DNA of 64,000 bases from an uncultured Gammaproteobacteria bacterium. GTDB taxonomy: Bacteria > Patescibacteriota > Patescibacteriia > SG8-24. Numbering within the stretch: the stretch's first letter is position 1; each line of letters starts with the position of its first letter. Both the position numbers and the translations under genes were made by a program. This document shows positions 1-64,000 of the stretch, in pieces. The DNA lies in NCBI GenBank assembly GCA_964491475.1, contig CAZBFO010000002.1, positions 16,501 through 80,500 of the forward strand, written 5' to 3'. Below the pieces are notes generated by a model. That model did not search any database. It was not told where the DNA came from and saw only the letters and a program-made list of their open reading frames with translations.

Positions 1-8216: not shown

Positions 8217-11200
8217 ATGGCCAAATTTCACCTTCCGACAATCGAAGAGGAGCAACTCGCCAAATGGGACGAACGCAAGGTCCTGAAGCAGGTTTTTGAG
8301 CGCAGCAAGGACGGCTCGCGAAAGCCGTTCGTCTTTTTTGAAGGTCCGCCGACCGCCAACGGCAAGCCGGGCATTCACCACCTGCTCGCCCGATCCTTCA
8401 AGGACGTGCTGTTGCGGTTCAAGACCATGCAGGGCTATCGCATCGACCGCAAAGCCGGCTGGGACACGCACGGCCTGCCCGTCGAGTTGGAAGTCGAGAA
8501 GCAGTTGGGTTTCACCAAGAAGCAGGACATCGAGCAGTTCGGCATCTCTGCTTTCAATGCCAAGTGCCGCGAGTCCGTTTGGAAGTACCTGGACCTGTGG
8601 CAGAAGAGCACGCGCCGCGTGGCTTTTTGGGTGGACATGGAAAACCCGTACATCACTTATAAGAACGATTTCGTGGAGTCGCTCTGGTCGATTTTTAAGG
8701 AAATCGACAAGAAACGCCTGCTTTATAAGGGGTATCGCGTGACGCCGCACTGCCCGCGGTGCGTGACTTCGCTGTCTTCGCATGAGTTGGCGCAGGGGTA
8801 TAAGAATACGGAGGATCCGAGCGTGTTTGTGAAATTCCCGGCGGCCGGTCGCAAGAACACTTTCTATCTCGTTTGGACCACCACTCCCTGGACGCTGTCC
8901 GCAAACGTCGCCCTGGCAGTCGGTCCGAAGGTCGTCTACGTCGAGGCAAAGATGAAAGAGACGGGCGAAGTGCTGATTCTCGCCGAAGAACGTCTTTCGG
9001 TCCTAGACGGAGCATTCGACATCGTGAAGAAAGGTTCTTGGGAAAGTGACTTGTTTTCTGGCACGCTGACTGACGATTTCGGTCGTGGTTATGAGCCACT
9101 CTACGGTCAGGCTATGCCCGAAAACGAACAATATAAAAATCACGCCTACAGGATTTACCCTGCCGATTTCGTGTCAACGGGTGACGGTACGGGCATCGTG
9201 CACATCGCGCCAGCCTTCGGTGAAGACGACGCCACTCTTGGCAGGAAAGCCTCGTTGCCCACGCTGCTCACCGTCGACACCACGGGCATGGTGACTTCCG
9301 ACTCGCCGGGCAAGGGAAAATTCTTCAAGAAGGCTGACGAAGAAGTGAAGGCCGACCTCACTGCACGCGGCCTCCTTTACAAGAGCGGCACCATCGTTCA
9401 CTCCTACCCGTTCTGCTGGCGCTGCGACACGCCGGTGCTGTACTACGCCAAGTCTTCGTGGTACGTGCGGATGTCGTCGCTGCGCGATCAGCTCATCGCC
9501 AACAACAACCAGATCAACTGGGTGCCGTCGCACATCAAGGACGGGCGCTTCGGCGAGTGGCTCAAGGACGTGAAGGACTGGGCGATTTCGCGCGAGCGCT
9601 ATTGGGGCACGCCGCTGCCGGTTTGGCAGTGCGAATCGTGCGAAAAGACCCGTGTTATCGGCGGTTTTGACGAGATGGATGCCGCAGCCCCGCTCAAGAA
9701 CAACTACTTTTTGCAGCGTCATGGCGAGGCTTTGTCGAACGTCGGCGAGTACATCAGCAGCATTCCCGAACTCAAACCCGATCCGCTGACGGAAAAGGGC
9801 AGGGAACAAGTCGTAGCCTCGGCCAAACTGCTCAAGGAGAAGAAAATCGATTTGATTTTTGCCTCCGACATTTTACGGACCAAGGAAACGGCGGAGATTA
9901 TCTCCAAGGAGGTCGGCGTGTCGGTGATCTATGACGACCGCCTGCATGAGTTGGCCGTCGGCGCGTTCAACGGGAAGTCGATTGCCGAGTACCACAAGGC
10001 TCACGAAGGCATGGACCGTTTTGAGCAGGCTGCTGAAGGCTGTGAGTCGCACTGGGACGTGCGCCGCCGCATGGTCGCATTCTTCAAAGATATCGATGCC
10101 AAGTACCGTGGAAAGAATATCGTCATAGTCAGCCACGGCGACCCGCTGTGGCTGCTGCAGACCGCCTTCAAGGAGCTCACCAAGCAGGAAGTCCGCGACT
10201 GGCCGCACTACAACCACACCGGCCAGTTCGTGGAGATGACCTCGCCGCGCAACTTACCGTACGACACGCTCGGCATGGTCGACGTGCACCGCCCGTTCAT
10301 CGACGACGTGCAGATCGTTTGCGAGTGCTCCGGGACGATGCGCCGCGTCCCCGACGTCGCCGACGTCTGGTTCGACTCGGGCGCCATGCCCTACGCCCAG
10401 TGGCACTACCCGTTCGAGAACGCCGACCGCATCGACAGCGGCGCGAATTTTCCTGCGGATTACATCTCCGAAGCTATCGACCAGACGCGCGGCTGGTTCT
10501 ACACCCTGCTCGCAGTTTCGACGTTGCTCGGAAAGACCACGCCTCCTTATAAGAACGTCATCTGCCTCGGTCACGTTTTGGACGGCAAGGGAAAGAAGAT
10601 GTCCAAGTCCAAAGGCAACGTCGTCGACCCGTTCGAGGCCATGGACAAGTACGGCGCGGACGTCATCCGCTACTACCTGTTCACCGTGAACCAGCCCGGC
10701 GAAGCCAAGCGCTTCGACGAGAAGGCCGTCGACGAGGTCACCAAGAAGGTGTTCCTCATCCTCTGGAACGTGCTGACGTATTACAAGATGTATGCCGGTG
10801 AGGGCGCGGCTTTCGTTGACAAGGCGCTAGCTTCACCGAAGCACGAGCTGGATGCCTGGATTCTCTCGGAGACCTCGCGTTTGGTCGCTTCGGTGACCGC
10901 GCAGATGGAGGCGTACGACGTGACTGGCGCATGCCGTGAACTCGGCGCTTTCGTGAACGACCTCTCCACTTGGTACGTCCGTCGCAGCCGCGACCGCTTC
11001 AAAGCCGGCGGTGCGGAGGCTGCCGAAGCCGTGGCCACGCTCGGCTACGTGCTCGGCACCTTCGCCAAACTGACCGCCCCGTTCACCCCATTCTTGGCCG
11101 AGTCCCTGTACGCCGAACTCGGCGGCAAGGCTGATTCCGTCCATCTTCTCGACTGGCCGGACGCGGAAGCGGCAAAGGATCGCGCCGCTGCCACCGAAGA

Positions 11201-11693
11201 GCTTCGCAACCAAATGAAGAAGGTGCGCTCCGTCTGCTCGCTCGGTCTTGAGAAGCGCGCGGCCGCGTCCATGCCCGTGCGCCAGGCGCTGGCTTCGGCC
11301 ACCGTGCGCGGCAAGGGCGGCATGACCGACTGGATGAAGGAGATCGTCGCCGACGAACTTAACGTTCACGAGGTGCGCTCCGAGGAATCTTCCGGAGATA
11401 CGACTGTCGAAATCGACACCGTGCTCACCCCCGCGCTCAAGCGCGAGGGCGCCGCGCGCGACCTGGTCCGCAACGTCAACGACCTCCGCAAGACTTCTGG
11501 ACTGACGCTGCAGGACCGCGTGACCATCGTCTACTACACGGCTTCTGACTTCTGGAAGGAAACCGTCGCCGAACACGGTGCCGGCGTAATGGCCGACACT
11601 CTGGCCACCAAGATCGAAGAAGGCCAGCCGTACGAACCGAAATCGCTCTGGTTCGAGGACCACGAGATTCACGTTGCCATTGTGAAGCAGTAA
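8217..11693 (+). CDS. ileS: isoleucine--tRNA ligase with an inserted histidine-phosphatase-like domain
   Basis: Carries the HIGH-like motif (PGIHHLL), KMSKS (KMSKSKGN), the CP1 editing motifs (TTPWT, GTGIVHIAPAFGEDD), and the WQCESCE zinc knuckle. About 190 aa including FLQRHGEA...SHGDPLWLL are inserted before HRPFIDD. Confidence 0.9.
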   Translation: MAKFHLPTIEEEQLAKWDERKVLKQVFERSKDGSRKPFVFFEGPPTANGKPGIHHLLARSFKDVLLRFKTMQGYRIDRKAGWDTHGLPVELEVEKQLGFTKKQDIEQFGISAFNAKCRESVWKYLDLWQKSTRRVAFWVDMENPYITYKNDFVESLWSIFKEIDKKRLLYKGYRVTPHCPRCVTSLSSHELAQGYKNTEDPSVFVKFPAAGRKNTFYLVWTTTPWTLSANVALAVGPKVVYVEAKMKETGEVLILAEERLSVLDGAFDIVKKGSWESDLFSGTLTDDFGRGYEPLYGQAMPENEQYKNHAYRIYPADFVSTGDGTGIVHIAPAFGEDDATLGRKASLPTLLTVDTTGMVTSDSPGKGKFFKKADEEVKADLTARGLLYKSGTIVHSYPFCWRCDTPVLYYAKSSWYVRMSSLRDQLIANNNQINWVPSHIKDGRFGEWLKDVKDWAISRERYWGTPLPVWQCESCEKTRVIGGFDEMDAAAPLKNNYFLQRHGEALSNVGEYISSIPELKPDPLTEKGREQVVASAKLLKEKKIDLIFASDILRTKETAEIISKEVGVSVIYDDRLHELAVGAFNGKSIAEYHKAHEGMDRFEQAAEGCESHWDVRRRMVAFFKDIDAKYRGKNIVIVSHGDPLWLLQTAFKELTKQEVRDWPHYNHTGQFVEMTSPRNLPYDTLGMVDVHRPFIDDVQIVCECSGTMRRVPDVADVWFDSGAMPYAQWHYPFENADRIDSGANFPADYISEAIDQTRGWFYTLLAVSTLLGKTTPPYKNVICLGHVLDGKGKKMSKSKGNVVDPFEAMDKYGADVIRYYLFTVNQPGEAKRFDEKAVDEVTKKVFLILWNVLTYYKMYAGEGAAFVDKALASPKHELDAWILSETSRLVASVTAQMEAYDVTGACRELGAFVNDLSTWYVRRSRDRFKAGGAEAAEAVATLGYVLGTFAKLTAPFTPFLAESLYAELGGKADSVHLLDWPDAEAAKDRAAATEELRNQMKKVRSVCSLGLEKRAAASMPVRQALASATVRGKGGMTDWMKEIVADELNVHEVRSEESSGDTTVEIDTVLTPALKREGAARDLVRNVNDLRKTSGLTLQDRVTIVYYTASDFWKETVAEHGAGVMADTLATKIEEGQPYEPKSLWFEDHEIHVAIVKQ

Positions 11694-11711
11694 GCGATAC
11701 ACTGACGGCAT

Positions 11712-12257
11712 ATGATCATCACCCTCTCCGGCACGGTCACTTACAGGGATGGGCACTATGCCGTCATCGAGAACCAGGGTTTGGGATACCAGGTGTTCAT
11801 GCCTCCCACCGCTTTGACCACGCTGACCGTCGGCAACCAGGTGAAGGTCTGGATTCACGACAACGTCAAAGAGGACGCGCACGACCTGTACGGTTTTTTG
11901 GCACAAGGCGACTACCGCCTGTTCCTCAAGCTCATCGGCGTTTCCGGCGTGGGTCCGAAGTCCGCGATGAACATGCTGGCGCTCGGTCCGTCCAAGGACA
12001 TCGAGGCCAACATCGAACGTGCAGACGTGGATTGGCTCACGCGCGTGCCAGGCATCGGCAAGAAAACGGCCCAGAAGATCGTCTTGGAACTCAAGGGCAA
12101 GCTGGCGCTGGGCGAAGGCGGGGGAGAGGACGACGTCGTCACCGCCCTCGTCAATCTCGGCTACGATCGCGAATCGGCCCGCGAGGCGCTGGTCGGCGCG
12201 AACGGCGCGACGGTCGAAGACAAGCTGCGCCAGGCCCTGCGCTCCCTCGGAAGGTAA
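11712..12257 (+). CDS. ruvA: Holliday junction branch-migration protein RuvA
   Basis: RuvA domains I-III pattern (..LIGVSGVGPKSAMNML.., C-terminal ..LVNLGY..). Confidence 0.85.
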   Translation: MIITLSGTVTYRDGHYAVIENQGLGYQVFMPPTALTTLTVGNQVKVWIHDNVKEDAHDLYGFLAQGDYRLFLKLIGVSGVGPKSAMNMLALGPSKDIEANIERADVDWLTRVPGIGKKTAQKIVLELKGKLALGEGGGEDDVVTALVNLGYDRESAREALVGANGATVEDKLRQALRSLGR

Positions 12258-12290
12258 GCGCGGCAGACGACCACGCATTCCCGCATTCAG

Positions 12291-13361
12291 ATGCTCACGC
12301 ACGTCACCAGAAACGAGCAGCAATGGGACGCTTTCGTGCAGGCGCACGGGGGCGGCTTTTTGCAATCGTGGGGCTGGTCGCAGTTTCAGGAGGCCATCGG
12401 CAGGCACGCGCTCCGTTTCCGCGTGAACGGCGGTGCCACCGAGCAGGACGCGGGCGACACTTTGGCCCAGTTCGTGCTGATCGAGATGCCGTTGCCGTTC
12501 GGATTTCGTTATGCCTACGTGCCGCGCGGCCCCATTGTGAAGCTGACGGACAGCAGCAAGGCGAACACCGCCAGCGTCGTCAGTTGCATCGAGGCCGTGC
12601 ATCAGAAGGTGGCCCGCGACCGGTTGGCTTTCGCCAAAGTCGAATGGCCGTGGCCGCTCGGTGCAGAAGTGGTCACCCCCAAGGCAGCGGAAAAATGGGG
12701 CTTCAAGTATGCCGGACACGTGCAGCCGCAACACACGGTCATCGCCGACTTGACCAAGTCCGAAGAACAACTCCTTGCCGCCATGCACCAGAAGACGCGC
12801 TACAACATCCGCGTGGCGGAAAAGCACGGCGTGACTTTCCGCGAGGCGCTGCGTGACGACGCTCACCTCTTTGAGCACGACGTCGAAGTCTTTTGGGGCA
12901 TGCTCGACGAGACCGCCAGCCGTGACAAGTTCAGCACGCATGAGCGCAAGTACTACCGCACCATGCTCGACGTGCTTTCGCCCAAGAAGAGCGAGGGTTT
13001 GCGCACGCGGATGTTCTTCGCCGAATACCAGGGTCGGGCCGTCGCAGCGGCGATGACCGGCGAGTTCGGCGACACCGTCACCTACTTGCATGGCGCTTCC
13101 GTGGCCGGCGATCGCAAGGTGATGGCCCCGTACCTGCTGCATTGGCACATCATGAAAGACGCCAAGGCGCGCGGTTTCGCCAAGTACGATTTTTGGGGAG
13201 TCGCCCCGTCTGACGATGCGGAGCATCCGTGGGCAGGCATCACTCGTTTCAAGACCGGTTTCGGCGGCGACCGCGTCGAATACTTGGGGGCGTGGGAGTT
13301 GCCGGGCAACCGCCTTTGGTATACCCTCTACCGGTACGCAAAACGGCTGCGGCGGCTGTAG
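12291..13361 (+). CDS. FemAB-family peptidoglycan branch aminoacyltransferase (FemX-like)
   Basis: FemAB family pattern (N-terminal ..FLQSWGWSQF.., C-terminal ..YDFWGV..). Confidence 0.65.
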   Translation: MLTHVTRNEQQWDAFVQAHGGGFLQSWGWSQFQEAIGRHALRFRVNGGATEQDAGDTLAQFVLIEMPLPFGFRYAYVPRGPIVKLTDSSKANTASVVSCIEAVHQKVARDRLAFAKVEWPWPLGAEVVTPKAAEKWGFKYAGHVQPQHTVIADLTKSEEQLLAAMHQKTRYNIRVAEKHGVTFREALRDDAHLFEHDVEVFWGMLDETASRDKFSTHERKYYRTMLDVLSPKKSEGLRTRMFFAEYQGRAVAAAMTGEFGDTVTYLHGASVAGDRKVMAPYLLHWHIMKDAKARGFAKYDFWGVAPSDDAEHPWAGITRFKTGFGGDRVEYLGAWELPGNRLWYTLYRYAKRLRRL

Positions 13362-13376
13362 GCCGCAGCGGCGCGA

Positions 13377-13451
13377 GCACCCGTAGTTCAACGGATAGAA
13401 CGCGAGCCTCCGAAGCCTGAGATCCAAGTTCGATTCTTGGCGGGTGCACCA
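13377..13451 (+). tRNA. tRNA-Arg (anticodon CCG)
   Basis: Manual cloverleaf. Acceptor GCACCCG/CGGGTGC, U8A9, D-stem GTTC/GAAC, anticodon loop CTCCGAA, T-arm CCAAG-TTCGATT-CTTGG, discriminator A and encoded CCA. There is one A-C mismatch in the anticodon stem. Confidence 0.75.
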
Positions 13452-13455
13452 CGTA

Positions 13456-13481
13456 AAAACACCAGCAAAACTGGTGTTTTT
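13456..13481 (+). terminator. intrinsic terminator after the tRNA
   Basis: AACACCAG-CAAAA-CTGGTGTT followed by TTTT. Confidence 0.7.
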
Positions 13482-13569
13482 ACGTGCCTGAAGCTGCCAG
13501 GAAAAGAAAACCTTTTGCAAACGGTGTCCGCAGAGTATACTCGTCATATCATTCAAACTCACAGAAGAT

Positions 13570-14124
13570 ATGCGTGGTGAATTTAGTCCTTCCCCCGAAC
13601 AGATGGGTCTTCCCAAGGAGGCAGACAAGGCGGAAAAAACGGAATCTGCGTCAGAGAAGGAGAGCGACGCGGTTACGGCATCGCAGGAACGGGTCGCCAG
13701 CGTCGGTAGTCAGCTCCATGAAATATGGCGTGGGCCGCGGTGGCGGGAAGAAACGAAGGATTACGAGCCCAGAATAAAGAAAACGAAAGATCAGGCATGG
13801 TCCGAGTCTCATGGAGGAGCGACAGAGGTCGACATCGCAAATACCGCGTACGAGGAACTGCCTAGCGACTGGCAGGGCGAAAACAAGATTTCGGCCGAAG
13901 TCGCCGTTAATGAAGTTGAAAGGGCGATGGAAGCCGGAGAGCAGCTTGACGAGGCCTTCGTTGAGGCAGCCAGTTCAGTGCTCCATGACCGATGGCTGGA
14001 GAGGAACGGCAGTTGGGCTTCGCCGGAACAGAAGGTGCCTTATCAGCAGCTTTCGGAGGAAGAAAAGGAAAAAGACAGGGTTATCATACGAAAGGCGATT
14101 GAGGCCTGTAAGAAAAAGGAATAA
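13570..14124 (+). CDS. RyR-domain-like repeat protein (hypothetical)
   Basis: Two segments resemble the RyR domain consensus (LHEIWRGPRW...YEELPSDWQGENK and VLHDRWLERNGSW...PYQQLSEEEKEKDR). Assigned from memory of the family consensus. Confidence 0.45.
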   Translation: MRGEFSPSPEQMGLPKEADKAEKTESASEKESDAVTASQERVASVGSQLHEIWRGPRWREETKDYEPRIKKTKDQAWSESHGGATEVDIANTAYEELPSDWQGENKISAEVAVNEVERAMEAGEQLDEAFVEAASSVLHDRWLERNGSWASPEQKVPYQQLSEEEKEKDRVIIRKAIEACKKKE

Positions 14125-14233
14125 GGATTTGTTTTCGTCACAAAAGGCCGCGTGAAAGCATGCGGCCTTTTGTGACATCGGCCCTTCTGTCTTGGAGCTT
14201 GGCGTAAACTGCCGCAACGTCTAGTCTTAGGAT

Positions 14234-15364
14234 ATGTCTAAACTTCTGCCACGTGCCATCGTGCTCGACCTCGTGCACCCGAGCGTCCCCAAGGAAGACG
14301 CAGCCAGTCGGCTTAACGAAGCCGCCGGTTTGGTGACCACTTACGGCGGCGTCATCGTGGTGCATACCTTGCAGCGCCGCACGGTCCCTCACTATAAGAC
14401 CTTCATTGGGGCCGGGCAGACGCTCGCCGACATGGTCAAAAAGCATAAGGCCCAGGTGGTCATCGTCAACGAGAACATCAAGCCTCGGCAGATTTTCGAG
14501 ATCGAGAATTCGATTCGGCCGCTGCTTTCCAAGACAGAGATGCCGCAGGTGTGGGACCGCATCGACCTCATCCTCAAGATTTTCGCCAAGCACGCCAAGA
14601 CGGCCGAGGCCAAGTTGCAGATCACCCTGGCGAGCATCAGCCACATGGGCCCGCGCATTTTCCGCATGGGCATGGACCTGTCGCAGCAGGGCGGCGGCAT
14701 CGGCACGCGCGGTGCCGGCGAGACCAACACCGAGATGATGAAGCGGCATCTCGCCGCGCACGAGAAGACGGTCAAAGAGAAGCTGGATCATTACTCGCGC
14801 GTGCGCCAGACGCATCGTCAGGCGCGGCAGCGCAGCGGTTTGAAAACGGTGTCGGTAGTGGGCTACACCAATGCCGGTAAGTCCTCGCTGGTGAACGCGC
14901 TTACGCGCAAGGGCTCCTATGTGGCCGACGCGCTCTTTGCCACGCTCGACACCAGCGTCGGCAAGATTTACGTTCCCGGTTCCAACAAAGTAGTCCTGAT
15001 TTCCGACACCATCGGTTTCATCCAAGACCTTCCACCACAGCTGATTTCGGCCTTCCGATCTACGCTGGAAGAGACGGTGCAGGCGGATTTGTTGCTGCAC
15101 GTGGCAGATGAGGGCGACCCGCGTCTCGAAGAGAAGATCGCGGTCGTCGACGATATCCTGAAACAGCTGGGCGCAGACGATATTCCGCGCTGGCTGGTGC
15201 GGAACAAGGCTGACACGGTCGATCCGCGGCGCAAGAAGGGCAAGCTTCCCGCCGCAGAGGGCCGTATTCCAGAATTTCGCGTCTCGTCCAAGACTGGCGA
15301 CGGCATTAAGGACTTGAAGGAGGCCGTCGTTGCAAAGCTGGGCGAGGTGCCTGAAGCATCTTGA
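14234..15364 (+). CDS. hflX: GTPase HflX
   Basis: HflX N-domain followed by G-domain motifs (GYTNAGKSSL, DTIGF, NKAD). Confidence 0.85.
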   Translation: MSKLLPRAIVLDLVHPSVPKEDAASRLNEAAGLVTTYGGVIVVHTLQRRTVPHYKTFIGAGQTLADMVKKHKAQVVIVNENIKPRQIFEIENSIRPLLSKTEMPQVWDRIDLILKIFAKHAKTAEAKLQITLASISHMGPRIFRMGMDLSQQGGGIGTRGAGETNTEMMKRHLAAHEKTVKEKLDHYSRVRQTHRQARQRSGLKTVSVVGYTNAGKSSLVNALTRKGSYVADALFATLDTSVGKIYVPGSNKVVLISDTIGFIQDLPPQLISAFRSTLEETVQADLLLHVADEGDPRLEEKIAVVDDILKQLGADDIPRWLVRNKADTVDPRRKKGKLPAAEGRIPEFRVSSKTGDGIKDLKEAVVAKLGEVPEAS

Positions 15365-15389
15365 CAAAAGGCCGATTTTGTGCTATATT
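15361..15389 (+). promoter_or_regulatory. sigma70-type promoter (TTGACA-17-TATATT)
   Basis: Perfect -35 overlapping the hflX stop. 17-nt spacer. -10 TATATT. Lies upstream of the small CDS at 15444. Confidence 0.5.
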
Positions 15390-15443
15390 GAGGCTAGTTT
15401 GTTCCTGAAATGCATTGTACATCCCACGAATGAGGAGTCACAC

Positions 15444-15650
15444 ATGACCAAGATCGTTCGCGATTTCGCCCTCCAGATCGAGCTCGGCGGTGGATGCTGC
15501 AATGGTTCCGTGGGGATTCGCGTGACCGTCGACGAGCTCGGCAAGGTCACCGTCGAACCCAACTACGGGTGCAACGAGCATCCGGATCACCACTTCGACA
15601 AGGGGCACGGTGCCGAAATCACGGCATGCACCCCGATTCGTCCGACTTAA
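15444..15650 (+). CDS. small Cys/His-containing hypothetical protein (68 aa)
   Basis: GAGGAG RBS. Sequence contains GGGCCNGS...YGCNEHPDHHF...ACTP. Followed by a strong bidirectional terminator. Confidence 0.5.
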   Translation: MTKIVRDFALQIELGGGCCNGSVGIRVTVDELGKVTVEPNYGCNEHPDHHFDKGHGAEITACTPIRPT

Positions 15651-15653
15651 AAG

Positions 15654-15700
15654 AAAAACCGCCTGGCAACTTTGCCAGGCGGTCTTCTTTTTCTTCTTCA
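15654..15700. terminator. bidirectional intrinsic terminator between convergent genes
   Basis: CCGCCTGGCA-AACTT-TGCCAGGCGG flanked by an A-tract and a T-rich tract. Confidence 0.7.
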
Positions 15701-15716
15701 GGCGTTCAGGCGTTTT

Positions 15717-17633
15717 CTACTGCACCCGTCCCTTTCCTGCCGCCTGCGCGTCGTTCTCGGTGGAAGTGGACAGCGGCGATGCCGAGAGCAGCATGGGGAA
15801 GCCGTTGTTCTTGTCCGTGGCTTCGAAGATGATGCCGTCGATCACCGTGGGGAACTTGCCTCGCTGGTCTTCTCCGGGCGTGATGGCGACGTCGAAGCTC
15901 AAGTTGAGCTTCTTGACGTTGATGGGCAGCCAGTTCAGGGTCCAGACCATCTTGCTGTTGGCGGCATCGAAGCGGAGGTCGCCGGCGTCGACGTTGGATA
16001 CGCCGGTGAAGCGGACATTGGTCGGGAGCTTCGCCGTCAGCTTGAGGTCTTGCAGGTCGTGGAGCGCGTTGTCGATCTGCAGCATGACGCGGTAGGTCGT
16101 GGCTTCGTCGACCTTGGGGGGAAGGGGGCCGCTGCCGACCGGAATGCCGTCGGCGTTGAAGTAGCGGAGCTCGGCGGAAAGCGCCGTGTCGCTGACGGCC
16201 TTGGCGACGACTGGGGCCGACTTGGCCACGCGGCCGGCGGTCGTCTCGTCGATCGTGCCGATGGCCGCCTGGACCGAAGCCGAAACTTGGAAGTTGCCGT
16301 CTTTCACCCCGGGGACCGGCCCGGCGGCGAAGGGAATCTCGAAGTCGAGCGTTCCTTGGTCGCCGGGATTCACTCGGCCGAGCGAAGGGATCTGTTTCTT
16401 GGTCCAAGTGATTTGGTTGCCGGAGCGGATGCCGCCGGCCTTGTCGACCAGCTGCTTCCATTGGAGCAGGCCGTCGGCTGGCGCGGAGTCCAGCATCGTC
16501 GAGAGCTGCACGTCGCCGAGCACGGCCGAGCCGGTGTTCTTATAGGTGATGGCGTAGCGGAGCGTGTCGCCGAACCGCACCGGCTGGTCTTGGCTCTTGC
16601 CGTTGAGGATGAGCGCGGTGACCAGGTCGCCCTTGATGACGTCGGTCGAAAAGGCGCCTTCCTTCTGCAGCTGAAAGGCCTCGTCGGCGTCCAGGAATCC
16701 GATGCTTCCCTTGATGTCGAGCTTGCCTTCCGCGTCGGAGGCGAACGAGCCGTCGACGGTTATCTTGCCGGCGTCGCCTGCCTTGAGCTTGGCGACGTCC
16801 CACACCTTGAGGTCGGTGTCAGCCGACGGCGGCGTGGCCTTTTCGGGGATGAAGTTCGCCGGGTAGTCAGCGTGGACCTTCAGGTGCTCGAAGTCGGAGG
16901 CGGCGTTGTTCTTGTAGGCGAAGGTCAGCGTGACCTTGTCGCCCGGAAGCACTTTCGGCGGACCGTTCACCTGCATGTCGAGCACCGAATCGGTGACGGT
17001 CATTCCCTTGGTGGTCACCTTTTGGAACTCGGAATTGAAGTCGGCCGGCCGGTAGGTGAGGATGGCCTGCAGCGTCATCTCCTTGCGCATCGGGGCGAGC
17101 ACTACGCCCTTCACGGTGATCAGGCCGTCCTTGCCGGGTGCGACCGATCCGATCTTCCAGGAATCGTTGTCACCGGCAGGGTCGGCCGAAAGCATCTTGA
17201 ATTCCTTCGGCAGGCGGAATTCCATCGAGGCCGTGCCGAGGGCGACGCGGGCGTCGTTCCTGTAATGGATGGCGTAAGTCACCGTGTCGCCGCTCTTCAC
17301 CTCGCCCGGACCTTCGACGTCCACCGTCACGCCCTCGCCGCCGAACTTGGTCGCCGCAGGGGAGAAGAAGAACACGCCAGCCCAGGACACCGCCGCCAGT
17401 ACGGCGAAGAACACCGTCAGTCCCACCAGGAACTTCTTGAATGCCGAGTGCCGTACTTGCACCAGCCTGGTCATGTCGGGCTTGGCCTCGTCGGTCGAAT
17501 CGTAGATGCTGTGCAGCTCCGCCTCCACTTCGCGCTCGTGCTCGGCGTTGTCGGGTTGCGGGATTCTCCGGTCATCGGGCAGGCCCGAGGGCTGATTTTT
17601 TTTGGGAGGGGTTCGTGGCGGCATAGAGTGCAA
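15717..17633 (-). CDS. membrane-anchored surface protein with tandem DUF11/CARDB-like repeat domains
   Basis: N-terminal TM helix (LVGLTVFFAVLAAVSWAGVFFF). Repeated segments of about 100 aa match (..GDxVTYxIxYxN.G....V.L...L...). Confidence 0.5.
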   Translation of the reverse strand: MHSMPPRTPPKKNQPSGLPDDRRIPQPDNAEHEREVEAELHSIYDSTDEAKPDMTRLVQVRHSAFKKFLVGLTVFFAVLAAVSWAGVFFFSPAATKFGGEGVTVDVEGPGEVKSGDTVTYAIHYRNDARVALGTASMEFRLPKEFKMLSADPAGDNDSWKIGSVAPGKDGLITVKGVVLAPMRKEMTLQAILTYRPADFNSEFQKVTTKGMTVTDSVLDMQVNGPPKVLPGDKVTLTFAYKNNAASDFEHLKVHADYPANFIPEKATPPSADTDLKVWDVAKLKAGDAGKITVDGSFASDAEGKLDIKGSIGFLDADEAFQLQKEGAFSTDVIKGDLVTALILNGKSQDQPVRFGDTLRYAITYKNTGSAVLGDVQLSTMLDSAPADGLLQWKQLVDKAGGIRSGNQITWTKKQIPSLGRVNPGDQGTLDFEIPFAAGPVPGVKDGNFQVSASVQAAIGTIDETTAGRVAKSAPVVAKAVSDTALSAELRYFNADGIPVGSGPLPPKVDEATTYRVMLQIDNALHDLQDLKLTAKLPTNVRFTGVSNVDAGDLRFDAANSKMVWTLNWLPINVKKLNLSFDVAITPGEDQRGKFPTVIDGIIFEATDKNNGFPMLLSASPLSTSTENDAQAAGKGRVQ

Positions 17634-17636
17634 GCA

Positions 17637-20573
17637 TTACTGGCCTTCGGCTACGCTTCCGAAGAAGGCGTCACGGTCTACCTTTGCGGTCACGGTCCAG
17701 CGGCCGCGGTCGTCGGTCGTCCGTTGGGGCGCTTCCCAGCTGGGCGTGTAGCCGCGGGGGAAGTCGATGCTCGAAGTGAAGGTGATGGGCGAGCTGCCCG
17801 ACTGTTTTTGGAGCAGCAGGGTGTAGTCCATGCGGTCACGGCGATTGCCGGCGACGTCGCCGTAGAACGTGGCGAGCTTGCCGTCCGGCGGATGCGTCAG
17901 GGTGACGACGCCGGGCGGCAGCTGGTACACCAGGGTGACTACCGAGGTCTCGCCCGGATCGGTCTGCATCCAGTTGCCGAACACCGTCTTGTCGCCTTCA
18001 TCGCTGATGCGCGTGCCGGAGTCGCGGTCGATCTTGGTGTTCTTTTCCTGCGCGTCCACTGCCGGATCCGCGCTTTCGGTGCCGTCACCCAGCTTGAACA
18101 GCTTGGGGTCCGGAGCCTCGAATCCGTGCGCTTCGACCAGCATGCTGCCCTGCGGCACGTAGAAGCGGACGTAATCGACGTTGCGCACGCCGCTGAACAA
18201 CGCGCCCTTCTGGCCGTTGTGCGCGCGCGAGAGCGTCAGCGTCACGATGCCGGTGCCGTCCGGGAGGATCTTCACGGAGTGCTGCACGTCATCACGCATC
18301 TGCAAGTCCGTCTTCTGGCCGGCTATGTTGGTGTGCACCAGGTACAGGTAATCGCCGTCGGTCTTCTTGATCCCGCCGCCCCAGCCGAGCGCGGTGACGC
18401 GCCGTTCGGTGTCGGCGTCCTTGAGCCACAGCTGGACGTCGCGCTTGGCCAGGGCCTCGTCCATGAGGCCCGCCAGCTGCACCAGCTGATCGTTGTCGGC
18501 ATGCATCAGCCTGTCGAGGACCTTCGGCGCCAGGTCGGCGATGAACTGCTTGGGCTTGTTCTCGGTCTTGTCGTAGTCGACCTCGACCTGCTTTTGCGTC
18601 TCGTAGTAGAAGTTCTGGCTGGTAACGGTCTTGCCGTACTCGGGCATCTGGATCGGTCCGGTCACCGCCAGCAGCTGTTCCATCAGCGTGGCGTTGACGG
18701 CGATGACGCCGTCGGTGGTCGGCCCGTGCGACTTGTCGTAGAACCAGGTGATTTGCTTGGCGCTGGTGGGGAAGTCGGGATACCAGTTGGCGTCCTGGAA
18801 CTGCCACAGCGGATTGATCAGGTGCAGCGGCTGCGGCGAGGCCACGCGGGCCATCAGGCTGCCCTTGAGGTCGTAGGTGCCGCCGCCGGGAATCGACATG
18901 TTGGTGAGCTTGCCCTTCTCGACGTCGATGAGCGCGAAACTTCCCATGAAGCCGCCGGTGGGACGCATTTCGGAGTTGTTCTGGAAGATCAGCAGGTAGC
19001 GCTTGGGCTCGTTTTCGCCGAGGATGGAGCCCATGACGTCGGCGACGGCGCTGGCCTTGCGGACGGCGTCGGTCAGCTTGGGCACGTCGCGCTGCGCGTC
19101 GGTGACGGCGCCTCGGTACTTGGCGGGAACGGCCTCGGCCGAGATGAGCGCGAGGGAATCGCTGGCACGCTCAAGGTGGGGGAGCGCTTCGGACAGGTAC
19201 GTCTTGAGCGTGTTCAATTTTTCCGTAGGCGTGCCCAAGCCGTCCACGGCCTGCAGGCCGCTGGAAAGGCGCTCGCCGCCTTGCGCGATTTCGCGGCCGG
19301 CGTTCAGCAGCGGCGAAGCGGCGGATATGGCCGTGCCGGGAAGCAGCTTGGGGGCGGCATCGAGCAGGGCGGCCAGCGCGCCGAGCCTGCGTTGCGCGTC
19401 ACCAAGGCTTTCATCGGCCTGCGCGAAGTCGCGGCTGGCGCTGGCGAAGTCACGGTTCTTGGCCGCGTCGCCAGCGGCCTTGATCAGGTTGACCGCGCCG
19501 ACGCTTTCGCCGACCAGCTGGTCCTTGAAGCTGTTGATGTTGCCGATGGAGCCGTAGACGCCGAGCGGCAGCACCAGCACCAAGGCGATGGCAGCGAAAC
19601 CGGCAAGGCTGCGTTGCCAGCCGACGGGAAGCAGGGGCACGCGTTCCGTTTTCGGCTCGGCTTCCTTCTTGGCCGTGGCGACCGCGGTGCTCGGGGAGGA
19701 TTTCGCGAAGAAAGTTTTTTTCGCCGGAGCCGGCGTCAGGGATTTCGGCAGCTTCACGTGCTCGAGAATCGACATCGTATGCTGGGTCACCAGGTGGTGC
19801 GGCTTGATGGGCACGTTCTTGATGACGGTCGCCGAATGCTTTCGCGCGCGATGGCGCATGGCACGCGCGGTGGGCGAGAGCCAGACCATGACGGCGGCCC
19901 GCAAGGGGAGCCTGCGCGCGGCAACGGGTTGCCGGGCCGTCTGCATCTTGGCCTTGTTGAGTGCGCGCAAATCGGCCAGCAGCGGGCTCTTGATTGCCGC
20001 GGCTTGCTGCGTCGCCACGTGCTCCGCAGGCTCCTTGAGCAGCAGGGATGGCGGCTGCACCGCCGGCTTGTGGCGCGGTTCAGGGAGCTTCGGCAGGTGC
20101 TCGGCCAACGGCGCAATTTTTTTATTGACCCTCTCGCCGGGAATCTGGGCCAGATGCATGATTGCCAAAGCGGCAAGATGCAGGGTGCTCAAGACGGTCA
20201 GTTCGGCCAACGGATGTTCGTTGAAAAAGCGCGAGCCTGCTATGCGCACCGCCTGCTTGAGCGTGACGGCATTGGCAGCCGGAAAATCCTTCCATCCGCG
20301 CGGACGGACCGACAGCGTGCGCACGCGCAGGTCGTGCAGGTGGATGCGCTCGTCGAGCACGTGACGCAGGCGCGCAAAGATGCCGCGCGGCGGCATCACC
20401 GGCTTTTCGGCCGGCGGCTTGGGCGCTTCCGGAGGCACCGCGATGCGGCCGTGCAGGCTCACCTGGTGGCGCGAGGGGCGATGCGCCTTGTGCGGCTTCG
20501 GTTCACGGACGGTAACGCCGCCCGCGTGCTGCGGGTGCCCGTCGCTGTCCGTGATGAACGAAGTCTTCGACAT
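17637..20573 (-). CDS. DUF4012-domain membrane protein
   Basis: Hallmark DUF4012 segment (RYLLIFQNNSEMRPTGGFMGSFALIDVEKGKL). Has a TM segment and a proline-rich N-terminus. Confidence 0.65.
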   Translation of the reverse strand: MSKTSFITDSDGHPQHAGGVTVREPKPHKAHRPSRHQVSLHGRIAVPPEAPKPPAEKPVMPPRGIFARLRHVLDERIHLHDLRVRTLSVRPRGWKDFPAANAVTLKQAVRIAGSRFFNEHPLAELTVLSTLHLAALAIMHLAQIPGERVNKKIAPLAEHLPKLPEPRHKPAVQPPSLLLKEPAEHVATQQAAAIKSPLLADLRALNKAKMQTARQPVAARRLPLRAAVMVWLSPTARAMRHRARKHSATVIKNVPIKPHHLVTQHTMSILEHVKLPKSLTPAPAKKTFFAKSSPSTAVATAKKEAEPKTERVPLLPVGWQRSLAGFAAIALVLVLPLGVYGSIGNINSFKDQLVGESVGAVNLIKAAGDAAKNRDFASASRDFAQADESLGDAQRRLGALAALLDAAPKLLPGTAISAASPLLNAGREIAQGGERLSSGLQAVDGLGTPTEKLNTLKTYLSEALPHLERASDSLALISAEAVPAKYRGAVTDAQRDVPKLTDAVRKASAVADVMGSILGENEPKRYLLIFQNNSEMRPTGGFMGSFALIDVEKGKLTNMSIPGGGTYDLKGSLMARVASPQPLHLINPLWQFQDANWYPDFPTSAKQITWFYDKSHGPTTDGVIAVNATLMEQLLAVTGPIQMPEYGKTVTSQNFYYETQKQVEVDYDKTENKPKQFIADLAPKVLDRLMHADNDQLVQLAGLMDEALAKRDVQLWLKDADTERRVTALGWGGGIKKTDGDYLYLVHTNIAGQKTDLQMRDDVQHSVKILPDGTGIVTLTLSRAHNGQKGALFSGVRNVDYVRFYVPQGSMLVEAHGFEAPDPKLFKLGDGTESADPAVDAQEKNTKIDRDSGTRISDEGDKTVFGNWMQTDPGETSVVTLVYQLPPGVVTLTHPPDGKLATFYGDVAGNRRDRMDYTLLLQKQSGSSPITFTSSIDFPRGYTPSWEAPQRTTDDRGRWTVTAKVDRDAFFGSVAEGQ

Positions 20574-20579
20574 GAGCGT

Positions 20580-21710
20580 CTAGCGAGGAGTCTTGTGGGC
20601 GAGGTAGGCGTCGAGCGTCTGCTGCGCGCAGCGCGTCCAGTCGTATTTGGCGACCTGCGACCGTCCTTTGGCGATCAGTTCGGCGCGCAATTCGGTATCG
20701 TCAGCCATTCGCGTCAGGGCCGTGTAGATTTCCGCGGGCTTCTCGGGATCGAAGTAGTGGGCGGCGTCTCCCAGGATTTCCGGCATGCAGCTGGCGTTCG
20801 AGGAGGTCACCGGCAGGCCGTGTTGCATGGCCTCGAGCGGCGGCAGGCCGAATCCTTCGCAGAGCGAGGGGAACACGTAGAACGCGGCGTTTTCGTAGAG
20901 CGTGGCCAGCTCTTCGTCGGTGACGTGGCCGGCGAAGACCACGTTCTGCGCCAGGTCGTTCTCTGCCGCTTCTTTTTTGAGCCGGGCGTAAAAGTAATCC
21001 TCGGCTCCGACCAGCACCAGCTGCCAGTCCGCATGCTCCGCGCGCTTGCGGAACGCGGCGAAAGCCTCGACCAGCCGTTCCAGGTTCTTGTGCGGGTAGG
21101 CGTTGCCCACGTAGAGCGCGAACGGCTTCTTGATATCGGATCGGAGCTGCGCATTTTGCGTCTTTTGCAGCGATGGCGCGCAGGCTTCGTAGGTGACCAC
21201 GACGTTTTTTTGTTTTGCGAACGGGAACCGTTCGAGCATTTCTTTTTTGACGGTTTGGGAAACCGTGATGACCGTCTCCGCATCGGCGATGGCGCGGCGG
21301 ATAACCAGGCGGTAGAACTGGAACTTGATCCAGAAGATCAACGGTCCGAGCCTGCTGGCGCGTGTGGTGGGATGCGAGAGAAGGATCAGGTCGTGAATCG
21401 TGACGACGAACGGCTTGCGGTAGAAAAACGGGACGTTGAAGTGCGGGAAGTGGATCAGGTCCAAGCCATGCTGGTTGAGCAGCTTGGGATACTGCACTTG
21501 CTCGCGCCAGGTGTACCAGGGAAACTCCGCCAGCACCTTGGTGAACCGCGGATTCTTCGGGACGTACGAATCGAAGTTCGATGTCCACAAAAAAATCACG
21601 TAATCGTTGCCGTCGTCGATTTTTTCCAGATGCGAGATCAGCTCGCTGGTGTACCTGCCAAGACCTTTGCCGACGCTTCCGTAGAAGCGGGCGTCGATGC
21701 CGATGCGCAT
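20580..21710 (-). CDS. glycosyltransferase family 4
   Basis: GT4 C-terminal motif (..FVFPSLCEGFGLPPLEAM..). Confidence 0.8.
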   Translation of the reverse strand: MRIGIDARFYGSVGKGLGRYTSELISHLEKIDDGNDYVIFLWTSNFDSYVPKNPRFTKVLAEFPWYTWREQVQYPKLLNQHGLDLIHFPHFNVPFFYRKPFVVTIHDLILLSHPTTRASRLGPLIFWIKFQFYRLVIRRAIADAETVITVSQTVKKEMLERFPFAKQKNVVVTYEACAPSLQKTQNAQLRSDIKKPFALYVGNAYPHKNLERLVEAFAAFRKRAEHADWQLVLVGAEDYFYARLKKEAAENDLAQNVVFAGHVTDEELATLYENAAFYVFPSLCEGFGLPPLEAMQHGLPVTSSNASCMPEILGDAAHYFDPEKPAEIYTALTRMADDTELRAELIAKGRSQVAKYDWTRCAQQTLDAYLAHKTPR

Positions 21711-21904
21711 GGGTGTTTCGGGGTCAGAAATCTGCGTAAAAAGTACCCTTCGTTCACCAGCCCATTATAACAGAAGAAACAAGCGGAAATGGGCTAACTT
21801 ATCCGCAAAAGTGGATAACTTTCAGGGCTGTTTTTTGACCCGGTTTACAGAATTAGCCGCTGTGTTGTAATGGACCCGTAAACAGGATTTTTTCCGTCCC
21901 AAAT

Positions 21905-23743
21905 ATGTGCGGCATCGTGGGATACGTCGGCATGCGCCGAGCCGAAGACGTCCTGGTTGACGGCCTTCGCCGAATGGAGTATCGCGGCTACGACTCTTCC
22001 GGGGTCGCCGCCATCCAAAATGGTCAACTCAAGACCGTCAAAGCGGTCGGTAAAGTGGCTATTTTAGTTGATACCTTAGCCAGAAATCCGTTGGAAGGCT
22101 CTTTGGGAATCGCACATACGCGTTGGGCCACTCATGGCGAACCGACCAGCGAAAACGCACACCCGCACGTTGATTGCCGGGGTACTTTGGCGGTAGTGCA
22201 TAACGGCATCATTGAGAATTACGGGCCCATAAAACAGGCCTTGTCGGTTCGAGGCCACCAATTCCGCTCCGAAACCGATACCGAAGTCGTGGCGCATCTG
22301 ATTGAGGAGTACCATGCGACCATGTCCTTGGACGATGCCTTTTTTGCGGCCCTGAAGGACATCGTCGGCACTTTCGGCATCGCCGTGATTTCATCCACAG
22401 ACCCCAAAAAGATCTATGCCGCCCGTCGGGGGAGCCCATTGGTGGTCGGTTTGGGCAAAAACGGCGACGAGTTCTTCCTGGCGTCTGATCCGTCGGCGCT
22501 GCTCGCCTATACCCGCGACGTCATGTACGTCGAGGACGACGAAGCGGTCATCATGTCGCCCGATGGCGTGGAGACGTTTTCGCTGGAGCGCCTGCGCAAG
22601 CAGAAGACCGTCGAAACCATCAGCTGGACGCTGCAGGAAATCGAAAAAGGCAATCATCCGCACTTCATGCTCAAGGAAATGCATGAACAGCCGGAGGTCA
22701 TCGTGGGCGCGACGCGCGGCCGTCTGGACATCAAGAACGGCATGGCCGTGCTGGGAGGGCTTCGGGACGTCGAGGCGCGGCTGCGGAGCATCGATCGGCT
22801 GACCCTGCTTGCCTGCGGCTCGGCTTACCTGGCCGGTTGCGTCGGCGAGTACATGCTCGAGGAGTACGCGGAGATTCCGACGACGGTCGAGCTCGGTTCA
22901 GAATATCGTTATCGCAAACCCATCATCGACCCGGTGCGCGAAGCGGTCGTCGCCGTCACGCAGAGCGGCGAAACCGCCGACACGCTCGGCGCCATGCGCG
23001 AAGCCAAGGTGAAAGGCGCGTTGGCGCTCGGCATCGTCAACGTCGTCGGCTCGACCATCGCGCGCGAATCTGACGCGGGCGTGTACATGCACGCCGGCCC
23101 GGAAATCGCCGTCGCTTCCACCAAGGCGTTCGTGGCAATGCTGACTTCGTTTGCGCTGCTTACCATGCATCTTGGCCGCCAGCGCCGCATGTCGCAGGCC
23201 ACCGGCACGCGCATCGCCGAAGAGTTGGCGATACTTCCGCAGAAGGTCGCCCGGATCGTGGCGCAGAGCGACCGCATCAAGGCGCTGGCAAAAAAATACG
23301 CGAGTTACCCGAGCATGCTGTACTTGGGCCGCAAGTATAACGCGCCCGTCGCCCTCGAGGGTGCGCTCAAATTGAAAGAGGTCGCCTACGTGCACGCCGA
23401 AGGATACGCGGGTGGCGAGATGAAGCACGGACCGATCGCGCTCCTCGACAAGAATTTTCCCGTCGTCGCCTTGGTCACCAAGGACAGCGTCTACGAAAAA
23501 ATGAAATCCAACATCGAGGAAGTTCGCGCACGACACGCGCCGGTGCTGGCTCTCGCGAGCGAGGGCGACGAGGAAATCCTGCGCCTGTCCGAAGACGTGA
23601 TCTACGTCCCGCGCACCATCGAAATGCTGTCGCCGATCCTGAACGTGATTCCGCTCCAGCTGTTCGCCTATCACATGGCCGTCGCACGCGGCTTCGACCC
23701 CGATAGGCCGCGCAACCTAGCCAAATCAGTGACAGTAGAATAA
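21905..23743 (+). CDS. glmS: glutamine--fructose-6-phosphate aminotransferase
   Basis: N-terminal MCGIVGY Ntn-hydrolase start. Two SIS domains. C-terminal ..SVTVE. Confidence 0.9.
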   Translation: MCGIVGYVGMRRAEDVLVDGLRRMEYRGYDSSGVAAIQNGQLKTVKAVGKVAILVDTLARNPLEGSLGIAHTRWATHGEPTSENAHPHVDCRGTLAVVHNGIIENYGPIKQALSVRGHQFRSETDTEVVAHLIEEYHATMSLDDAFFAALKDIVGTFGIAVISSTDPKKIYAARRGSPLVVGLGKNGDEFFLASDPSALLAYTRDVMYVEDDEAVIMSPDGVETFSLERLRKQKTVETISWTLQEIEKGNHPHFMLKEMHEQPEVIVGATRGRLDIKNGMAVLGGLRDVEARLRSIDRLTLLACGSAYLAGCVGEYMLEEYAEIPTTVELGSEYRYRKPIIDPVREAVVAVTQSGETADTLGAMREAKVKGALALGIVNVVGSTIARESDAGVYMHAGPEIAVASTKAFVAMLTSFALLTMHLGRQRRMSQATGTRIAEELAILPQKVARIVAQSDRIKALAKKYASYPSMLYLGRKYNAPVALEGALKLKEVAYVHAEGYAGGEMKHGPIALLDKNFPVVALVTKDSVYEKMKSNIEEVRARHAPVLALASEGDEEILRLSEDVIYVPRTIEMLSPILNVIPLQLFAYHMAVARGFDPDRPRNLAKSVTVE

Positions 23744-23756
23744 CCATCTTTTTCGC

Positions 23757-24410
23757 TTGCAGCCGCACATGGTCGCCGTACCTAAACCGACTTTTTCCGA
23801 AGAGCGCGCCCTCATTGCGAGAGGCCTCTCTTTGATTGCCGGCGTGGACGAGGCAGGTTGCGGCTGCTGGGCCGGACCGGTGTTCGCCGCCGCCGTCATA
23901 TTGCCGCTCGATTCGCGGATCGGATTGGTGCGTGACTCGAAGACACTGTCGTTGTCGCAACGCGAACGCGTCGTCGCGCGCGTGAAGGAGGAAGCGACGG
24001 CATGGGCTGTCGGCACCGCCAGCGCGGCGGAGATCGATGTCTTGAACATCCGTGGTGCCGGAGCGCTGGCGATGAAACGCGCAGTCGAAGCGTTGGCGCA
24101 ACGTCCGGAGTTCGTGCTGACCGACGCCTTCAATATCCCGCAACTCGGCATCGACCAAAAGAACATCATCCGCGGCGACAGCAAGGTGAAATCGATCGCA
24201 GCGGCGTCAGTCGTGGCGAAAGTCGCGCGTGATTTGCATTTGAAAGAGTTGGACGAGAAGTATCCAGGATACGGATTTGCGACGCATAAGGGGTACGGGA
24301 CGAAAATGCACCAGGCGGCATTGGCAAAACTTGGGCCTTGTGCGGAACACCGGATGTCGTACGCGCCGGTAAAGGCGGCGATGCGAGAACTTGAAAATAC
24401 CTCGTCCTAG
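23757..24410 (+). CDS. rnhB: ribonuclease HII
   Basis: GVDEAGCG active-site motif and overall RNase HII pattern. Confidence 0.85.
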   Translation: MQPHMVAVPKPTFSEERALIARGLSLIAGVDEAGCGCWAGPVFAAAVILPLDSRIGLVRDSKTLSLSQRERVVARVKEEATAWAVGTASAAEIDVLNIRGAGALAMKRAVEALAQRPEFVLTDAFNIPQLGIDQKNIIRGDSKVKSIAAASVVAKVARDLHLKELDEKYPGYGFATHKGYGTKMHQAALAKLGPCAEHRMSYAPVKAAMRELENTSS

Positions 24411-24411
24411 C

Positions 24412-24578
24412 GCGCGCGACGCGAAGCGGAGCGCCGCCCCACCCGGGGGTACAGAATAATTTTTCGCCTGCGGGCGAAAAATTTTCCTCTACCTCGACGA
24501 AAAAATCAGGCTGCGGCCTGATTTTTTGTCTGCGGTAAGCCCCCCGGGTGGGGCGGCGCTCCGCTTCGCGTCGCGCGC
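24412..24578. terminator. 38-bp perfect inverted repeat enclosing two opposed intrinsic-terminator hairpins
   Basis: Arms at 24412-24449 and 24541-24578 are exact reverse complements. Inner hairpins are TTTTTCGCC-TGCG-GGCGAAAAA and AAAAAATCAGGC-TGCG-GCCTGATTTTTT. Lies between the convergent rnhB and the GT4 gene. Confidence 0.6.
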
Positions 24579-24594
24579 CTGGCGCGTGGCTGGT

Positions 24595-25719
24595 TCAGGT
24601 TATCGCTGCGAAGACATGTTCGAGCGAGTGCGCCGTTTTGTCCCACGAGTAGTTCCTTGCTCGCGCAAAGCCGCGTTCGCGCATCATCGCGCGTAACTTT
24701 TCGTCGGTCATCACCGTTCGCATCGCTTCTGCGATCGAGTCGGTCGATTCCGGTTTCACCAGCAGTCCTGCGTCGCCGACGACTTCGCCGAGCGACGAGG
24801 CGTTGCTGGCGATGACTGGCGTGCCGACGGCCATTGATTCGAGCGGGGGCATGCCGAAACCCTCGTAGAAAGACGGGTAGACCAGCGCGATGGCGCCGGC
24901 GTACAGCGCAGGTTTGTCTTTTGCCTCAACGTAGCCAAGGAATTTGATGCGGTTGCGCTTGGCGGAACGCTCGGCACGGCGGAAGATTTTCTCGTAGAGC
25001 CAACCTTTGCCGCCGGCTATGACCAGGTCAGCATCGATGTCGGTGCCGAGCGCGTCGAATGCCTCGATGATGCCGGTGATGTTTTTGCGCGGTTCAATTG
25101 CGCCGAGGTAGAGGAAGTACGGCTTGCGGAGGCCGAGACGGTTACGCAGTTCGGTGACGGCGCCTTCCTTCTGCGGCCTGAACGAGGAGTCGGCGGCGGG
25201 GCTCGCGACGAAAATCTTCGAGGCGTCGATGCCGAAGGTTTCGACAACGTCCAGCTTGGTGTGTTCGGAAACGGCGACGACGGCTGCGGCTTCGCGCAGC
25301 AGGCGAGGAACGTTGATCATCCGGTGCCAGAGACGTTGCTTGGCGGAAAAAAATGTGGGAGAGCGGACGAAGGAGAGGTCATGCACCGTCACGGCGTAGG
25401 GGAGACGCGTGGCCACGAAGTTGAGGTTCGGGAGAAAGAGCGCATCGGCCGGACCGACCAGGCGCTCGAGTTTCGGTTGCCTCAAAAAAGCGAAGGAGGC
25501 GTTGAGAAGGCGGTTGGGATAGCGCGAAAAGGCCTCACGCACCTTGTGCCCGTCGAGAGCCGCCATATCCAGGGGGAAGGCGGACGGCCTGCCGTTGCAG
25601 AACAGGGCGTAGTCGTTCGTGCCGCGCCGCACCAGCGCGGAAAGCGTCTCGGCGGCGTAAATGCCCACGCCGCCGCGCTTGGCCTCCATCATTGGGCGGA
25701 CATCGACGATGACGCGCAT
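24595..25719 (-). CDS. glycosyltransferase family 4
   Basis: GT4 motif (..YPSFYEGFGMPPLESMAVGTPVI..). Start at the internal ATG (MRVIVDV), 5 nt after the upstream gene's stop. Confidence 0.8.
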   Translation of the reverse strand: MRVIVDVRPMMEAKRGGVGIYAAETLSALVRRGTNDYALFCNGRPSAFPLDMAALDGHKVREAFSRYPNRLLNASFAFLRQPKLERLVGPADALFLPNLNFVATRLPYAVTVHDLSFVRSPTFFSAKQRLWHRMINVPRLLREAAAVVAVSEHTKLDVVETFGIDASKIFVASPAADSSFRPQKEGAVTELRNRLGLRKPYFLYLGAIEPRKNITGIIEAFDALGTDIDADLVIAGGKGWLYEKIFRRAERSAKRNRIKFLGYVEAKDKPALYAGAIALVYPSFYEGFGMPPLESMAVGTPVIASNASSLGEVVGDAGLLVKPESTDSIAEAMRTVMTDEKLRAMMRERGFARARNYSWDKTAHSLEHVFAAIT

Positions 25720-25724
25720 GGCGG

Positions 25725-26906
25725 TCAGCGTCGTCCCATTCCGGGCAACGCGAAAGTGCGAACCTCGTGCGAGGCAAACTGCGGCATGCCGACCTTTGAT
25801 GCGCCGTTTTCGTCGCGCCACTCCTTCCAAGCGGCTTCGACGAAGTCCTGAATGCGCTCCTTGAACACCTCGGTATCGTAGGAGAGGGCGTGCTCGCGGA
25901 TGGCCTTGGGGTCGAACTCCGAGGCGTCGAAGCGGATGATCTGGTTGGCGAGCTCTTCCCAGCTCTGGTCCTCGAGGAACAGGCCGGTGACGCCGTCGAT
26001 GACGGTTTCCGTTGCGCCGCCCTTGCGGTAGGCGATGACGGGTCGGCCCGAAGCCATCGCTTCGACCGCCGTGATGCCGAAGTCTTCCTCTTGGGGATGG
26101 AGATAGGCAAGACACTTCGAATACAGCTCGGCCTTCTGCTTCTCGCCGACACGTCCGACGAACTCGATGTTGGAGCCCGCGTTTTCCTTGAGGCGTTCAA
26201 GCTCCGGACCTTCGCCGAAAATCTTGAGCGGGATGCCGAGTTTGCTGAAAGCCTTCACGACCACGTCGAAGCGCTTGTAGGCCACCAGGCGGCCGCCGGC
26301 CAAAAAGTAGTTTTCGGTCTTGGGAGAGATGTAAAAGCGCGAGGTGTCGACCGGCGGGTGAATCACCTTGCTGTCGCGCTGGTAGTACTTGCCGATGCGC
26401 TTGGCCACCGTTTCGGAGTTGGCCACGAAGCGGTCGACGCGTTCCGCGGCCAGACGGTCCCAGACGCGGATGTTGGTGAGCATCATCGGCAGCAGCTTGC
26501 TCAAGAACGAGGGGAGTCCCTGTTCGTTCACGTAGGAGTGCGTGTCCGACCACAGGTAGCGCGTGGGCGTGTGGCAGTAGCATAGGTGCAGCGTGTCGGG
26601 GCGGGTGATGACGCCTTTGGCGAAGGCCGAAGTGCTGGAGAGCACCACGTCATAACCGGCCAGATTGTGATGCTCCGTCGCCGTCGGCATCAGCGGCATG
26701 AACCATTTGTAGCGCTTGAGAGCGAAGGGGACGTTCTGCAAAAAGGAGGTGCGGATGTCCTTGCCGCGGAAGCTTGCGCCCATGGTTTCCTCGTCGTGCA
26801 GCAACGCGAAGGTCGGCGCGTCGGGCCAGACTTCCTGAAAAGCCTGCAGCACGCGTTCGGCGCCGCCGTCTTGCACCAGGTAGTCGTGTACGAGCGCGAT
26901 CTTCAT
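25725..26906 (-). CDS. glycosyltransferase family 4
   Basis: GT4 pattern (..EDFGITAVEAMASGRPVIA..). Confidence 0.8.
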   Translation of the reverse strand: MKIALVHDYLVQDGGAERVLQAFQEVWPDAPTFALLHDEETMGASFRGKDIRTSFLQNVPFALKRYKWFMPLMPTATEHHNLAGYDVVLSSTSAFAKGVITRPDTLHLCYCHTPTRYLWSDTHSYVNEQGLPSFLSKLLPMMLTNIRVWDRLAAERVDRFVANSETVAKRIGKYYQRDSKVIHPPVDTSRFYISPKTENYFLAGGRLVAYKRFDVVVKAFSKLGIPLKIFGEGPELERLKENAGSNIEFVGRVGEKQKAELYSKCLAYLHPQEEDFGITAVEAMASGRPVIAYRKGGATETVIDGVTGLFLEDQSWEELANQIIRFDASEFDPKAIREHALSYDTEVFKERIQDFVEAAWKEWRDENGASKVGMPQFASHEVRTFALPGMGRR

Positions 26907-26945
26907 AAGAAGGGGTGAACTTACGGGCGGACAGCGGTAGAAGCC

Positions 26946-28361
26946 TTAAGAGGCGCCTTTGCGGATCAGCACCACGAGCGGGGTGCGGAGCAGGATGGCC
27001 AGGTCGAGCCAGGGGGACCAGTTTTCGATGTAGAAGGTGTCGAGGCGGACCTCTTCGTCGAAGGTGAGGTCGGCGCGACCGGAGACCTGGGCCATGCCGG
27101 TGATACCGGGTTTGATGGTAAGCACGCGGCGCTGGCGATCGTCGTACTTGGCGACTTCCTCTGGCAGATGCGGGCGGGGACCGACCAGGCTCATCTTGCC
27201 CATGAATACCAGGAAGAACTCGGGGAGCTCGTCGATGGACCACTTGCGGATGAACTTGCCGACGCGCGTCACGCGCGGATCGTCCTTGATCTTCACCAGC
27301 GGACCGTCGGCGCGCGTGTCGAGATGCGACAGCTCGCCGTAGCGCTGCTCGTGCGTCTTGGGTTTCATGGAGCGGAACTTGAAGTAGCGGAAGGGGACGC
27401 CGTGCTCGCCGACGCGCTTGACCGCGGAGCCGTCATCGAGGCGGGAGAACAGCACCGGTCCGCGCGAGTCGAGCTTGATGGCAATGGCCGTTACCAGCAT
27501 GATCGGCGAAGTGAAGATGATCAGCAGCGAAGAAACGATGATGTCGAAGATGCGCTTGAAGATCCTGCCCCAGCCGTCGAGCCGCGTGCCTTTGATTTCC
27601 ACGATGGGTACGCCGGCGATGGCGCCGATATCGACGTTGCTGGCGTGGGTGTCGAGCAGGTCGGCGGAGTACTTGAAGACCAGGTGGCGCGATTGCGCGA
27701 AGCCGAGCGCGCGGCCGAGGGAGTCGCGGTCGATGTTGGGGTCGGTCACCAGGATTTCGTCGATCTCGTGCTTGGCGGCCAGCTCCTCGAAGGCCTTGTG
27801 GGCAGCGTCATCGAAAACGGGGACGCGTTTCACGATCTGGTAACCGTTGGCCTTGTTCGCGGAAAACTCGCCGACGAGCAAAGCGGTGGTTCGGTCGTCG
27901 CCGCCGATAATTGCGACTTTGCGAATGCCGATGCCGAAGCGCGTCAGCGCGCGCTGCAGCAGGCGGATGGCCACGCGGCCCGTCGCCACGTACAGGAACG
28001 ACAGCACCCAAGCCGCCAGCACGATGAAGCGCGAGGCAAACAGCGCGCTATCAAAAAAGATGAGCGCCACCACCGCCATGATCGCCGCCGAGGAGGCAAG
28101 AAGGATGCGCGAGACTTCCGATTTGAGCTTGCGCGCGCTCGACACGCCGTACAGTCCGGCCAGGGCGAAACACAAAACGAACACGCCTGCCGCGATCGCC
28201 GAGACGGCCAAGAACTGGTTGATGGGAATCAGCAGCACCGCCGGTCGGAAGGCGGCAAAGGCACCGAAGCGGAGGTTGTGCGCGGTCAGCGCCGCCGCGA
28301 AGACGAGAAGGTAGTCCAGAGGGACCAAAATCGCCGTAAACGCCAGTTCGGATTTCTTCAT
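26946..28361 (-). CDS. undecaprenyl-phosphate sugar phosphotransferase (WbaP/exopolysaccharide priming transferase family)
   Basis: Multi-TM N-terminus. C-terminal bacterial sugar transferase motif (..[15 protein letters not shown]..). Confidence 0.8.
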
Positions 28362-28423
28362 AACCCTCTTATCTTAGAAGTTCGGAGTGAATAGGGCAAT
28401 GGAGTCGTAAAGGGCATAGAGCA

Positions 28424-28452
28424 TTGACTTTTTAGCTTAGATGAGGTATATT
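28424..28452 (+). promoter_or_regulatory. sigma70-type promoter (TTGACT-17-TATATT)
   Basis: Upstream of the CDS at 28644. It would produce a roughly 190-nt leader. Confidence 0.45.
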
Positions 28453-28643
28453 TCCGAGTCGCTCACTTCATCCACACCCAATACCGCCAAACGCAGGAGA
28501 AGCTTGGCTGCAGCGGAAAACGGCTTTTTTCGAGGCCGTTCCTCGCTGTGGCAAAGTCTTGGTGGCCGAGCCTTGCCCAATATCGGGCACAGCGAACGCG
28601 ACTTTGTCCGCAAGGATCGTCGCACATCGAAAGGACAGTGGTC

Positions 28644-29222
28644 ATGACCACGAAATCCGCATTCAGTGTTCTGGGTCTGGCACATAAGTTCGGTCTCGCG
28701 TGGGAGAAATCCGGCGGTTCCGTCGAGGAGCTCAACGCGCTTGCAGAAGACGGCGAGAAACTTAAGCAAGCTCTCTCCGTGCTCCGCGGTGCCGCGACAG
28801 CGTGCCCCGTCTTGCTCGACTGCGGTATCGCGCCGTACGTTCCGGACGGTTGGACGGTCGAGGAACACCGCAACTGCGGTCTGCTCGACCTTGCCAATGC
28901 GAAAATTGACCTTTTCCGCGACGAGGGCCAAATGAGTCGGAATGGGATGGCCGGTGAGGCGCTTCGCAAGGCGCTGGCGGGCCAGCCGGTCCTCAACGCA
29001 GTAGTCCTCGACTACCTGCTCGAACATCCCTCTCTCATTCCGGCCGAATGGAGGGGCGTGTGCGTATTCTTTTGGGGAACGATCTACCGCGATTCGGAAG
29101 GCGGTTTGCGCGTTCGTTATCTTTCGTGGAGCATGGGTGACAAGTGGACATGGAGCAGCAACCTCGCCGGCTACCCTTGGTCCCCAATCTCCCCAGCCGC
29201 ACGGGCGCAGACCGACATTTGA
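28644..29222 (+). CDS. hypothetical protein
   Basis: ATG at 28644. Natural amino-acid composition. Promoter upstream and terminator hairpin downstream. Preferred over the R-rich opposite-strand ORF 28437..29027. Confidence 0.5.
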   Translation: MTTKSAFSVLGLAHKFGLAWEKSGGSVEELNALAEDGEKLKQALSVLRGAATACPVLLDCGIAPYVPDGWTVEEHRNCGLLDLANAKIDLFRDEGQMSRNGMAGEALRKALAGQPVLNAVVLDYLLEHPSLIPAEWRGVCVFFWGTIYRDSEGGLRVRYLSWSMGDKWTWSSNLAGYPWSPISPAARAQTDI

Positions 29223-29267
29223 TGTTTAGAGCAGCATCGTAGATATCTTATTCTCGTGCAGTCCTCC

Positions 29268-29305
29268 GCTCCGCGCGCATCATTCGCACGCGGAGCTTTT
29301 CTTTC
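29268..29305 (+). terminator. intrinsic terminator
   Basis: GCTCCGCG..CGCGGAGC stem followed by TTTTCTTTC. Confidence 0.55.
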
Positions 29306-29312
29306 CCCCGTA

Positions 29313-29340
29313 TTGACAAAAACCCCCTTTCCGCTATACT
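29313..29340 (+). promoter_or_regulatory. sigma70-type promoter for rnpB (TTGACA-16-TATACT)
   Basis: Consensus -35 at 29313-29318 and -10 at 29335-29340. Confidence 0.55.
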
Positions 29341-29370
29341 CCACCGAGTCCCGGAAACGGGACCGTAATG

Positions 29371-29862
29371 GTTTGCCAGACGATCGCTCCGCCTTAAAAA
29401 GCGGGGAGGAAAGTCCGAACACCCTTACCGCGCGCAAGCGCGGCAAGAAGCGGATAGCTGCTAACGGCAGCCGGGAGTAAGGACATCGAACGTTCCCTCG
29501 GGTACCGAAAGGTGACGAGAAAGCGGTTGATGACCCCAAGTCCAGGGAAAGTGCAACAGAGAATACACCGCCCAGCCGTCGCAAGACGGAGGGTAAGGCT
29601 GAAATCGTGGGAGGCCGGAGCAACGGCCCGACCCCTCGCCCCGAAAGAGGCGAACGGGAGCAAGAGCCCACGCGGCATGCCTCGAGAGAGGTACCGTGGA
29701 AAACCCTATCCGGTGCAAGAGCAAATTTGGTAGCTCGCTATTTCTACCGCTGGCCGCCCGAAAGGACGGTTACGTAGAGACGAAGCTCGCGCGCAAGCGC
29801 GGCTCAAGAGAGATGATCGTCCCGCCGCAAGGCGCGACAAAATTCGGCTTATCGGCAAACCA
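29371..29862 (+). ncRNA. rnpB: RNase P RNA (bacterial type A-like)
   Basis: P4 strands GGAGGAAAGTCCG and ACAAAATTCGGCTTATCGG. Also GTGCAACAGAGAA and GGGTAAGGCTGAAA conserved blocks. P1 formed by GTTTGCC/GGCAAAC. Confidence 0.8.
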
Positions 29863-29893
29863 AAAAACCCTTCTCGCAAGAGAGGGGTTTTAC
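29862..29893. terminator. bidirectional terminator shared by rnpB and the convergent CDS
   Basis: A-tract, then CCCTTCTC-GCAA-GAGAGGGG, then TTTT. Confidence 0.55.
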
Positions 29894-30999
29894 GTTCCTG
29901 GAAAAGTTTCGCCGTCGAAGCGGATGGCCATCATCCAGCGGTCCACACGCGCGCCCTTCGGTCCGTCGGTGTCCCACCACAGTTGCTTGAAGCGCGAGAC
30001 GCTCATCTTGCGGCGACCGTCGCCGTCGATCTCCGGGTCCACCATGAAGACGTGCTCGTCGGTCACGTGGTAGATGACGGAGAAGTGGTCTTCGACGGGG
30101 TGCACTCCGGGCACGAACTTCCATCGGCTTGGTCCGTCGGCGGGAGAATACCAGCCAACGATGACCGGCAGGCGTTCCCTGCGCACGAGCCGGCGAACCT
30201 CTTCGAGGCTTGCGGCTGACTTTGCCAGTACGTTTGCGCCCAGCGTTTTCGCGGCTTTTACCAGTCCCGCGTGGTTGGTCCCGTTCTTGGCAGACGTGCT
30301 GCAGAGCTTGCCCAGAAGCAGCTCTTCGTACTCGCGGCCGAAGAACGAACAGACGATTTTTAGGCTCGCGGGTCCGCAGTACCCGGGGCGCTGGCGGAAC
30401 GGCTTCAGCGCCAGCGGCTTGGCAGAACCGGCGGCACGCTGCTGCGCATACCGCTTCCTCTCGGCTTGCGTCGCCAGGTCATGCGCTTCTTCGTACGCCA
30501 TGCCCGACGCCATCGACTGGCGTTCGTGCAGTTCGTGAAAGAGCGTGTTCTCGATCTCGCGCGGATCTTGGCAGGCGTCGAGCCAGACTTCATTTTTCGG
30601 AATGTAGTCGTACACCAAGTCGTGTCCGCCGAAGATGAACCATGGATCGACGTGGCGGCGGATGATGTCGCCGCGAACGTGACGCAGCGTGAGCGTGCCG
30701 CGCTTCTCGCTGCGCAAGATAAGCGCGGGAACAAGACCCTTTTTTGTCAGGTTCTGCTTGAGCCAGGCGCGCGCCTTGTCGCCGCCCAACGAAGCCAGCC
30801 GGCGCTCGGCGCGAAGCACGCGTCGCAGGAACGGCAGCTCCTTCAGGTAGTGCCGGTCGATCCAGATTTCGTCCTTGGGGACGTACGGGTGCGGCGCTGA
30901 ACCTCGCCGTTGCAGGCGCGGTTCGTACTCCTCGACGATGTCGAGGTCGGGGTAGTACTGGCGCAGCCTGAACCCGTCGATGACGCGGATTTTTTTCAT
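29890..30999 (-). CDS. two-domain protein: N-terminal repeat domain of unknown function + C-terminal peptidase C39-like (papain-fold) domain
   Basis: C-terminal GYCGPASLKIVCSFFG (Cys motif) and ..DHFSVIYHVTDEHVFMVDP (His motif) resemble the C39_2/BtrH-like family. The N-terminal half has a duplicated ..[VI]PK[DN]E[IV]W[IL]D.. module. ATG at 30999 lies 2 nt from the trpS stop. Confidence 0.45.
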   Translation of the reverse strand: MKKIRVIDGFRLRQYYPDLDIVEEYEPRLQRRGSAPHPYVPKDEIWIDRHYLKELPFLRRVLRAERRLASLGGDKARAWLKQNLTKKGLVPALILRSEKRGTLTLRHVRGDIIRRHVDPWFIFGGHDLVYDYIPKNEVWLDACQDPREIENTLFHELHERQSMASGMAYEEAHDLATQAERKRYAQQRAAGSAKPLALKPFRQRPGYCGPASLKIVCSFFGREYEELLLGKLCSTSAKNGTNHAGLVKAAKTLGANVLAKSAASLEEVRRLVRRERLPVIVGWYSPADGPSRWKFVPGVHPVEDHFSVIYHVTDEHVFMVDPEIDGDGRRKMSVSRFKQLWWDTDGPKGARVDRWMMAIRFDGETFPGT

Positions 31000-31000
31000 G

Positions 31001-32056
31001 CTAACGGACTCCAATCTTCTTGCGAACGTCCTTCATGGTCGCCTTGGCGACCTTTTGGGCTTTCTTGGCGCCCGCCGCAAGGATACGTTGCACCTTCTCG
31101 GGGTTTTTGGCCAACGCTTCCCGCTTCTTTCGGAAATCGGCGAAATGGTCGGCGATGCGCGTGGCCACCAATTTCTTGAGGTCGCCGTAGCGGATGGGCT
31201 GCGTGGCACGGACGCGATCGGCTTCTTCCTGCGAACCGAAAATCCGAAGTAGCGTCAGCAGGTTCCAGACTCCGGCCAGGCCGCGAAGCCTTTCGTCATC
31301 ATGGCCTTCCGGGTGAGTCTGCATGGCGTGCTCCAACTCTTCCTCGGTCATCGAGATGATGCCAGTCGTCTCCGTCACGGCGCGCTTCAGCTTTTCGCAG
31401 ATGACATCGGGAGAGTCGGTCAGCCCGATGTAGGTCTTGTCGCCGAGCGACTTCGACATCTTCTTGAGAGGGTCGGTGATGCTGCGGAGCTTGGGCACGT
31501 CGGTGAGCATGGCCTTTGTCTCCGGGAAGTACTCGCCGAACTTGTTATTGAAGAAACGTCCGATGTCGCGAGTGAGTTCCACATGCTGCACCTGGTCTTG
31601 GCCTACGGGCACCCACTCCGCCTTGTACATCAAGATGTCGGCAGCTTGGAGCACCGGGTAATCGAACAGGCCCATGTTGATGTTCTGGTTCTGGTGCCCG
31701 GCCTTGTCCTTGAACTGCGTCATTCGTTCTAGGAATGAAACGGGTGTTACGGTATTGAACACCCAGCCCAGCTCGGTGTGCTCCTGTACGTGCGACTGCA
31801 CGAAGAGCGTGGATTTCTTGGGATCGATGCCCAGGGCGATGAGGTCGGCTGCCAAATCCAAAATCTGCCGACGTTTTTCGGCCGGATCGTAGTCGCCCGA
31901 AAGCGAGTGGTAGTCGGCAATGAAGAAATAGCACTTATAGCCCTCATTTTGCAGACGGACCCAGTTGCGGACAGCACCGACATAGTTTCCGAGATGGAGA
32001 CGCCCGGTGGGTTGGGCGCCGGAAAAGACAACTTGCTTGGACTTGGGTAAAGCCAT
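31001..32056 (-). CDS. trpS: tryptophan--tRNA ligase
   Basis: Class I motifs (..FSGAQPTGRLHLGNY.., KMSKS). Start at the internal ATG at 32056 (MALPKSK..). Confidence 0.85.
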   Translation of the reverse strand: MALPKSKQVVFSGAQPTGRLHLGNYVGAVRNWVRLQNEGYKCYFFIADYHSLSGDYDPAEKRRQILDLAADLIALGIDPKKSTLFVQSHVQEHTELGWVFNTVTPVSFLERMTQFKDKAGHQNQNINMGLFDYPVLQAADILMYKAEWVPVGQDQVQHVELTRDIGRFFNNKFGEYFPETKAMLTDVPKLRSITDPLKKMSKSLGDKTYIGLTDSPDVICEKLKRAVTETTGIISMTEEELEHAMQTHPEGHDDERLRGLAGVWNLLTLLRIFGSQEEADRVRATQPIRYGDLKKLVATRIADHFADFRKKREALAKNPEKVQRILAAGAKKAQKVAKATMKDVRKKIGVR

Positions 32057-32086
32057 ACGGGGTGAAGTATAGGGGGAGATGACTAA

Positions 32087-32173
32087 GGTGGCAACGCCGC
32101 GATCGGTAGCTCCACCGCCGCCCACTCCGACTACTCCGACACCCTCACCTTCGTGGCGACGGGGACGTTCTAA
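32087..32173 (+). pseudogene. orphan 3' fragment (29 codons) of the conserved C-terminal domain shared by the two downstream giant proteins
   Basis: Translates to GGNAAIGSSTAAHSDYSDTLTFVATGTF*. This is homologous to the last residues of the CDSs ending at 35947 (..AHSDYEDVLTFIATGTF*) and 39371 (..AHSDYADVLTFVASGTF*). An in-frame stop lies just upstream and there is no start codon. Confidence 0.5.
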
Positions 32174-32193
32174 CCTTGGAAACCAAAAGAACT

Positions 32194-32228
32194 GAAAAAA
32201 CGACCCCTAATGAGAGGGTCGTTTTTTC
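32194..32228 (+). terminator. intrinsic terminator after the gene fragment
   Basis: ACGACCC-loop-GGGTCGT followed by TTTTTT. Confidence 0.5.
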
Positions 32229-32380
32229 ATCGGTTCGGACACTTGTGGATAAGCCATTTTTTTGCTATAATGCAAGGGACATTAAAACTCGACGAGGAGG
32301 TCCAAAAATAAAAAACGTTCCCTTTTGCCCGCATTTTAGACTGAAAAGTCGAAGAAAGCGCGTAAATTAAAGCAAAAAGG

Positions 32381-35300
32381 GTGTACGACGCCATTTTTAT
32401 GAAGGAAGGTCTTTTGCGGGGTGTCAAAAGTCTGGCCAGCCGTTTCCTTGTGGCGCTGGTCATTCTTCAGAATTTGGCGATCGCCATTCCGGCCGCCAAT
32501 GCGGCAGAACAGTCCTCTTATCGTTGGCGCAACGATGACGGTACCGAAGCTACCGCCACCTGGGCTGCCGCCGAAAATACCCCTGCCAACGTGCTCCGCG
32601 GCACGCCCGAGCGCCTTCGTTTTGGCGCCAATCACGAGACTGTCGACGGTGACGTCACCACCTCCGTGCGCCTGAACGCCGGCGACGACGGGTATTTTCC
32701 CAGCGCGCTCGACGGCACTGACCTTTATGTCGCCTCCGCGGAGAGTCCCGCCCGTCTCCTGAAGTTCGACACCACCTCTGGTCCTCCGTATTCCGCCCCC
32801 GGCGAGATCGACCTCGCGACGGGCGAGAACAACGTCTATACGCTCGCGCTCGACACCGCCAACGACCGCGGCTACTTCGTTACCAGTACCGTCCCGAGCA
32901 AGGTGATCAAGGTCCAGCTCTCGACGTTCACCCGTCTCTCCACGCTGACCCTGTCCTCGGGCGACAATTACGTGGCCGGCTCGGTGATCTACAACGGCTA
33001 CCTGTACCTCGTCGCCCGCACCAATCCCGGTAAGCTGCTGAAGGTGAACCTGACCAGCTTCACCGAAGTGACTTCGGACACGCTTAGTCTCGGCGACGAC
33101 CTGACTTACGCCACTGCCAACCCGATCGCCAACGACAACAAGCTGTATTACGCCGACGGCAACAACTACGTCTTCAAGATCGATGTCACCAGTCCGGGTT
33201 CGTCCGCGCCGTCGATCGACACCACGTTGACCATCCCGACGCCGAGTTCGCCGTACAACAACGCCGTCTACACGTACGTCTACGGCGGCATCATCGACAC
33301 CTCCAACGATTACCTTTACGTCAGCAACTATTACGGGCTGATCCATAAGATCGACATCTCGGGCGGAACGACCTTCAGCTACGTCGGCTATACCCCGACG
33401 ATCTCTGCCCTCGACGGCGCGTTCGCCATCGACCAGGCGAGCGGCAAGCTGTATGTCGGGAGCTACAACGCCTACATTTCCAAGATCGATCTCGGCACGT
33501 TCACGCAAGACGCCGCCAACACCTCGCTTAACTACGGGAACATCTACTCGTTGACCGTCTCGGGCGACGGCAGCACGGTCTATGCCCCGTCTTGGGATGC
33601 GCCCGCGCACATTCAGGCAATAGCGACGAGCACGCTCACGCCCACGACCGTGTATGACGGCGCGTCCCGCGGCGACGACGGCGCGAACTCCGCGGTCATC
33701 GACACCGCGACCAATTACATGTACATCGGTACCAGCTACAACGACCGCGTCAACGGCGACGAGATCATCCAGGTGGACCGCAACACCATGACTCGCACCG
33801 GCCGCATCGTCCTGCCGGACGGCTACGAGTCGCTCGGTGCCGCGGCAATCGACGTGACCGACCGCTACGCCTACTTCATCGACTACAATGCGCCGTCGCA
33901 CCTCATTCGCGTGCACCTCGATGCGTTCCCGACTTACGACGTGCTGACGCTGCCGGCGGACGGCCCGTACTACTACCACTACGACGCGATGGCGATCGAC
34001 CCGAACCCGGCGCACCACTATCTCTACCTGGGCTCGTACGGCGTGCCTTCCGTCGTGACCCAAGTCGACCTGAACACCTTCACGCGCGGTTCGACGCTCC
34101 AGCTGCTTTCGTCGCCGATGGAGGATCGCCTTTACAACTCTCTCGCCATCGACACGGTCAATAACAAGCTGTATGCGGGCGTCGGCAGTTCCAGCGGCAG
34201 GGTCGTGCGCATCGACATCACCGGATCGAACCTGACGCGCAACGGCGCCATCAGCACGCCGAGCGACGCCTTTGCCAGCGCCGCGCTCGTCGATGAGGCT
34301 GCAGGGATCCTTTACCTCGGTTCCAACAGTTCCGACATCCTGAAGATCAACGTGGCCAACGGCACGACGTTCTCGATCATGGGCAACGTCTACGTCGGCG
34401 GATTTGAGGATTACGTCTTCAACTTCTCGCTCGACACGGTCAACGGCATGCTTTACGCCGGCGGTGCCGGCACGCCCGGCAAGGTGTTCCGCATCCAGAC
34501 GCCGACCTTCTCCTACGACACGGGCGACGACATCATCGCCCCGAACGGCGAGGAATACGTCTATACGGTAAACGTCGACAGTAACGACGGGAGCGTCTAT
34601 TACACGTCCTACCAGGCTCCGAGCCTCGTCACCAAGGTCACTGCCAACCCCCGGAAACGGTTCCGCCTCGAGTACGCGCCCAAGAGCGGTACCTGTGCCG
34701 CGTCGACCTACACGGCCGTCGCCAACGGCAACGATTGGGAGCCGGCGCTTTCGTCGAACGTGACCAACGGCTCGGCCACGACCAACGTGGTCGGCGGTCT
34801 GACCGATCCCGCGACATACTTCAAGGCCGGTTACGTCATGACCGCCGGCGGTCAGACGCCGGCGCTCCAAGTGGTGAACGATCACTTCTCGGAACTCGAG
34901 TATTCCATCAAGGCCAAGTCGACGGCCGCGCCGGGCGATTACTGCTTCCGTCTGACTGACGCGGGTTCGGCCCTCGCCACGTATACCAACTACGCCGAAG
35001 CGACGCTGAAGACGAACGACGTGACGGTCAGCAACAACGCCACGCTCGGCTCCATGAAGGTCAATGCGACCACCAGCATGACCGTCGGCTTCACGCTGCA
35101 GAACACGCTCGACGGGACGCTCACGGTCACGCTGCCGACCGCCCCGGGCGAGTTCACCATCAACTCCGATCCGCAGCCGTTCCCTTACTCCTCGGCGTGC
35201 TTGTCCGGCTTCGGTCACACCTCGAGCACCGTTTTTGCCACCAAGACCGCGTGTTCCGGCGCCATCTATCTTGGCGGCTTCTCGGTGACCAACCCCTCGT

Positions 35301-35947
35301 CCCCGGGTGCCTATACGATTTCGTGGGTGAACGATGACCCCGGGTACACCATCGTGGCCATCGTCGACTCCGACCAGGTCAACGTGAACGCGCAGGTCTC
35401 GCCGAGCATCACCTTCGACCTCAATGCCAACACCAACAACGCGCCCCAGGCCGCCCCGTACTCGGTCGCGCTCGGCACCCTGACGACCGGCACCGTCAAG
35501 CATTCGAACAACTCCGGCGTCAACTCGATTTGGGCCAACCTGGACACGAATGCCTCTGGGGGAGCGATCGTGACCGTCCTGTCGCAGAACGCGGCCTTGG
35601 CCTCCCAGTCGGTGCCTTCGGACACGATTCCCAATTCTGCCGCTTCGATGGCGGCTGGCGTCGCGAACTACGGCCTCTGCGTGAATACGATCACCGTGCC
35701 TAGCGCTACGGGAGGCACGTTCCAGGCGGCCGCTCCGTATAATCTCGGCACCTGCGATCCCGCCGGATCCACCAACGCCGTGAAGACGCTCTCAATGATT
35801 ACTCCGACCTCGATTCTCAACACCAATTCGAGCGGTGCCTCCGGCGGAGTCGCGGAAATCCTGGTCAACGCGGCCATTTCCAACTCGACGATAGCGCACA
35901 GCGACTACGAGGACGTCCTGACCTTCATTGCGACAGGGACGTTCTAG
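32381..35947 (+). CDS. giant secreted protein: signal peptide + YVTN/NHL-type beta-propeller-like repeats + conserved ~300-aa C-terminal domain
   Basis: Signal peptide ends ..PAANAAEQ. Repeated ~55-aa units (..LxKIDLxTFT.. / ..LYVGS..). The C-terminal third is alignable to the next gene. True start possibly at 32399. Confidence 0.6.
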   Translation: MYDAIFMKEGLLRGVKSLASRFLVALVILQNLAIAIPAANAAEQSSYRWRNDDGTEATATWAAAENTPANVLRGTPERLRFGANHETVDGDVTTSVRLNAGDDGYFPSALDGTDLYVASAESPARLLKFDTTSGPPYSAPGEIDLATGENNVYTLALDTANDRGYFVTSTVPSKVIKVQLSTFTRLSTLTLSSGDNYVAGSVIYNGYLYLVARTNPGKLLKVNLTSFTEVTSDTLSLGDDLTYATANPIANDNKLYYADGNNYVFKIDVTSPGSSAPSIDTTLTIPTPSSPYNNAVYTYVYGGIIDTSNDYLYVSNYYGLIHKIDISGGTTFSYVGYTPTISALDGAFAIDQASGKLYVGSYNAYISKIDLGTFTQDAANTSLNYGNIYSLTVSGDGSTVYAPSWDAPAHIQAIATSTLTPTTVYDGASRGDDGANSAVIDTATNYMYIGTSYNDRVNGDEIIQVDRNTMTRTGRIVLPDGYESLGAAAIDVTDRYAYFIDYNAPSHLIRVHLDAFPTYDVLTLPADGPYYYHYDAMAIDPNPAHHYLYLGSYGVPSVVTQVDLNTFTRGSTLQLLSSPMEDRLYNSLAIDTVNNKLYAGVGSSSGRVVRIDITGSNLTRNGAISTPSDAFASAALVDEAAGILYLGSNSSDILKINVANGTTFSIMGNVYVGGFEDYVFNFSLDTVNGMLYAGGAGTPGKVFRIQTPTFSYDTGDDIIAPNGEEYVYTVNVDSNDGSVYYTSYQAPSLVTKVTANPRKRFRLEYAPKSGTCAASTYTAVANGNDWEPALSSNVTNGSATTNVVGGLTDPATYFKAGYVMTAGGQTPALQVVNDHFSELEYSIKAKSTAAPGDYCFRLTDAGSALATYTNYAEATLKTNDVTVSNNATLGSMKVNATTSMTVGFTLQNTLDGTLTVTLPTAPGEFTINSDPQPFPYSSACLSGFGHTSSTVFATKTACSGAIYLGGFSVTNPSSPGAYTISWVNDDPGYTIVAIVDSDQVNVNAQVSPSITFDLNANTNNAPQAAPYSVALGTLTTGTVKHSNNSGVNSIWANLDTNASGGAIVTVLSQNAALASQSVPSDTIPNSAASMAAGVANYGLCVNTITVPSATGGTFQAAAPYNLGTCDPAGSTNAVKTLSMITPTSILNTNSSGASGGVAEILVNAAISNSTIAHSDYEDVLTFIATGTF

Positions 35948-35985
35948 TGATCGAGGAAAGAGCCAAGGTTGACCAAAAAGCACAC

Positions 35986-36016
35986 AAAAACCGCCCCGTA
36001 CGAGAGCGGTTTTTGT
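35986..36016. terminator. intrinsic terminator between the two giant-protein genes
   Basis: AAAAACCGC-loop-GCGGTTTTT. Confidence 0.55.
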
Positions 36017-36086
36017 GCATAAGTTGGCTTCAAGAGCGCTTATTTTTCTGGTATAATCAAAAGGAAATAAAAGAAAATAGGAGAAT

Positions 36087-39000
36087 ATGAGGAAATTACC
36101 CGGTTTCTCATCGCATCAAGGCCGCCATCACGGAGAGGGGCGGTTTTTAGCTGTTGATAAGATCAAGCATGCGCTGTCTGGGGTAGCTGCAAAGCGGGCC
36201 GTCGCCAAGCTCATGGTTGCCGTGACGATTTTTTCGCAAATGATTGCCGTTGTGCCTTCGACGCAGGCCGCCGAACAGGTCGGTTTGGTCGTCAAACCGA
36301 TGCTTTCGACCGGGGGCGCGCATACGCTGTTTCTGAAGACCGACGGTACCGTTTGGGGATCAGGCTTGAACAGCTCTGGTCAGCTTGGCAACGGAGCCAA
36401 CACGAACGTTTCGACCGCCGTGCAGGTTTCGAGTTTGAACGGAGTGGTGGCCGTCGCGGGCGGACAGTACCATTCGCTGGCCCTCAAGGCCAACGGCACC
36501 GTCTGGGCGTGGGGTGCTAATTCCTCTGGCCAGCTCGGCAACGGTTCCAACACCGGCAGCAACGTGCCCGTGCAGGTTTCTGGCCTGACCGGGGTTATCG
36601 CCGTCGCGGCAGGCGGCAGTCACTCGCTGGCCCTCAAGGCCAACGGCACCGTCTGGGCGTGGGGGTTGAACGGTCAGGGTCAGCTGGGCGACGGTACCAA
36701 CACCGACAGCAACGTGCCCGTGCAGGTTTTCGGCTTGAGCAGCGTGGCCACCGTCGCTTCCGGTCTGTACTTCTCGCTCGCCATCAAGACTGACGGTACG
36801 TCGTGGGGATGGGGCCAGGACAATCGCGGTCAGCTTTGCGACGGTACCAACACCGACAGCAACGTGCCCGTGCAGGCTACCGGAATTACGACCGCTAAGT
36901 CCATCGCGGGCGGCGCCGAACACGCCATCATCGCCCTCGACGACGGAACGGTCAGGTCGTGCGGTCGCAACAACGAGGGTCAGCTGGGCGACGGCACCAA
37001 CACCGACAGCAACGTGCCGGTTACCGTTTCCGGATTGTCCGGAGTCGCTTCGGTTGTCGGCGGCCTATATCATTCCGCGGCGCTCAAGGCCGACGGCACG
37101 GTTCGCACCTGGGGTTGGAACCTGCTGGGTCAGCTGGGCGACGGCACCAACACCGACAGCAACGTGCCGGTGACGCCGACCGGTTTGACCGGCGCGTCCC
37201 AACTCGCGACATCTTCGACTAGCGAGCACGTGATGGCGCTCAAGGCCGACGGGACGATTTGGGGTTGGGCTAACAACGGCGCAGGCGAGTTCGGTAACGG
37301 GAACACTACGGTCACCAACTATCCGGTGCAATCTCTCTTCGACATGTACGTGGGTCCTGCCGGCATCGTCGAGGTGGCTGGCGGCGCCGATCATGCCATC
37401 GCGCTCAAGGTCAACGGAGACGTCTGGGGTTGGGGCTACAACGGTGACGGCGAAATCGGTAACGGTACCAACACCAACAGCTTGACGCCCCTTCAGACTT
37501 CCGTTCTGACGGCGGCCAGGAGCATCGCCAGCGGCGGCAGTCATAATCTCGCGATCGACTCGGACGGCACCGTTTGGGCGTGGGGAGCGAACAATTACGG
37601 CCAGCTCGCTGACGGAAACACGCCTTTTAGCAGCAACGTGCCAGTGCAGGTTTCCGGTCTCACGGATGCCGTTGCGGTGGCCGGCGGTTACTACCATTCG
37701 CTGGCCCTCAAGGCCAACGGCACCGTTTGGGCGTGGGGAGCGAACAATTACGGCCAGCTCGGCGACGGCACCAACACCGATAGCGACGTTCCCGTGCAGG
37801 TGTCCGGACTCACCGACGTCGTAGCCATTGCCTCGGGTTTGCAGAACTCCATGGCGCTCCTTGCAGACGGCAGCGTTTGGATGTGGGGATTCGGCAATGG
37901 CGGACAGCTGGGCAACGGCACCAACGCCCACAGCAACGTGCCGGTACAGGTATCGACGATCAGCGGCGTGCGCGCCATTGCCGACGGTGATGTCGGCGCA
38001 ATGGCCCTGCTTGGCGACGGCACCGTCTGGGCGTGGGGCGTGAACGCCTTCGGCAGCCTTGGCGACGGCACTAACACCGACAGCAATACGCCCGTTGCGG
38101 TCTCCAACGTCGACCTCGCTTCGGATGTCGTCACGCTTGCGGCGGGCGGAGGACACATGGTCGCTATTAAGGCCAACGGCACCGTCTGGGCGTGGGGCCT
38201 CAACGCCAGCGGCGAGCTCGGCGACGGCACCAACACCGACAGGAATGTCCCCGTACAGACCACCGGTATCATCGGCGGGAAAGTCGTCGGGCGCGGCTTC
38301 AGCAGCACTTACGTCGTAAAGAGCAACGGCACGCTCTGGGCGTGGGGCTACAACGGCGACGGCGAGCTGGGCAACGGCACCTTGATCAACAGCAGCAGTC
38401 CGGTGCAGGTGCAGTTCCCGGCGCCTCCGGGGCCGACCGGCAACACGACCGACAACTCCGCGCTGTTCTCGCGCTTGGGCGTGAACGCGAACGCGACGGT
38501 GACGATTGCCTTTACGCTCGCGGACACCCTGTCTTCCCAATTGACCGTGACTTTTGACCCGGCCTTCACCGGCATGAACGTTTCCGGTGCCAGCGCCAAT
38601 ACTCCGAACACCCCCGGCTGCATGAGCAACTTCGTGGCCACCGGTCCGAACAGCTTCACGGCCGACAAAGCGGGCTGCTCCGGCGTCGTCATGATTTCCG
38701 GCATTCAGGTCGTCAATCCACCGACCCCGGGCTCGTACCAGATTTCCTGGACCAATGACGACCCCGGCTACACGTTGGTCGCCATCGTCGATTCCGACCA
38801 GGTGACGGTGAATGCGCAAGTCGCTCCTTCAATCACTTTCGACCTTAACGCGGGGACCACCAACGCGTCCGTCTCGGCACCGTACAGCGTGGCGCTCGGC
38901 AGCCTGACCACCGTCGCGGTCGCTCACTCCGACAACTCCACGGTGAACTCCATCTGGGCCAACCTCGACACCAACGCGGCCGGCGGCGCCATCGTCACCG

Positions 39001-39371
39001 TCCTCTCGGCCAACGCAGCCCTGGCTTCGCTCTCCGTCCCCGGCGACACGGTTCCGAACGCGGCAGTGACGATGTCGGCGGGCACCGCCAACTACGGCAT
39101 TTGCGTGAACTCGGTTTCGCCGCCGAGTGCCGGTTCCGGCACCTTCCAGCCGTCCACCCCTTACGACACCGGCACATGCGACCCGACTGGATCATCGAAC
39201 GCCGTGAAGGCGCTCTCGACCGTGACTCCGACGCAGATTCTCGATACCGCCGCCGGTCCGGTCACCACGGGATCGGCGGAGATTCTCGTGAACGCCACAA
39301 GTTCCACGGCTACCGTTGCCCACTCTGACTACGCCGACGTCCTGACCTTCGTGGCGAGCGGGACGTTCTAG
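36087..39371 (+). CDS. giant secreted protein: signal peptide + ~12 RCC1-type repeats + conserved ~300-aa C-terminal domain
   Basis: AGGAGA RBS. Signal peptide ends ..PSTQAAEQ. Reiterated GQLGDGTNTDSNVPVQVSGL.. units are typical of RCC1/BLIP-II repeats. C-terminus is paralogous to 32381..35947. Confidence 0.7.
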   Translation: MRKLPGFSSHQGRHHGEGRFLAVDKIKHALSGVAAKRAVAKLMVAVTIFSQMIAVVPSTQAAEQVGLVVKPMLSTGGAHTLFLKTDGTVWGSGLNSSGQLGNGANTNVSTAVQVSSLNGVVAVAGGQYHSLALKANGTVWAWGANSSGQLGNGSNTGSNVPVQVSGLTGVIAVAAGGSHSLALKANGTVWAWGLNGQGQLGDGTNTDSNVPVQVFGLSSVATVASGLYFSLAIKTDGTSWGWGQDNRGQLCDGTNTDSNVPVQATGITTAKSIAGGAEHAIIALDDGTVRSCGRNNEGQLGDGTNTDSNVPVTVSGLSGVASVVGGLYHSAALKADGTVRTWGWNLLGQLGDGTNTDSNVPVTPTGLTGASQLATSSTSEHVMALKADGTIWGWANNGAGEFGNGNTTVTNYPVQSLFDMYVGPAGIVEVAGGADHAIALKVNGDVWGWGYNGDGEIGNGTNTNSLTPLQTSVLTAARSIASGGSHNLAIDSDGTVWAWGANNYGQLADGNTPFSSNVPVQVSGLTDAVAVAGGYYHSLALKANGTVWAWGANNYGQLGDGTNTDSDVPVQVSGLTDVVAIASGLQNSMALLADGSVWMWGFGNGGQLGNGTNAHSNVPVQVSTISGVRAIADGDVGAMALLGDGTVWAWGVNAFGSLGDGTNTDSNTPVAVSNVDLASDVVTLAAGGGHMVAIKANGTVWAWGLNASGELGDGTNTDRNVPVQTTGIIGGKVVGRGFSSTYVVKSNGTLWAWGYNGDGELGNGTLINSSSPVQVQFPAPPGPTGNTTDNSALFSRLGVNANATVTIAFTLADTLSSQLTVTFDPAFTGMNVSGASANTPNTPGCMSNFVATGPNSFTADKAGCSGVVMISGIQVVNPPTPGSYQISWTNDDPGYTLVAIVDSDQVTVNAQVAPSITFDLNAGTTNASVSAPYSVALGSLTTVAVAHSDNSTVNSIWANLDTNAAGGAIVTVLSANAALASLSVPGDTVPNAAVTMSAGTANYGICVNSVSPPSAGSGTFQPSTPYDTGTCDPTGSSNAVKALSTVTPTQILDTAAGPVTTGSAEILVNATSSTATVAHSDYADVLTFVASGTF

Positions 39372-39386
39372 GGCAGCGCCGCACTA

Positions 39387-39418
39387 TGCGAAAACCGCTC
39401 CGAAGGGAGCGGTTTTCG
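39387..39418. terminator. bidirectional terminator
   Basis: GCGAAAACCGCTCC-GAAG-GGAGCGGTTTTCGC between convergent genes. Confidence 0.65.
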
Positions 39419-39427
39419 CATTCATGA

Positions 39428-41359
39428 CTACACCTCGATGATCACCGGCAGCACCATCGGGCGGCGTTCCGTGGCGCGGAAGAGGAACGAACCCACTTCG
39501 TTGCGGATCTTGTTCTTGAGGTAGTCCTCGATGGCGGGGGTGCGCTTGTCGTGGTCTTTGAGCAGCTTCTTGATGAAGGCGCGGGAGCGTTCGATGAGCT
39601 CCTTGTTCTCGCGCATGTAGACGAAACCGCGGGAGATGATGTCGGGGGAACCGACCAGGTCGCCGGTCTTCTTGTCGATCGTCGCAATGACGACGAAGAT
39701 GCCGTCGCCGGCAAGCTCCACGCGGTCTCGCAGGACCACTTCGGAGACGTCGCCGACGCCGAGGCCGTCGACCATGACGTATTCGACGGGCATTTTCTCC
39801 TTGGAGAGGCGGCCGCCGGCGTTGGTCCACTCCATCACCTGGCCGTTGTCGGCCACGAAGACGTTCTCCTTGGCGATGCCGACTTCCTGGCCCAGTTCCT
39901 TGTGGGACTCGAGCAGGAAGCGGTTGCCATGGATGGGAATCAGGAACTTGGGCTTGGTCAGGCGCATCATCAGCTTGAGGTCTTCCTGCTTGGCGTGACC
40001 TCCGGCGTGAATGTCGAGATTTTTGTAATGGTAAACCTTGGCGCCTTGGCGCACCAAGGCGTCTTTCAAAGACTGCACCGAGCGCTCGTTGCCCGGGATG
40101 ACCGAGCTGGAGAACACCAGGCCGTCGCCGGGCTGGATCTTGATCTGGCGGTGCTCGCTGTTGGCGATGCGCATCAGCGCGGCGTTCTTTTCGCCCTGGG
40201 CGCCGGTGCAGACCACGACCATCTTTTCGTCAGGAACCTTGTTGAACTCATGCTCCTCGACGATGGTGCCGGGCTTGAAGTGCATGTAGCCGAGCGAGTG
40301 CGCCAGCTCCACGTTGTTGTTCATGCTGCGGCCGGCGATCATCAGGCGCTTGCCGTACTTTTCGCACAGCCAGATGATCTGCTGGATGCGGGTGAGCAGC
40401 GACGAGAAGGTGCCGATGATGAGGCGGCCCTTGTGGTTCTGGAAGATGCGCTCCATTTCCTCGCTGACGGCGCGCTCCGAAATCTGGTGGCCCGGGCTTT
40501 CGGCGTTGGTGGAGTCCGAGAACAGCGCCAAAGTGCCCTTGATGCCGAACTGGGCGATGTGCGTCAGGTCCGCAGGCTCATCGTTCACGGGAGAAAAGTC
40601 GAACTTGAAGTCGCCGGTGATGAGGATGGTGCCGTACGGGGTGTGGAAGGCGGCACCGAAGGCGTCCGAGATGTTGTGGTTGACGTGGAACGGCTCGAAC
40701 AGGAAGTGCTGACCGAGCTGAATCTTGGATTCGGCGTCAACCAGCTGGATCTTGAGGTTGTTGACGTTGCCGAACTCCTCCTGGCGCTTCTTGATGATGC
40801 CGGCGGTGAGTGGCGCGGTGAAAATCGTGGGGAAGCCCAGGCGGCTGATGGTCAGGGGAATGCCGCCGATGTGGTCCAAGTGGCCGTGGGTGACCACCAT
40901 GCCGCGGATGTTCTTTTCGCGGCCGCGGAAGGTGGTGATGTTCGGGATGATGTAGTCGATGCCCGGCATGCCTTCTTCGGGGAACATCAAGCCGCAGTCG
41001 ACGATGACGATGTCGTCGCCGCACTCGAGCACGGTGCAGTTACGGCCGATCTCTTCGAGACCGCCGAGGGCGTAGACCTTGAGCGGGGGAGTGCCTTCCG
41101 GGGCAACCAGCTGTTGCGGACCGGAGATGAGCTCCATGCGCGACGAAGGGCGCACGTTCTTCACGGGCTCCTTGGGGGCGGCGAGATTGCCATGGCCGCC
41201 GTGGCCGCCATGATGGCCGTGACCGCCCTTGCGGTGCGCGGTGAGCGGCCGATTGGGGGTGGGGCGGCGGTTTGAGTTATGTGCGGGAGCTGCGGGTTTG
41301 GCAGAGCCGCTGGCGGCCGGCTGTTCCGGCGCTTTCGATGTCGGTTTGTTTTCCGTCAT
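39428..41359 (-). CDS. rnj: ribonuclease J (beta-CASP metallo-beta-lactamase family)
   Basis: Motif HGHLDHIG, beta-CASP region, and overall RNase J pattern. Start at the internal ATG at 41359 (MTENKP..). Confidence 0.85.
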   Translation of the reverse strand: MTENKPTSKAPEQPAASGSAKPAAPAHNSNRRPTPNRPLTAHRKGGHGHHGGHGGHGNLAAPKEPVKNVRPSSRMELISGPQQLVAPEGTPPLKVYALGGLEEIGRNCTVLECGDDIVIVDCGLMFPEEGMPGIDYIIPNITTFRGREKNIRGMVVTHGHLDHIGGIPLTISRLGFPTIFTAPLTAGIIKKRQEEFGNVNNLKIQLVDAESKIQLGQHFLFEPFHVNHNISDAFGAAFHTPYGTILITGDFKFDFSPVNDEPADLTHIAQFGIKGTLALFSDSTNAESPGHQISERAVSEEMERIFQNHKGRLIIGTFSSLLTRIQQIIWLCEKYGKRLMIAGRSMNNNVELAHSLGYMHFKPGTIVEEHEFNKVPDEKMVVVCTGAQGEKNAALMRIANSEHRQIKIQPGDGLVFSSSVIPGNERSVQSLKDALVRQGAKVYHYKNLDIHAGGHAKQEDLKLMMRLTKPKFLIPIHGNRFLLESHKELGQEVGIAKENVFVADNGQVMEWTNAGGRLSKEKMPVEYVMVDGLGVGDVSEVVLRDRVELAGDGIFVVIATIDKKTGDLVGSPDIISRGFVYMRENKELIERSRAFIKKLLKDHDKRTPAIEDYLKNKIRNEVGSFLFRATERRPMVLPVIIEV

Positions 41360-41683
41360 ACGCAATGACAGTTGATGGCCCGAAGTCGGCAAAAACCATC
41401 GGCGCGACGCTGAAAACGGCAAAAAGCGTTATCAGCGTCCGCGTGGCGTACCGCCGCGGGCGAGTAAAAATAGGTGACTCAATTTTTCCAACTGTCTAGC
41501 GCAAGATGCGTCTACGCGAACCGCATTCACGGAGCGAGAGCAAGTCACGTAAATGACTTGCCTAAACGACCGAAGTGGAAAGATGGCAGGGCGTTACTGC
41601 GCACTAGCATCTGTCAGCTTCAGGCTCTCTAAAGGGAGTATAGCAGACCCTTCTCTTTTTGTCGACCCTCGAACCTTCCGCCA

Positions 41684-41719
41684 AAGAAAAAGGGCCCTCG
41701 CTATCGCGGCGGGCCCTTG
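41684..41719 (-). terminator. intrinsic terminator for the minus-strand gene ending at 41747
   Basis: AAGGGCCC-loop-GGGCCCTT with a T-tract on the minus strand. Confidence 0.55.
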
Positions 41720-41746
41720 CGTGTGCAAACGGTCGTTGAGAGTGCC

Positions 41747-42151
41747 TCAGAAGCCGCCGCCGAAGTCGCCGGGAAGCCCGTGACCCCTGTCCCTTGCCGC
41801 TTCTCGGCGCCGCTCTTCCTCGCGGCGCTTTTCGTCTTTTTTCAGGAAAAGCTTCAAATGGCGGTACTTGGATGACAGGTCGACCGATCGGATACCCTCT
41901 CTATCGCCGAACGCCTCTTTGATGAGGCGGGTCAGGTCATCCGGCTCGAGTGCGGGATCGACGCAGGCCTTCTCCAGGAAGGCCAGCTTTTGGTCAAGGA
42001 TTGATTCGCTAAACTCCTTGGACAAGGCAGCTCTGCGGTTTGCGGATGTCTTGAGTCGTTCCTGCTGCTGTCGATCTGCGCGGCCTCGCTCGATATCTGC
42101 GAGTTCCTGCGCATCCACTTTGATCGAACGCCTTCTGTCTTTTTTCGGCAC
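41747..42151 (-). CDS. hypothetical charged (K/R/E-rich) protein
   Basis: GTG start with a GGCGAGG RBS. The longer ORF upstream overlaps the tRNA-Leu gene, so it is trimmed. Confidence 0.4.
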   Translation of the reverse strand: MPKKDRRRSIKVDAQELADIERGRADRQQQERLKTSANRRAALSKEFSESILDQKLAFLEKACVDPALEPDDLTRLIKEAFGDREGIRSVDLSSKYRHLKLFLKKDEKRREEERRREAARDRGHGLPGDFGGGF

Positions 42152-42274
42152 GATGCCTCGCCTGTTTTCGTTGGGGTTTCGTCGTGAGGCATTGGTAACA
42201 GGAAAGGCACTCTTCGTCAAGATCGGCGCGCGGCAGAATGCAAACAAAAAAACCATCCTAAGATGGCATTCTTG

Positions 42275-42361
42275 TGGTGCGGACGGAGGGACTTGAACCC
42301 TCATGAGCTTGCGCCCGCTAGCTCCTGAAGCTAGTGCGTCTGCCAGTTTCGCCACGTCCGC
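42275..42361 (-). tRNA. tRNA-Leu (anticodon CAG)
   Basis: Manual fold. Acceptor GCGGACG/CGTCCGC. Anticodon loop TTCAGGA. Long variable arm. T-arm GAGGG-TTCAAGT-CCCTC. CCA encoded. Confidence 0.8.
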
Positions 42362-42419
42362 GTGTTGAGGAGTGTAGTGCCCGGAGCCCGAAGTGTAAAG
42401 GGGCCCTGGTCCGCATCTC

Positions 42420-44279
42420 CTATTTCCACACTCTCTTGGTGTTGACGTACCAGGAAGTCACGTCGTCGAACCGGTCCGACGGCATGAAGATGGTGCCGGC
42501 TTCGACGCCTTGCAGCTTGCGGCCCACGGCGTAGGTGTAGGTGGGGCTGTAAAGCAGGATCGCCGGGACTTCTTCGGCCAAGATGTCCTGGAACTCGCGG
42601 TACATCTTTTCGCGTTCACCGGTGTCGGCCGAGCCGCGGGCCTTCTCCAAGATCTCGTCCACGCGGCGGTTGCTGTAGACGGCCAGGTTCAGGCCGGAGG
42701 CGTCGTTTTGCGAGGAGTGCCAGAACGGGTACGGATCAGGGTCCGCGCCGATGATCTCGCCGTAGAGCAGCGCTTCGTACTCGCGCGGGCGAATGACGTC
42801 CTTTTGGATCTTGGAACCGGAGACGATGTTCAGCGTGGTCTGCACGCCCAGCGCGTCCCAGTTGCGCTTGATGATGTCGGCTACGGCCATGTTTTCCTTG
42901 GCCTCGACTGTCGTCAGGGTGACAGAGAGGGGGGTCTGCACGGCGGTCTTGGCGGTCTTCTTCTTTACCGTCTTTGTCTCGTAGGTGGTCTTTTTGCGGA
43001 TGCCATCGGTCGGGTCGACCTTCCAGCCTTCTCCGTCGAGCTGGACGCCCGCAGCGGCGGCATCGAAAGGATACTTCTTGACGTCCGGGTTGAATCCCAC
43101 GAAACCGGCCAAAATCGGGCTCCAGACCATCACGCCGTTGTCGCTCAAGGCGTCCTTGAGTATGGATTGGCGGTCGATGGCGCTGGCAAGCGCCTGGCGC
43201 ACGGCCTTAGACTTGAGCGCGGCGTTCTTGTTCTGGTTGAAGAACACGCCCGTGTACTGCGGCAGACGCAGGGTGGTCAGGCGGATGTTGCGCTGTTTTT
43301 GGGCGGCATCGCGGTACTCCAAGGGCAGGAAGCTCATGCCGTCGACCCTGCGATCGGTCAGCGCGTCGTGGGCTGAACCGAAATCCTGGAAGTACTTGAA
43401 GGTGATGGAGGAGAGGTAGGCGACGTCGTCGTAGTAGTTGTCGTTACGAGCGAGCGTGTACGAAAGGATCGCGCCCTGCTTGTCCTTGGCGAAGGACTTG
43501 AACTTGAACGGACCGGTGCCGACGGGTTTCAGGTTCAGCTCGGCACGGGCGGCGTTTTCCGGCTTGATGCTCTGCCAGAGGTGTTCGGGCACGATGCCGA
43601 CGGTCAGCATCGACAGGAACGGGGCGAACGGCTCGGACAGCGTGAAGGTGACCGTCTGGTCGTCGACGGAAGACACCGTGACGTTCTTGAACTGGGAGTT
43701 CAGCGGGCTCTTGAATCCGGGGTCCTTGATGATGGCGATGGTGCCCGTGACATCCTTGGCCGTGAAAGGGGAGCCGTCATGCCACAGTACGCCGCCGTGC
43801 AGCTTGAAGGTGTAGGTCTTGCCGTCGTCGCTGACGGTATAGGATTCGGCCAGGTCCGGCGCCAATTCGCCCTTCGCGGTGGTTTTCATCAGGCCGGAAA
43901 AGACCAGCTTCATCAGGTCCTGATCGGCATCGTTGTTCGACGCCAAAATCGGATTCACGTAATGCGGGACGCCTACGGACGCCTCGACGTAATCGCCGCC
44001 GGAAGCCGGCGCAGGCATCATGTGCTCATTCCACATCTTTGCGCCGAACAGCAGGGCCGCCACGGCGATGATGGCACCAAGGATGCCGATGGTCTTTTTT
44101 TCTCTGGGGGAAAGGAAGCGCGGCAGATGTTTGAGCTGTTTGGTGGTCGGGAGCCTTTTGCCCGAGAACTGCAACACCAGCCTCTTGTCGAGGTGGCGGT
44201 GGGCGTCGCCCGACGACGCGGAGGCCGCGCCGCGGGAACTGCCGAAAAAAGACGAAATGCTCTCGGAAAGTTTTTTCAC
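42420..44279 (-). CDS. ABC transporter substrate-binding protein, family 5 (oligopeptide/nickel type)
   Basis: N-terminal TM anchor, then the SBP_bac_5-like pattern. Confidence 0.7.
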   Translation of the reverse strand: MKKLSESISSFFGSSRGAASASSGDAHRHLDKRLVLQFSGKRLPTTKQLKHLPRFLSPREKKTIGILGAIIAVAALLFGAKMWNEHMMPAPASGGDYVEASVGVPHYVNPILASNNDADQDLMKLVFSGLMKTTAKGELAPDLAESYTVSDDGKTYTFKLHGGVLWHDGSPFTAKDVTGTIAIIKDPGFKSPLNSQFKNVTVSSVDDQTVTFTLSEPFAPFLSMLTVGIVPEHLWQSIKPENAARAELNLKPVGTGPFKFKSFAKDKQGAILSYTLARNDNYYDDVAYLSSITFKYFQDFGSAHDALTDRRVDGMSFLPLEYRDAAQKQRNIRLTTLRLPQYTGVFFNQNKNAALKSKAVRQALASAIDRQSILKDALSDNGVMVWSPILAGFVGFNPDVKKYPFDAAAAGVQLDGEGWKVDPTDGIRKKTTYETKTVKKKTAKTAVQTPLSVTLTTVEAKENMAVADIIKRNWDALGVQTTLNIVSGSKIQKDVIRPREYEALLYGEIIGADPDPYPFWHSSQNDASGLNLAVYSNRRVDEILEKARGSADTGEREKMYREFQDILAEEVPAILLYSPTYTYAVGRKLQGVEAGTIFMPSDRFDDVTSWYVNTKRVWK

Positions 44280-44288
44280 ACGAACACC

Positions 44289-44540
44289 TTACGCCTGGGG
44301 CACGGTAATCGTGGCAAGGGCCAGGCCCAGGAAGAGAACAGCAAAGACGATGGTTGCGCGGAAAAGCACCTTTTCGACGCCGCGCTTGGTGCGGTAGACG
44401 TTGCCTTCGCCACCGAAGGTGTTGCCAAGGCCGGTGCCGCGGGACTGCAGCAGGATGGCAAGCATCAGGAGTACCGAAATGACGATCTGGACGATGGTGA
44501 GGTTGGTCTTGGTGAAGACGGTGGCAAACAAGTGGTTCAT
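44289..44540 (-). CDS. secG: preprotein translocase subunit SecG
   Basis: Two TM helices with a G-rich loop (LQSRGTGLGNTFGG). Confidence 0.7.
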   Translation of the reverse strand: MNHLFATVFTKTNLTIVQIVISVLLMLAILLQSRGTGLGNTFGGEGNVYRTKRGVEKVLFRATIVFAVLFLGLALATITVPQA

Positions 44541-44636
44541 AGCCTTTTGGTCCCGTTAATCGGAGCTAAGAAGGGCGGGAAAATGCTTCAGTAACTGCAG
44601 AAGCGACTGCTCGCAGGCTATCATGGTGGGGAGGGG

Positions 44637-45446
44637 GTGTCAACGGTGGGGGCGAAGTTCTGCTATACTGTGCCTATGCCTACGTACGACTTGGATTTGG
44701 ACAAACCGCTTGAAGAAAAGAGAAAGGGCGGCGGCTGGGGTTGTGCCATCGGCGGCTGGTCGGTGTTCGTGCTCGTTGCGGCGCTGACCCTCTTCGTCGG
44801 GTATCGAACATGGTTCTATTACACCAAGCTTCGTTCGGGACAGATAGTGGATCTGCCGCAGTTCAAGGATCGCCTCACGGCCATCGCGTCGCCAGCCGGC
44901 GTGACGCCGGTGACGGAAGCGGCACGCAGCGAGGTGGAACTTGCCGCCGCGCCGGCACAGGGTCCGGAGCAGCGAGACGCGAAGCTCGTGGTGGTGGAAT
45001 TTGCCGATTTTCAATGTCCGTATTCAAAGGACGAGGCTCTGGTGGTGCGCACTTTGATGCAAAAATACGGCGACAAAGTACGCTTTGAGTTCCGCGACTA
45101 TCCGATTCAGCAGCTGCATCCCGATGCGGTCAATGCGGCCCTCGCCGCCCGTTGCGCGCAGGAGCAGGGAAAGTTCTGGGAATATCACGACAAGCTGTTC
45201 GTCAACTCGCCGACGCTTACCAAGCAGATGCTGCTGACGTATGCTGCCGAGATCGGCTTGGACGACGAGCAATTCACCAGATGCCTCTCGTCGCAGCGCT
45301 ACCGGCCGTCTGTCGAAAAGGACATGTCCAAGGCACAGACGTTGGGCATCGAAGGCACGCCGACCTTTTACCTCAACGGAAACCGCGTCGACGGCGCCAT
45401 TCCGATGGACGTGTTCGAGAACTTGATTCAGAAAATCACCAAATAG
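44637..45446 (+). CDS. DsbA-family thiol:disulfide oxidoreductase (membrane-anchored)
   Basis: TM anchor. CPYS active-site motif within a thioredoxin-fold context (..VVEFADFQCPYSKD..). Alternative start at 44676. Confidence 0.7.
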   Translation: MSTVGAKFCYTVPMPTYDLDLDKPLEEKRKGGGWGCAIGGWSVFVLVAALTLFVGYRTWFYYTKLRSGQIVDLPQFKDRLTAIASPAGVTPVTEAARSEVELAAAPAQGPEQRDAKLVVVEFADFQCPYSKDEALVVRTLMQKYGDKVRFEFRDYPIQQLHPDAVNAALAARCAQEQGKFWEYHDKLFVNSPTLTKQMLLTYAAEIGLDDEQFTRCLSSQRYRPSVEKDMSKAQTLGIEGTPTFYLNGNRVDGAIPMDVFENLIQKITK

Positions 45447-45449
45447 GCT

Positions 45450-47546
45450 ATGCAGTTGCCCGGCAATCTCAAATTCCGGAAGAAACAGGCAGCGCTCGGG
45501 CTTTTTGCAGCCTGGCAGATGCTGGTTGCCCTCGTAGCCTTCGCGCCGATTTTCGTCGCCGCACCGGCCGGAGCGCAGAAGCCGGCCACTTGTTTCATGC
45601 GGGTGGAGTGTCTCGACTTGAATACCAAGGGCAATTGCGACAAGGAGCATTGCTTTGAGCCCCGCAAGGAATGCCCCGATGGTCAGGGCCTCTGTTATGC
45701 CAACCCGCCGGCAGTGCCTCTGGTCATCGCCATCGGCGGAAAGACCCAGGTTCTGGATTTGAGCGACTATATCGCCATCGTTTTCAATTTCGGCGCGATC
45801 GCCGCAGGCACCGTCGCCACCGTCATGTTCATGGTGGGGGGCTTCCAGTATCTGACCGCAGGCGGTGACGCCGGCCGTGTCGGTGCAGGAAAAAAGCGCA
45901 TTGTCGACGCGCTGGTCGGTCTGGCATTGGTGCTCGGTTCGGTCATCATGCTGCGCACCGTGAACCCCGACATTCTCCGTCTGCAGATGCCGAAAATCGA
46001 AATCGTGAAGAAAAAGCTGTTTGTCGGCTGCAACCTCTTTGAAATGAAGGCCAAATGCGGCGACCCTTTCACCATCGTGCAGATTCCCGGCGCCAACGAG
46101 TCCATGCCTATCGACAAGCAGTTCAAACTTGGGACGGCCGACGATGTCAAACAGAAGAAGGGGATCATCTGCCGCGGCATGAGCTGCGGCATGGCGGGAT
46201 TCGATGACGGCCTGTTCCGGTGCCAAAGAGACCGGACCTCAACCGAAAAGCCGTCAGAAACGCCGACGCAATGCGGCGGCCCGCCGGCGAAACCGTACAT
46301 CTGCAAGGAGTGTGCGGGTTGGGGCGGGGACTGCGGCAGGCAGGGCAAAAGCGACGACTGCTGCACCGGTTTCTGCGGTACGCGTTCGACCGCCTTGGCG
46401 ACGAAGGACGTGGTCACTTCCGCAGCCGGCGGCCTTGCGGCCGGTGCCGCTACGACCGCAGGCAAAGGCCTCTGCACCAACGGCGAAACCGGCGTGAACT
46501 GCGGCGGCAATGGGGAATGCAGGACCGGCCGTTGCGAGACGCGCGGATTCCACACCTGCTCCTCCGGCTTGACCGGTGCCGCATGCGATAACGCCACGCA
46601 GTGCTCTTCAGGATACGCCTGTCCGCAGGTCACGGGCCTGTTCATCTGCACTCCAAAGGTGCCCGGCGGCTATTGCCTGAACGAAAATGATTGCCCCGAG
46701 GGGTACTTCTGTCCCCGCGACAATTGCGGCATCGGCTCCGCTGCGCAGAATGCAGTGAGCTCTGCGCGAAACGCTGCATCGAGCGCTGGACAGGCTATCA
46801 TCGCCGCGGCCCAAAAGGCCTACGACGCGGCGGACAAGGCGCAGACTGACGGAAGTTACACCTGTTTGGAAGGCATCAGGAAGGGCAAAAAGGTGTCGCT
46901 GTTCGAACAAGGCCAGGCGTGTGCGAACCAGCCAGGACTGGTGGCCGCCGTGGCAGCGGCAAAGACAGCCCTTGTGGCTGCCAAGGCACAGTACGGTATC
47001 GGCACGATTTACGGCAGCGTCGCATCGAGCGGTGCCAACGCTCTTGCCGAGACGGTCAACTGCGGTCGTTGCCGTCGGCGCGACATGCCGAGTGATTGCG
47101 GCAGCGACACCGACTGCAATTCCCTCGGCCAGAAAGCAAGATGCGTGACTACGGACCGCGGAATCAAGGTCTGCACCACCGGCGAAGACGGCTCTCCTTG
47201 CCTGAAGAGCAGCGATTGCGACGACGGCTTTTGCGTCGCCGCAGTCACCAGCATCTTGCCGGGCGGCGGGAACCCCGGCCTTTGCAGCAAGGGCCTGGTC
47301 GGCGAACGCTGCAGCAAGGCCGAGGAGTGCAAGACGAAGCATTGCTACGTCGATGACGGCATCTCGGCGACCCGCGAATTCCTGAAAACCATCGGAAGTT
47401 GGGGCGAGGCCAAGTACGGCTTCTGCGTTTCGGGCGAAGCGGGGTCCGGCTGCAATCCGGCCAAGCAGGACCAGGATTGCGAGCCCAATCTGAAGTGCAG
47501 TCCGCAGGCGCACATGTGCATCGTGAGCAAAAACGCTTGCGGATAA
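45450..47546 (+). CDS. Cys-rich secreted/membrane protein with VirB2/TrbC-like two-helix N-terminal module
   Basis: Dozens of Cys in repeated C-x(n)-C modules. N-terminal two hydrophobic helices separated by a G-rich loop (..[37 protein letters not shown]..). Start is 4 nt after the dsbA-like stop. Confidence 0.6.
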
Positions 47547-47707
47547 TAAAGAGGAAAACGCCGCCAACCAGCGGCGTTTTTCTAACGGTCGGCCGTCCAA
47601 AATCGGGCGCGAGCGAACCCCGCCCCTCAACCCTTGCCAGTACATTGACCGTTCGATATAGTGGGAAACAGTTTTGCGCCCCATTGTTCACATTGACGGA
47701 CAGCCAC

Positions 47708-50704
47708 ATGCCTGCCAGCGGGAACGCCAACGCCAACAATAACGCGATCGTCATCAAAGGTGCCCGCGTGCACAACCTCAAGAACATCGACGCCAAGATC
47801 CCCAAAGGGAAGTTCACCGTCATCACCGGCCTTTCCGGCTCCGGAAAGTCCTCGCTCGCTTTCGACACCATCTACGCGGAGGGTCAGCGCCGCTACGTCG
47901 AGTCGCTCTCGTCGTACGCCCGCCAGTTCCTCGAACTTCAGGACAAGCCCGACGTGGACGAGATCCACGGCCTTTCGCCGACCATCGCCATCGAGCAGCG
48001 CACCACTTCTTCCAACCCGCGCTCCACGGTCGGTACCATCACCGAAATTTACGACTACCTGCGCCTGCTGTTCGCCCGCGCCGGCCGACCGCATTGCCCC
48101 AACTGCGGCGACGAAGTCCGTCACGAAAATCCGCACGAGGTCGCCAAGAAGGTCCGCGACATCATCGAGGATTCCGGCGTGGCCATCCTCGCGCCGATGG
48201 TCCGCGACGAAAAGGGCGTCCACAAGCACCTGCTCGAATGGGCAGGGAAGAGCGGCTTCACCGAACTCCGTTTCAACGGCCTGTTTGCGCCGCTCGACGA
48301 GGTGAAGGCGATGCGCCGCGACAAGGAGCAGCGCTCCACAATCGAGATCGTCGTGGGCCGCTACAACCAGCAGGACGATTCCGCCCAGCTCGAGGCCCAG
48401 ATCGCCAAGGCTTTCGACATGGCCGACGGCTTCCTCACCGTTTATCGCGAGGATTCCGGCGACGACCTGACTTTCAGCCAGCGCCTGATGTGCCCCAAGT
48501 GCAACATCCACCTTCCGGAGCTGGAGCCGCGCATCTTCTCTTTCAATTCGCCGCACGGCGCCTGCCCTGCCTGCACCGGCCTCGGCACCAAGCTCGTGGT
48601 CGAGCCGGATTTGGTGATTCCCAACCCGCGCCTCACCCTGGCCCAGGGCGCCATCAAGCCGTGGACCCGCATCGCCGGCAACCAGCAGTGGTACACCAAG
48701 CTGCTCTCCGCCGTCGCCAAGACGCACGGCTTCTCGGTCGACACGCCTATCGAAAAACTGGAAAAGCGCGCGCTGGACATCATTTTGTATGGCACCGGCG
48801 ACGAAACCTACTCGGTCGAAAACCAGCAGGTCCCTTTTGACGGCGTCGTTCCCAACTTGGAAAAGCGCTACAAGGAAACTGATTCTGATTACGTTCAAAA
48901 AGAGATTGAGGGCTACATGAACGTGGTCACTTGCCCTGCCTGCAAAGGCAAGCGCCTGCGCCCCGAAGTCCTCGGCATCACCTTTGGCGGCAAGACCATC
49001 GCCGACACCGTCGGCTTGTCCATCGACGAAGCCTCCAAGTTCTTCTCGATGCTGCTCGATGGCGTGAACAAGAACATCGCTGCTGCCAAGATTGTGGCTG
49101 CGCGCGGTACCAAGGCTGCGCCTGCGAAGGCTGTCGCTGCAAAGTCTGCTGCCGGCACCGCGGCAAAGTCTTCGAAGAAGACTTCGGGCGAAGCTGCACC
49201 CCTCTCCGAGCGCGAGGAAAAAATCGCCGGTCAGGCGTTGCGCGAAGTCACCGTCCGCCTGCAAAACTTGGTCGAGGTCGGTCTTGGCTACCTCACTTTG
49301 GACCGCGCCGGCATCACCTTGTCTGGTGGTGAATTGCAGCGCGTCCGTCTCGCCACCCAGCTCGGCACGGATCTCTCCGGCGTCATCTACATCTTGGACG
49401 AGCCGAGCATCGGTCTGCACCCGCGCGACAACGACAAGCTCATCACCGCGCTCAAGAAGCTGCGCGATCAGGGCAACACGGTGATCGTAGTGGAACATGA
49501 TGAAGCCACCATCGAAGCTGCCGACTACGTCATCGACATGGGTCCTGGTGCCGGCGAGTTCGGCGGTCTCATCATCGCCGAGGGCACGCCTACCGAGCTG
49601 ATGAAGAACAAGAACAGCATCACCGGTCGCTATATGACCGGCAAGGACTTCATTCCCACGCCCGCCAAGTACCGCCGCGGCAACGGCAAGGCGCTGGTGG
49701 TGAAGGGCGCCACCGAGTTCAACCTCAAGAACGTCACCGCGCGCTTCCCGCTCGGCATGCTGGTGTGCGTCACCGGCGTCTCCGGTTCCGGCAAGTCGAC
49801 GCTGGTGATCGACATCCTTTCCAAGGCGCTGGCCAAGAAGTTCTACCGCGCCAAGGACAACCCCGGCGCCCACAAGGAAATCAAGGGCATGAACGACATC
49901 GACAAGGTCATCTCCATCGATCAGACCGCCATCGGCCGCACCCCGCGCTCCAACCCCGCCACCTACACGGGCGTCTTCACGGCGATTCGTGATTTGTTTA
50001 CGGAAGTCCCCGAGGCAAAGATGAAGGGTTACGACGCCGGCAAGTTCTCCTTCAACGTGAAAGGCGGCGGCCGCTGCGAAGCTTGCGCCGGCGAAGGCAT
50101 GGTCCGCATCGAAATGCAGTTCCTCCCCGACGTCTACATCGAATGCACCGAATGCCGCGGCAAGCGCTACAACACCGAGGCGCTGGAGATTCACTACAAA
50201 GACAAGACCATCGCTGACGTCTTGGAGATGTCCGTCGAGGAATCCGCTACTTTCTTTGCCGATCAGCCGTTGATTCACGAGAAGCTCGCGGTTTTGAAGG
50301 ACGTCGGTCTGGGCTACCTGAAGCTCGGCCAATCCGCCACGACCCTGTCCGGCGGTGAAGCCCAGCGCGTGAAGCTGGCCACCGAATTGTCACGCCGCGC
50401 CACCGGCCGTACCCTGTACATCTTGGACGAGCCCACCACCGGCCTGCACTTCGACGACATCAAGCGTTTGCTTGGCGTATTGAATCAGTTGGTGGAGAAG
50501 GGGAATACGGTGCTCGTGATCGAGCACAACCTGGACGTCATCAAGTCATCGGACTGGATCGTTGACATGGGCCCCGAAGGCGGCGCTGGGGGAGGTATGG
50601 TTGTTGCGGAAGGCACTCCCAAGGATGTGCTGAAGGCCAAGAACTCTCGCACCGCTGATTACCTGAAGAAGACGATGAAGAATGCGGTGATGGCTAAGGC
50701 GTAA
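47708..50704 (+). CDS. uvrA: excinuclease ABC subunit A
   Basis: Two ABC ATPase modules ([20 protein letters not shown]), LSGGE signatures, zinc-finger C-x-x-C pairs. Confidence 0.9.
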
Positions 50705-50716
50705 GGTTCGTGAAAA

Positions 50717-50741
50717 GCAGGCAAAAATGCCTGTTTTTTTC
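50717..50741 (+). terminator. intrinsic terminator after uvrA
   Basis: CAGGCA-AAAA-TGCCTG followed by TTTTTTT. Confidence 0.7.
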
Positions 50742-50747
50742 AAGGGC

Positions 50748-50776
50748 TTGACATATAAGTGTATTACTTATACTAT
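50748..50776 (+). promoter_or_regulatory. sigma70-type promoter (TTGACA-17-TACTAT) at the edge of a low-GC island
   Basis: Seen directly, upstream of the toxin-like ORF. Confidence 0.45.
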
Positions 50777-50790
50777 GACTTCATAACCGG

Positions 50791-51180
50791 TTGAACTTGC
50801 ATATGTACGCTTATAACGGGAAACACGGAAGCTTGTTGGACGAGCTTGGCATGGTGGAGGGAAGCCATCGGCACGCGATCTTTAAAAAGATTGCCTTGCT
50901 GGAGGGCAAGCCGATCGATTTGGTTAAGGATATGGGGTTTATCGGAGGACCCTTTTATCACAAGTCACCAGCCTTCATATACGGCATCCGCGTTCATGCA
51001 CCACAACGTATGCAATACCGTATTCCGTTTGCCCTGTTTCAGGGGAGCTACATGCTGCTCACCTGGAATGGCCGCGACAATCTGGATTTTGATAAGCTCA
51101 CTATGCAAGCATTAGAACGTTATTACGAGGTTTACAATGACCCCCAGAAATATGAAAAATTCGAACCGCTCCCTGCTTGA
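50791..51180 (+). CDS. putative HigB/Gp49-like (RelE-fold) toxin
   Basis: Segment ..IYGIRVHAPQRMQYRIPFALFQGSYMLLTWNGRD.. resembles the HigB/DUF891 core. Lies upstream of, and overlaps, an XRE-HTH gene (higBA-like order). Confidence 0.4.
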   Translation: MNLHMYAYNGKHGSLLDELGMVEGSHRHAIFKKIALLEGKPIDLVKDMGFIGGPFYHKSPAFIYGIRVHAPQRMQYRIPFALFQGSYMLLTWNGRDNLDFDKLTMQALERYYEVYNDPQKYEKFEPLPA

Positions 51181-51553
51181 TCGCTGGTTTTCAAACGATG
51201 AAGATCGTCTGCTGGCACTTGAAAATGCCTACGACGTGCAAATCGCGCACAGCATCAGTATGGCCCGTCACCATCGAAAAATGACCCAACACGATTTGGC
51301 AACGGAGCTTGGGGTCAGCCAGTCTTATGTGGCGCAACTTGAGAGCGCTGCCGTGCTTCCAAGCCACAAAAAACTGAAATTTCTGGCGAGAATATTTAAG
51401 GCTAAACTGGCGCCACCGAGGATTGTGATTGAACAGGCGGAACTAATTCCGAAGACGGGCGCCGGCTACGTTCAGAAGGTCAGCCTCGAACAGCTCATCG
51501 GTAATCCAATTACAGTAAGGTATTCAGCTAATAGCGCTATCTATGGTAACTAA
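51152..51553 (+). CDS. XRE-family HTH antitoxin-like protein (HigA-like)
   Basis: Classic HTH_XRE (..MTQHDLATELGVSQSYVAQLESA..). Start ambiguous (51137 or 51152). Confidence 0.6.
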   Translation: MKNSNRSLLDRWFSNDEDRLLALENAYDVQIAHSISMARHHRKMTQHDLATELGVSQSYVAQLESAAVLPSHKKLKFLARIFKAKLAPPRIVIEQAELIPKTGAGYVQKVSLEQLIGNPITVRYSANSAIYGN

Positions 51554-51998
51554 GAAAAAAATCAGATTGTATTGGTCCGTTTTGTGCAGGAAGGTTGTCA
51601 TCGACAAAGAAACTAATAATTTAATATTGGGTGAGGTAATTGAGGAGATACAATACGAGTTGGCAAAGGCAGGAAAGCAGGAGGTAGAAGTTCAACTTAA
51701 AAAAAATGGATATATTGGACTTCCTGCTGAAGCGTGCCTCGTCAGTTATTTGGAATACGACGCTAATTCTGAGGGGCAATTAAAAGTTGAGTTTTTGTCT
51801 CCGGACGGAAAGTCGTTGCTCACGGATGAAATCAAAGTCCAATTTTCCGCGAATGGGCGTGGCAGGAGTATCCATCTTCTGCCAGCCTTGAGAGTAAGTG
51901 GCCCTGGACGACATCTTGTGAGGGTATTCGACGCAAGCGGTAGCGAGGCCATTCAATTGGCGGAGTTACCCCTGTTTGTCTCGTTGAATTATGTGTAA
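51543..51998 (+). CDS. hypothetical protein in low-GC island
   Basis: 151-aa ORF with AT-rich codon usage distinct from the flanking genes. Terminator downstream. Confidence 0.4.
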   Translation: MVTKKKIRLYWSVLCRKVVIDKETNNLILGEVIEEIQYELAKAGKQEVEVQLKKNGYIGLPAEACLVSYLEYDANSEGQLKVEFLSPDGKSLLTDEIKVQFSANGRGRSIHLLPALRVSGPGRHLVRVFDASGSEAIQLAELPLFVSLNYV

Positions 51999-52080
51999 GA
52001 GAAGTAAATTTCTTGCGGGAAACTATCGCATCAGACTGGTTAATCAGGGGGGAGTTACAAGCTGTTGGCATTTAAAAGAA

Positions 52081-52106
52081 GCCCTGCAAAATTGCAGGGC
52101 TTTTTC
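52081..52106 (+). terminator. intrinsic terminator (perfect palindrome GCCCTGCAAAATTGCAGGGC + TTTTT)
   Basis: Seen directly. Confidence 0.7.
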
Positions 52107-52398
52107 GTGGCCGAATCGCCATCACTCAATCAAGATCGAACCGCTGATCCTTGGAAATTATCGCCCCAAGCTCGAGAAGTTCGAGGAAGGCGGATCCTTC
52201 GGTCAGCTCGGCGGCGATGAGCAAGCGAGCTTTGTTCATGAGGAAGTGCCCATGCCACTTGGGAAGCAGTGTGAGGATGTGAAGGTATGTCGCCTCGCTC
52301 GGGGCTTTAATTTTGCAGCGCATCTCGTCTCCTTGAGAGAACGAGCGTATCACGACTAAAACCCGCGTGGCAAGGAGCCGGAAACGGCTTGCTTCGAC

Positions 52399-52428
52399 AA
52401 AAAAACCGCCCCCCGATTGGGGAGCGGC
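52399..52428 (-). terminator. intrinsic terminator for the minus-strand nudix-hydrolase operon
   Basis: CCGCTCCCC-AAT-CGGGGGGCGG then a T-tract on the minus strand. Confidence 0.6.
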
Positions 52429-52452
52429 ACGGAGGTGGTGGCCGATTCATCA

Positions 52453-53571
52453 TCAGCCCGTCATCGCCTCCGCAGGCATCGACTGCATCAGGCTCTCCAG
52501 CATGATGCGCCGCAGGTACTCCGCGAGCGCCTTGATGTCGTTCACCCCATGCCGTTCCGCGTCGAGGCCGATGAGGTGGTGTTCCACCCCGTTGACCTCG
52601 GCGACGTAGGGCGAGAAGAAGTGCTCGCGGAGCGTCGGGATGGCCGCGACCAGCGTGACGGGGTCGTAGAGATTGAAAGTCTCTACGATGTCCCATATGG
52701 AGTCGCCTGCCGTTCGTCCGGCACCCTTGCCTCCGCAGAAGGTGTTGCGGAACCAGTCGGCGTTGCAGCGTTCGGGCAGGCCCATGCGCTCGGGGGCGCC
52801 GGCGGGCATGCAGGCTCGCTTCCACAGATGCTCGATGGCCAGCATCTGCGCGTCGCGCAAACGCTTGCCGATGACGTGGCCGGTGTCGGCCATGTCGTCA
52901 TACACCGAGCGGGGGACCTTGGCGGCCACTGCGGGATGCCTGCTGACGACGGTCATCGGAATACCGAGCATCTGCAGGCCGCGGTACAGGAACTTGGTGG
53001 CGTCGAGGTCGAAGGTGTGATTCTGGGCGGTCAGGTCCGGCAGAAAGTACCCGTTCTCGTCGAGCACCGGCCTGTGGTCCTTGGCCTGCACGCCGCCCAT
53101 GATGACGACTCGCCGCACCTTTTCGGTGAACAACTCGTGATCATGCGCCAGCGCGTTGGCCGCGTCAGTGAGTCCGCTGATGAGCAGCAGCACCACGCCT
53201 TTCGGCCGCGCCTCGCGCAGCGCGCGCTCGATCAGGTTCTTGCCGTGTTCGAACGTGCGCTGTTCCGCGAGGTAGGTGACGGCGAACTGATACTTCAGCC
53301 CGTCGTCTTCCGGCTGCAGGCAGTTGGAGCCGATGCCGACCGGAATGTCGGCCATGCCGAGCGCGTCCATCGTCCCCTTGGCCAGCTGCGCGCGTTTCGC
53401 GGCAGGCGCCAGGTTGGCGACGGTGCCGAGCATGTCCAGGATGCCCAGCCGCACGAAGCGGTTGAGCATCACCAGCACGTCCTCGTCGTCTTGGTCGCGC
53501 CCGGGGTCGGTGATGACGAACAGGCTGCGGAAGAGCGGGACGATGTCCGCCCAGTTCTTGCCGGAGCTCAT
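52453..53571 (-). CDS. inosine-uridine-preferring nucleoside hydrolase family protein
   Basis: N-terminal ..VITDPGRDQDDEDVLVML.. resembles the IU_nuc_hydro DxDxxxDD metal motif. Start at the internal ATG (MSSGKNW), which overlaps the upstream stop (ATGA). Confidence 0.7.
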   Translation of the reverse strand: MSSGKNWADIVPLFRSLFVITDPGRDQDDEDVLVMLNRFVRLGILDMLGTVANLAPAAKRAQLAKGTMDALGMADIPVGIGSNCLQPEDDGLKYQFAVTYLAEQRTFEHGKNLIERALREARPKGVVLLLISGLTDAANALAHDHELFTEKVRRVVIMGGVQAKDHRPVLDENGYFLPDLTAQNHTFDLDATKFLYRGLQMLGIPMTVVSRHPAVAAKVPRSVYDDMADTGHVIGKRLRDAQMLAIEHLWKRACMPAGAPERMGLPERCNADWFRNTFCGGKGAGRTAGDSIWDIVETFNLYDPVTLVAAIPTLREHFFSPYVAEVNGVEHHLIGLDAERHGVNDIKALAEYLRRIMLESLMQSMPAEAMTG

Positions 53572-54143
53572 TGCTCTTCTCCCAGCATGACCAGCCGCAG
53601 GTGCTGCGCCAGCGTGAAGGTGCGCAGGCACTCGTGCAGGCCAGGGTGGTTGCCGTTGATGAAGTCGGAGGCATCGACCCAGACGCGGGTGATGCTTTCG
53701 CCTTCCTCGGCGACTCCGTAGCCCTCGTCGCCCTCGGTGACTTGGGCGGCGAAGATCTCGGCGTATGCCAGGTAGCAGCGCTCCGTCAGGATGCCGGCGG
53801 ACAAGGCCATCGGCTTTCCCTTGTTGAGCAGCACCACGTCTTCCTCTCGTAGCGTGACGCCTGCTTCTTCTTTGGCCTCCTTGACCAGCAACGCCTTGGG
53901 TCCGAGGTTCACGTCGAACCGTCCGGCCACCAGCTCGGTGATGGCGCCGGACGGGTTGTCTTCGCGCTCCATCGGCACGCGCTTCTGACGGATCAGCAGC
54001 ACGCGATGGTTGTTGCGGTCGTAGAGCAATCCGGCGACGGAATCGCTGGAACGCACCGCGAGGATGGGGAACGGAACCCCCTCCACTTGGTGGCTTTCCA
54101 GGCTGATGAAGCCTTTGTAAAGGATCTTCGGATCTTTCGGCAT
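53568..54143 (-). CDS. NUDIX hydrolase (ADP-ribose pyrophosphatase-like)
   Basis: Nudix-box-like GRFDVNLGPKALLVKEAKEEAGV. Translationally coupled to the nucleoside hydrolase. Confidence 0.5.
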   Translation of the reverse strand: MPKDPKILYKGFISLESHQVEGVPFPILAVRSSDSVAGLLYDRNNHRVLLIRQKRVPMEREDNPSGAITELVAGRFDVNLGPKALLVKEAKEEAGVTLREEDVVLLNKGKPMALSAGILTERCYLAYAEIFAAQVTEGDEGYGVAEEGESITRVWVDASDFINGNHPGLHECLRTFTLAQHLRLVMLGEEQ

Positions 54144-54302
54144 TGTGCCTACTCCTTTTCGTTTTTCTCACGTTGCGAGCCCGCACCATTGAGGCGTGAC
54201 GCAACGTGGCAAAATAGCAGAGATTGCCGTCATGGTCAAGGCAGAGGCGGGCGGAAATATAAGGAAAAACCGCCAGTTTTTAGCGGTTTTTCCTTGCTCA
54301 AT

Positions 54303-55481
54303 TTACTCCCGAATGATGTCTCCCGTATCAACCGCCTCGAAGGCGCTCCCCGGAACGCCCTTCAACTGGTTCAGCTCGTCGTCATTCCACCGTGTGTCCG
54401 TGGCACCCTGGAAGTACCACGACGAACCGTTGTCGGCCAGGATCATGCCATACTTCTTCATGGCAACGGCGATGATGCGTGCCTGGCCGGTGAGGCCGGA
54501 GATGTCGTAGTCGGCCTTCATGCGGACGCGCAGGCCCATGGGGGGATTGGTGGTGCCGCTCAAACCGGCTTGGTGCGTGGCGGGAAGGATGTAGCCCTGC
54601 TGCGTGTGTCGCGCAGTGAAGCGAATGGCGTGGGTGATTTCGCCCGCTGCGACTTCGTCGGCGCGGATGAGGCCGGCGAGGATTGGCAGGCCGGCCGCAT
54701 CAGCCGAGGTCCAGCCAAAAGGACGAAGCGCGCCGGTCTTCAAGTTCCAGACGGCGCCGGAATCAGCCGACCAGCCGGCGCCGGAGTTCTTGTGCGCGTT
54801 GTACATCTCGTACAGTTTGCAGGCGCCGGAATCGAGCACCAGCACGTGCGAGTCGCTTGGAGCTTCGACCTTGGCGTTGTCGGGAATCGGGTACGGACCC
54901 GGGTCGCTCTCGTCGCCGTACGCGGTGAAGGTGATGGGCACCTTCGGCTGCGAGCCGGGGACGACGTTGTAGGGGATGCCGTAGGTCTGATCCTCGCCGA
55001 AGTCGGGGTGCAGGTGCGTCGATGCGCCGATGGCGTTGATGAAAGTGTCCGAGTCGGCACGGACGGGGAGCGCGGAGACGTCTTGGTTCCAGGCGTTGTC
55101 GGCGGGGAAGATGTCGCAGCCGGCGATTACTGTGCCTTTGCCGGCGGGGATTTTCGAAGTCGTCGAAGCATTCGATGTGCTCGTTGAGCTATTCGTCATC
55201 GTCTCGCCGGTTTCGGGATCAATACCGACATTGCCCTCCGGAATCTGGCTCAAGTCCGAATTTTTGATACCAAGCGCCAGTTTTTTGAAGATTTCCAATG
55301 CGGTGGCCGTAGTGATGCGGTAGCGCTTGCCGTCGGTGTGCACGAAGTACGTCTTTCCCTTGTCTTCTACGGCCAAGAGGATTCTGCCGGTCAGGCGTTG
55401 GGCAATTGAAGTGGCGGCGGCTGCGGTGACGGCCATTCCGAGGAATGCGCCGATGCACAGGCCGAAGGCGAATTTTTTCAT
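54303..55481 (-). CDS. secreted hypothetical protein
   Basis: N-terminal signal peptide (MKKFAFGLCIGAFLGMAVTAAAA). Natural amino-acid composition. Plus-strand overlapping ORFs are R-rich noise. Confidence 0.5.
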   Translation of the reverse strand: MKKFAFGLCIGAFLGMAVTAAAATSIAQRLTGRILLAVEDKGKTYFVHTDGKRYRITTATALEIFKKLALGIKNSDLSQIPEGNVGIDPETGETMTNSSTSTSNASTTSKIPAGKGTVIAGCDIFPADNAWNQDVSALPVRADSDTFINAIGASTHLHPDFGEDQTYGIPYNVVPGSQPKVPITFTAYGDESDPGPYPIPDNAKVEAPSDSHVLVLDSGACKLYEMYNAHKNSGAGWSADSGAVWNLKTGALRPFGWTSADAAGLPILAGLIRADEVAAGEITHAIRFTARHTQQGYILPATHQAGLSGTTNPPMGLRVRMKADYDISGLTGQARIIAVAMKKYGMILADNGSSWYFQGATDTRWNDDELNQLKGVPGSAFEAVDTGDIIRE

Positions 55482-55654
55482 ACGCGCTCTGTAAGTTGGT
55501 CAGATTGCAGTCACTATACCACTATGGACGTTTACGCGGGCAATCGGTTGCGACCGTTGACTTTGCGCCGTTTTTATGGTATTTTACCGACCGTTCGCAC
55601 GCATAGGTACGCGTACGTATTCATGTGACGGACTCAAGGAGAAAAGGGGAAAAC

Positions 55655-56053
55655 ATGAAAAGCACATTCGATTTGAGCCCGGCCATCGATGCGTTGGCCA
55701 TGCTCTGCACCCACCACGGATTCGACGCGACTGCCACCCTGCAGAAGTTGGCCTCTCGCAAACGGACGTTCTTTTTCAGGATAAGGACGAAGATGAAGTG
55801 CCGCAGCGTCACCCGGCTGGGGGAAGACGAGGTGCGTCATCTCGGCATCTTCGCGCCGGCGTACAGCCTGTGCGTCGGCGGCTACAGCGATCTGATCTTC
55901 TTCATCGGCACCTACCGCGACGGAGACGGCAAGACGATCAGCTACGTGAGCGTCACGACACGGCAGGTCTTGGAGCGTCGGATCGACGACGGCGATTGGT
56001 CATCTGAAGATGACGAAGACGCGACCGAGAGCGACGAGGATAACCTGATGTAG
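55655..56053 (+). CDS. hypothetical protein with acidic C-terminus
   Basis: AAGGGGAAAAC RBS, ATG at 55655. Promoter-like TTGACT-17-TATTTT upstream. Confidence 0.45.
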   Translation: MKSTFDLSPAIDALAMLCTHHGFDATATLQKLASRKRTFFFRIRTKMKCRSVTRLGEDEVRHLGIFAPAYSLCVGGYSDLIFFIGTYRDGDGKTISYVSVTTRQVLERRIDDGDWSSEDDEDATESDEDNLM

Positions 56054-56146
56054 GCGATAACGGCACGTTTTTGAGGGGTCATCGCGACCCTTCTTTTTAT
56101 TCCTGCAATTAAGAAAAGGCTCCCTCGCGGGGAGCCTGGTCGTCGC

Positions 56147-56935
56147 TTACTTCGTCATTATTCCGTACACCCGCGCCGCATTCCCGCCCATCACCAGCTC
56201 GGTTTTTACGCTGGCTCCGCGGAGCGCTTCCTCCGTTGCCCAGACGTACGGCGCCTGATTGGCGATGGGCCAGTCGGTGCCGAAGAGCAGCTTTTCCGGG
56301 TTCTCCACGTACTCCAGGAACTGCCGCACGTTGGCGATGTACTTTTTGCGCGTGCTCCGCTCGAAGTCGCCGCAGATGAGGCCCGAACAGTCGGCGTAGA
56401 CGTTAGGGTTCTTGTAGCAGACCTCGGCACCATCGGTAAGCCAGGGGTTTCCCATGTGCGCCATGACGATGGTCAGCTTGGGCATGTCCACGGCCAGCTC
56501 GTCGAGGCCCAGCGGATGGGCGTACTTGAGCTTGGCACCGCCGACCTTGCCGTAGCAATCTCCCGTATGGAAGATGGCAGGCACGCCGTACTGGGCGAGC
56601 AGCTCCAGGTACGGGCGCACCACTGCGTCGGTGGGGTAGAAGTGCTCGTAGCCGAGGTAGAACTTCACGGCCGCGAGCTTCTTTTCGCGGAGCATCTCCT
56701 CTAGCGTCGTGGCGGTCTCCTGCAGCTCTTCGAGAGGGGAGATGACGCCGACGGGGAGCAGCCGGTCGCGGTGCGGAGCGATTTCGTCGAGCAGCGTCTG
56801 GGTGGGACAGGCGTTCACGTGGCCGGCAAAGACCAGCGATGTGGTCACACCGGACTCGTCCATGGACTGAATCAAATCGGCCGGACCGGCGACGATAATC
56901 TTGTGTCCAATGTGGGTGTGCGCGTCGATGATCAT
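56147..56935 (-). CDS. amidohydrolase-2 family metal-dependent hydrolase (TIM barrel)
   Basis: N-terminal ..IIDAHTHIGH.. and C-terminal ..LLFGTDWP.. are typical of PF04909. Start at the internal ATG. Confidence 0.6.
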   Translation of the reverse strand: MIIDAHTHIGHKIIVAGPADLIQSMDESGVTTSLVFAGHVNACPTQTLLDEIAPHRDRLLPVGVISPLEELQETATTLEEMLREKKLAAVKFYLGYEHFYPTDAVVRPYLELLAQYGVPAIFHTGDCYGKVGGAKLKYAHPLGLDELAVDMPKLTIVMAHMGNPWLTDGAEVCYKNPNVYADCSGLICGDFERSTRKKYIANVRQFLEYVENPEKLLFGTDWPIANQAPYVWATEEALRGASVKTELVMGGNAARVYGIMTK

Positions 56936-57068
56936 CACTTCCTCCAATCGTGCAAGCATTGCACGTTCAGGAGTCTGCGCTGATGCGACTGAGGCGTCAA
57001 TAGTTTTGCCTACGTCGCTAAAATAAAAAGGCCCGTCAAGATCGGGCCTCAATTCGATCGCCAGTCGT

Positions 57069-57584
57069 TCAGCAAGGACAGCAGAATTCTTCGATGAAAC
57101 TCCGTTCCGTCATGAGTAAGGCTCCCGGCCTTTCCTTCAGGTCTACTTCATGCTCACGAAGTATTCTCAACCTGTCTTTCAGCGTTTCGCTCGTGAAAGT
57201 GAAGATGGACGGATGTTCGGCGGCCTGCCAGTCCAGCTGGCGTATGATGCCAAAGATGATGGCCACTTCCTCCTTTTGCTTGCCCAGGATCTGCGGGTAA
57301 CGCAGAAGCAGTTCAATCACTCCCGACGAAGTTTGCTGTAGCCTCAAGAGATACTCTAATTTTTCCGCGGCAGTCCCCACCTTATAGCTGAGGATCCTCG
57401 GGTAGCTCACCGTCAGAGTTATGATCTGTGCTCTGGTGAAGCCGAACGATTCAAGTTGTCCGAGTACGGCCTCTGCTTCTGCCGGTCGAGCGCTGAAAAT
57501 GCGCTCGGATTTTGCCCAATGCTGTATCTGCGCATCGCTGAAGCCCCAGCGTCTGAGTCGATCTTCCAAACTGGTACACGACAT
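57069..57584 (-). CDS. hypothetical protein with mTERF-like helical repeats
   Basis: Three ~30-aa repeats of the form L..[WF]GF[ST]..QI......P.IL. ATG at 57584 with a GGAGAAA RBS. Confidence 0.4.
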   Translation of the reverse strand: MSCTSLEDRLRRWGFSDAQIQHWAKSERIFSARPAEAEAVLGQLESFGFTRAQIITLTVSYPRILSYKVGTAAEKLEYLLRLQQTSSGVIELLLRYPQILGKQKEEVAIIFGIIRQLDWQAAEHPSIFTFTSETLKDRLRILREHEVDLKERPGALLMTERSFIEEFCCPC

Positions 57585-57838
57585 CCTGTTTCTCCTGGTC
57601 GTCCGCAGGTCAATGCGAAGGCTGCGGTCGACAGGAGAAGATATCAGCAATTCGTCATTTGGTCAACGGCTGGAGGGTGGTGCTAGAGGAGTGGCCTATT
57701 GGCCCATTTTTTAAGCCAAAAACTGAATAATGGCTCAATATAGCCAAATAATACTAACGCCATGAGCCAGTCACCATTGACAAAAAGCCCATTTCGTGAT
57801 ACGAATAACGGTTCGACTTATTGTCCAGAACACCCCTT

Positions 57839-59572
57839 ATGAACAAACTCACTACAACCATCGCAAAAATCACGGCTGTTGCGACTTTGCTCTCGCTGTT
57901 CTCGACGGTGAGTCCCGCGGTCGCCGCCGAAGCTAATCCGGCCCTCGTGACTTTTGATCCGTGGGAAGTGGCCACGCTCTCGCGTGACACCGCCGACTCG
58001 CAGATCGAAGCCTACAAGGTCGACAAGAACCTTGTGGCTTGGACCGAACTTTCGGGCAGCACCCGCAAGCTGTACGCCTTCGACGGTGCGCAGACCCGTC
58101 TTCTGGCCGCCTTCGACAAGGCCGACTGGAAGGACGACGGCGCCGGTTTCTACGACTCTATCAAGGGCAACTTCGATGTTGCCGACGGCATCGTCACCTG
58201 GACCATGTCGGACGGTCATGATCGCGAAATCTATTCCTTCGACGGCGACGCCGTGAAGAAGGTTTCCGACAACAGCTACGACGACCGCCATCCGATCACC
58301 TCGGCAGGTCGCGTCGCCTGGACCAGCCAGCCCGGCGAGACTGCCTACAACCTCATGGTCAAGGACCGCTACGGCATCCGCCGCGTGGACGCCTGGCCGG
58401 TGACCAACTACGCCTTCTCGGGATCCAGCCTGTTCTGGCTCAACGTCCGCCCCAACGAAAACTGGATGCACGTGCTGGTGAACACCGGCCTCGTGAACAG
58501 CGTCGTCGGCCAGGCCGATGACCGCCCGCTCACCAAGTACTTCATTGCCGACGGCAAGGGCAACGTCGCCTGGGAGTACTCCACCAAGAACTGGGCCTAC
58601 GACAAGCGCATCACCTACGTTTCCGTGAACGGCGCCCCTGCGATCGAGATGATCCAGCGCGACGTCCCTCCGATGGTTACCCGTCTGGAGGACATGGACA
58701 ACGGCAAGGTCATGATGAACGTCAACGACCTCCTGCTCACCGACCTGCAGCACAAGGACGTGCTGCTCGAGGTGACCAACTACTACATGCAGAAGGCCAT
58801 CTGGCGCAAGGAATCGATGGGCAAGGTGCGCTACATGGACGGCGGCTACGTCTCCATGCGCGAGCCGAACGCCATCACTCCCATCATGTTCCACTCGACC
58901 GACAGCGGTTTCGAGGACCTCATCACCTACGATCCGGTCATCCTCGACCGCTTCGATGCTGACGGCTCTGCCGCGGCCGGAGCACGCCTCGGCGGCGGCC
59001 TGGTGACGCGCATCGACGGCAAGTCCGTCGTGATTCCCTCGACCGTCGAGACCGCCGATCTGACCGTGAAGAACGGCAACATCGCCTGGATCGAAGGCGT
59101 TGCCGGCAAGCAGGCGCTCAAGTTCGCCACCACCAAGGTCACCGTGAAGACGGCGGCCGGTCCGGTCCGCTACACTGGTCATCTCGTGAAGTCGGCAGCC
59201 GGTCCCACGGTGTACTTCGCGGCCATGGACGGCAAGCGCTACGTGTTCTCGGGCGAAGGCCAGTTCTACAGCTACTTCCCCGACTTCAACTCGGTGCAGA
59301 CGCTGTCGGCGGCCAAGCTCGCGTCCATGCCGGTCGGAGGCGTCGTCCTCTACCAGCCGGGCACCAAGCTGCTCAAGACCGCATCGTCCCCCAAGATCTA
59401 CTCGATTGCCAAGGACGGTTCGATCCACTGGGTGCTGAATGAGGAAACTCTCCAGGCCGTCTACGGTCTGAACTGGAAGGCCAAGATCGCGATTGTCGAT
59501 GAGACCGAGCTCGCTTCGTACACGATGAGCGGTCCCATCTCCAGCAATCTTGCCTATCTCTCTGCGCTGTAA
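57839..59572 (+). CDS. secreted hypothetical protein
   Basis: Signal peptide (..AVATLLSLFSTVSPAVAAEA). The opposite-strand ORF 57818..59635 is R/G-rich antisense noise. Confidence 0.55.
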   Translation: MNKLTTTIAKITAVATLLSLFSTVSPAVAAEANPALVTFDPWEVATLSRDTADSQIEAYKVDKNLVAWTELSGSTRKLYAFDGAQTRLLAAFDKADWKDDGAGFYDSIKGNFDVADGIVTWTMSDGHDREIYSFDGDAVKKVSDNSYDDRHPITSAGRVAWTSQPGETAYNLMVKDRYGIRRVDAWPVTNYAFSGSSLFWLNVRPNENWMHVLVNTGLVNSVVGQADDRPLTKYFIADGKGNVAWEYSTKNWAYDKRITYVSVNGAPAIEMIQRDVPPMVTRLEDMDNGKVMMNVNDLLLTDLQHKDVLLEVTNYYMQKAIWRKESMGKVRYMDGGYVSMREPNAITPIMFHSTDSGFEDLITYDPVILDRFDADGSAAAGARLGGGLVTRIDGKSVVIPSTVETADLTVKNGNIAWIEGVAGKQALKFATTKVTVKTAAGPVRYTGHLVKSAAGPTVYFAAMDGKRYVFSGEGQFYSYFPDFNSVQTLSAAKLASMPVGGVVLYQPGTKLLKTASSPKIYSIAKDGSIHWVLNEETLQAVYGLNWKAKIAIVDETELASYTMSGPISSNLAYLSAL

Positions 59573-59590
59573 TCCAAAACCAAGACACCA

Positions 59591-59620
59591 AAAAACCGCC
59601 CCCTCGGGGGCGGTTTTGCT
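59591..59620. terminator. bidirectional intrinsic terminator
   Basis: A-tract, then CCGCCCCC-TCG-GGGGGCGG, then a TTTTG tract. Confidence 0.7.
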
Positions 59621-59624
59621 TTGC

Positions 59625-60026
59625 CTACTTAGCAACGGCCTTTTCGACCAGCTTCTTCTTGTGGGTGCGGAGGTAGTAGAGCTTGGCGCGGGAAACGGCG
59701 TACTGCTTCACGGCTTCGATCTTGGCGACCACGGGGGACATGACCGGGAAGATGCGCTCGACGCCGACGCCGCTGGCGATCTTGCGGACGGTGATGGTGC
59801 GGCTGGTGGCATCCTTGCCCTTCACGGCGATCACGGTGCCCTCGAAGACCTGAATGCGGTCGCGCTCTTCGCCCTTGGTGTTGGTCTCCTTGATCTTCTG
59901 GTGGACGCGGACGACCATGCCAGGTTCGATTTCGGTGGACTTCACGGCGACGACCTCTACTTCCGCCGCAGGGGTCGAGGCGGTGTTTTCGGCTTCGTTG
60001 ACTTCATTTTTAGCTTCTTCGGCCAT
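59625..60026 (-). CDS. rplS: 50S ribosomal protein L19
   Basis: Core ..[16 protein letters not shown]...[30 protein letters not shown] matches L19. The N-terminal extension and start are uncertain, because the ORF as drawn overlaps the cmk 3' end by 70 nt. Confidence 0.75.
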
Positions 60027-60553
60027 AGGCGGTTTAATGCTTTGACTAAACGAGAGACGACTTCCTCTACGGTGAGGTTGTCTGTTTGAACGACGATATC
60101 ATAGACGGTCAGGTCATTTAAGTCAAGCCCGTAGGTCCGTTTATAGCGATGGCGGTTGTCGCGGTCCCTTTTGGTGATTTGGGACAGGGACCGGCGGTAG
60201 GGGGTACCTTCCCTTTTGGATACTCGGCTGGCACGGGTTTGCGCGGAGGCGGCTATCCAAATACGAGTGGCCTCGAGGCCTTCTTTGGCGGTCATCAGAC
60301 CGGCCAGGCGGCCCTGCATGATGATGTCGCCGGCTTTTTTGGCCTTGCGGAGCATGGCGGCGTCCAGCTTGCGGTCGATCTCCGGGTGCTTTTCGACGTA
60401 GGGGCCGAAGGCTACCACGTCCATGCGGTGCTGCTTGGCCATGCGGCGGAAAATCTGCCCGACATCCACCGTGGGCACGCCGATTTTTTCGGACAGCCCT
60501 TTGGCGGCGCTGGATTTCCCTGAACCCGACAGACCGGAGATGGTGATCAGCAT
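59957..60553 (-). CDS. cmk: cytidylate kinase
   Basis: P-loop [13 protein letters not shown] and CMP-kinase pattern. Confidence 0.8.
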
Positions 60554-60559
60554 AGACCG

Positions 60560-61525
60560 TTATTTCCCTGCTCGCTTTAGAATGTCTTCCAGCTCTTTAG
60601 GCAGCGGTGCCGAGAAGGACAGTTCCTTGTCGGTCGCCGGATGGTGGAAGGCGAGGGCTTTGGCGTGAAGGAAAAGGCGCGAGGCGTTCATGCGGCCGAC
60701 CCTGTTGGCGCCGTACAGCGGATCGCCCACGACCGGGGTGCCGAGAGCGTGGAAGTGCGCGCGGATTTGGTGCGTGCGGCCGGTTTCGGTGCGGACCGTC
60801 AGGTAGGTGGTCTTGGGAAACTTTTCCTCGATGCGGTAGTGGGTGATGGCCGTGCGGTCGCCGGGAGCAACCTCCATGTCGCCGCTGATCTTGTTGAACT
60901 TCACGGGGCGCGCGGCCATCTTGCCGCCGGAAGCGGAGCGCCCGATGGGCATTTTGACGGTGCCGGCGTCCGCCGGGGGATAGCCGTCTATGAGCACGGC
61001 GTATTCCTTTTTGACCACATGCGCTTGGAACTGCGCCTTCAGGTTCTCGAATGCCGCCTTGGTGCGCGCCACGACCAGCAGGCCGGAAGCCTCGCGGTCC
61101 AAGCGGTGCACGATGCCGGGGCGATCAGGATCGTCGCCGACTTTGGCGATTTCCGGATAGCGGGCGATGAGCGCGTTGGCCAGCGTTTCGGACTCGCCGG
61201 GTATGGCGGGGTGCACGATCAGGCCGGACGGCTTGTTGACTACCACGATGTCCTTGTCTTCGTAGACGACAGCAAGGCCGATGTCCGGGCGGGGAACGAG
61301 GTTCTCGCTCACGACTGCGGTGGCTTCGGCATCGTCCTTGATGTCGATGACGTCCTTTTCTGCCAGCGCCAGGTGCGGCGTCACCGTTTTGCCGTTGACC
61401 GTGACCAGTTCCGACTTGATCCACTTCTGTATGCGGCTGCGCGAAACTTCCGGCAGCTTTGCCGTCAGCCAGGAGTCGAGACGCTGCCCCGCGTCTTTTG
61501 CGGTGACTTTGAATTTCTTTTTCAT
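60560..61525 (-). CDS. rluD: RluA-family 23S rRNA pseudouridine synthase (RluD-like) with N-terminal S4 domain
   Basis: S4-like N-terminus. Catalytic HRLDREASG motif. Start at the internal ATG (MKKKFKV), because the longer ORF runs through the tRNA gene. Confidence 0.8.
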   Translation of the reverse strand: MKKKFKVTAKDAGQRLDSWLTAKLPEVSRSRIQKWIKSELVTVNGKTVTPHLALAEKDVIDIKDDAEATAVVSENLVPRPDIGLAVVYEDKDIVVVNKPSGLIVHPAIPGESETLANALIARYPEIAKVGDDPDRPGIVHRLDREASGLLVVARTKAAFENLKAQFQAHVVKKEYAVLIDGYPPADAGTVKMPIGRSASGGKMAARPVKFNKISGDMEVAPGDRTAITHYRIEEKFPKTTYLTVRTETGRTHQIRAHFHALGTPVVGDPLYGANRVGRMNASRLFLHAKALAFHHPATDKELSFSAPLPKELEDILKRAGK

Positions 61526-61554
61526 GCGATGCGTTTTTGCGATTGAAAGCGTGG

Positions 61555-61630
61555 TGGTCGGCCCGCTGGGACTCGAACCCAGAACCGCCGAGATATAAGC
61601 TCGGTGCACTAACCATTGTGCTACGGGCCG
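61555..61630 (-). tRNA. tRNA-Ile (anticodon UAU)
   Basis: Manual fold. Acceptor CGGCCCG/CGGGCCG, U8A9, D-arm GCAC-AATGGTTA-GTGC, anticodon stem CCGAG/CTCGG with loop CUUAUAU (U33, anticodon UAU, A37), T-arm CTGGG-TTCGAGT-CCCAG, discriminator A, CCA encoded. Confidence 0.7.
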
Positions 61631-61749
61631 GTGCGGTTGTGAGCCAAACTTAGCACTAAAACGATGCTCTTGGGAAGGGGCTCGGGGGGTTGACTTTTTG
61701 GCTCTGTTTTGATAAGGAATCAAGGTGCGAGCAGCACAGAGGAGATCAC

Positions 61750-62655
61750 ATGGACTTCGGGACTATCATCAATATTCTCTTCTTCGCTTTCGTCATCGGA
61801 AGCATCGTCGCCAAGGCAGTAAAGGCAGCGAAGAAAGCCAAGGCGGACCGTAAGGGCATACCCGTGGTGTCGCTGGAAGGCGGATTCGCCACCAGCAGCG
61901 ATCCCAACAGCACCTTCCGTCGGCTCATGGACGATCTGGCCAAGATCGAGGCGCTCAAGCCCAAGGTCATGGTCCTGAAGGTAAACAGCCCGGGCAGCAC
62001 CGTCGGTGCCGCCTACGAGGTGTACACCAAGCTGAACGAGCTGCGGACCAGCGGCACGAAGGTCGTGGCGCTGATGCAGGACGTGGCGGCCAGCGGGGGC
62101 GTATACGTGTCGATGGCCTCGGACTACGTCGTCGCCGGCCCCTCGACCCTCACGGGTTCGATCGGCGTCATCATGCAGGGCTACGACCTGTCCGAGCTGC
62201 TGCCGGAGTTCAAGATCAAGACGCGAGTCATCAAGTCCGGTGAGATGAAGGACATCGGATCGCAGACGCGCCCGATGACCGAGGCGGAGACGGAAGTGCT
62301 AAGGAGCATGATCATCGACGATTGGCAGCAGTTCTGCCACGTCGTCGCCGCCGGACGGAAGATGGACGTGAACAAGGTCGCCGCGTTCTCCGACGGTCGC
62401 GTGTTCAACGGCCGGTATGCCCATTACCTGGGCCTGGTGGACGAGCTCGGAGGATTGAGTGCCGCGCTGAAGGCGGCCGGCCGTTTGGCAGAGATGCCGG
62501 AGGCCGACTGCAAGCCCGTCATCTTCGAAAAGAAGATGGACTTCGCCATGAACCTGCGCAAGCTCTTGCCCGGCACGCGGCTGGAAGAGCGCCTGACCGC
62601 GCTGGTGCCGGATTCGGCCTTTCAGGGCGTGCCGCTCTACATGATGCAGAGGTAG
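61750..62655 (+). CDS. sppA: signal peptide peptidase SppA (36K type, S49 family)
   Basis: GAGGAG RBS. N-terminal TM helix. S49 pattern (..MQDVAASGGVYVSMASD..). Confidence 0.75.
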   Translation: MDFGTIINILFFAFVIGSIVAKAVKAAKKAKADRKGIPVVSLEGGFATSSDPNSTFRRLMDDLAKIEALKPKVMVLKVNSPGSTVGAAYEVYTKLNELRTSGTKVVALMQDVAASGGVYVSMASDYVVAGPSTLTGSIGVIMQGYDLSELLPEFKIKTRVIKSGEMKDIGSQTRPMTEAETEVLRSMIIDDWQQFCHVVAAGRKMDVNKVAAFSDGRVFNGRYAHYLGLVDELGGLSAALKAAGRLAEMPEADCKPVIFEKKMDFAMNLRKLLPGTRLEERLTALVPDSAFQGVPLYMMQR

Positions 62656-62664
62656 GTCGTTCTG

Positions 62665-62691
62665 ACGGCGGGTATCACCCGCCGTTTTTTC
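62665..62691 (+). terminator. intrinsic terminator after sppA
   Basis: ACGGCGGGT-ATC-ACCCGCCGT followed by TTTTTT. Confidence 0.75.
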
Positions 62692-62732
62692 ATGCGTACA
62701 AAAAAGATGTCCAAGCGGACACCTTTCCTTTT

Positions 62733-64000
62733 TTACGGATACAGCTCGTCGATGCGTTGCTGATGCGCGGCAATGACTTTGCCGCGTTTCACCTTGAGCG
62801 TCGGCGTGAGCTGGCCGTTCTCCTGGGTGAAATCGTCCGCGATGAGCGCGAACCGTTTCACCTTTTCATACCCCTTCCAGCCTGCCGACAGCCTCTCGAT
62901 TTCGGCACGGTAGGCGTCGTGGACGCGCGTGTCACAGATAAGGGTGTCGATGGGATGGCCGGGTATCGCCGGCTGGTCGCCGTGCAACAGGCGCTTCACC
63001 GCGTCCGGATCGACCACGATGAGCGCGACGTTGTACGGCTTGTTCAGCCCGTACAGCAGCACGTTCTTCATCAGCGGCGACCGGCGGAGGTCATCCTCGA
63101 GCGGGGCGGGAGCCACGAACTTGCCGTTCTCCAGCTTGTACTGCTCGCTGATCCTGCCGTTGATGTGCAGGAAGCCTGCTTGGTCGATGAAGCCTTGGTC
63201 GCCCGTTCGCAGCTCGCGGCGGCCGTCACGGCTGCCGATGGCCTTGGCGGTTTCGGCAGGCAGGTTGTAGTACCCCTGCATGACGTTGGGACCGCTGACG
63301 CAGATTTCTCCCGAATGGATGTCGTCGCTGGCGGACTTGTCGATGAAGACGCTGACGCCTTCCACGACCTTGCCGCCCGTGCCCAGTTTGCGGTTGCCCG
63401 GGGAGTTGACGCTCACGATGGGGCTGGTCTCGGTCATGCCGTAGCCCTCGTAGACCGGAATGCCCAGCGTGTCGATGAACTCGCCGACCTCCCTGGGAAG
63501 CGCGGCACCGCCGCAGACGGCCAGCCGAAGCCTTCCGCCGAAGCGCTTGCTCGCCTTGGAGAAAATCAGCAGCCCCGCAAGCCAGAGCATGATTGCGCCG
63601 ATGATGCCGACCACGGCCCCGTCACGGCGACGTTCCGCGGCCTTGAGCCCCATGCGGAACAGCGCCCGCACCAGGAACGACTTGCTCGCCACTTGCGACT
63701 GCACCGCCGCGTACACCTTGGTGAAGATGCTCGGCACCGTGAACAGCACGGTGGGGGAGACCTCGGCCAGGTTGCCGATGATCCTCTCCACGCCCTCGCA
63801 AATGGCGATGGCCCCGCCGACGCTCAACATGCCCTGCAGCTCTGCCGTGTGACCGAAGACATGGGCCCAAGGCAGGAACGACAGGCTGCGGTCGTTGGCG
63901 TTGACGATGCCCAAGTGGTGAACAGCCCCGATGTTCGAGGCGATGTTTCCGTGCGAGAGCATCACGCCCTTCGGGTTCCCGGTAGTTCCCGAGGTGTAGA
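62733..64000 (-). CDS. fadD: long-chain fatty-acid--CoA ligase (AMP-binding), 5'-truncated by window end
   Basis: AMP-binding signature TSGTTGNPKGVMLSHGN spans the window edge. Downstream adenylation motifs (YGMTETS, ..GEICVSG.., ..TGD..). The reading frame is open to position 64000. Confidence 0.7.
   Translation of the reverse strand, partial: YTSGTTGNPKGVMLSHGNIASNIGAVHHLGIVNANDRSLSFLPWAHVFGHTAELQGMLSVGGAIAICEGVERIIGNLAEVSPTVLFTVPSIFTKVYAAVQSQVASKSFLVRALFRMGLKAAERRRDGAVVGIIGAIMLWLAGLLIFSKASKRFGGRLRLAVCGGAALPREVGEFIDTLGIPVYEGYGMTETSPIVSVNSPGNRKLGTGGKVVEGVSVFIDKSASDDIHSGEICVSGPNVMQGYYNLPAETAKAIGSRDGRRELRTGDQGFIDQAGFLHINGRISEQYKLENGKFVAPAPLEDDLRRSPLMKNVLLYGLNKPYNVALIVVDPDAVKRLLHGDQPAIPGHPIDTLICDTRVHDAYRAEIERLSAGWKGYEKVKRFALIADDFTQENGQLTPTLKVKRGKVIAAHQQRIDELYP

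What the first reader, a model, noticed from the sequence alone, without database searches (positions are those of the whole stretch)
9700..10290. Isoleucyl-tRNA synthetase with a complete histidine-phosphatase (PGAM/SixA-like) domain inserted in its core
- Seen directly: about 190 aa lie between the conserved zinc knuckle (..[25 protein letters not shown]..) and the conserved ..[33 protein letters not shown].. block.
- Seen directly: the inserted residues open with FLQRHGEALSN, contain ..LTEKGREQ.. and ..IFASDILRTKETAEII.., and close with ..IVIVSHGDPLWLL.
- Established knowledge: RHG...H with a second SHG histidine is the catalytic signature of branch-1 histidine phosphatases, which are the phosphoglycerate mutase, SixA and CobC families.
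- Established knowledge: canonical IleRS has only a short linker at this position.
- Seen directly: the rest of IleS is intact (HIGH-like, KMSKS, CP1 editing motifs), so this is a domain insertion and not a gene fusion artefact or frameshift.
- From memory: I am not aware of an aaRS carrying an HP-superfamily domain.
- Inference: candidate functions are a phosphatase acting on a phospho-tRNA or nucleotide (for example 2',3'-cyclic or 3'-phosphate end healing), or a regulatory moonlighting module.
Basis: partly seen in the sequence, partly recalled or inferred. Interest (0 to 1): 0.6.

Follow-up and report, generated by a model that had tools for sequence, protein, structure and literature searches.

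The report
Phosphatase domain nested inside isoleucyl-tRNA synthetase
An essential translation enzyme (isoleucyl-tRNA synthetase) of a tiny-genome Patescibacteria bacterium carries a complete, apparently active phosphatase inside its catalytic core; this architecture is real, common in that group, seemingly undescribed, and derives from a phosphatase gene that otherwise sits right next to the synthetase gene.

Summary
Window 8217..11693 (+) encodes a 1158-aa type-2 IleRS. A 189-aa branch-1 histidine phosphatase (HP) domain (Pfam His_Phos_1, E 7e-34) is inserted between the CxxC and CxC halves of the CP3 zinc knuckle.

All HP catalytic residues (R501, H502, R554, E578, H640) are present and 95-100% conserved in 116 homologues. 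AlphaFold models the whole protein confidently (pLDDT 93, pTM 0.86).

It is not an assembly artefact. At least 64 clusters at 50% identity, all from Patescibacteria-type assemblies, share the architecture. Databases name them only generically, and I found no paper describing it.

New finding: in relatives whose IleRS lacks the insert, an orthologous ~190-aa HP gene lies immediately upstream of ileS (10 of 10 checked) in a conserved smpB-argS-HP-ileS-recO cluster. Nested genomes keep the cluster but have no free HP. One lineage fuses HP to ArgRS. Some IleRSs carry 2-4 HP copies. One sister clade lost the insert.

The substrate is unknown. The acidic pI and PhoE/PspA/GpgP-like neighbours favour a small-molecule phosphomonoesterase co-produced with class-I synthetases. 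I rate it a new variant of a known kind, with moderate-to-high interest.

The parts
8217..11693 (+). ileS: type-2 isoleucyl-tRNA synthetase with a nested histidine-phosphatase domain (1158 aa plus TAA stop)
   Evidence: ORF and start codon. TIGR00392 scores 856 bits, above its 621 cutoff. The best PDB matches are IleRS2 8c8w/8c8v and 1ile. An identical protein is in NCBI on a 386-kb contig (P0121).
8370..8381 (+). Class-I signature motif in its non-canonical GXHH form (G52-I-H-H55)
   Evidence: Sequence. P51, G52, H54 and H55 are invariant in alignment A1. GXHH in IleRS2 confers mupirocin hyper-resistance (PMC10485003).
8799..9416 (+). CP1 editing domain (about aa 195-400), with TTTPWT (8877-8894) and DGTGIVH...D, flanked by the first zinc site C179/C182 and C400/C403
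   Evidence: PDB matches to isolated IleRS editing domains 1wk8/1ue0 cover query 194-398. These residues are invariant in A1. Motifs read directly.
9570..9608 (+). CP2-CP3 linker VKDWAISRERYWG (aa 452-464). Its yeast equivalent lines the tRNA CCA / reveromycin pocket.
   Evidence: Sequence. Homology to ScIleRS 453-ARDWNVSRNRYWG-465 as described in PMC7955072.
9630..9641 (+). First half of the CP3 zinc knuckle (C472-E-S-C475)
   Evidence: Conserved in at least 80-95% of nested homologues. Tt IleRS CP3 carries a zinc motif (PMC7191050).
9648..10274 (+). Inserted segment (aa 478-686): two short linkers plus the histidine-phosphatase domain. The Pfam His_Phos_1 core is aa 498-672, nt 9708-10232.
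   Evidence: AF2 insert model has pLDDT 94.6. Foldseek gives TM about 0.8 to GpgP, PhoE and PspA.
9717..9725 (+). R501-H502-G503: phosphate-binding Arg and the nucleophilic His (the predicted phospho-enzyme site)
   Evidence: Aligned to PhoE R9-H10. 100% conserved in 116 nested homologues and in stand-alone homologues.
9876..9878 (+). R554, the second phosphate-pocket arginine
   Evidence: 100% conserved.
9948..9950 (+). E578, the predicted general acid/base
   Evidence: Aligned to the PhoE 'RLREI' glutamate. 95% conserved.
10134..10136 (+). H640 (SHGDPLW motif), the second catalytic histidine
   Evidence: 100% conserved.
10320..10328 (+). Second half of the CP3 zinc knuckle (C702-E-C704)
   Evidence: At least 90-95% conserved.
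10596..10610 (+). KMSKS loop (aa 794-798)
   Evidence: K794, M795, S796 and K797 are invariant in A1.
10851..11687 (+). Anticodon-binding domain (Pfam Anticodon_1, aa 879-1023) and the type-2 C-terminal domain (DUF5915, aa 1059-1157)

Best explanation
Shown:
- Window 8217..11693 encodes a bifunctional protein. It is a normal-looking type-2 (GXHH) IleRS.
- Its variable CP3 subdomain, specifically the loop of its zinc knuckle, hosts a complete branch-1 histidine phosphatase. The phosphatase is predicted to be rigidly packed.
- This architecture is vertically inherited and widespread in Patescibacteria.
- The nested domain is the orthologue of a free ~190-aa gene. In other Patescibacteria that gene lies directly upstream of ileS, often overlapping its start, in a conserved smpB-argS-HP-ileS-recO cluster.
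- The same module has also been fused to the ArgRS C-terminus, duplicated to 2-4 copies inside IleRS, and lost once.

Inferred mechanism:
- The IleRS part activates, transfers and edits as usual.
- The HP part hydrolyses a phosphomonoester through a phospho-His502 intermediate. R501, R554 and H640 hold the phosphate, and E578 acts as acid/base.

Most likely role (about 50%): a PhoE/PspA/GpgP-like small-molecule phosphatase. Its link to the synthetases would be obligatory co-expression and stoichiometry, and possibly complex formation, rather than chemistry on tRNA. CP3 would simply be a permissive harbour next to where the gene already lay.
For: - Domain identity and completeness: Pfam, NCBIfam and PDB searches; AF2 insert model plus Foldseek, TM about 0.8 to GpgP, PhoE, PspA and CobC.
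- Catalytic residues are 95-100% conserved in 116 nested homologues and in stand-alone homologues. All copies in multi-HP proteins keep them.
- Full-length AF2 model: pLDDT 93, pTM 0.86, with linkers above 90. The IleRS body superposes on IleRS2 structures.
- Spread.
- Operon: 10 of 10 stand-alone HPs are directly upstream of an insert-less class-I synthetase gene. Nine are full-length ileS and one is a cut fragment.
- Nested genomes keep argS-ileS-recO with no free HP in between.
- ArgRS-HP fusion was found in two independent assemblies.
- HP and IleRS distances co-vary: r = 0.75 for nested pairs and 0.70 for stand-alone pairs. Nested-to-free HP distances are not inflated.
- Small-molecule leaning: HP pI is about 5.9, like PhoE and PspA, and the nearest structures are all metabolite phosphatases.
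- Permissive site: an unrelated DUF559 domain occupies the same CP3 site in a Saprospiraceae IleRS. CP3 is structurally variable among IleRSs (PMC7191050).
- Dispensability for IleRS: a sister clade cleanly lost the insert, with 93% bootstrap for the grouping, and has no HP next door.
Against: - No substrate or activity has been measured.
- The repeated physical joining to class-Ia synthetases could equally mean a real functional partnership with aminoacylation or tRNA. The joining takes several forms: overlapping operon genes, the nested form, a second insertion site before the anticodon-binding domain, and the ArgRS fusion.
- The insertion lies about 15 residues after the CP2-CP3 linker that lines the tRNA CCA pocket (PMC7955072).
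- I could not obtain model coordinates, so the position of the HP active site relative to the tRNA path is untested.
- The deep nodes of the NJ trees are weak (below 50% bootstrap). The direction of the gene-to-insert transition and the number of events are therefore unresolved.
Confidence: 0.5

Rival explanations
1. tRNA/RNA-end healing. The HP removes a 3'-phosphate or opens/removes a 2',3'-cyclic phosphate on damaged tRNA ends, so that the synthetase it rides on can charge them.
For: - The HP is persistently associated with tRNA-handling enzymes, through the argS-HP-ileS operon, the nested form and the ArgRS fusion.
- The insertion sits in CP3, just after the linker that lines the CCA pocket.
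- The cluster also holds smpB and glyS-like genes.
- HP-RNA enzyme fusions exist elsewhere. The NCBIfam model for the bifunctional RNase H/acid phosphatase is among the insert's hits, though below its cutoff.
Against: - The domain is acidic (median pI 5.9).
- No nucleic-acid-binding family or structure appears among its neighbours.
- Multiple tandem copies and clean loss in a sister clade are hard to reconcile with a cis-acting repair step.
- No histidine-phosphatase tRNA-end phosphatase is known to me (from memory).
Confidence: 0.17
2. Protein phosphatase guarding class-I synthetases. The HP reverses inhibitory phosphorylation of IleRS/ArgRS, for example by HipA/HipT-type toxin kinases. Those kinases are known to target class-I synthetases GltX and TrpS (from memory). 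Alternatively it acts on another phosphoprotein.
For: - Some branch-1 HPs are protein phosphatases, such as SixA, Sts-1 and PGAM5 (established knowledge).
- The cap region between E578 and E610 is short, about 30 aa.
- The HP is associated with two class-I synthetases.
Against: - The SixA model scores 26 bits against a cutoff of 74.5.
- The nearest sequence and structure neighbours are metabolite phosphatases.
- No kinase gene was seen in the conserved cluster.
Confidence: 0.08
3. Hidden glycolytic enzyme. The HP is a divergent cofactor-dependent phosphoglycerate mutase. It would supply the PGM step reported as missing in several shallow Parcubacteria clades, and would be invisible to gene-level annotation because it sits inside ileS.
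For: - The best NCBIfam hit of the insert is archaeal-type dPGM NF038349 (E 6e-28).
- Jaffe et al. [quoted passage not shown]
- No other HP occurs in the 64-kb window.
Against: - NF038349 scores 98 bits against a cutoff of 225. All eight bacterial dPGM models are far below their cutoffs.
- The motif after the second His is SHGDPLW, not the dPGM HGNSLR. E578 is followed by L-A-V, not the dPGM R-H-Y (read from the sequence; the dPGM motifs are from memory).
- PDB dPGM matches cover only the N-terminal half, with E-values of about 1e-4 to 1e-5.
Confidence: 0.1
4. Neutral or selfish passenger. The HP is an inactive or function-less insertion tolerated in a permissive loop, or the locus is a chimeric misassembly.
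For: - CP3 tolerates unrelated inserts, such as DUF559 in Saprospiraceae.
- The insert can be lost.
Against: - Catalytic residues are 95-100% conserved across sequences that are only about 44% identical in the domain.
- The architecture was recovered in well over 100 independent assemblies from NCBI, JGI, ENA and Logan.
- There is no GC break, there are no flanking repeats, and no intein or Hint family is detected.
Confidence: 0.04

Closest known systems
Type-2 isoleucyl-tRNA synthetase (IleRS2), e.g. Priestia megaterium IleRS2 (PDB 8C8U/8C8V/8C8W) and Thermus thermophilus IleRS (1ILE)
   Same: - Same overall domain order, and the fold superposes (TM 0.77-0.83 normalised on the target). HMMER scores are about 800 bits.
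- Both zinc sites, the CP1 editing motifs, KMSKS and the type-2 C-terminus (DUF5915) are present.
- It carries the GXHH signature variant that was engineered and studied in 8C8W.
   Different: - The roughly 20-aa loop of the CP3 zinc knuckle is replaced by about 210 aa containing a whole enzyme domain.
- No solved IleRS has this.
- A 2026 survey preprint of 96,219 IleRS sequences does not mention a phosphatase in its main text.
Small branch-1 histidine phosphatases: PhoE/YhfR of Geobacillus stearothermophilus (1H2E/1EBB), phosphoserine phosphatase PspA (4IJ5), glucosyl-3-phosphoglycerate phosphatase Rv2419c (4PZ9), CobC
   Same: - Same fold (TM about 0.8, rmsd 2.1-2.5 Å) and similar size of about 190-210 aa.
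- RHG...R...E...H catalytic set.
- Acidic pI.
   Different: - Only 21-28% identical.
- Below every curated family cutoff.
- It has its own SHGDPLW signature.
- It is embedded in, or encoded next to, a class-I synthetase instead of being a free metabolic enzyme.
IleRS with an N-acetyltransferase domain (NCBIfam NF040702, ileS_w_GNAT), and bifunctional RNase H/acid phosphatase (NCBIfam NF005567, Rv2228c type)
   Same: These are precedents for (a) an IleRS carrying an extra enzyme domain and (b) a branch-1 HP fused to a nucleic-acid enzyme. Both models appear among the hits.
   Different: - The window protein is not a member of either. It scores 286 bits against a cutoff of 1999, and 71.5 against 326.
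- The accessory domain, and presumably its position, differ. I did not examine where the GNAT domain sits.
Stand-alone HP gene of the Patescibacteria argS-HP-ileS operon (e.g. Minisyncoccus archaeiphilus PMX.108, locus L014 6010..6597)
   Same: - 37-50% identical to the insert, with the same signature motifs.
- Same neighbours: argS, ileS and recO.
- It co-diverges with IleRS.
   Different: It is a separate 186-209-aa polypeptide translated just before IleRS, not a nested domain.

Membership tests
Isoleucyl-tRNA synthetase (TIGR00392 equivalog) | Whole-protein score above the curated cutoff | tested here: met
   856.1 bits against a cutoff of 621.4, in two stretches split by the insert.
Isoleucyl-tRNA synthetase | Class-I signature motifs (HIGH-type and KMSKS) and the CP1 editing motifs | tested here: met
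   GIHH (the GXHH variant) at aa 52-55, KMSKS at 794-798, TTTPWT at 221-226, and DGTGIVH..D at 323-338. All are invariant in 87 homologues.
IleRS type 2 (IleRS2) | Type-2 C-terminal organisation, and closest relatives that are IleRS2 | tested here: met
   DUF5915 at the C-terminus. Top PDB hits are PmIleRS2 and TtIleRS, while IleRS1 hits are much weaker.
Plasmid-type mupirocin-resistance IleRS MupA/MupB (NF000257/NF000258) | Score above the exception-model cutoff | tested here: not met
   732 and 740 bits against a cutoff of 1900.
Histidine phosphatase superfamily, branch 1 (PF00300) | Pfam gathering score, and nearly full model coverage | tested here: met
   117.6 bits against a cutoff of 21.7, covering model positions 2-179 of 194.
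Histidine phosphatase superfamily, branch 1 | Catalytic core: the RHG His nucleophile, two Arg, a second His and an acid/base Glu | tested here: met
   R501, H502, R554, E578 and H640 align to the PhoE catalytic residues. They are 95-100% conserved.
Histidine phosphatase superfamily, branch 1 | The alpha/beta fold | tested here: met
   AF2 pLDDT 94.6. Foldseek probability 1.00 and TM about 0.8 to GpgP, PhoE, PspA and CobC.
Histidine phosphatase superfamily, branch 1 | Phosphatase activity via a phospho-histidine intermediate | not testable with these tools
   This needs an enzyme assay with an H502A control.
Cofactor-dependent phosphoglycerate mutase (dPGM) | Score above the curated cutoff of any dPGM equivalog | tested here: not met
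   NF038349 scores 98 against a cutoff of 225. PRK03482 scores 64 against 261. TIGR01258 scores 33 against 82. The others are lower.
SixA phosphohistidine phosphatase (TIGR00249) | Score above the cutoff | tested here: not met
   26 bits against a cutoff of 74.5, covering the N-terminal 70 residues only.
CobC alpha-ribazole phosphatase (TIGR03162) / PspA phosphoserine phosphatase (NF045917) | Score above the cutoff | tested here: not met
   78 bits against a cutoff of 162.9, and 64 against 350.
Intein (protein-splicing insertion) | Hint/intein domain and splice-junction residues | tested here: not met
   No Hint, intein or LAGLIDADG family appears in the Pfam scan. The junctions (...APLKNNYF / ...GMVDVHRPF) lack a Cys/Ser/Thr N-junction and an HN-Cys/Ser/Thr C-junction (read).
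IleRS with GNAT domain (NF040702) | Score above the cutoff | tested here: not met
   286 bits against a cutoff of 1999.

The most novel reading that the evidence does not exclude
The histidine phosphatase is a dedicated partner of class-Ia synthetases in Patescibacteria, a previously unknown translation-maintenance activity. It might remove blocking phosphates from tRNA 3' ends, or reverse inhibitory phosphorylation of the synthetases. Evolution would have kept it physically coupled to IleRS/ArgRS by three routes: an overlapping operon gene, a nested CP3 domain, and a C-terminal fusion.
Probability: 0.25. Interest if true: 0.8.

Novelty: new variant of a known kind. Interest (0 to 1): 0.6.

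Why it matters
- Aminoacyl-tRNA synthetases are among the most conserved enzymes. Extra catalytic domains inside their core are rare, and each known one (the editing domains, for example) revealed new biology.
- Here an apparently active phosphatase is tied to IleRS, and sometimes to ArgRS, across a huge uncultured bacterial radiation, and it is invisible in current annotation.
- If the link is functional, it points to an unrecognised step in tRNA or synthetase upkeep in minimal-genome symbionts.
- If the link is only co-expression, it is still a clean natural example of a neighbouring gene relocating into a loop of an essential enzyme. It would also be a source of 'missing' metabolic activities hidden inside housekeeping genes, which is relevant to metabolic reconstructions of Patescibacteria.
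- A cultured carrier of the operon form (Minisyncoccus archaeiphilus) makes this testable.
- It also marks IleRS CP3 as an engineerable insertion site.

Tried and rejected
- **Source contig.** The exact window protein is not in the encoding-contig index, so I could not examine the source assembly or the rest of the genome.
- **Genome scan.** The GTDB genome scan with a single protein was dominated by IleRS flank patterns. It still gave 11 nested and 4 operon-type genomes, but it is not a census.
- **Literature.** Five searches for IleRS or tRNA synthetase combined with histidine phosphatase, phosphoglycerate mutase or Patescibacteria found nothing on this architecture. A Patescibacteria host-defence preprint that mentioned a tRNA synthetase was irrelevant.
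- **ArgRS fusions.** A search for more ArgRS-HP fusions found none among the top 120 hits, so that fusion is rare.
- **Spurious hit.** P0296 (4303 aa, 21 'stretches') is a spurious fn3-repeat match.
- **Rejected explanations.** I rejected an intein (junction residues), mobile-element insertion with target duplications, recent horizontal insertion (no GC break) and misassembly.
- **Trees.** NJ trees with 100 bootstraps could not resolve whether the nested or the adjacent form is ancestral.
Full report
**1. What is in the window**

The mechanical ORF 7989..11693 contains the real gene 8217..11693 (+), 1158 aa. Its N-terminus MAKFHLPTIEEE matches the consensus of homologues.

- Pfam finds tRNA-synt_1 split in two. 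His_Phos_1 (aa 498-672, E 7e-34) sits between the halves, followed by Anticodon_1 and DUF5915.
- NCBIfam places the protein in TIGR00392 ileS (856 bits, cutoff 621). It also shows it is type-2-like.
- Against P. megaterium IleRS2 (8c8w), query residues 477-687 replace chain residues 464-485, a net insertion of about 189 aa. An alignment with insert-less relatives shows the exact junctions.
- The insertion lies between C472-x-x-C475 and C702-x-C704, the two halves of a zinc knuckle.
- Published IleRS structures call this region CP3. They describe it as structurally variable, and as zinc-binding in T. thermophilus (PMC7191050).
- CP3 follows the CP2-CP3 linker (window VKDWAISRERYWG, aa 452-464). 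The yeast equivalent of that linker lines the tRNA CCA / reveromycin A pocket (PMC7955072).

**2. Is the insert a real, competent histidine phosphatase?**

- On its own the insert scores E 1.8e-35 against His_Phos_1. It matches PhoE (1h2e/1ebb, E 2e-14), PspA and GpgP in the PDB.
- R501, H502, R554, E578 and H640 align to the PhoE catalytic residues.
- In 116 insert-bearing homologues the domain averages only 44% identity to the window, against 57% for the IleRS body. Even so, R501, H502, R554 and H640 are 100% conserved and E578 is 95% conserved.
- AlphaFold2 models the excised domain at pLDDT 94.6. Foldseek returns GpgP, PhoE, PspA, TIGAR, dPGMs and CobC with TM about 0.8.
- The full-length model has pLDDT 93 and pTM 0.86, with the linkers above 90. 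This suggests a fixed packing against the IleRS body, which itself superposes on IleRS2 structures.
- All curated subfamily models (dPGM, SixA, CobC, PspA, GpmB) score far below their cutoffs. The domain is therefore a distinct small-HP subfamily, not PGAM or SixA proper.

**3. Not an artefact, and not rare**

- A search with the full protein found the identical sequence in NCBI on a 386-kb contig. Of the best 120 clusters at 90% identity, 116 carry an insert of 201-220 aa at the same site.
- Source names are Parcubacteria, Uhrbacteria, Nealsonbacteria, Campbellbacteria, Paceibacterota or 'Patescibacteria group'. The product names are generic: 'class I tRNA ligase family protein' and sometimes 'histidine phosphatase family protein, partial'.
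- An exhaustive HMMER scan of 1.84 billion representatives at 50% identity with the insert alone was classified. The best 150 comprise 64 proteins with IleRS on both sides, 26 IleRS fragments, 57 stand-alone proteins of 116-260 aa, one ArgRS fusion and two others, of which one is spurious.
- There is no GC discontinuity, there are no flanking repeats and no intein family is detected.
- Searches of the held literature found no description. A 2026 preprint that annotated domain architectures for 96,219 IleRS sequences does not mention a phosphatase.

**4. The decisive context: the same phosphatase is an operon neighbour elsewhere**

- Four GTDB genomes have an insert-less IleRS, among them the cultured Minisyncoccus archaeiphilus PMX.108. 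In each, a 191-198-aa HP gene (37-41% identical to the insert) lies immediately upstream of ileS and overlaps its start by 4-11 nt.
- Six further stand-alone homologues were looked up by exact sequence. All lie directly upstream of an insert-less class-I synthetase gene. Five of those genes are full-length ileS, and one is cut after 84 aa but is tRNA-synt_1. That makes 10 of 10.
- The wider neighbourhood is conserved: smpB / (AA_kinase) / argS / 0-2 small ORFs / HP / ileS / small ORF / recO ... glyS-like.
- Genomes with the nested form keep smpB-argS-ileS::HP-recO but have no free HP. In L087, argS ends 4 nt before ileS starts. Ten of 13 nested loci have argS just upstream.
- HP and IleRS pairwise distances co-vary: r = 0.75 for nested pairs and 0.70 for stand-alone pairs. 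Nested-versus-free HP distances are no larger than IleRS divergence predicts. So the nested domain and the neighbouring gene are orthologues that changed position in situ.
- In one lineage, recovered in two independent assemblies, ileS has left the cluster and the HP is fused to the ArgRS C-terminus by loss of the argS stop. This fusion is rare.
- Other IleRSs carry two to at least four HP domains. These occur in tandem in CP3, or at a second site just before the anticodon-binding domain. Every copy keeps RH[G/A]...R...E...H.
- In a bootstrapped NJ tree the window belongs to a clade of 60 nested sequences (90%). Its sister is four insert-less IleRSs (93%). Two of these, looked up by exact sequence, show the window's own synteny (rpiB, and in one also rpe, upstream of ileS) and have no adjacent HP. 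This indicates a clean secondary loss.
- Deep nodes are weak, so the direction of the gene-to-insert transition is unresolved.

**5. How it most likely works**

Shown: the protein has every sequence and fold feature of an active IleRS2 and of an active branch-1 histidine phosphatase.

Inferred: it is bifunctional. The HP hydrolyses a phosphomonoester through phospho-His502.

For the substrate, the evidence points in two directions.
- *Towards a small-molecule phosphatase whose tie to the synthetases is co-expression or stoichiometry:*
  - the domain is acidic (median pI 5.9, like PhoE and PspA);
  - all near neighbours are metabolite phosphatases;
  - it is not specific to IleRS;
  - it can be multiplied or lost;
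  - CP3 also accepts an unrelated DUF559 domain in a Saprospiraceae IleRS.
- *Towards a genuine partnership with aminoacylation:*
  - the operon is persistent and translationally coupled;
  - the HP has been joined to class-Ia synthetases in at least three independent ways;
  - the packing is predicted to be rigid;
  - the insertion is next to the CCA-pocket linker.

The rest divides as about 17% on tRNA-end healing, about 8% on a protein phosphatase, about 10% on a divergent PGM, and about 4% on a neutral or inactive insert. The PGM idea is prompted by the report that PGM is missing in several shallow Parcubacteria clades (PMC7304191), but the dPGM models fail.

**6. Comparison with what is known, and novelty**

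- The host is a member of IleRS2, and the guest is a member of PF00300. Both memberships were tested and met.
- The guest is not a member of the dPGM, SixA, CobC or PspA equivalogs. The protein is not MupA/MupB and not the GNAT-bearing IleRS family.
- Precedents exist for accessory enzyme domains in synthetases, and for HP fusions to nucleic-acid enzymes.
- In the solved structures and the held literature I found no precedent for a histidine phosphatase nested in the catalytic core of a synthetase, or for its alternation with an operon-neighbour form.
- I therefore rate it a new variant of a known kind. It is already abundant in sequence databases, but it is unnamed and, as far as I could find, undescribed.

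**7. Verdict**

The interest is moderate to high (0.6). The main added value is the operon / nested / fusion series, which turns a curiosity into a testable functional association, with a cultured organism available for experiments.

Noticed in passing
window 8370-8381: The class-I signature motif of this IleRS is GIHH, the non-canonical GXHH form shown to give IleRS2 mupirocin hyper-resistance (PMC10485003). P51, G52, H54 and H55 are invariant in all 87 aligned Patescibacteria homologues, so the whole clade is predicted to be hyper-resistant.
   Followed up: partly
L016 6100-6750 (Saprospiraceae MAG JBGAJY010000117.1): A Bacteroidota IleRS carries an unrelated DUF559 (Vsr/restriction-endonuclease-like) domain (Pfam E 7e-34) at the same CP3 position. 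This marks CP3 as a recurrent permissive insertion site.
   Followed up: partly
P0298, P0309, P0363, P0241, P0350, P0358 (proteins): These IleRS variants have 2 to at least 4 catalytically intact histidine-phosphatase domains. They occur in tandem in CP3, or at a second site just before the anticodon-binding domain (P0298 aa 861-1054, P0363 aa 887-1031).
   Followed up: partly
L091/L092 5001-7070 (P0276): An ArgRS with the same phosphatase fused to its C-terminus by loss of the argS stop codon. Here ileS has left the smpB-argS-recO cluster. It was seen in two independent assemblies (ENA and JGI), and no further examples appeared among the top 120 hits.
   Followed up: yes
window 61555-61630 (-): A tRNA-Ile gene with anticodon UAU. 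This is the uncommon way of reading AUA without lysidine modification of a CAU tRNA. I did not check whether the genome lacks tilS, or whether this relates to the unusual IleRS.
   Followed up: no
window 29368-29867 (+): The bacterial class-A RNase P RNA match spans 500 nt for a 367-position model (118 bits, just above the gathering score of 100). This implies about 130 nt of insertions.
   Followed up: no
P0427; P0017, P0024, P0030 (database names): Annotation noise caused by this architecture. A 194-aa free phosphatase is named 'isoleucyl-tRNA synthetase' by JGI. Fragments of nested IleRS are named 'histidine phosphatase family protein'. Full-length proteins get only 'class I tRNA ligase family protein'.
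   Followed up: no
L001 488-1369 (+): A 294-aa ORF matching the HP profile lies about 3 kb upstream of a nested ileS::HP in a Candidatus Azambacteria MAG. It may be an extra paralogue, and it is the only nested locus where a second HP was seen nearby.
   Followed up: no
window 6493-8121 and 11712-13451: In the window the ancestral argS-ileS-recO neighbourhood is broken. Upstream of ileS are rpe (6493-7179, -), rpiB (7193-7678, -) and a pilin-like ORF with an N-methylation motif (7720-8121, +). Downstream are ruvA, a FemAB-family gene and tRNA-Arg(CCG). The insert-less sister clade shows the upstream part of this arrangement: rpiB upstream of ileS in both loci looked up, and rpe as well in one.
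   Followed up: partly

Follow-up and report, generated by a model that had tools for sequence, protein, structure and literature searches.

Giant proteins with propeller heads and a pilin-like C-terminal module as candidate subunits of a Pam-like pilus in CPR bacteria

In a stretch of 64 kb (the window, meaning the whole of the DNA analysed) two consecutive genes on the forward strand encode proteins that we take, with a probability of roughly 60%, to be giant, adhesin-type subunits in the pilus of a CPR bacterium, a Pam-like filament built by donor-strand exchange. The tail that the two proteins share resembles an entire subunit of a pilus related to the Pam pilus but divergent from it. The shared module, its family and operon order, the sub-threshold matches to Pam models and the exchange of modules between heads are observed; that the proteins exchange strands, enter a filament and bind through their N-terminal heads is what we infer. 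Little is understood of how ultrasmall CPR bacteria recognize a host and stay attached to it, and pilin modules bearing large, diverse and exchangeable propeller heads offer a testable candidate for the host recognition step.

Architecture of the two proteins

The two open reading frames are as reported in a first-pass annotation made from the sequence alone. Gene 1 occupies positions 32381 to 35947 (1188 aa from a GTG at 32381; NCBI places the start at the ATG at 32399, giving 1182 aa) and gene 2 positions 36087 to 39371 (1094 aa). By inspection, both proteins begin with a signal peptide comprising a basic n-region, a hydrophobic h-region and an AxA-type site. In gene 1 it spans 32381-32503, with cleavage predicted after aa 41 between PAANA and AEQ, and in gene 2, where the n-region is long, it spans 36087-36269, with cleavage predicted after aa 61 between PSTQA and AEQ. 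The earlier statement that the signal peptides are alignable holds for their shared type, the alignment taken alone being weak (E 0.012).

The heads that follow are without similarity to each other, as had been noted. That of gene 1 (32642-34666) is built of 14 repeats of ~48 aa, which are in register and follow the pattern ..aiD..n..lY....g.i.kidl.tFt..; their YVTN/NHL-like character stands, and the repeat length first given as about 55 aa is refined to about 45-57 aa. Its beta-propeller match in Pfam is sub-threshold only (E 1e-4) and a comparison with PDB sequences returned only noise, and it has a full-length relative at another genomic locus of the family (L027, E 3e-86). From its repeat pattern, the head presumably consists of two seven-bladed YVTN/NHL-like propellers. 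The head of gene 2 (36288-38411) contains 14 RCC1 repeats by Pfam, recovered as 14 stretches, so that the RCC1 assignment of the first-pass annotation was right and its count of about 12 too low. It scores above the Pfam gathering score for the RCC1/RLD type, with 444.7 bits (E 2e-136) against RCC1 (PF00415) and 558.3 bits (E 1e-167) against WD40_RLD (PF25390), and by these profile matches it is predicted to be a pair of RCC1-like propellers. In gene 1 a linker domain (34667-35020; RFRLEYAPKSG...YCFRL...YTNYAEATL) separates head and tail; its motifs pair with an N-terminal SYRWRNDDGTEATATW segment, and the same motifs recur in protein A of locus L002.

The C-terminal 308 aa of the two proteins share 60% identity with a single gap (BLASTP, E 1e-104), which bears out the alignable region of about 300 aa described earlier, with the sequence blocks given for it and the shared ending ...AHSDYxDVLTF[IV]A[ST]GTF followed by the stop codon. 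At the nucleotide level the shared block is 63% identical, with only 48% identity at third codon positions; hence the genes are old paralogues and, as had been proposed, not the product of a recent duplication. Structure prediction had been suggested for this region, and an AF2 model (mean pLDDT 94.8) resolves what had been taken for one domain into a pair of all-beta domains with a conserved linker between them, the N-domain being at module residues 2-115, the linker at 116-137 and the C-domain at 138-308. In gene 1 the Ig-like N-domain, delimited by the AF2 strands and a profile match, lies at 35021-35365 with Cys940/Cys958, the putative donor strand DSDQVNVNAQVSP at 35366-35404, and the C-domain, a putative strand acceptor with Cys1100/Cys1125 that ends in ...TFIATGTF, at 35405-35944. 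The corresponding parts of gene 2 are an Ig-like N-domain at 38445-38789 with Cys845/Cys864, a putative donor strand DSDQVTVNAQVAP at 38790-38828 and a C-domain at 38829-39368 with Cys1006/Cys1031, ending in ...TFVASGTF. Thus the conserved cysteines seen earlier amount to one pair per domain in both proteins; across the family the cysteine at module position 220 is invariant and that at 245 nearly so. The linker strand, DQVxVNAQV, alternates hydrophobic residues and is the most conserved stretch across the family; in the AF2 monomer it is modelled as coil.

No match to the tail was found in Pfam, and Foldseek searches with the whole module turned up nothing beyond generic Ig-like matches, at TM < 0.3. 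Neither an S-layer or SLH-type domain nor a cell-wall-binding domain emerged from Pfam and NCBIfam profile searches, so that a standard module of this kind, considered earlier as a possible identity of the tail, finds no backing. In its grammar, i.e. an Ig-like N-domain, a linker strand and an acceptor C-domain, the module looks like a donor-strand-exchange pilin, which gives a more specific reading to what had been called, too vaguely, an anchoring or export module. Given that both window tails keep all three parts (N-domain, DQVxVNAQV strand and C-domain), each would be a full pilin module bearing a giant head.

The flanks of the two genes contain several candidate expression signals. An extended -10 box, TGCTATAAT, lies 5' of gene 1 on the plus strand (32263-32271; a consensus match only), and another, TGGTATAAT, 5' of gene 2 (36049-36057, plus strand), where it is followed by a Shine-Dalgarno sequence AGGAG at 36079-36083. 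A terminator-like hairpin of 17 bp with A and T runs is situated between the genes (35981-36019), and sequence reading points to a further terminator-like hairpin, AAAACCGCTCCGAAGGGAGCGGTTTT, on the plus strand 3' of gene 2 (approximately 39391-39417). Upstream of gene 1, tblastn and translation uncovered a plus-strand relic of a third family member at 32084-32173, comprising the last ~29 codons (GGNAAIGSSTAAHSDYSDTLTFVATGTF, then the stop) with 77% identity to the tail of gene 1 (tblastn) and in-frame stops 5' of the remaining codons. It is followed by a hairpin (32193-32229) that is bordered by runs of A and of T and resembles a bidirectional terminator.

A CPR-specific family and its operons

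The search for further members that had been recommended recovered 347 database matches to the tail module and 76 genome loci. The named matches and all 76 loci come from Patescibacteria-type (CPR) metagenome-assembled genomes, some automatic TPA organism labels among the matches looking unreliable, and by this exclusive distribution the source organism is judged to be a bacterium of the CPR/Patescibacteria type, in line with the earlier mention of episymbiotic small-genome bacteria. The C-domain runs exactly to the protein C-terminus in 123 of 125 ORFs, and the family terminus, ...TF[IV]ATGT[FY], conserves a terminal aromatic residue.

The loci show a recurrent operon order, namely a small protein, a two-domain protein, a ~340-aa protein with a signal peptide and a TM segment and, often, a giant TM protein. 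None of the 24 small proteins carries the donor motif, and hence they are acceptor-only, like PamT of the Pam pilus, while the giant TM proteins have the N-domain and donor strand without the C-domain, like the terminator PamR. Both patterns were expected under the Pam model. In four loci (L013, L025, L029 and L034) the giant is acceptor-only and stands first in the operon. The ~340-aa chaperone-like protein, whose gene adjoins family genes in 61 of 72 loci, is a homologue of Pfam WxLIP_PGBD with a C-terminal TM helix: the copy in L001 scores 32.1 bits (gathering score 27.3), and 14 of the 28 copies match at E<=0.01. The second WxLIP domain, PF11797, was not detected in these CPR proteins, and the chaperone-like set had no match among the NCBIfam Pam models.

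The window genes stand outside any pam-like operon, there being no chaperone-like or small pilin gene within the 64 kb. Such an operon (L001) is present in the same sample; its GC content and tetranucleotide frequencies neither link it to the genome of the window nor set it apart from that genome. C-domains resemble one another most when they come from one genome, and for both window modules the nearest non-self relative is P0004, an operon pilin from the same sample. The window proteins and P0004, which lie on NCBI contigs of 386 kb and 129 kb, respectively, both recur in Logan run SRR12313479.

The notion of a modular family in which the C-terminal module stays constant and the heads can be exchanged is supported by the other members, in which the heads are NHL, DUF5122-propeller or unassignable. 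In the tandem giants of L002 a 949-nt 3' block is 98.8% identical and ends at a sharp boundary, beyond which the heads are unrelated; since this identity is confined to the module, it shows module exchange between heads.

Proposed role in a Pam-like pilus

The Pam pilus, described from Ca. Mycosynbacter amalyticus, is restricted to CPR bacteria (Troman et al., bioRxiv 10.64898/2026.03.03.709456) and is found mainly in Saccharimonadia and Microgenomatia. Its parts are the pilins PamA, PamB and PamE, the tip PamT, the TM-anchored, PapD-like chaperones PamC and PamD, and the anchor PamR (bioRxiv 10.64898/2026.03.03.709456). A Pam pilin comprises a signal peptide, a beta-sandwich NTD, a linker donor strand, a truncated Ig-like CTD and paired cysteines; in PamA and PamB, whose structures are PDB 25PZ and 25QA, the NTD has nine strands and the truncated Ig-like CTD is open (bioRxiv 10.64898/2026.03.03.709456). 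According to Troman et al. the mode of interaction with the host surface is not known, and the preprint makes no mention of adhesins, propellers or giant pilin fusions (bioRxiv 10.64898/2026.03.03.709456).

NCBIfam release 20 holds two relevant models, NF058581 (CPR_Pam_pilin_C) and NF058579 (PamT), with cutoffs of 55 and 240 bits, respectively. NF058581 is matched by 4 of 122 family members (best E 4.6e-8) and by 4 of 10 further members, with alignments that always reach the last residue (E 4.6e-8, 4.4e-5 and 0.007) and scores that all remain below 55 bits. The PamT model is matched by only two of 11 small proteins, from L001 (E 1.5e-8) and L006 (E 2.7e-9), and every match of the family to a Pam model lies far below the NCBI cutoff. 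The window proteins match none of the Pam models even at E<=10 and thus fall short of the 55 bits of NF058581. The earlier remark that the C-domain is not assignable to a known family therefore stands for Pfam and has to be relaxed more generally, as some members match the Pam models. By virtue of these models and the 2026 preprint the family may be regarded as in part already described, through a match that is remote, below the cutoff and absent for the window proteins.

In the pilus reading, Sec would export each protein. By analogy with PamA and PamB, each protein would donate its linker strand to the C-domain of the subunit before it and accept the strand of the next one in its own C-domain, of which the last strand is the C-terminus. 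PapD-like chaperones, anchored in the membrane and encoded at other places in the genome, may help assembly, and the outcome would be a filament with alternative binding heads. Several observations speak against this reading: the window proteins match no Pam model, the family matches all lie below the cutoffs, the chaperone-like set matches none of the Pam models, the window has no chaperone-like or small pilin gene, and Pam is reported mainly from other lineages. A head of 1,000 aa might also get in the way of filament packing by its bulk.

On a broader level we tentatively suggest, at clearly less than even odds, a divergent Pam-type pilus outside Saccharimonadia and Microgenomatia in which exchangeable giant heads (RCC1, YVTN/NHL and DUF5122 propellers, among others) on a constant pilin module form a cassette system by which hosts or surfaces are recognized. 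As part of the same proposal, and in view of the homology of the chaperone-like CPR protein to WxLIP (DUF916), the WxL/WxLIP clusters of Firmicutes and the Pam pili of CPR bacteria would represent two lines of a single ancient monoderm system in which a membrane-anchored chaperone works by strand complementation. If so, the Pam-type system extends to major CPR lineages in which sequence searches had not placed it, and the WxLIP link raises the hypothesis of chaperone-style strand complementation for the WxL clusters of enterococci, listeriae and lactobacilli.

Alternative explanations

The WxLIP homology also lends itself to an explanation by surface display without polymerisation, in which a membrane-anchored WxLIP homologue would hold the C-domain permanently, completing it with a beta-strand of its own, and the heads would be tethered to the cell; similar tethering has been proposed for the large WxL proteins and WxLIP of Firmicutes. 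WxLIP is indeed predicted to insert a strand into WxL, the partner encoded in the CPR operons is the WxLIP_PGBD homologue described above, and the cluster content (two small proteins, one WxLIP and one large protein with the C-terminal domain) corresponds to the published definition of a WxL cluster. Nevertheless we regard permanent tethering as unlikely. The window proteins retain a donor strand, which would be pointless if they were held only by a chaperone, family members match Pam pilin models, and the C-domain has no detectable similarity to WxL. Authentic WxL proteins were retrieved with a bait reconstructed from an OCR'd alignment (supplement of Siezen 2006), and 150 diverse representatives were collected as a comparison set. 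Against these, hhalign gave probabilities of 0.06-1.5%, reciprocal hmmsearch --max runs with C-domain and WxL yielded nothing better than controls, and none of the 122 family members matched PF13731 (WxL) at E<=10. A small WxL protein modelled with AF2 (pLDDT 76) gave no significant neighbour in the PDB, and its hits did not overlap with those of the module. Trp-x-Leu motifs are absent: at the places of GWxL and WTL in WxL, the CPR consensus reads ...GGAVVTV... and ...LTFIATGTF. On these non-significant profile comparisons membership of the C-domain in the WxL family was rejected.

An S-layer or other two-dimensional surface lattice, with the giants as lattice-anchored appendages and not as pilus subunits, is improbable. 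The proteins look abundant, are paralogous, secreted and all-beta, with a conserved domain that is strictly C-terminal, and a few chaperone-like proteins match a 'putative S-layer protein' model at noise level (E 0.054). The profile searches, however, found no S-layer or SLH-type domain, and the division into acceptor-only, donor-plus-acceptor and donor-only classes suits a linear polar polymer. Still further down the scale we place outer-membrane targeting, with the C-terminal ...GTF as an OMP beta-signal and the tail as a membrane barrel or autotransporter-like anchor, which we hold to be highly improbable. The terminal Phe and the alternating hydrophobic residues of the last strand would fit such a signal, yet the AF2 model has two soluble, beta-sandwich-like domains and no transmembrane barrel, and on this model the reading was rejected; CPR bacteria, moreover, are generally regarded as having no classical outer membrane.

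Comparison with known systems

With Pam the family shares its exclusive occurrence in CPR bacteria, a Sec signal peptide (by inspection) and paired cysteines. Its module resembles the Pam pilins in having two all-beta domains and a single conserved linker strand, as judged from the AF2 model on one side and the published description on the other. The family operons likewise include an acceptor-only small subunit, a TM-anchored donor-only protein and TM-anchored two-domain chaperone-like proteins in one or two copies, and some family members match Pam models significantly and in register. Unlike Pam, the lineages here are of the Paceibacteria, Uhrbacteria, Nomurabacteria and Dojkabacteria type, and the window genes carry beta-propeller heads of ~800 aa N-terminal to the pilin module.

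The resemblance to WxL clusters lies in the partner, homologous to WxLIP (PF06030), of ~340 aa, with a signal peptide, two beta domains and a C-terminal TM segment, and in the anchoring domain, which is always C-terminal and occurs in small and large forms, the large ones with variable heads. The common cluster composition with a WxLIP partner is true of the family and not of the window. In contrast to the WxL clusters, where WxLIP combines DUF916, DUF3324 and a TM segment, the CPR proteins have no detected PF11797, and the operons examined have no LPxTG partner, a giant TM protein occupying that position. The 'peptidoglycan-binding domain' proteins highly expressed in Paceibacteria (Kuroda et al. 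2024) were considered as possibly WxLIP-like and dropped; the single traceable entry is of 693 aa, and the supplement contains no WxL or DUF916 term.

Sequence similarity between the module and chaperone-usher pilins was not detected. By analogy, the window proteins may nonetheless be likened to the adhesins FimH and PapG, in which an N-terminal receptor-binding part precedes a C-terminal pilin domain completed by the strand of a neighbour, and the acceptor-only giants that stand first in their operons resemble tip adhesins. Unlike the FimH and PapG systems, the one proposed here would have neither an outer membrane nor an usher, its chaperone-like protein is membrane-anchored, and the putative donor strand is an internal linker instead of an N-terminal extension. 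As the window proteins keep a donor strand of their own, they would, unlike FimH and PapG, not be restricted to the tip.

Two tandem genes for giant secreted proteins

The two consecutive plus-strand genes of the first-pass annotation are present in the ORF listing at 32381-35947 (gene 1) and 36087-39371 (gene 2), with the 1188 and 1094 aa reported there; for gene 1 this length corresponds to a GTG start at 32381, and the NCBI call uses an ATG at 32399 (1182 aa). In BLASTP comparisons of the products the last 308 aa are 60% identical with one gap (E 1e-104), bearing out the common C-terminal region of ~300 aa noted before. The signal-peptide regions, described as alignable, do align, but weakly (E 0.012), and outside these two regions nothing aligns, in agreement with the claim of unrelated middles. 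Within the shared block, nucleotide identity is 63% overall and 48% at third codon positions, which implies an old duplication and upholds the view of diverged paralogs. The head of gene 2 consists of RCC1 repeats (Pfam, E 2e-136), as had been seen, albeit 14 of them rather than about 12; the propeller-type repeats of gene 1 are likewise found in clear register as 14 units, with a length of ~48 aa instead of about 55. Against Pfam this latter head yields a sub-threshold beta-propeller match and nothing better, and a full-length relative of gene 1 is encoded at locus L027 of a different CPR genome (E 3e-86).

Given that a predicted extended -10 box lies upstream of each gene, that a strong Shine-Dalgarno sequence precedes gene 2 and that hairpins with T-runs flank both, the two look like separate transcription units at the sequence level. 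Between the divergent trpS and gene 1 lies a plus-strand relic of a third family member (32084-32173), comprising its C-terminal ~29 codons with stops upstream and still followed by a hairpin terminator (32193-32229). The relic and its retained terminator suggest that the locus gains and loses family members by birth-and-death turnover.

On the minus strand, 29890-31014 codes for a protein of 374 aa whose C39-type peptidase domain (E 1.5e-12) comes without the ABC-transporter part; this gene lies two genes upstream of gene 1. A class A bacterial RNase P RNA occupies 29368-29867 on the plus strand (118 bits, against a gathering score of 100), a stretch for which the ORF listing shows nothing but spurious ORFs. 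A secreted, very Cys-rich plus-strand protein of 698 aa (45450-47546), which weakly matches T4SS-pilin (PF18895) close to the N-terminus, adjoins a DsbA-like thioredoxin gene (44637-45446); the latter is consistent with disulfide formation outside the cytoplasm, on which the Cys pairs of the pilin modules also depend. A low-GC island at 50705-52416 (47.7%, the window as a whole having ~60%) carries three small ORFs on the plus strand (129, 138 and 151 aa), the middle one with an XRE-type HTH motif; the island is possibly acquired DNA or a toxin-antitoxin-like module. Two further secreted proteins with clear signal peptides are without Pfam matches (583 aa, 57821-59572, plus strand; 392 aa, 54303-55481, minus strand), and ARAGORN predicts a minus-strand tRNA-Ile with anticodon UAU (61555-61630), an uncommon bacterial means of reading AUA.

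A CPR-only family with a conserved C-terminal module

The 308-aa tail, which had not been assigned to a known family from sequence alone, has no match in Pfam or among PDB sequences, and the two window proteins have none in NCBIfam. A database search with the tail recovered 347 relatives, nearly all of them proteins of 260-390 aa that lack annotation and come from Patescibacteria metagenomes, and the terminus TF[IV]ATGT[FY] is present in all 120 of the matches listed. A scan of one genome per species located the family at 76 loci, all in CPR-type MAGs (Paceibacteria, Uhrbacteria, Nomurabacteria, Dojkabacteria/WS6 and Minisyncoccia); it is thus a widespread CPR-only family. Its members fall into small (257-290 aa), medium (340-420 aa) and large (450-2582 aa) classes, and the C-domain runs up to the final residue in 123 of the 125 ORFs at these loci. 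An AlphaFold2 model from the family alignment (mean pLDDT 94.8) predicts two all-beta domains joined by a linker, for which Foldseek retrieves from the PDB generic Ig-like proteins alone, including pilins and adhesins, at low TM-scores. The most conserved stretch is this linker, D-x-D-Q-V-x-V-x-A-x-V, with alternating hydrophobic residues; in the monomer model residues 116-129 are coil, as would be expected if this strand paired in trans. This putative donor strand is present in most medium proteins; its absence from all 24 small proteins makes these acceptor-only.

Operons with a WxLIP-like partner

Locus L001, a contig of a related organism, encodes in this order members of 263 and 346 aa, a 334-aa protein that has a signal peptide and a C-terminal TM helix (L001 3682-4683) and a TM-anchored giant of 1875 aa (L001 4850-10477). 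The 334-aa protein scores above the Pfam gathering threshold for WxLIP_PGBD (PF06030), and an iterated HMM built from it retrieved 71 ORFs in the 76 loci (e.g. L008 10634-11662). These chaperone-like ORFs are nearly always directly 3' of family genes, adjoin one in 61 of the 72 loci holding a member, and occur twice in several loci; PF06030 is matched at E<=0.01 by 14 of 28 such proteins, with no competing family. The L001 giant and 12 similar ORFs elsewhere (745-2017 aa) have in common the N-domain of the pilins and the putative donor strand and then diverge, lacking the C-domain; several run on into Cys-rich CxxGDGC repeats and fn3 or CarboxypepD_reg domains. In the L001 protein, the one giant operon protein inspected for it, a TM helix lies in the C-terminal part. 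By analogy, these are candidate donor-only pilus terminators or anchors.

We also compared the family with WxL systems, using authentic WxL proteins retrieved with a bait rebuilt from a supplementary alignment of Siezen et al. 2006, a Lactiplantibacillus reference cluster (L078) and 150 diverse WxL representatives. The C-domain was rejected as a WxL domain: neither profile-profile nor reciprocal HMM comparisons reached significance or outperformed the negative controls, and Trp-x-Leu motifs are absent. As a positive control, the CPR chaperone-like profile recognizes the Firmicute WxLIP (L078 10873-11907). Together these results indicate from sequence profiles that the partner is a WxLIP homolog and that the C-domain is not detectably WxL. 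Separately, the AlphaFold2 model of an authentic small WxL protein (P0122; m81b1f20063ab) has an N-terminal beta-strand (residues 37-48) and, between this strand and the domain, a linker that is Pro-rich and disordered (residues 52-68, pLDDT < 50); its best PDB neighbor is, weakly, the donor-strand pilin EcpA (E 0.009), and the arrangement resembles a donor strand on an N-terminal extension.

Giant members and modularity

Giants with the full module (N-domain, putative donor strand and C-domain) are found outside operons, singly or in tandem: genes 1 and 2, the pairs at L002 and L059, and L027. The L002 giants (189-4754, 1521 aa; 4920-8741, 1273 aa) share a 949-nt 3' block of 98.8% nucleotide identity that starts sharply at the module boundary, with unrelated heads, a pattern indicating recent gene conversion or module duplication. 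Heads of other large members are NHL, DUF5122-propeller or unassignable. With the L002 block, these support the earlier proposal of a modular family with exchangeable heads, its "anchoring or export" module being recast as a putative module of strand donation and acceptance. The C-domains of large proteins form no clade of their own; closest is the tandem partner, followed by medium operon pilins. P0004, the medium-class pilin encoded at L001, is the nearest non-self relative of each window protein. Positions 19905-24441 of the window are 100% identical to a contig of SRR12313479, the sequencing run of L001, and composition is compatible with one genome without being discriminating; the NCBI contigs differ (386 kb for the window proteins, 129 kb for P0004).

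Relationship to Pam pili

In a 2026 preprint, Troman et al. (bioRxiv 10.64898/2026.03.03.709456) describe cryo-EM structures of pili from Ca. Mycosynbacter amalyticus, a saccharibacterium. These pili consist of PamA and PamB, each with a signal peptide, a nine-strand NTD sandwich, paired cysteines, a linker strand donated to the neighbor and a truncated Ig-like CTD that accepts a strand. The same work describes PamT, a single-domain tip subunit without linker, the PapD-like chaperones PamC and PamD with a C-terminal TM helix, and PamR, a TM-anchored terminator donating an N-terminal strand, in a CPR-exclusive system found mainly in Saccharimonadia and Microgenomatia. When the whole family was scanned against NCBIfam (June 2026), NF058581 (CPR_Pam_pilin_C) matched 4 of 122 members (best E 4.6e-8) and 4 of 10 additional, more divergent ones, always with the last model position on the last residue, and NF058579 (PamT) matched the small proteins of L001 (E 1.5e-8) and L006 (E 2.7e-9); all these scores are far below the NCBI cutoffs, and the two window proteins match neither model. 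Hence the C-domain, earlier deemed unassignable, remains so in Pfam, but some members do reach Pam models below cutoff, and the family is a divergent variant of this very recently described kind.

We therefore favor, by analogy and with a probability of roughly 0.6, that genes 1 and 2 encode giant adhesin-type subunits of a divergent Pam-like pilus, in which the constant 308-aa module would provide strand donation and acceptance and the propeller heads would provide binding. The chief alternative, which we consider unlikely, is that the proteins do not polymerize but are displayed at the cell surface on the membrane-anchored WxLIP-like protein.

The chaperone-like protein being a WxLIP_PGBD (DUF916) homolog suggests a relationship between the WxL clusters of Firmicutes and the Pam pili of CPR bacteria, both as systems of strand complementation. 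This link is made neither in the Pam preprint (10.64898/2026.03.03.709456) nor in the WxL papers, and no paper in the literature collection searched ties WxL or DUF916 to Patescibacteria; giant propeller-headed pilin fusions are likewise absent from the preprint. Within the Pam framework, the acceptor-only small proteins resemble PamT, the TM-anchored giant operon proteins resemble a donor-only terminator or anchor of the PamR type, and loci with two chaperone-like genes resemble PamC plus PamD in copy number. Giants without the donor strand are the first operon gene at L013, L025, L029 and L034, and some first-position proteins of 351-366 aa also lack it; these giants, acceptor-only and first in the operon, are in both respects like the FimH and PapG tip adhesins.
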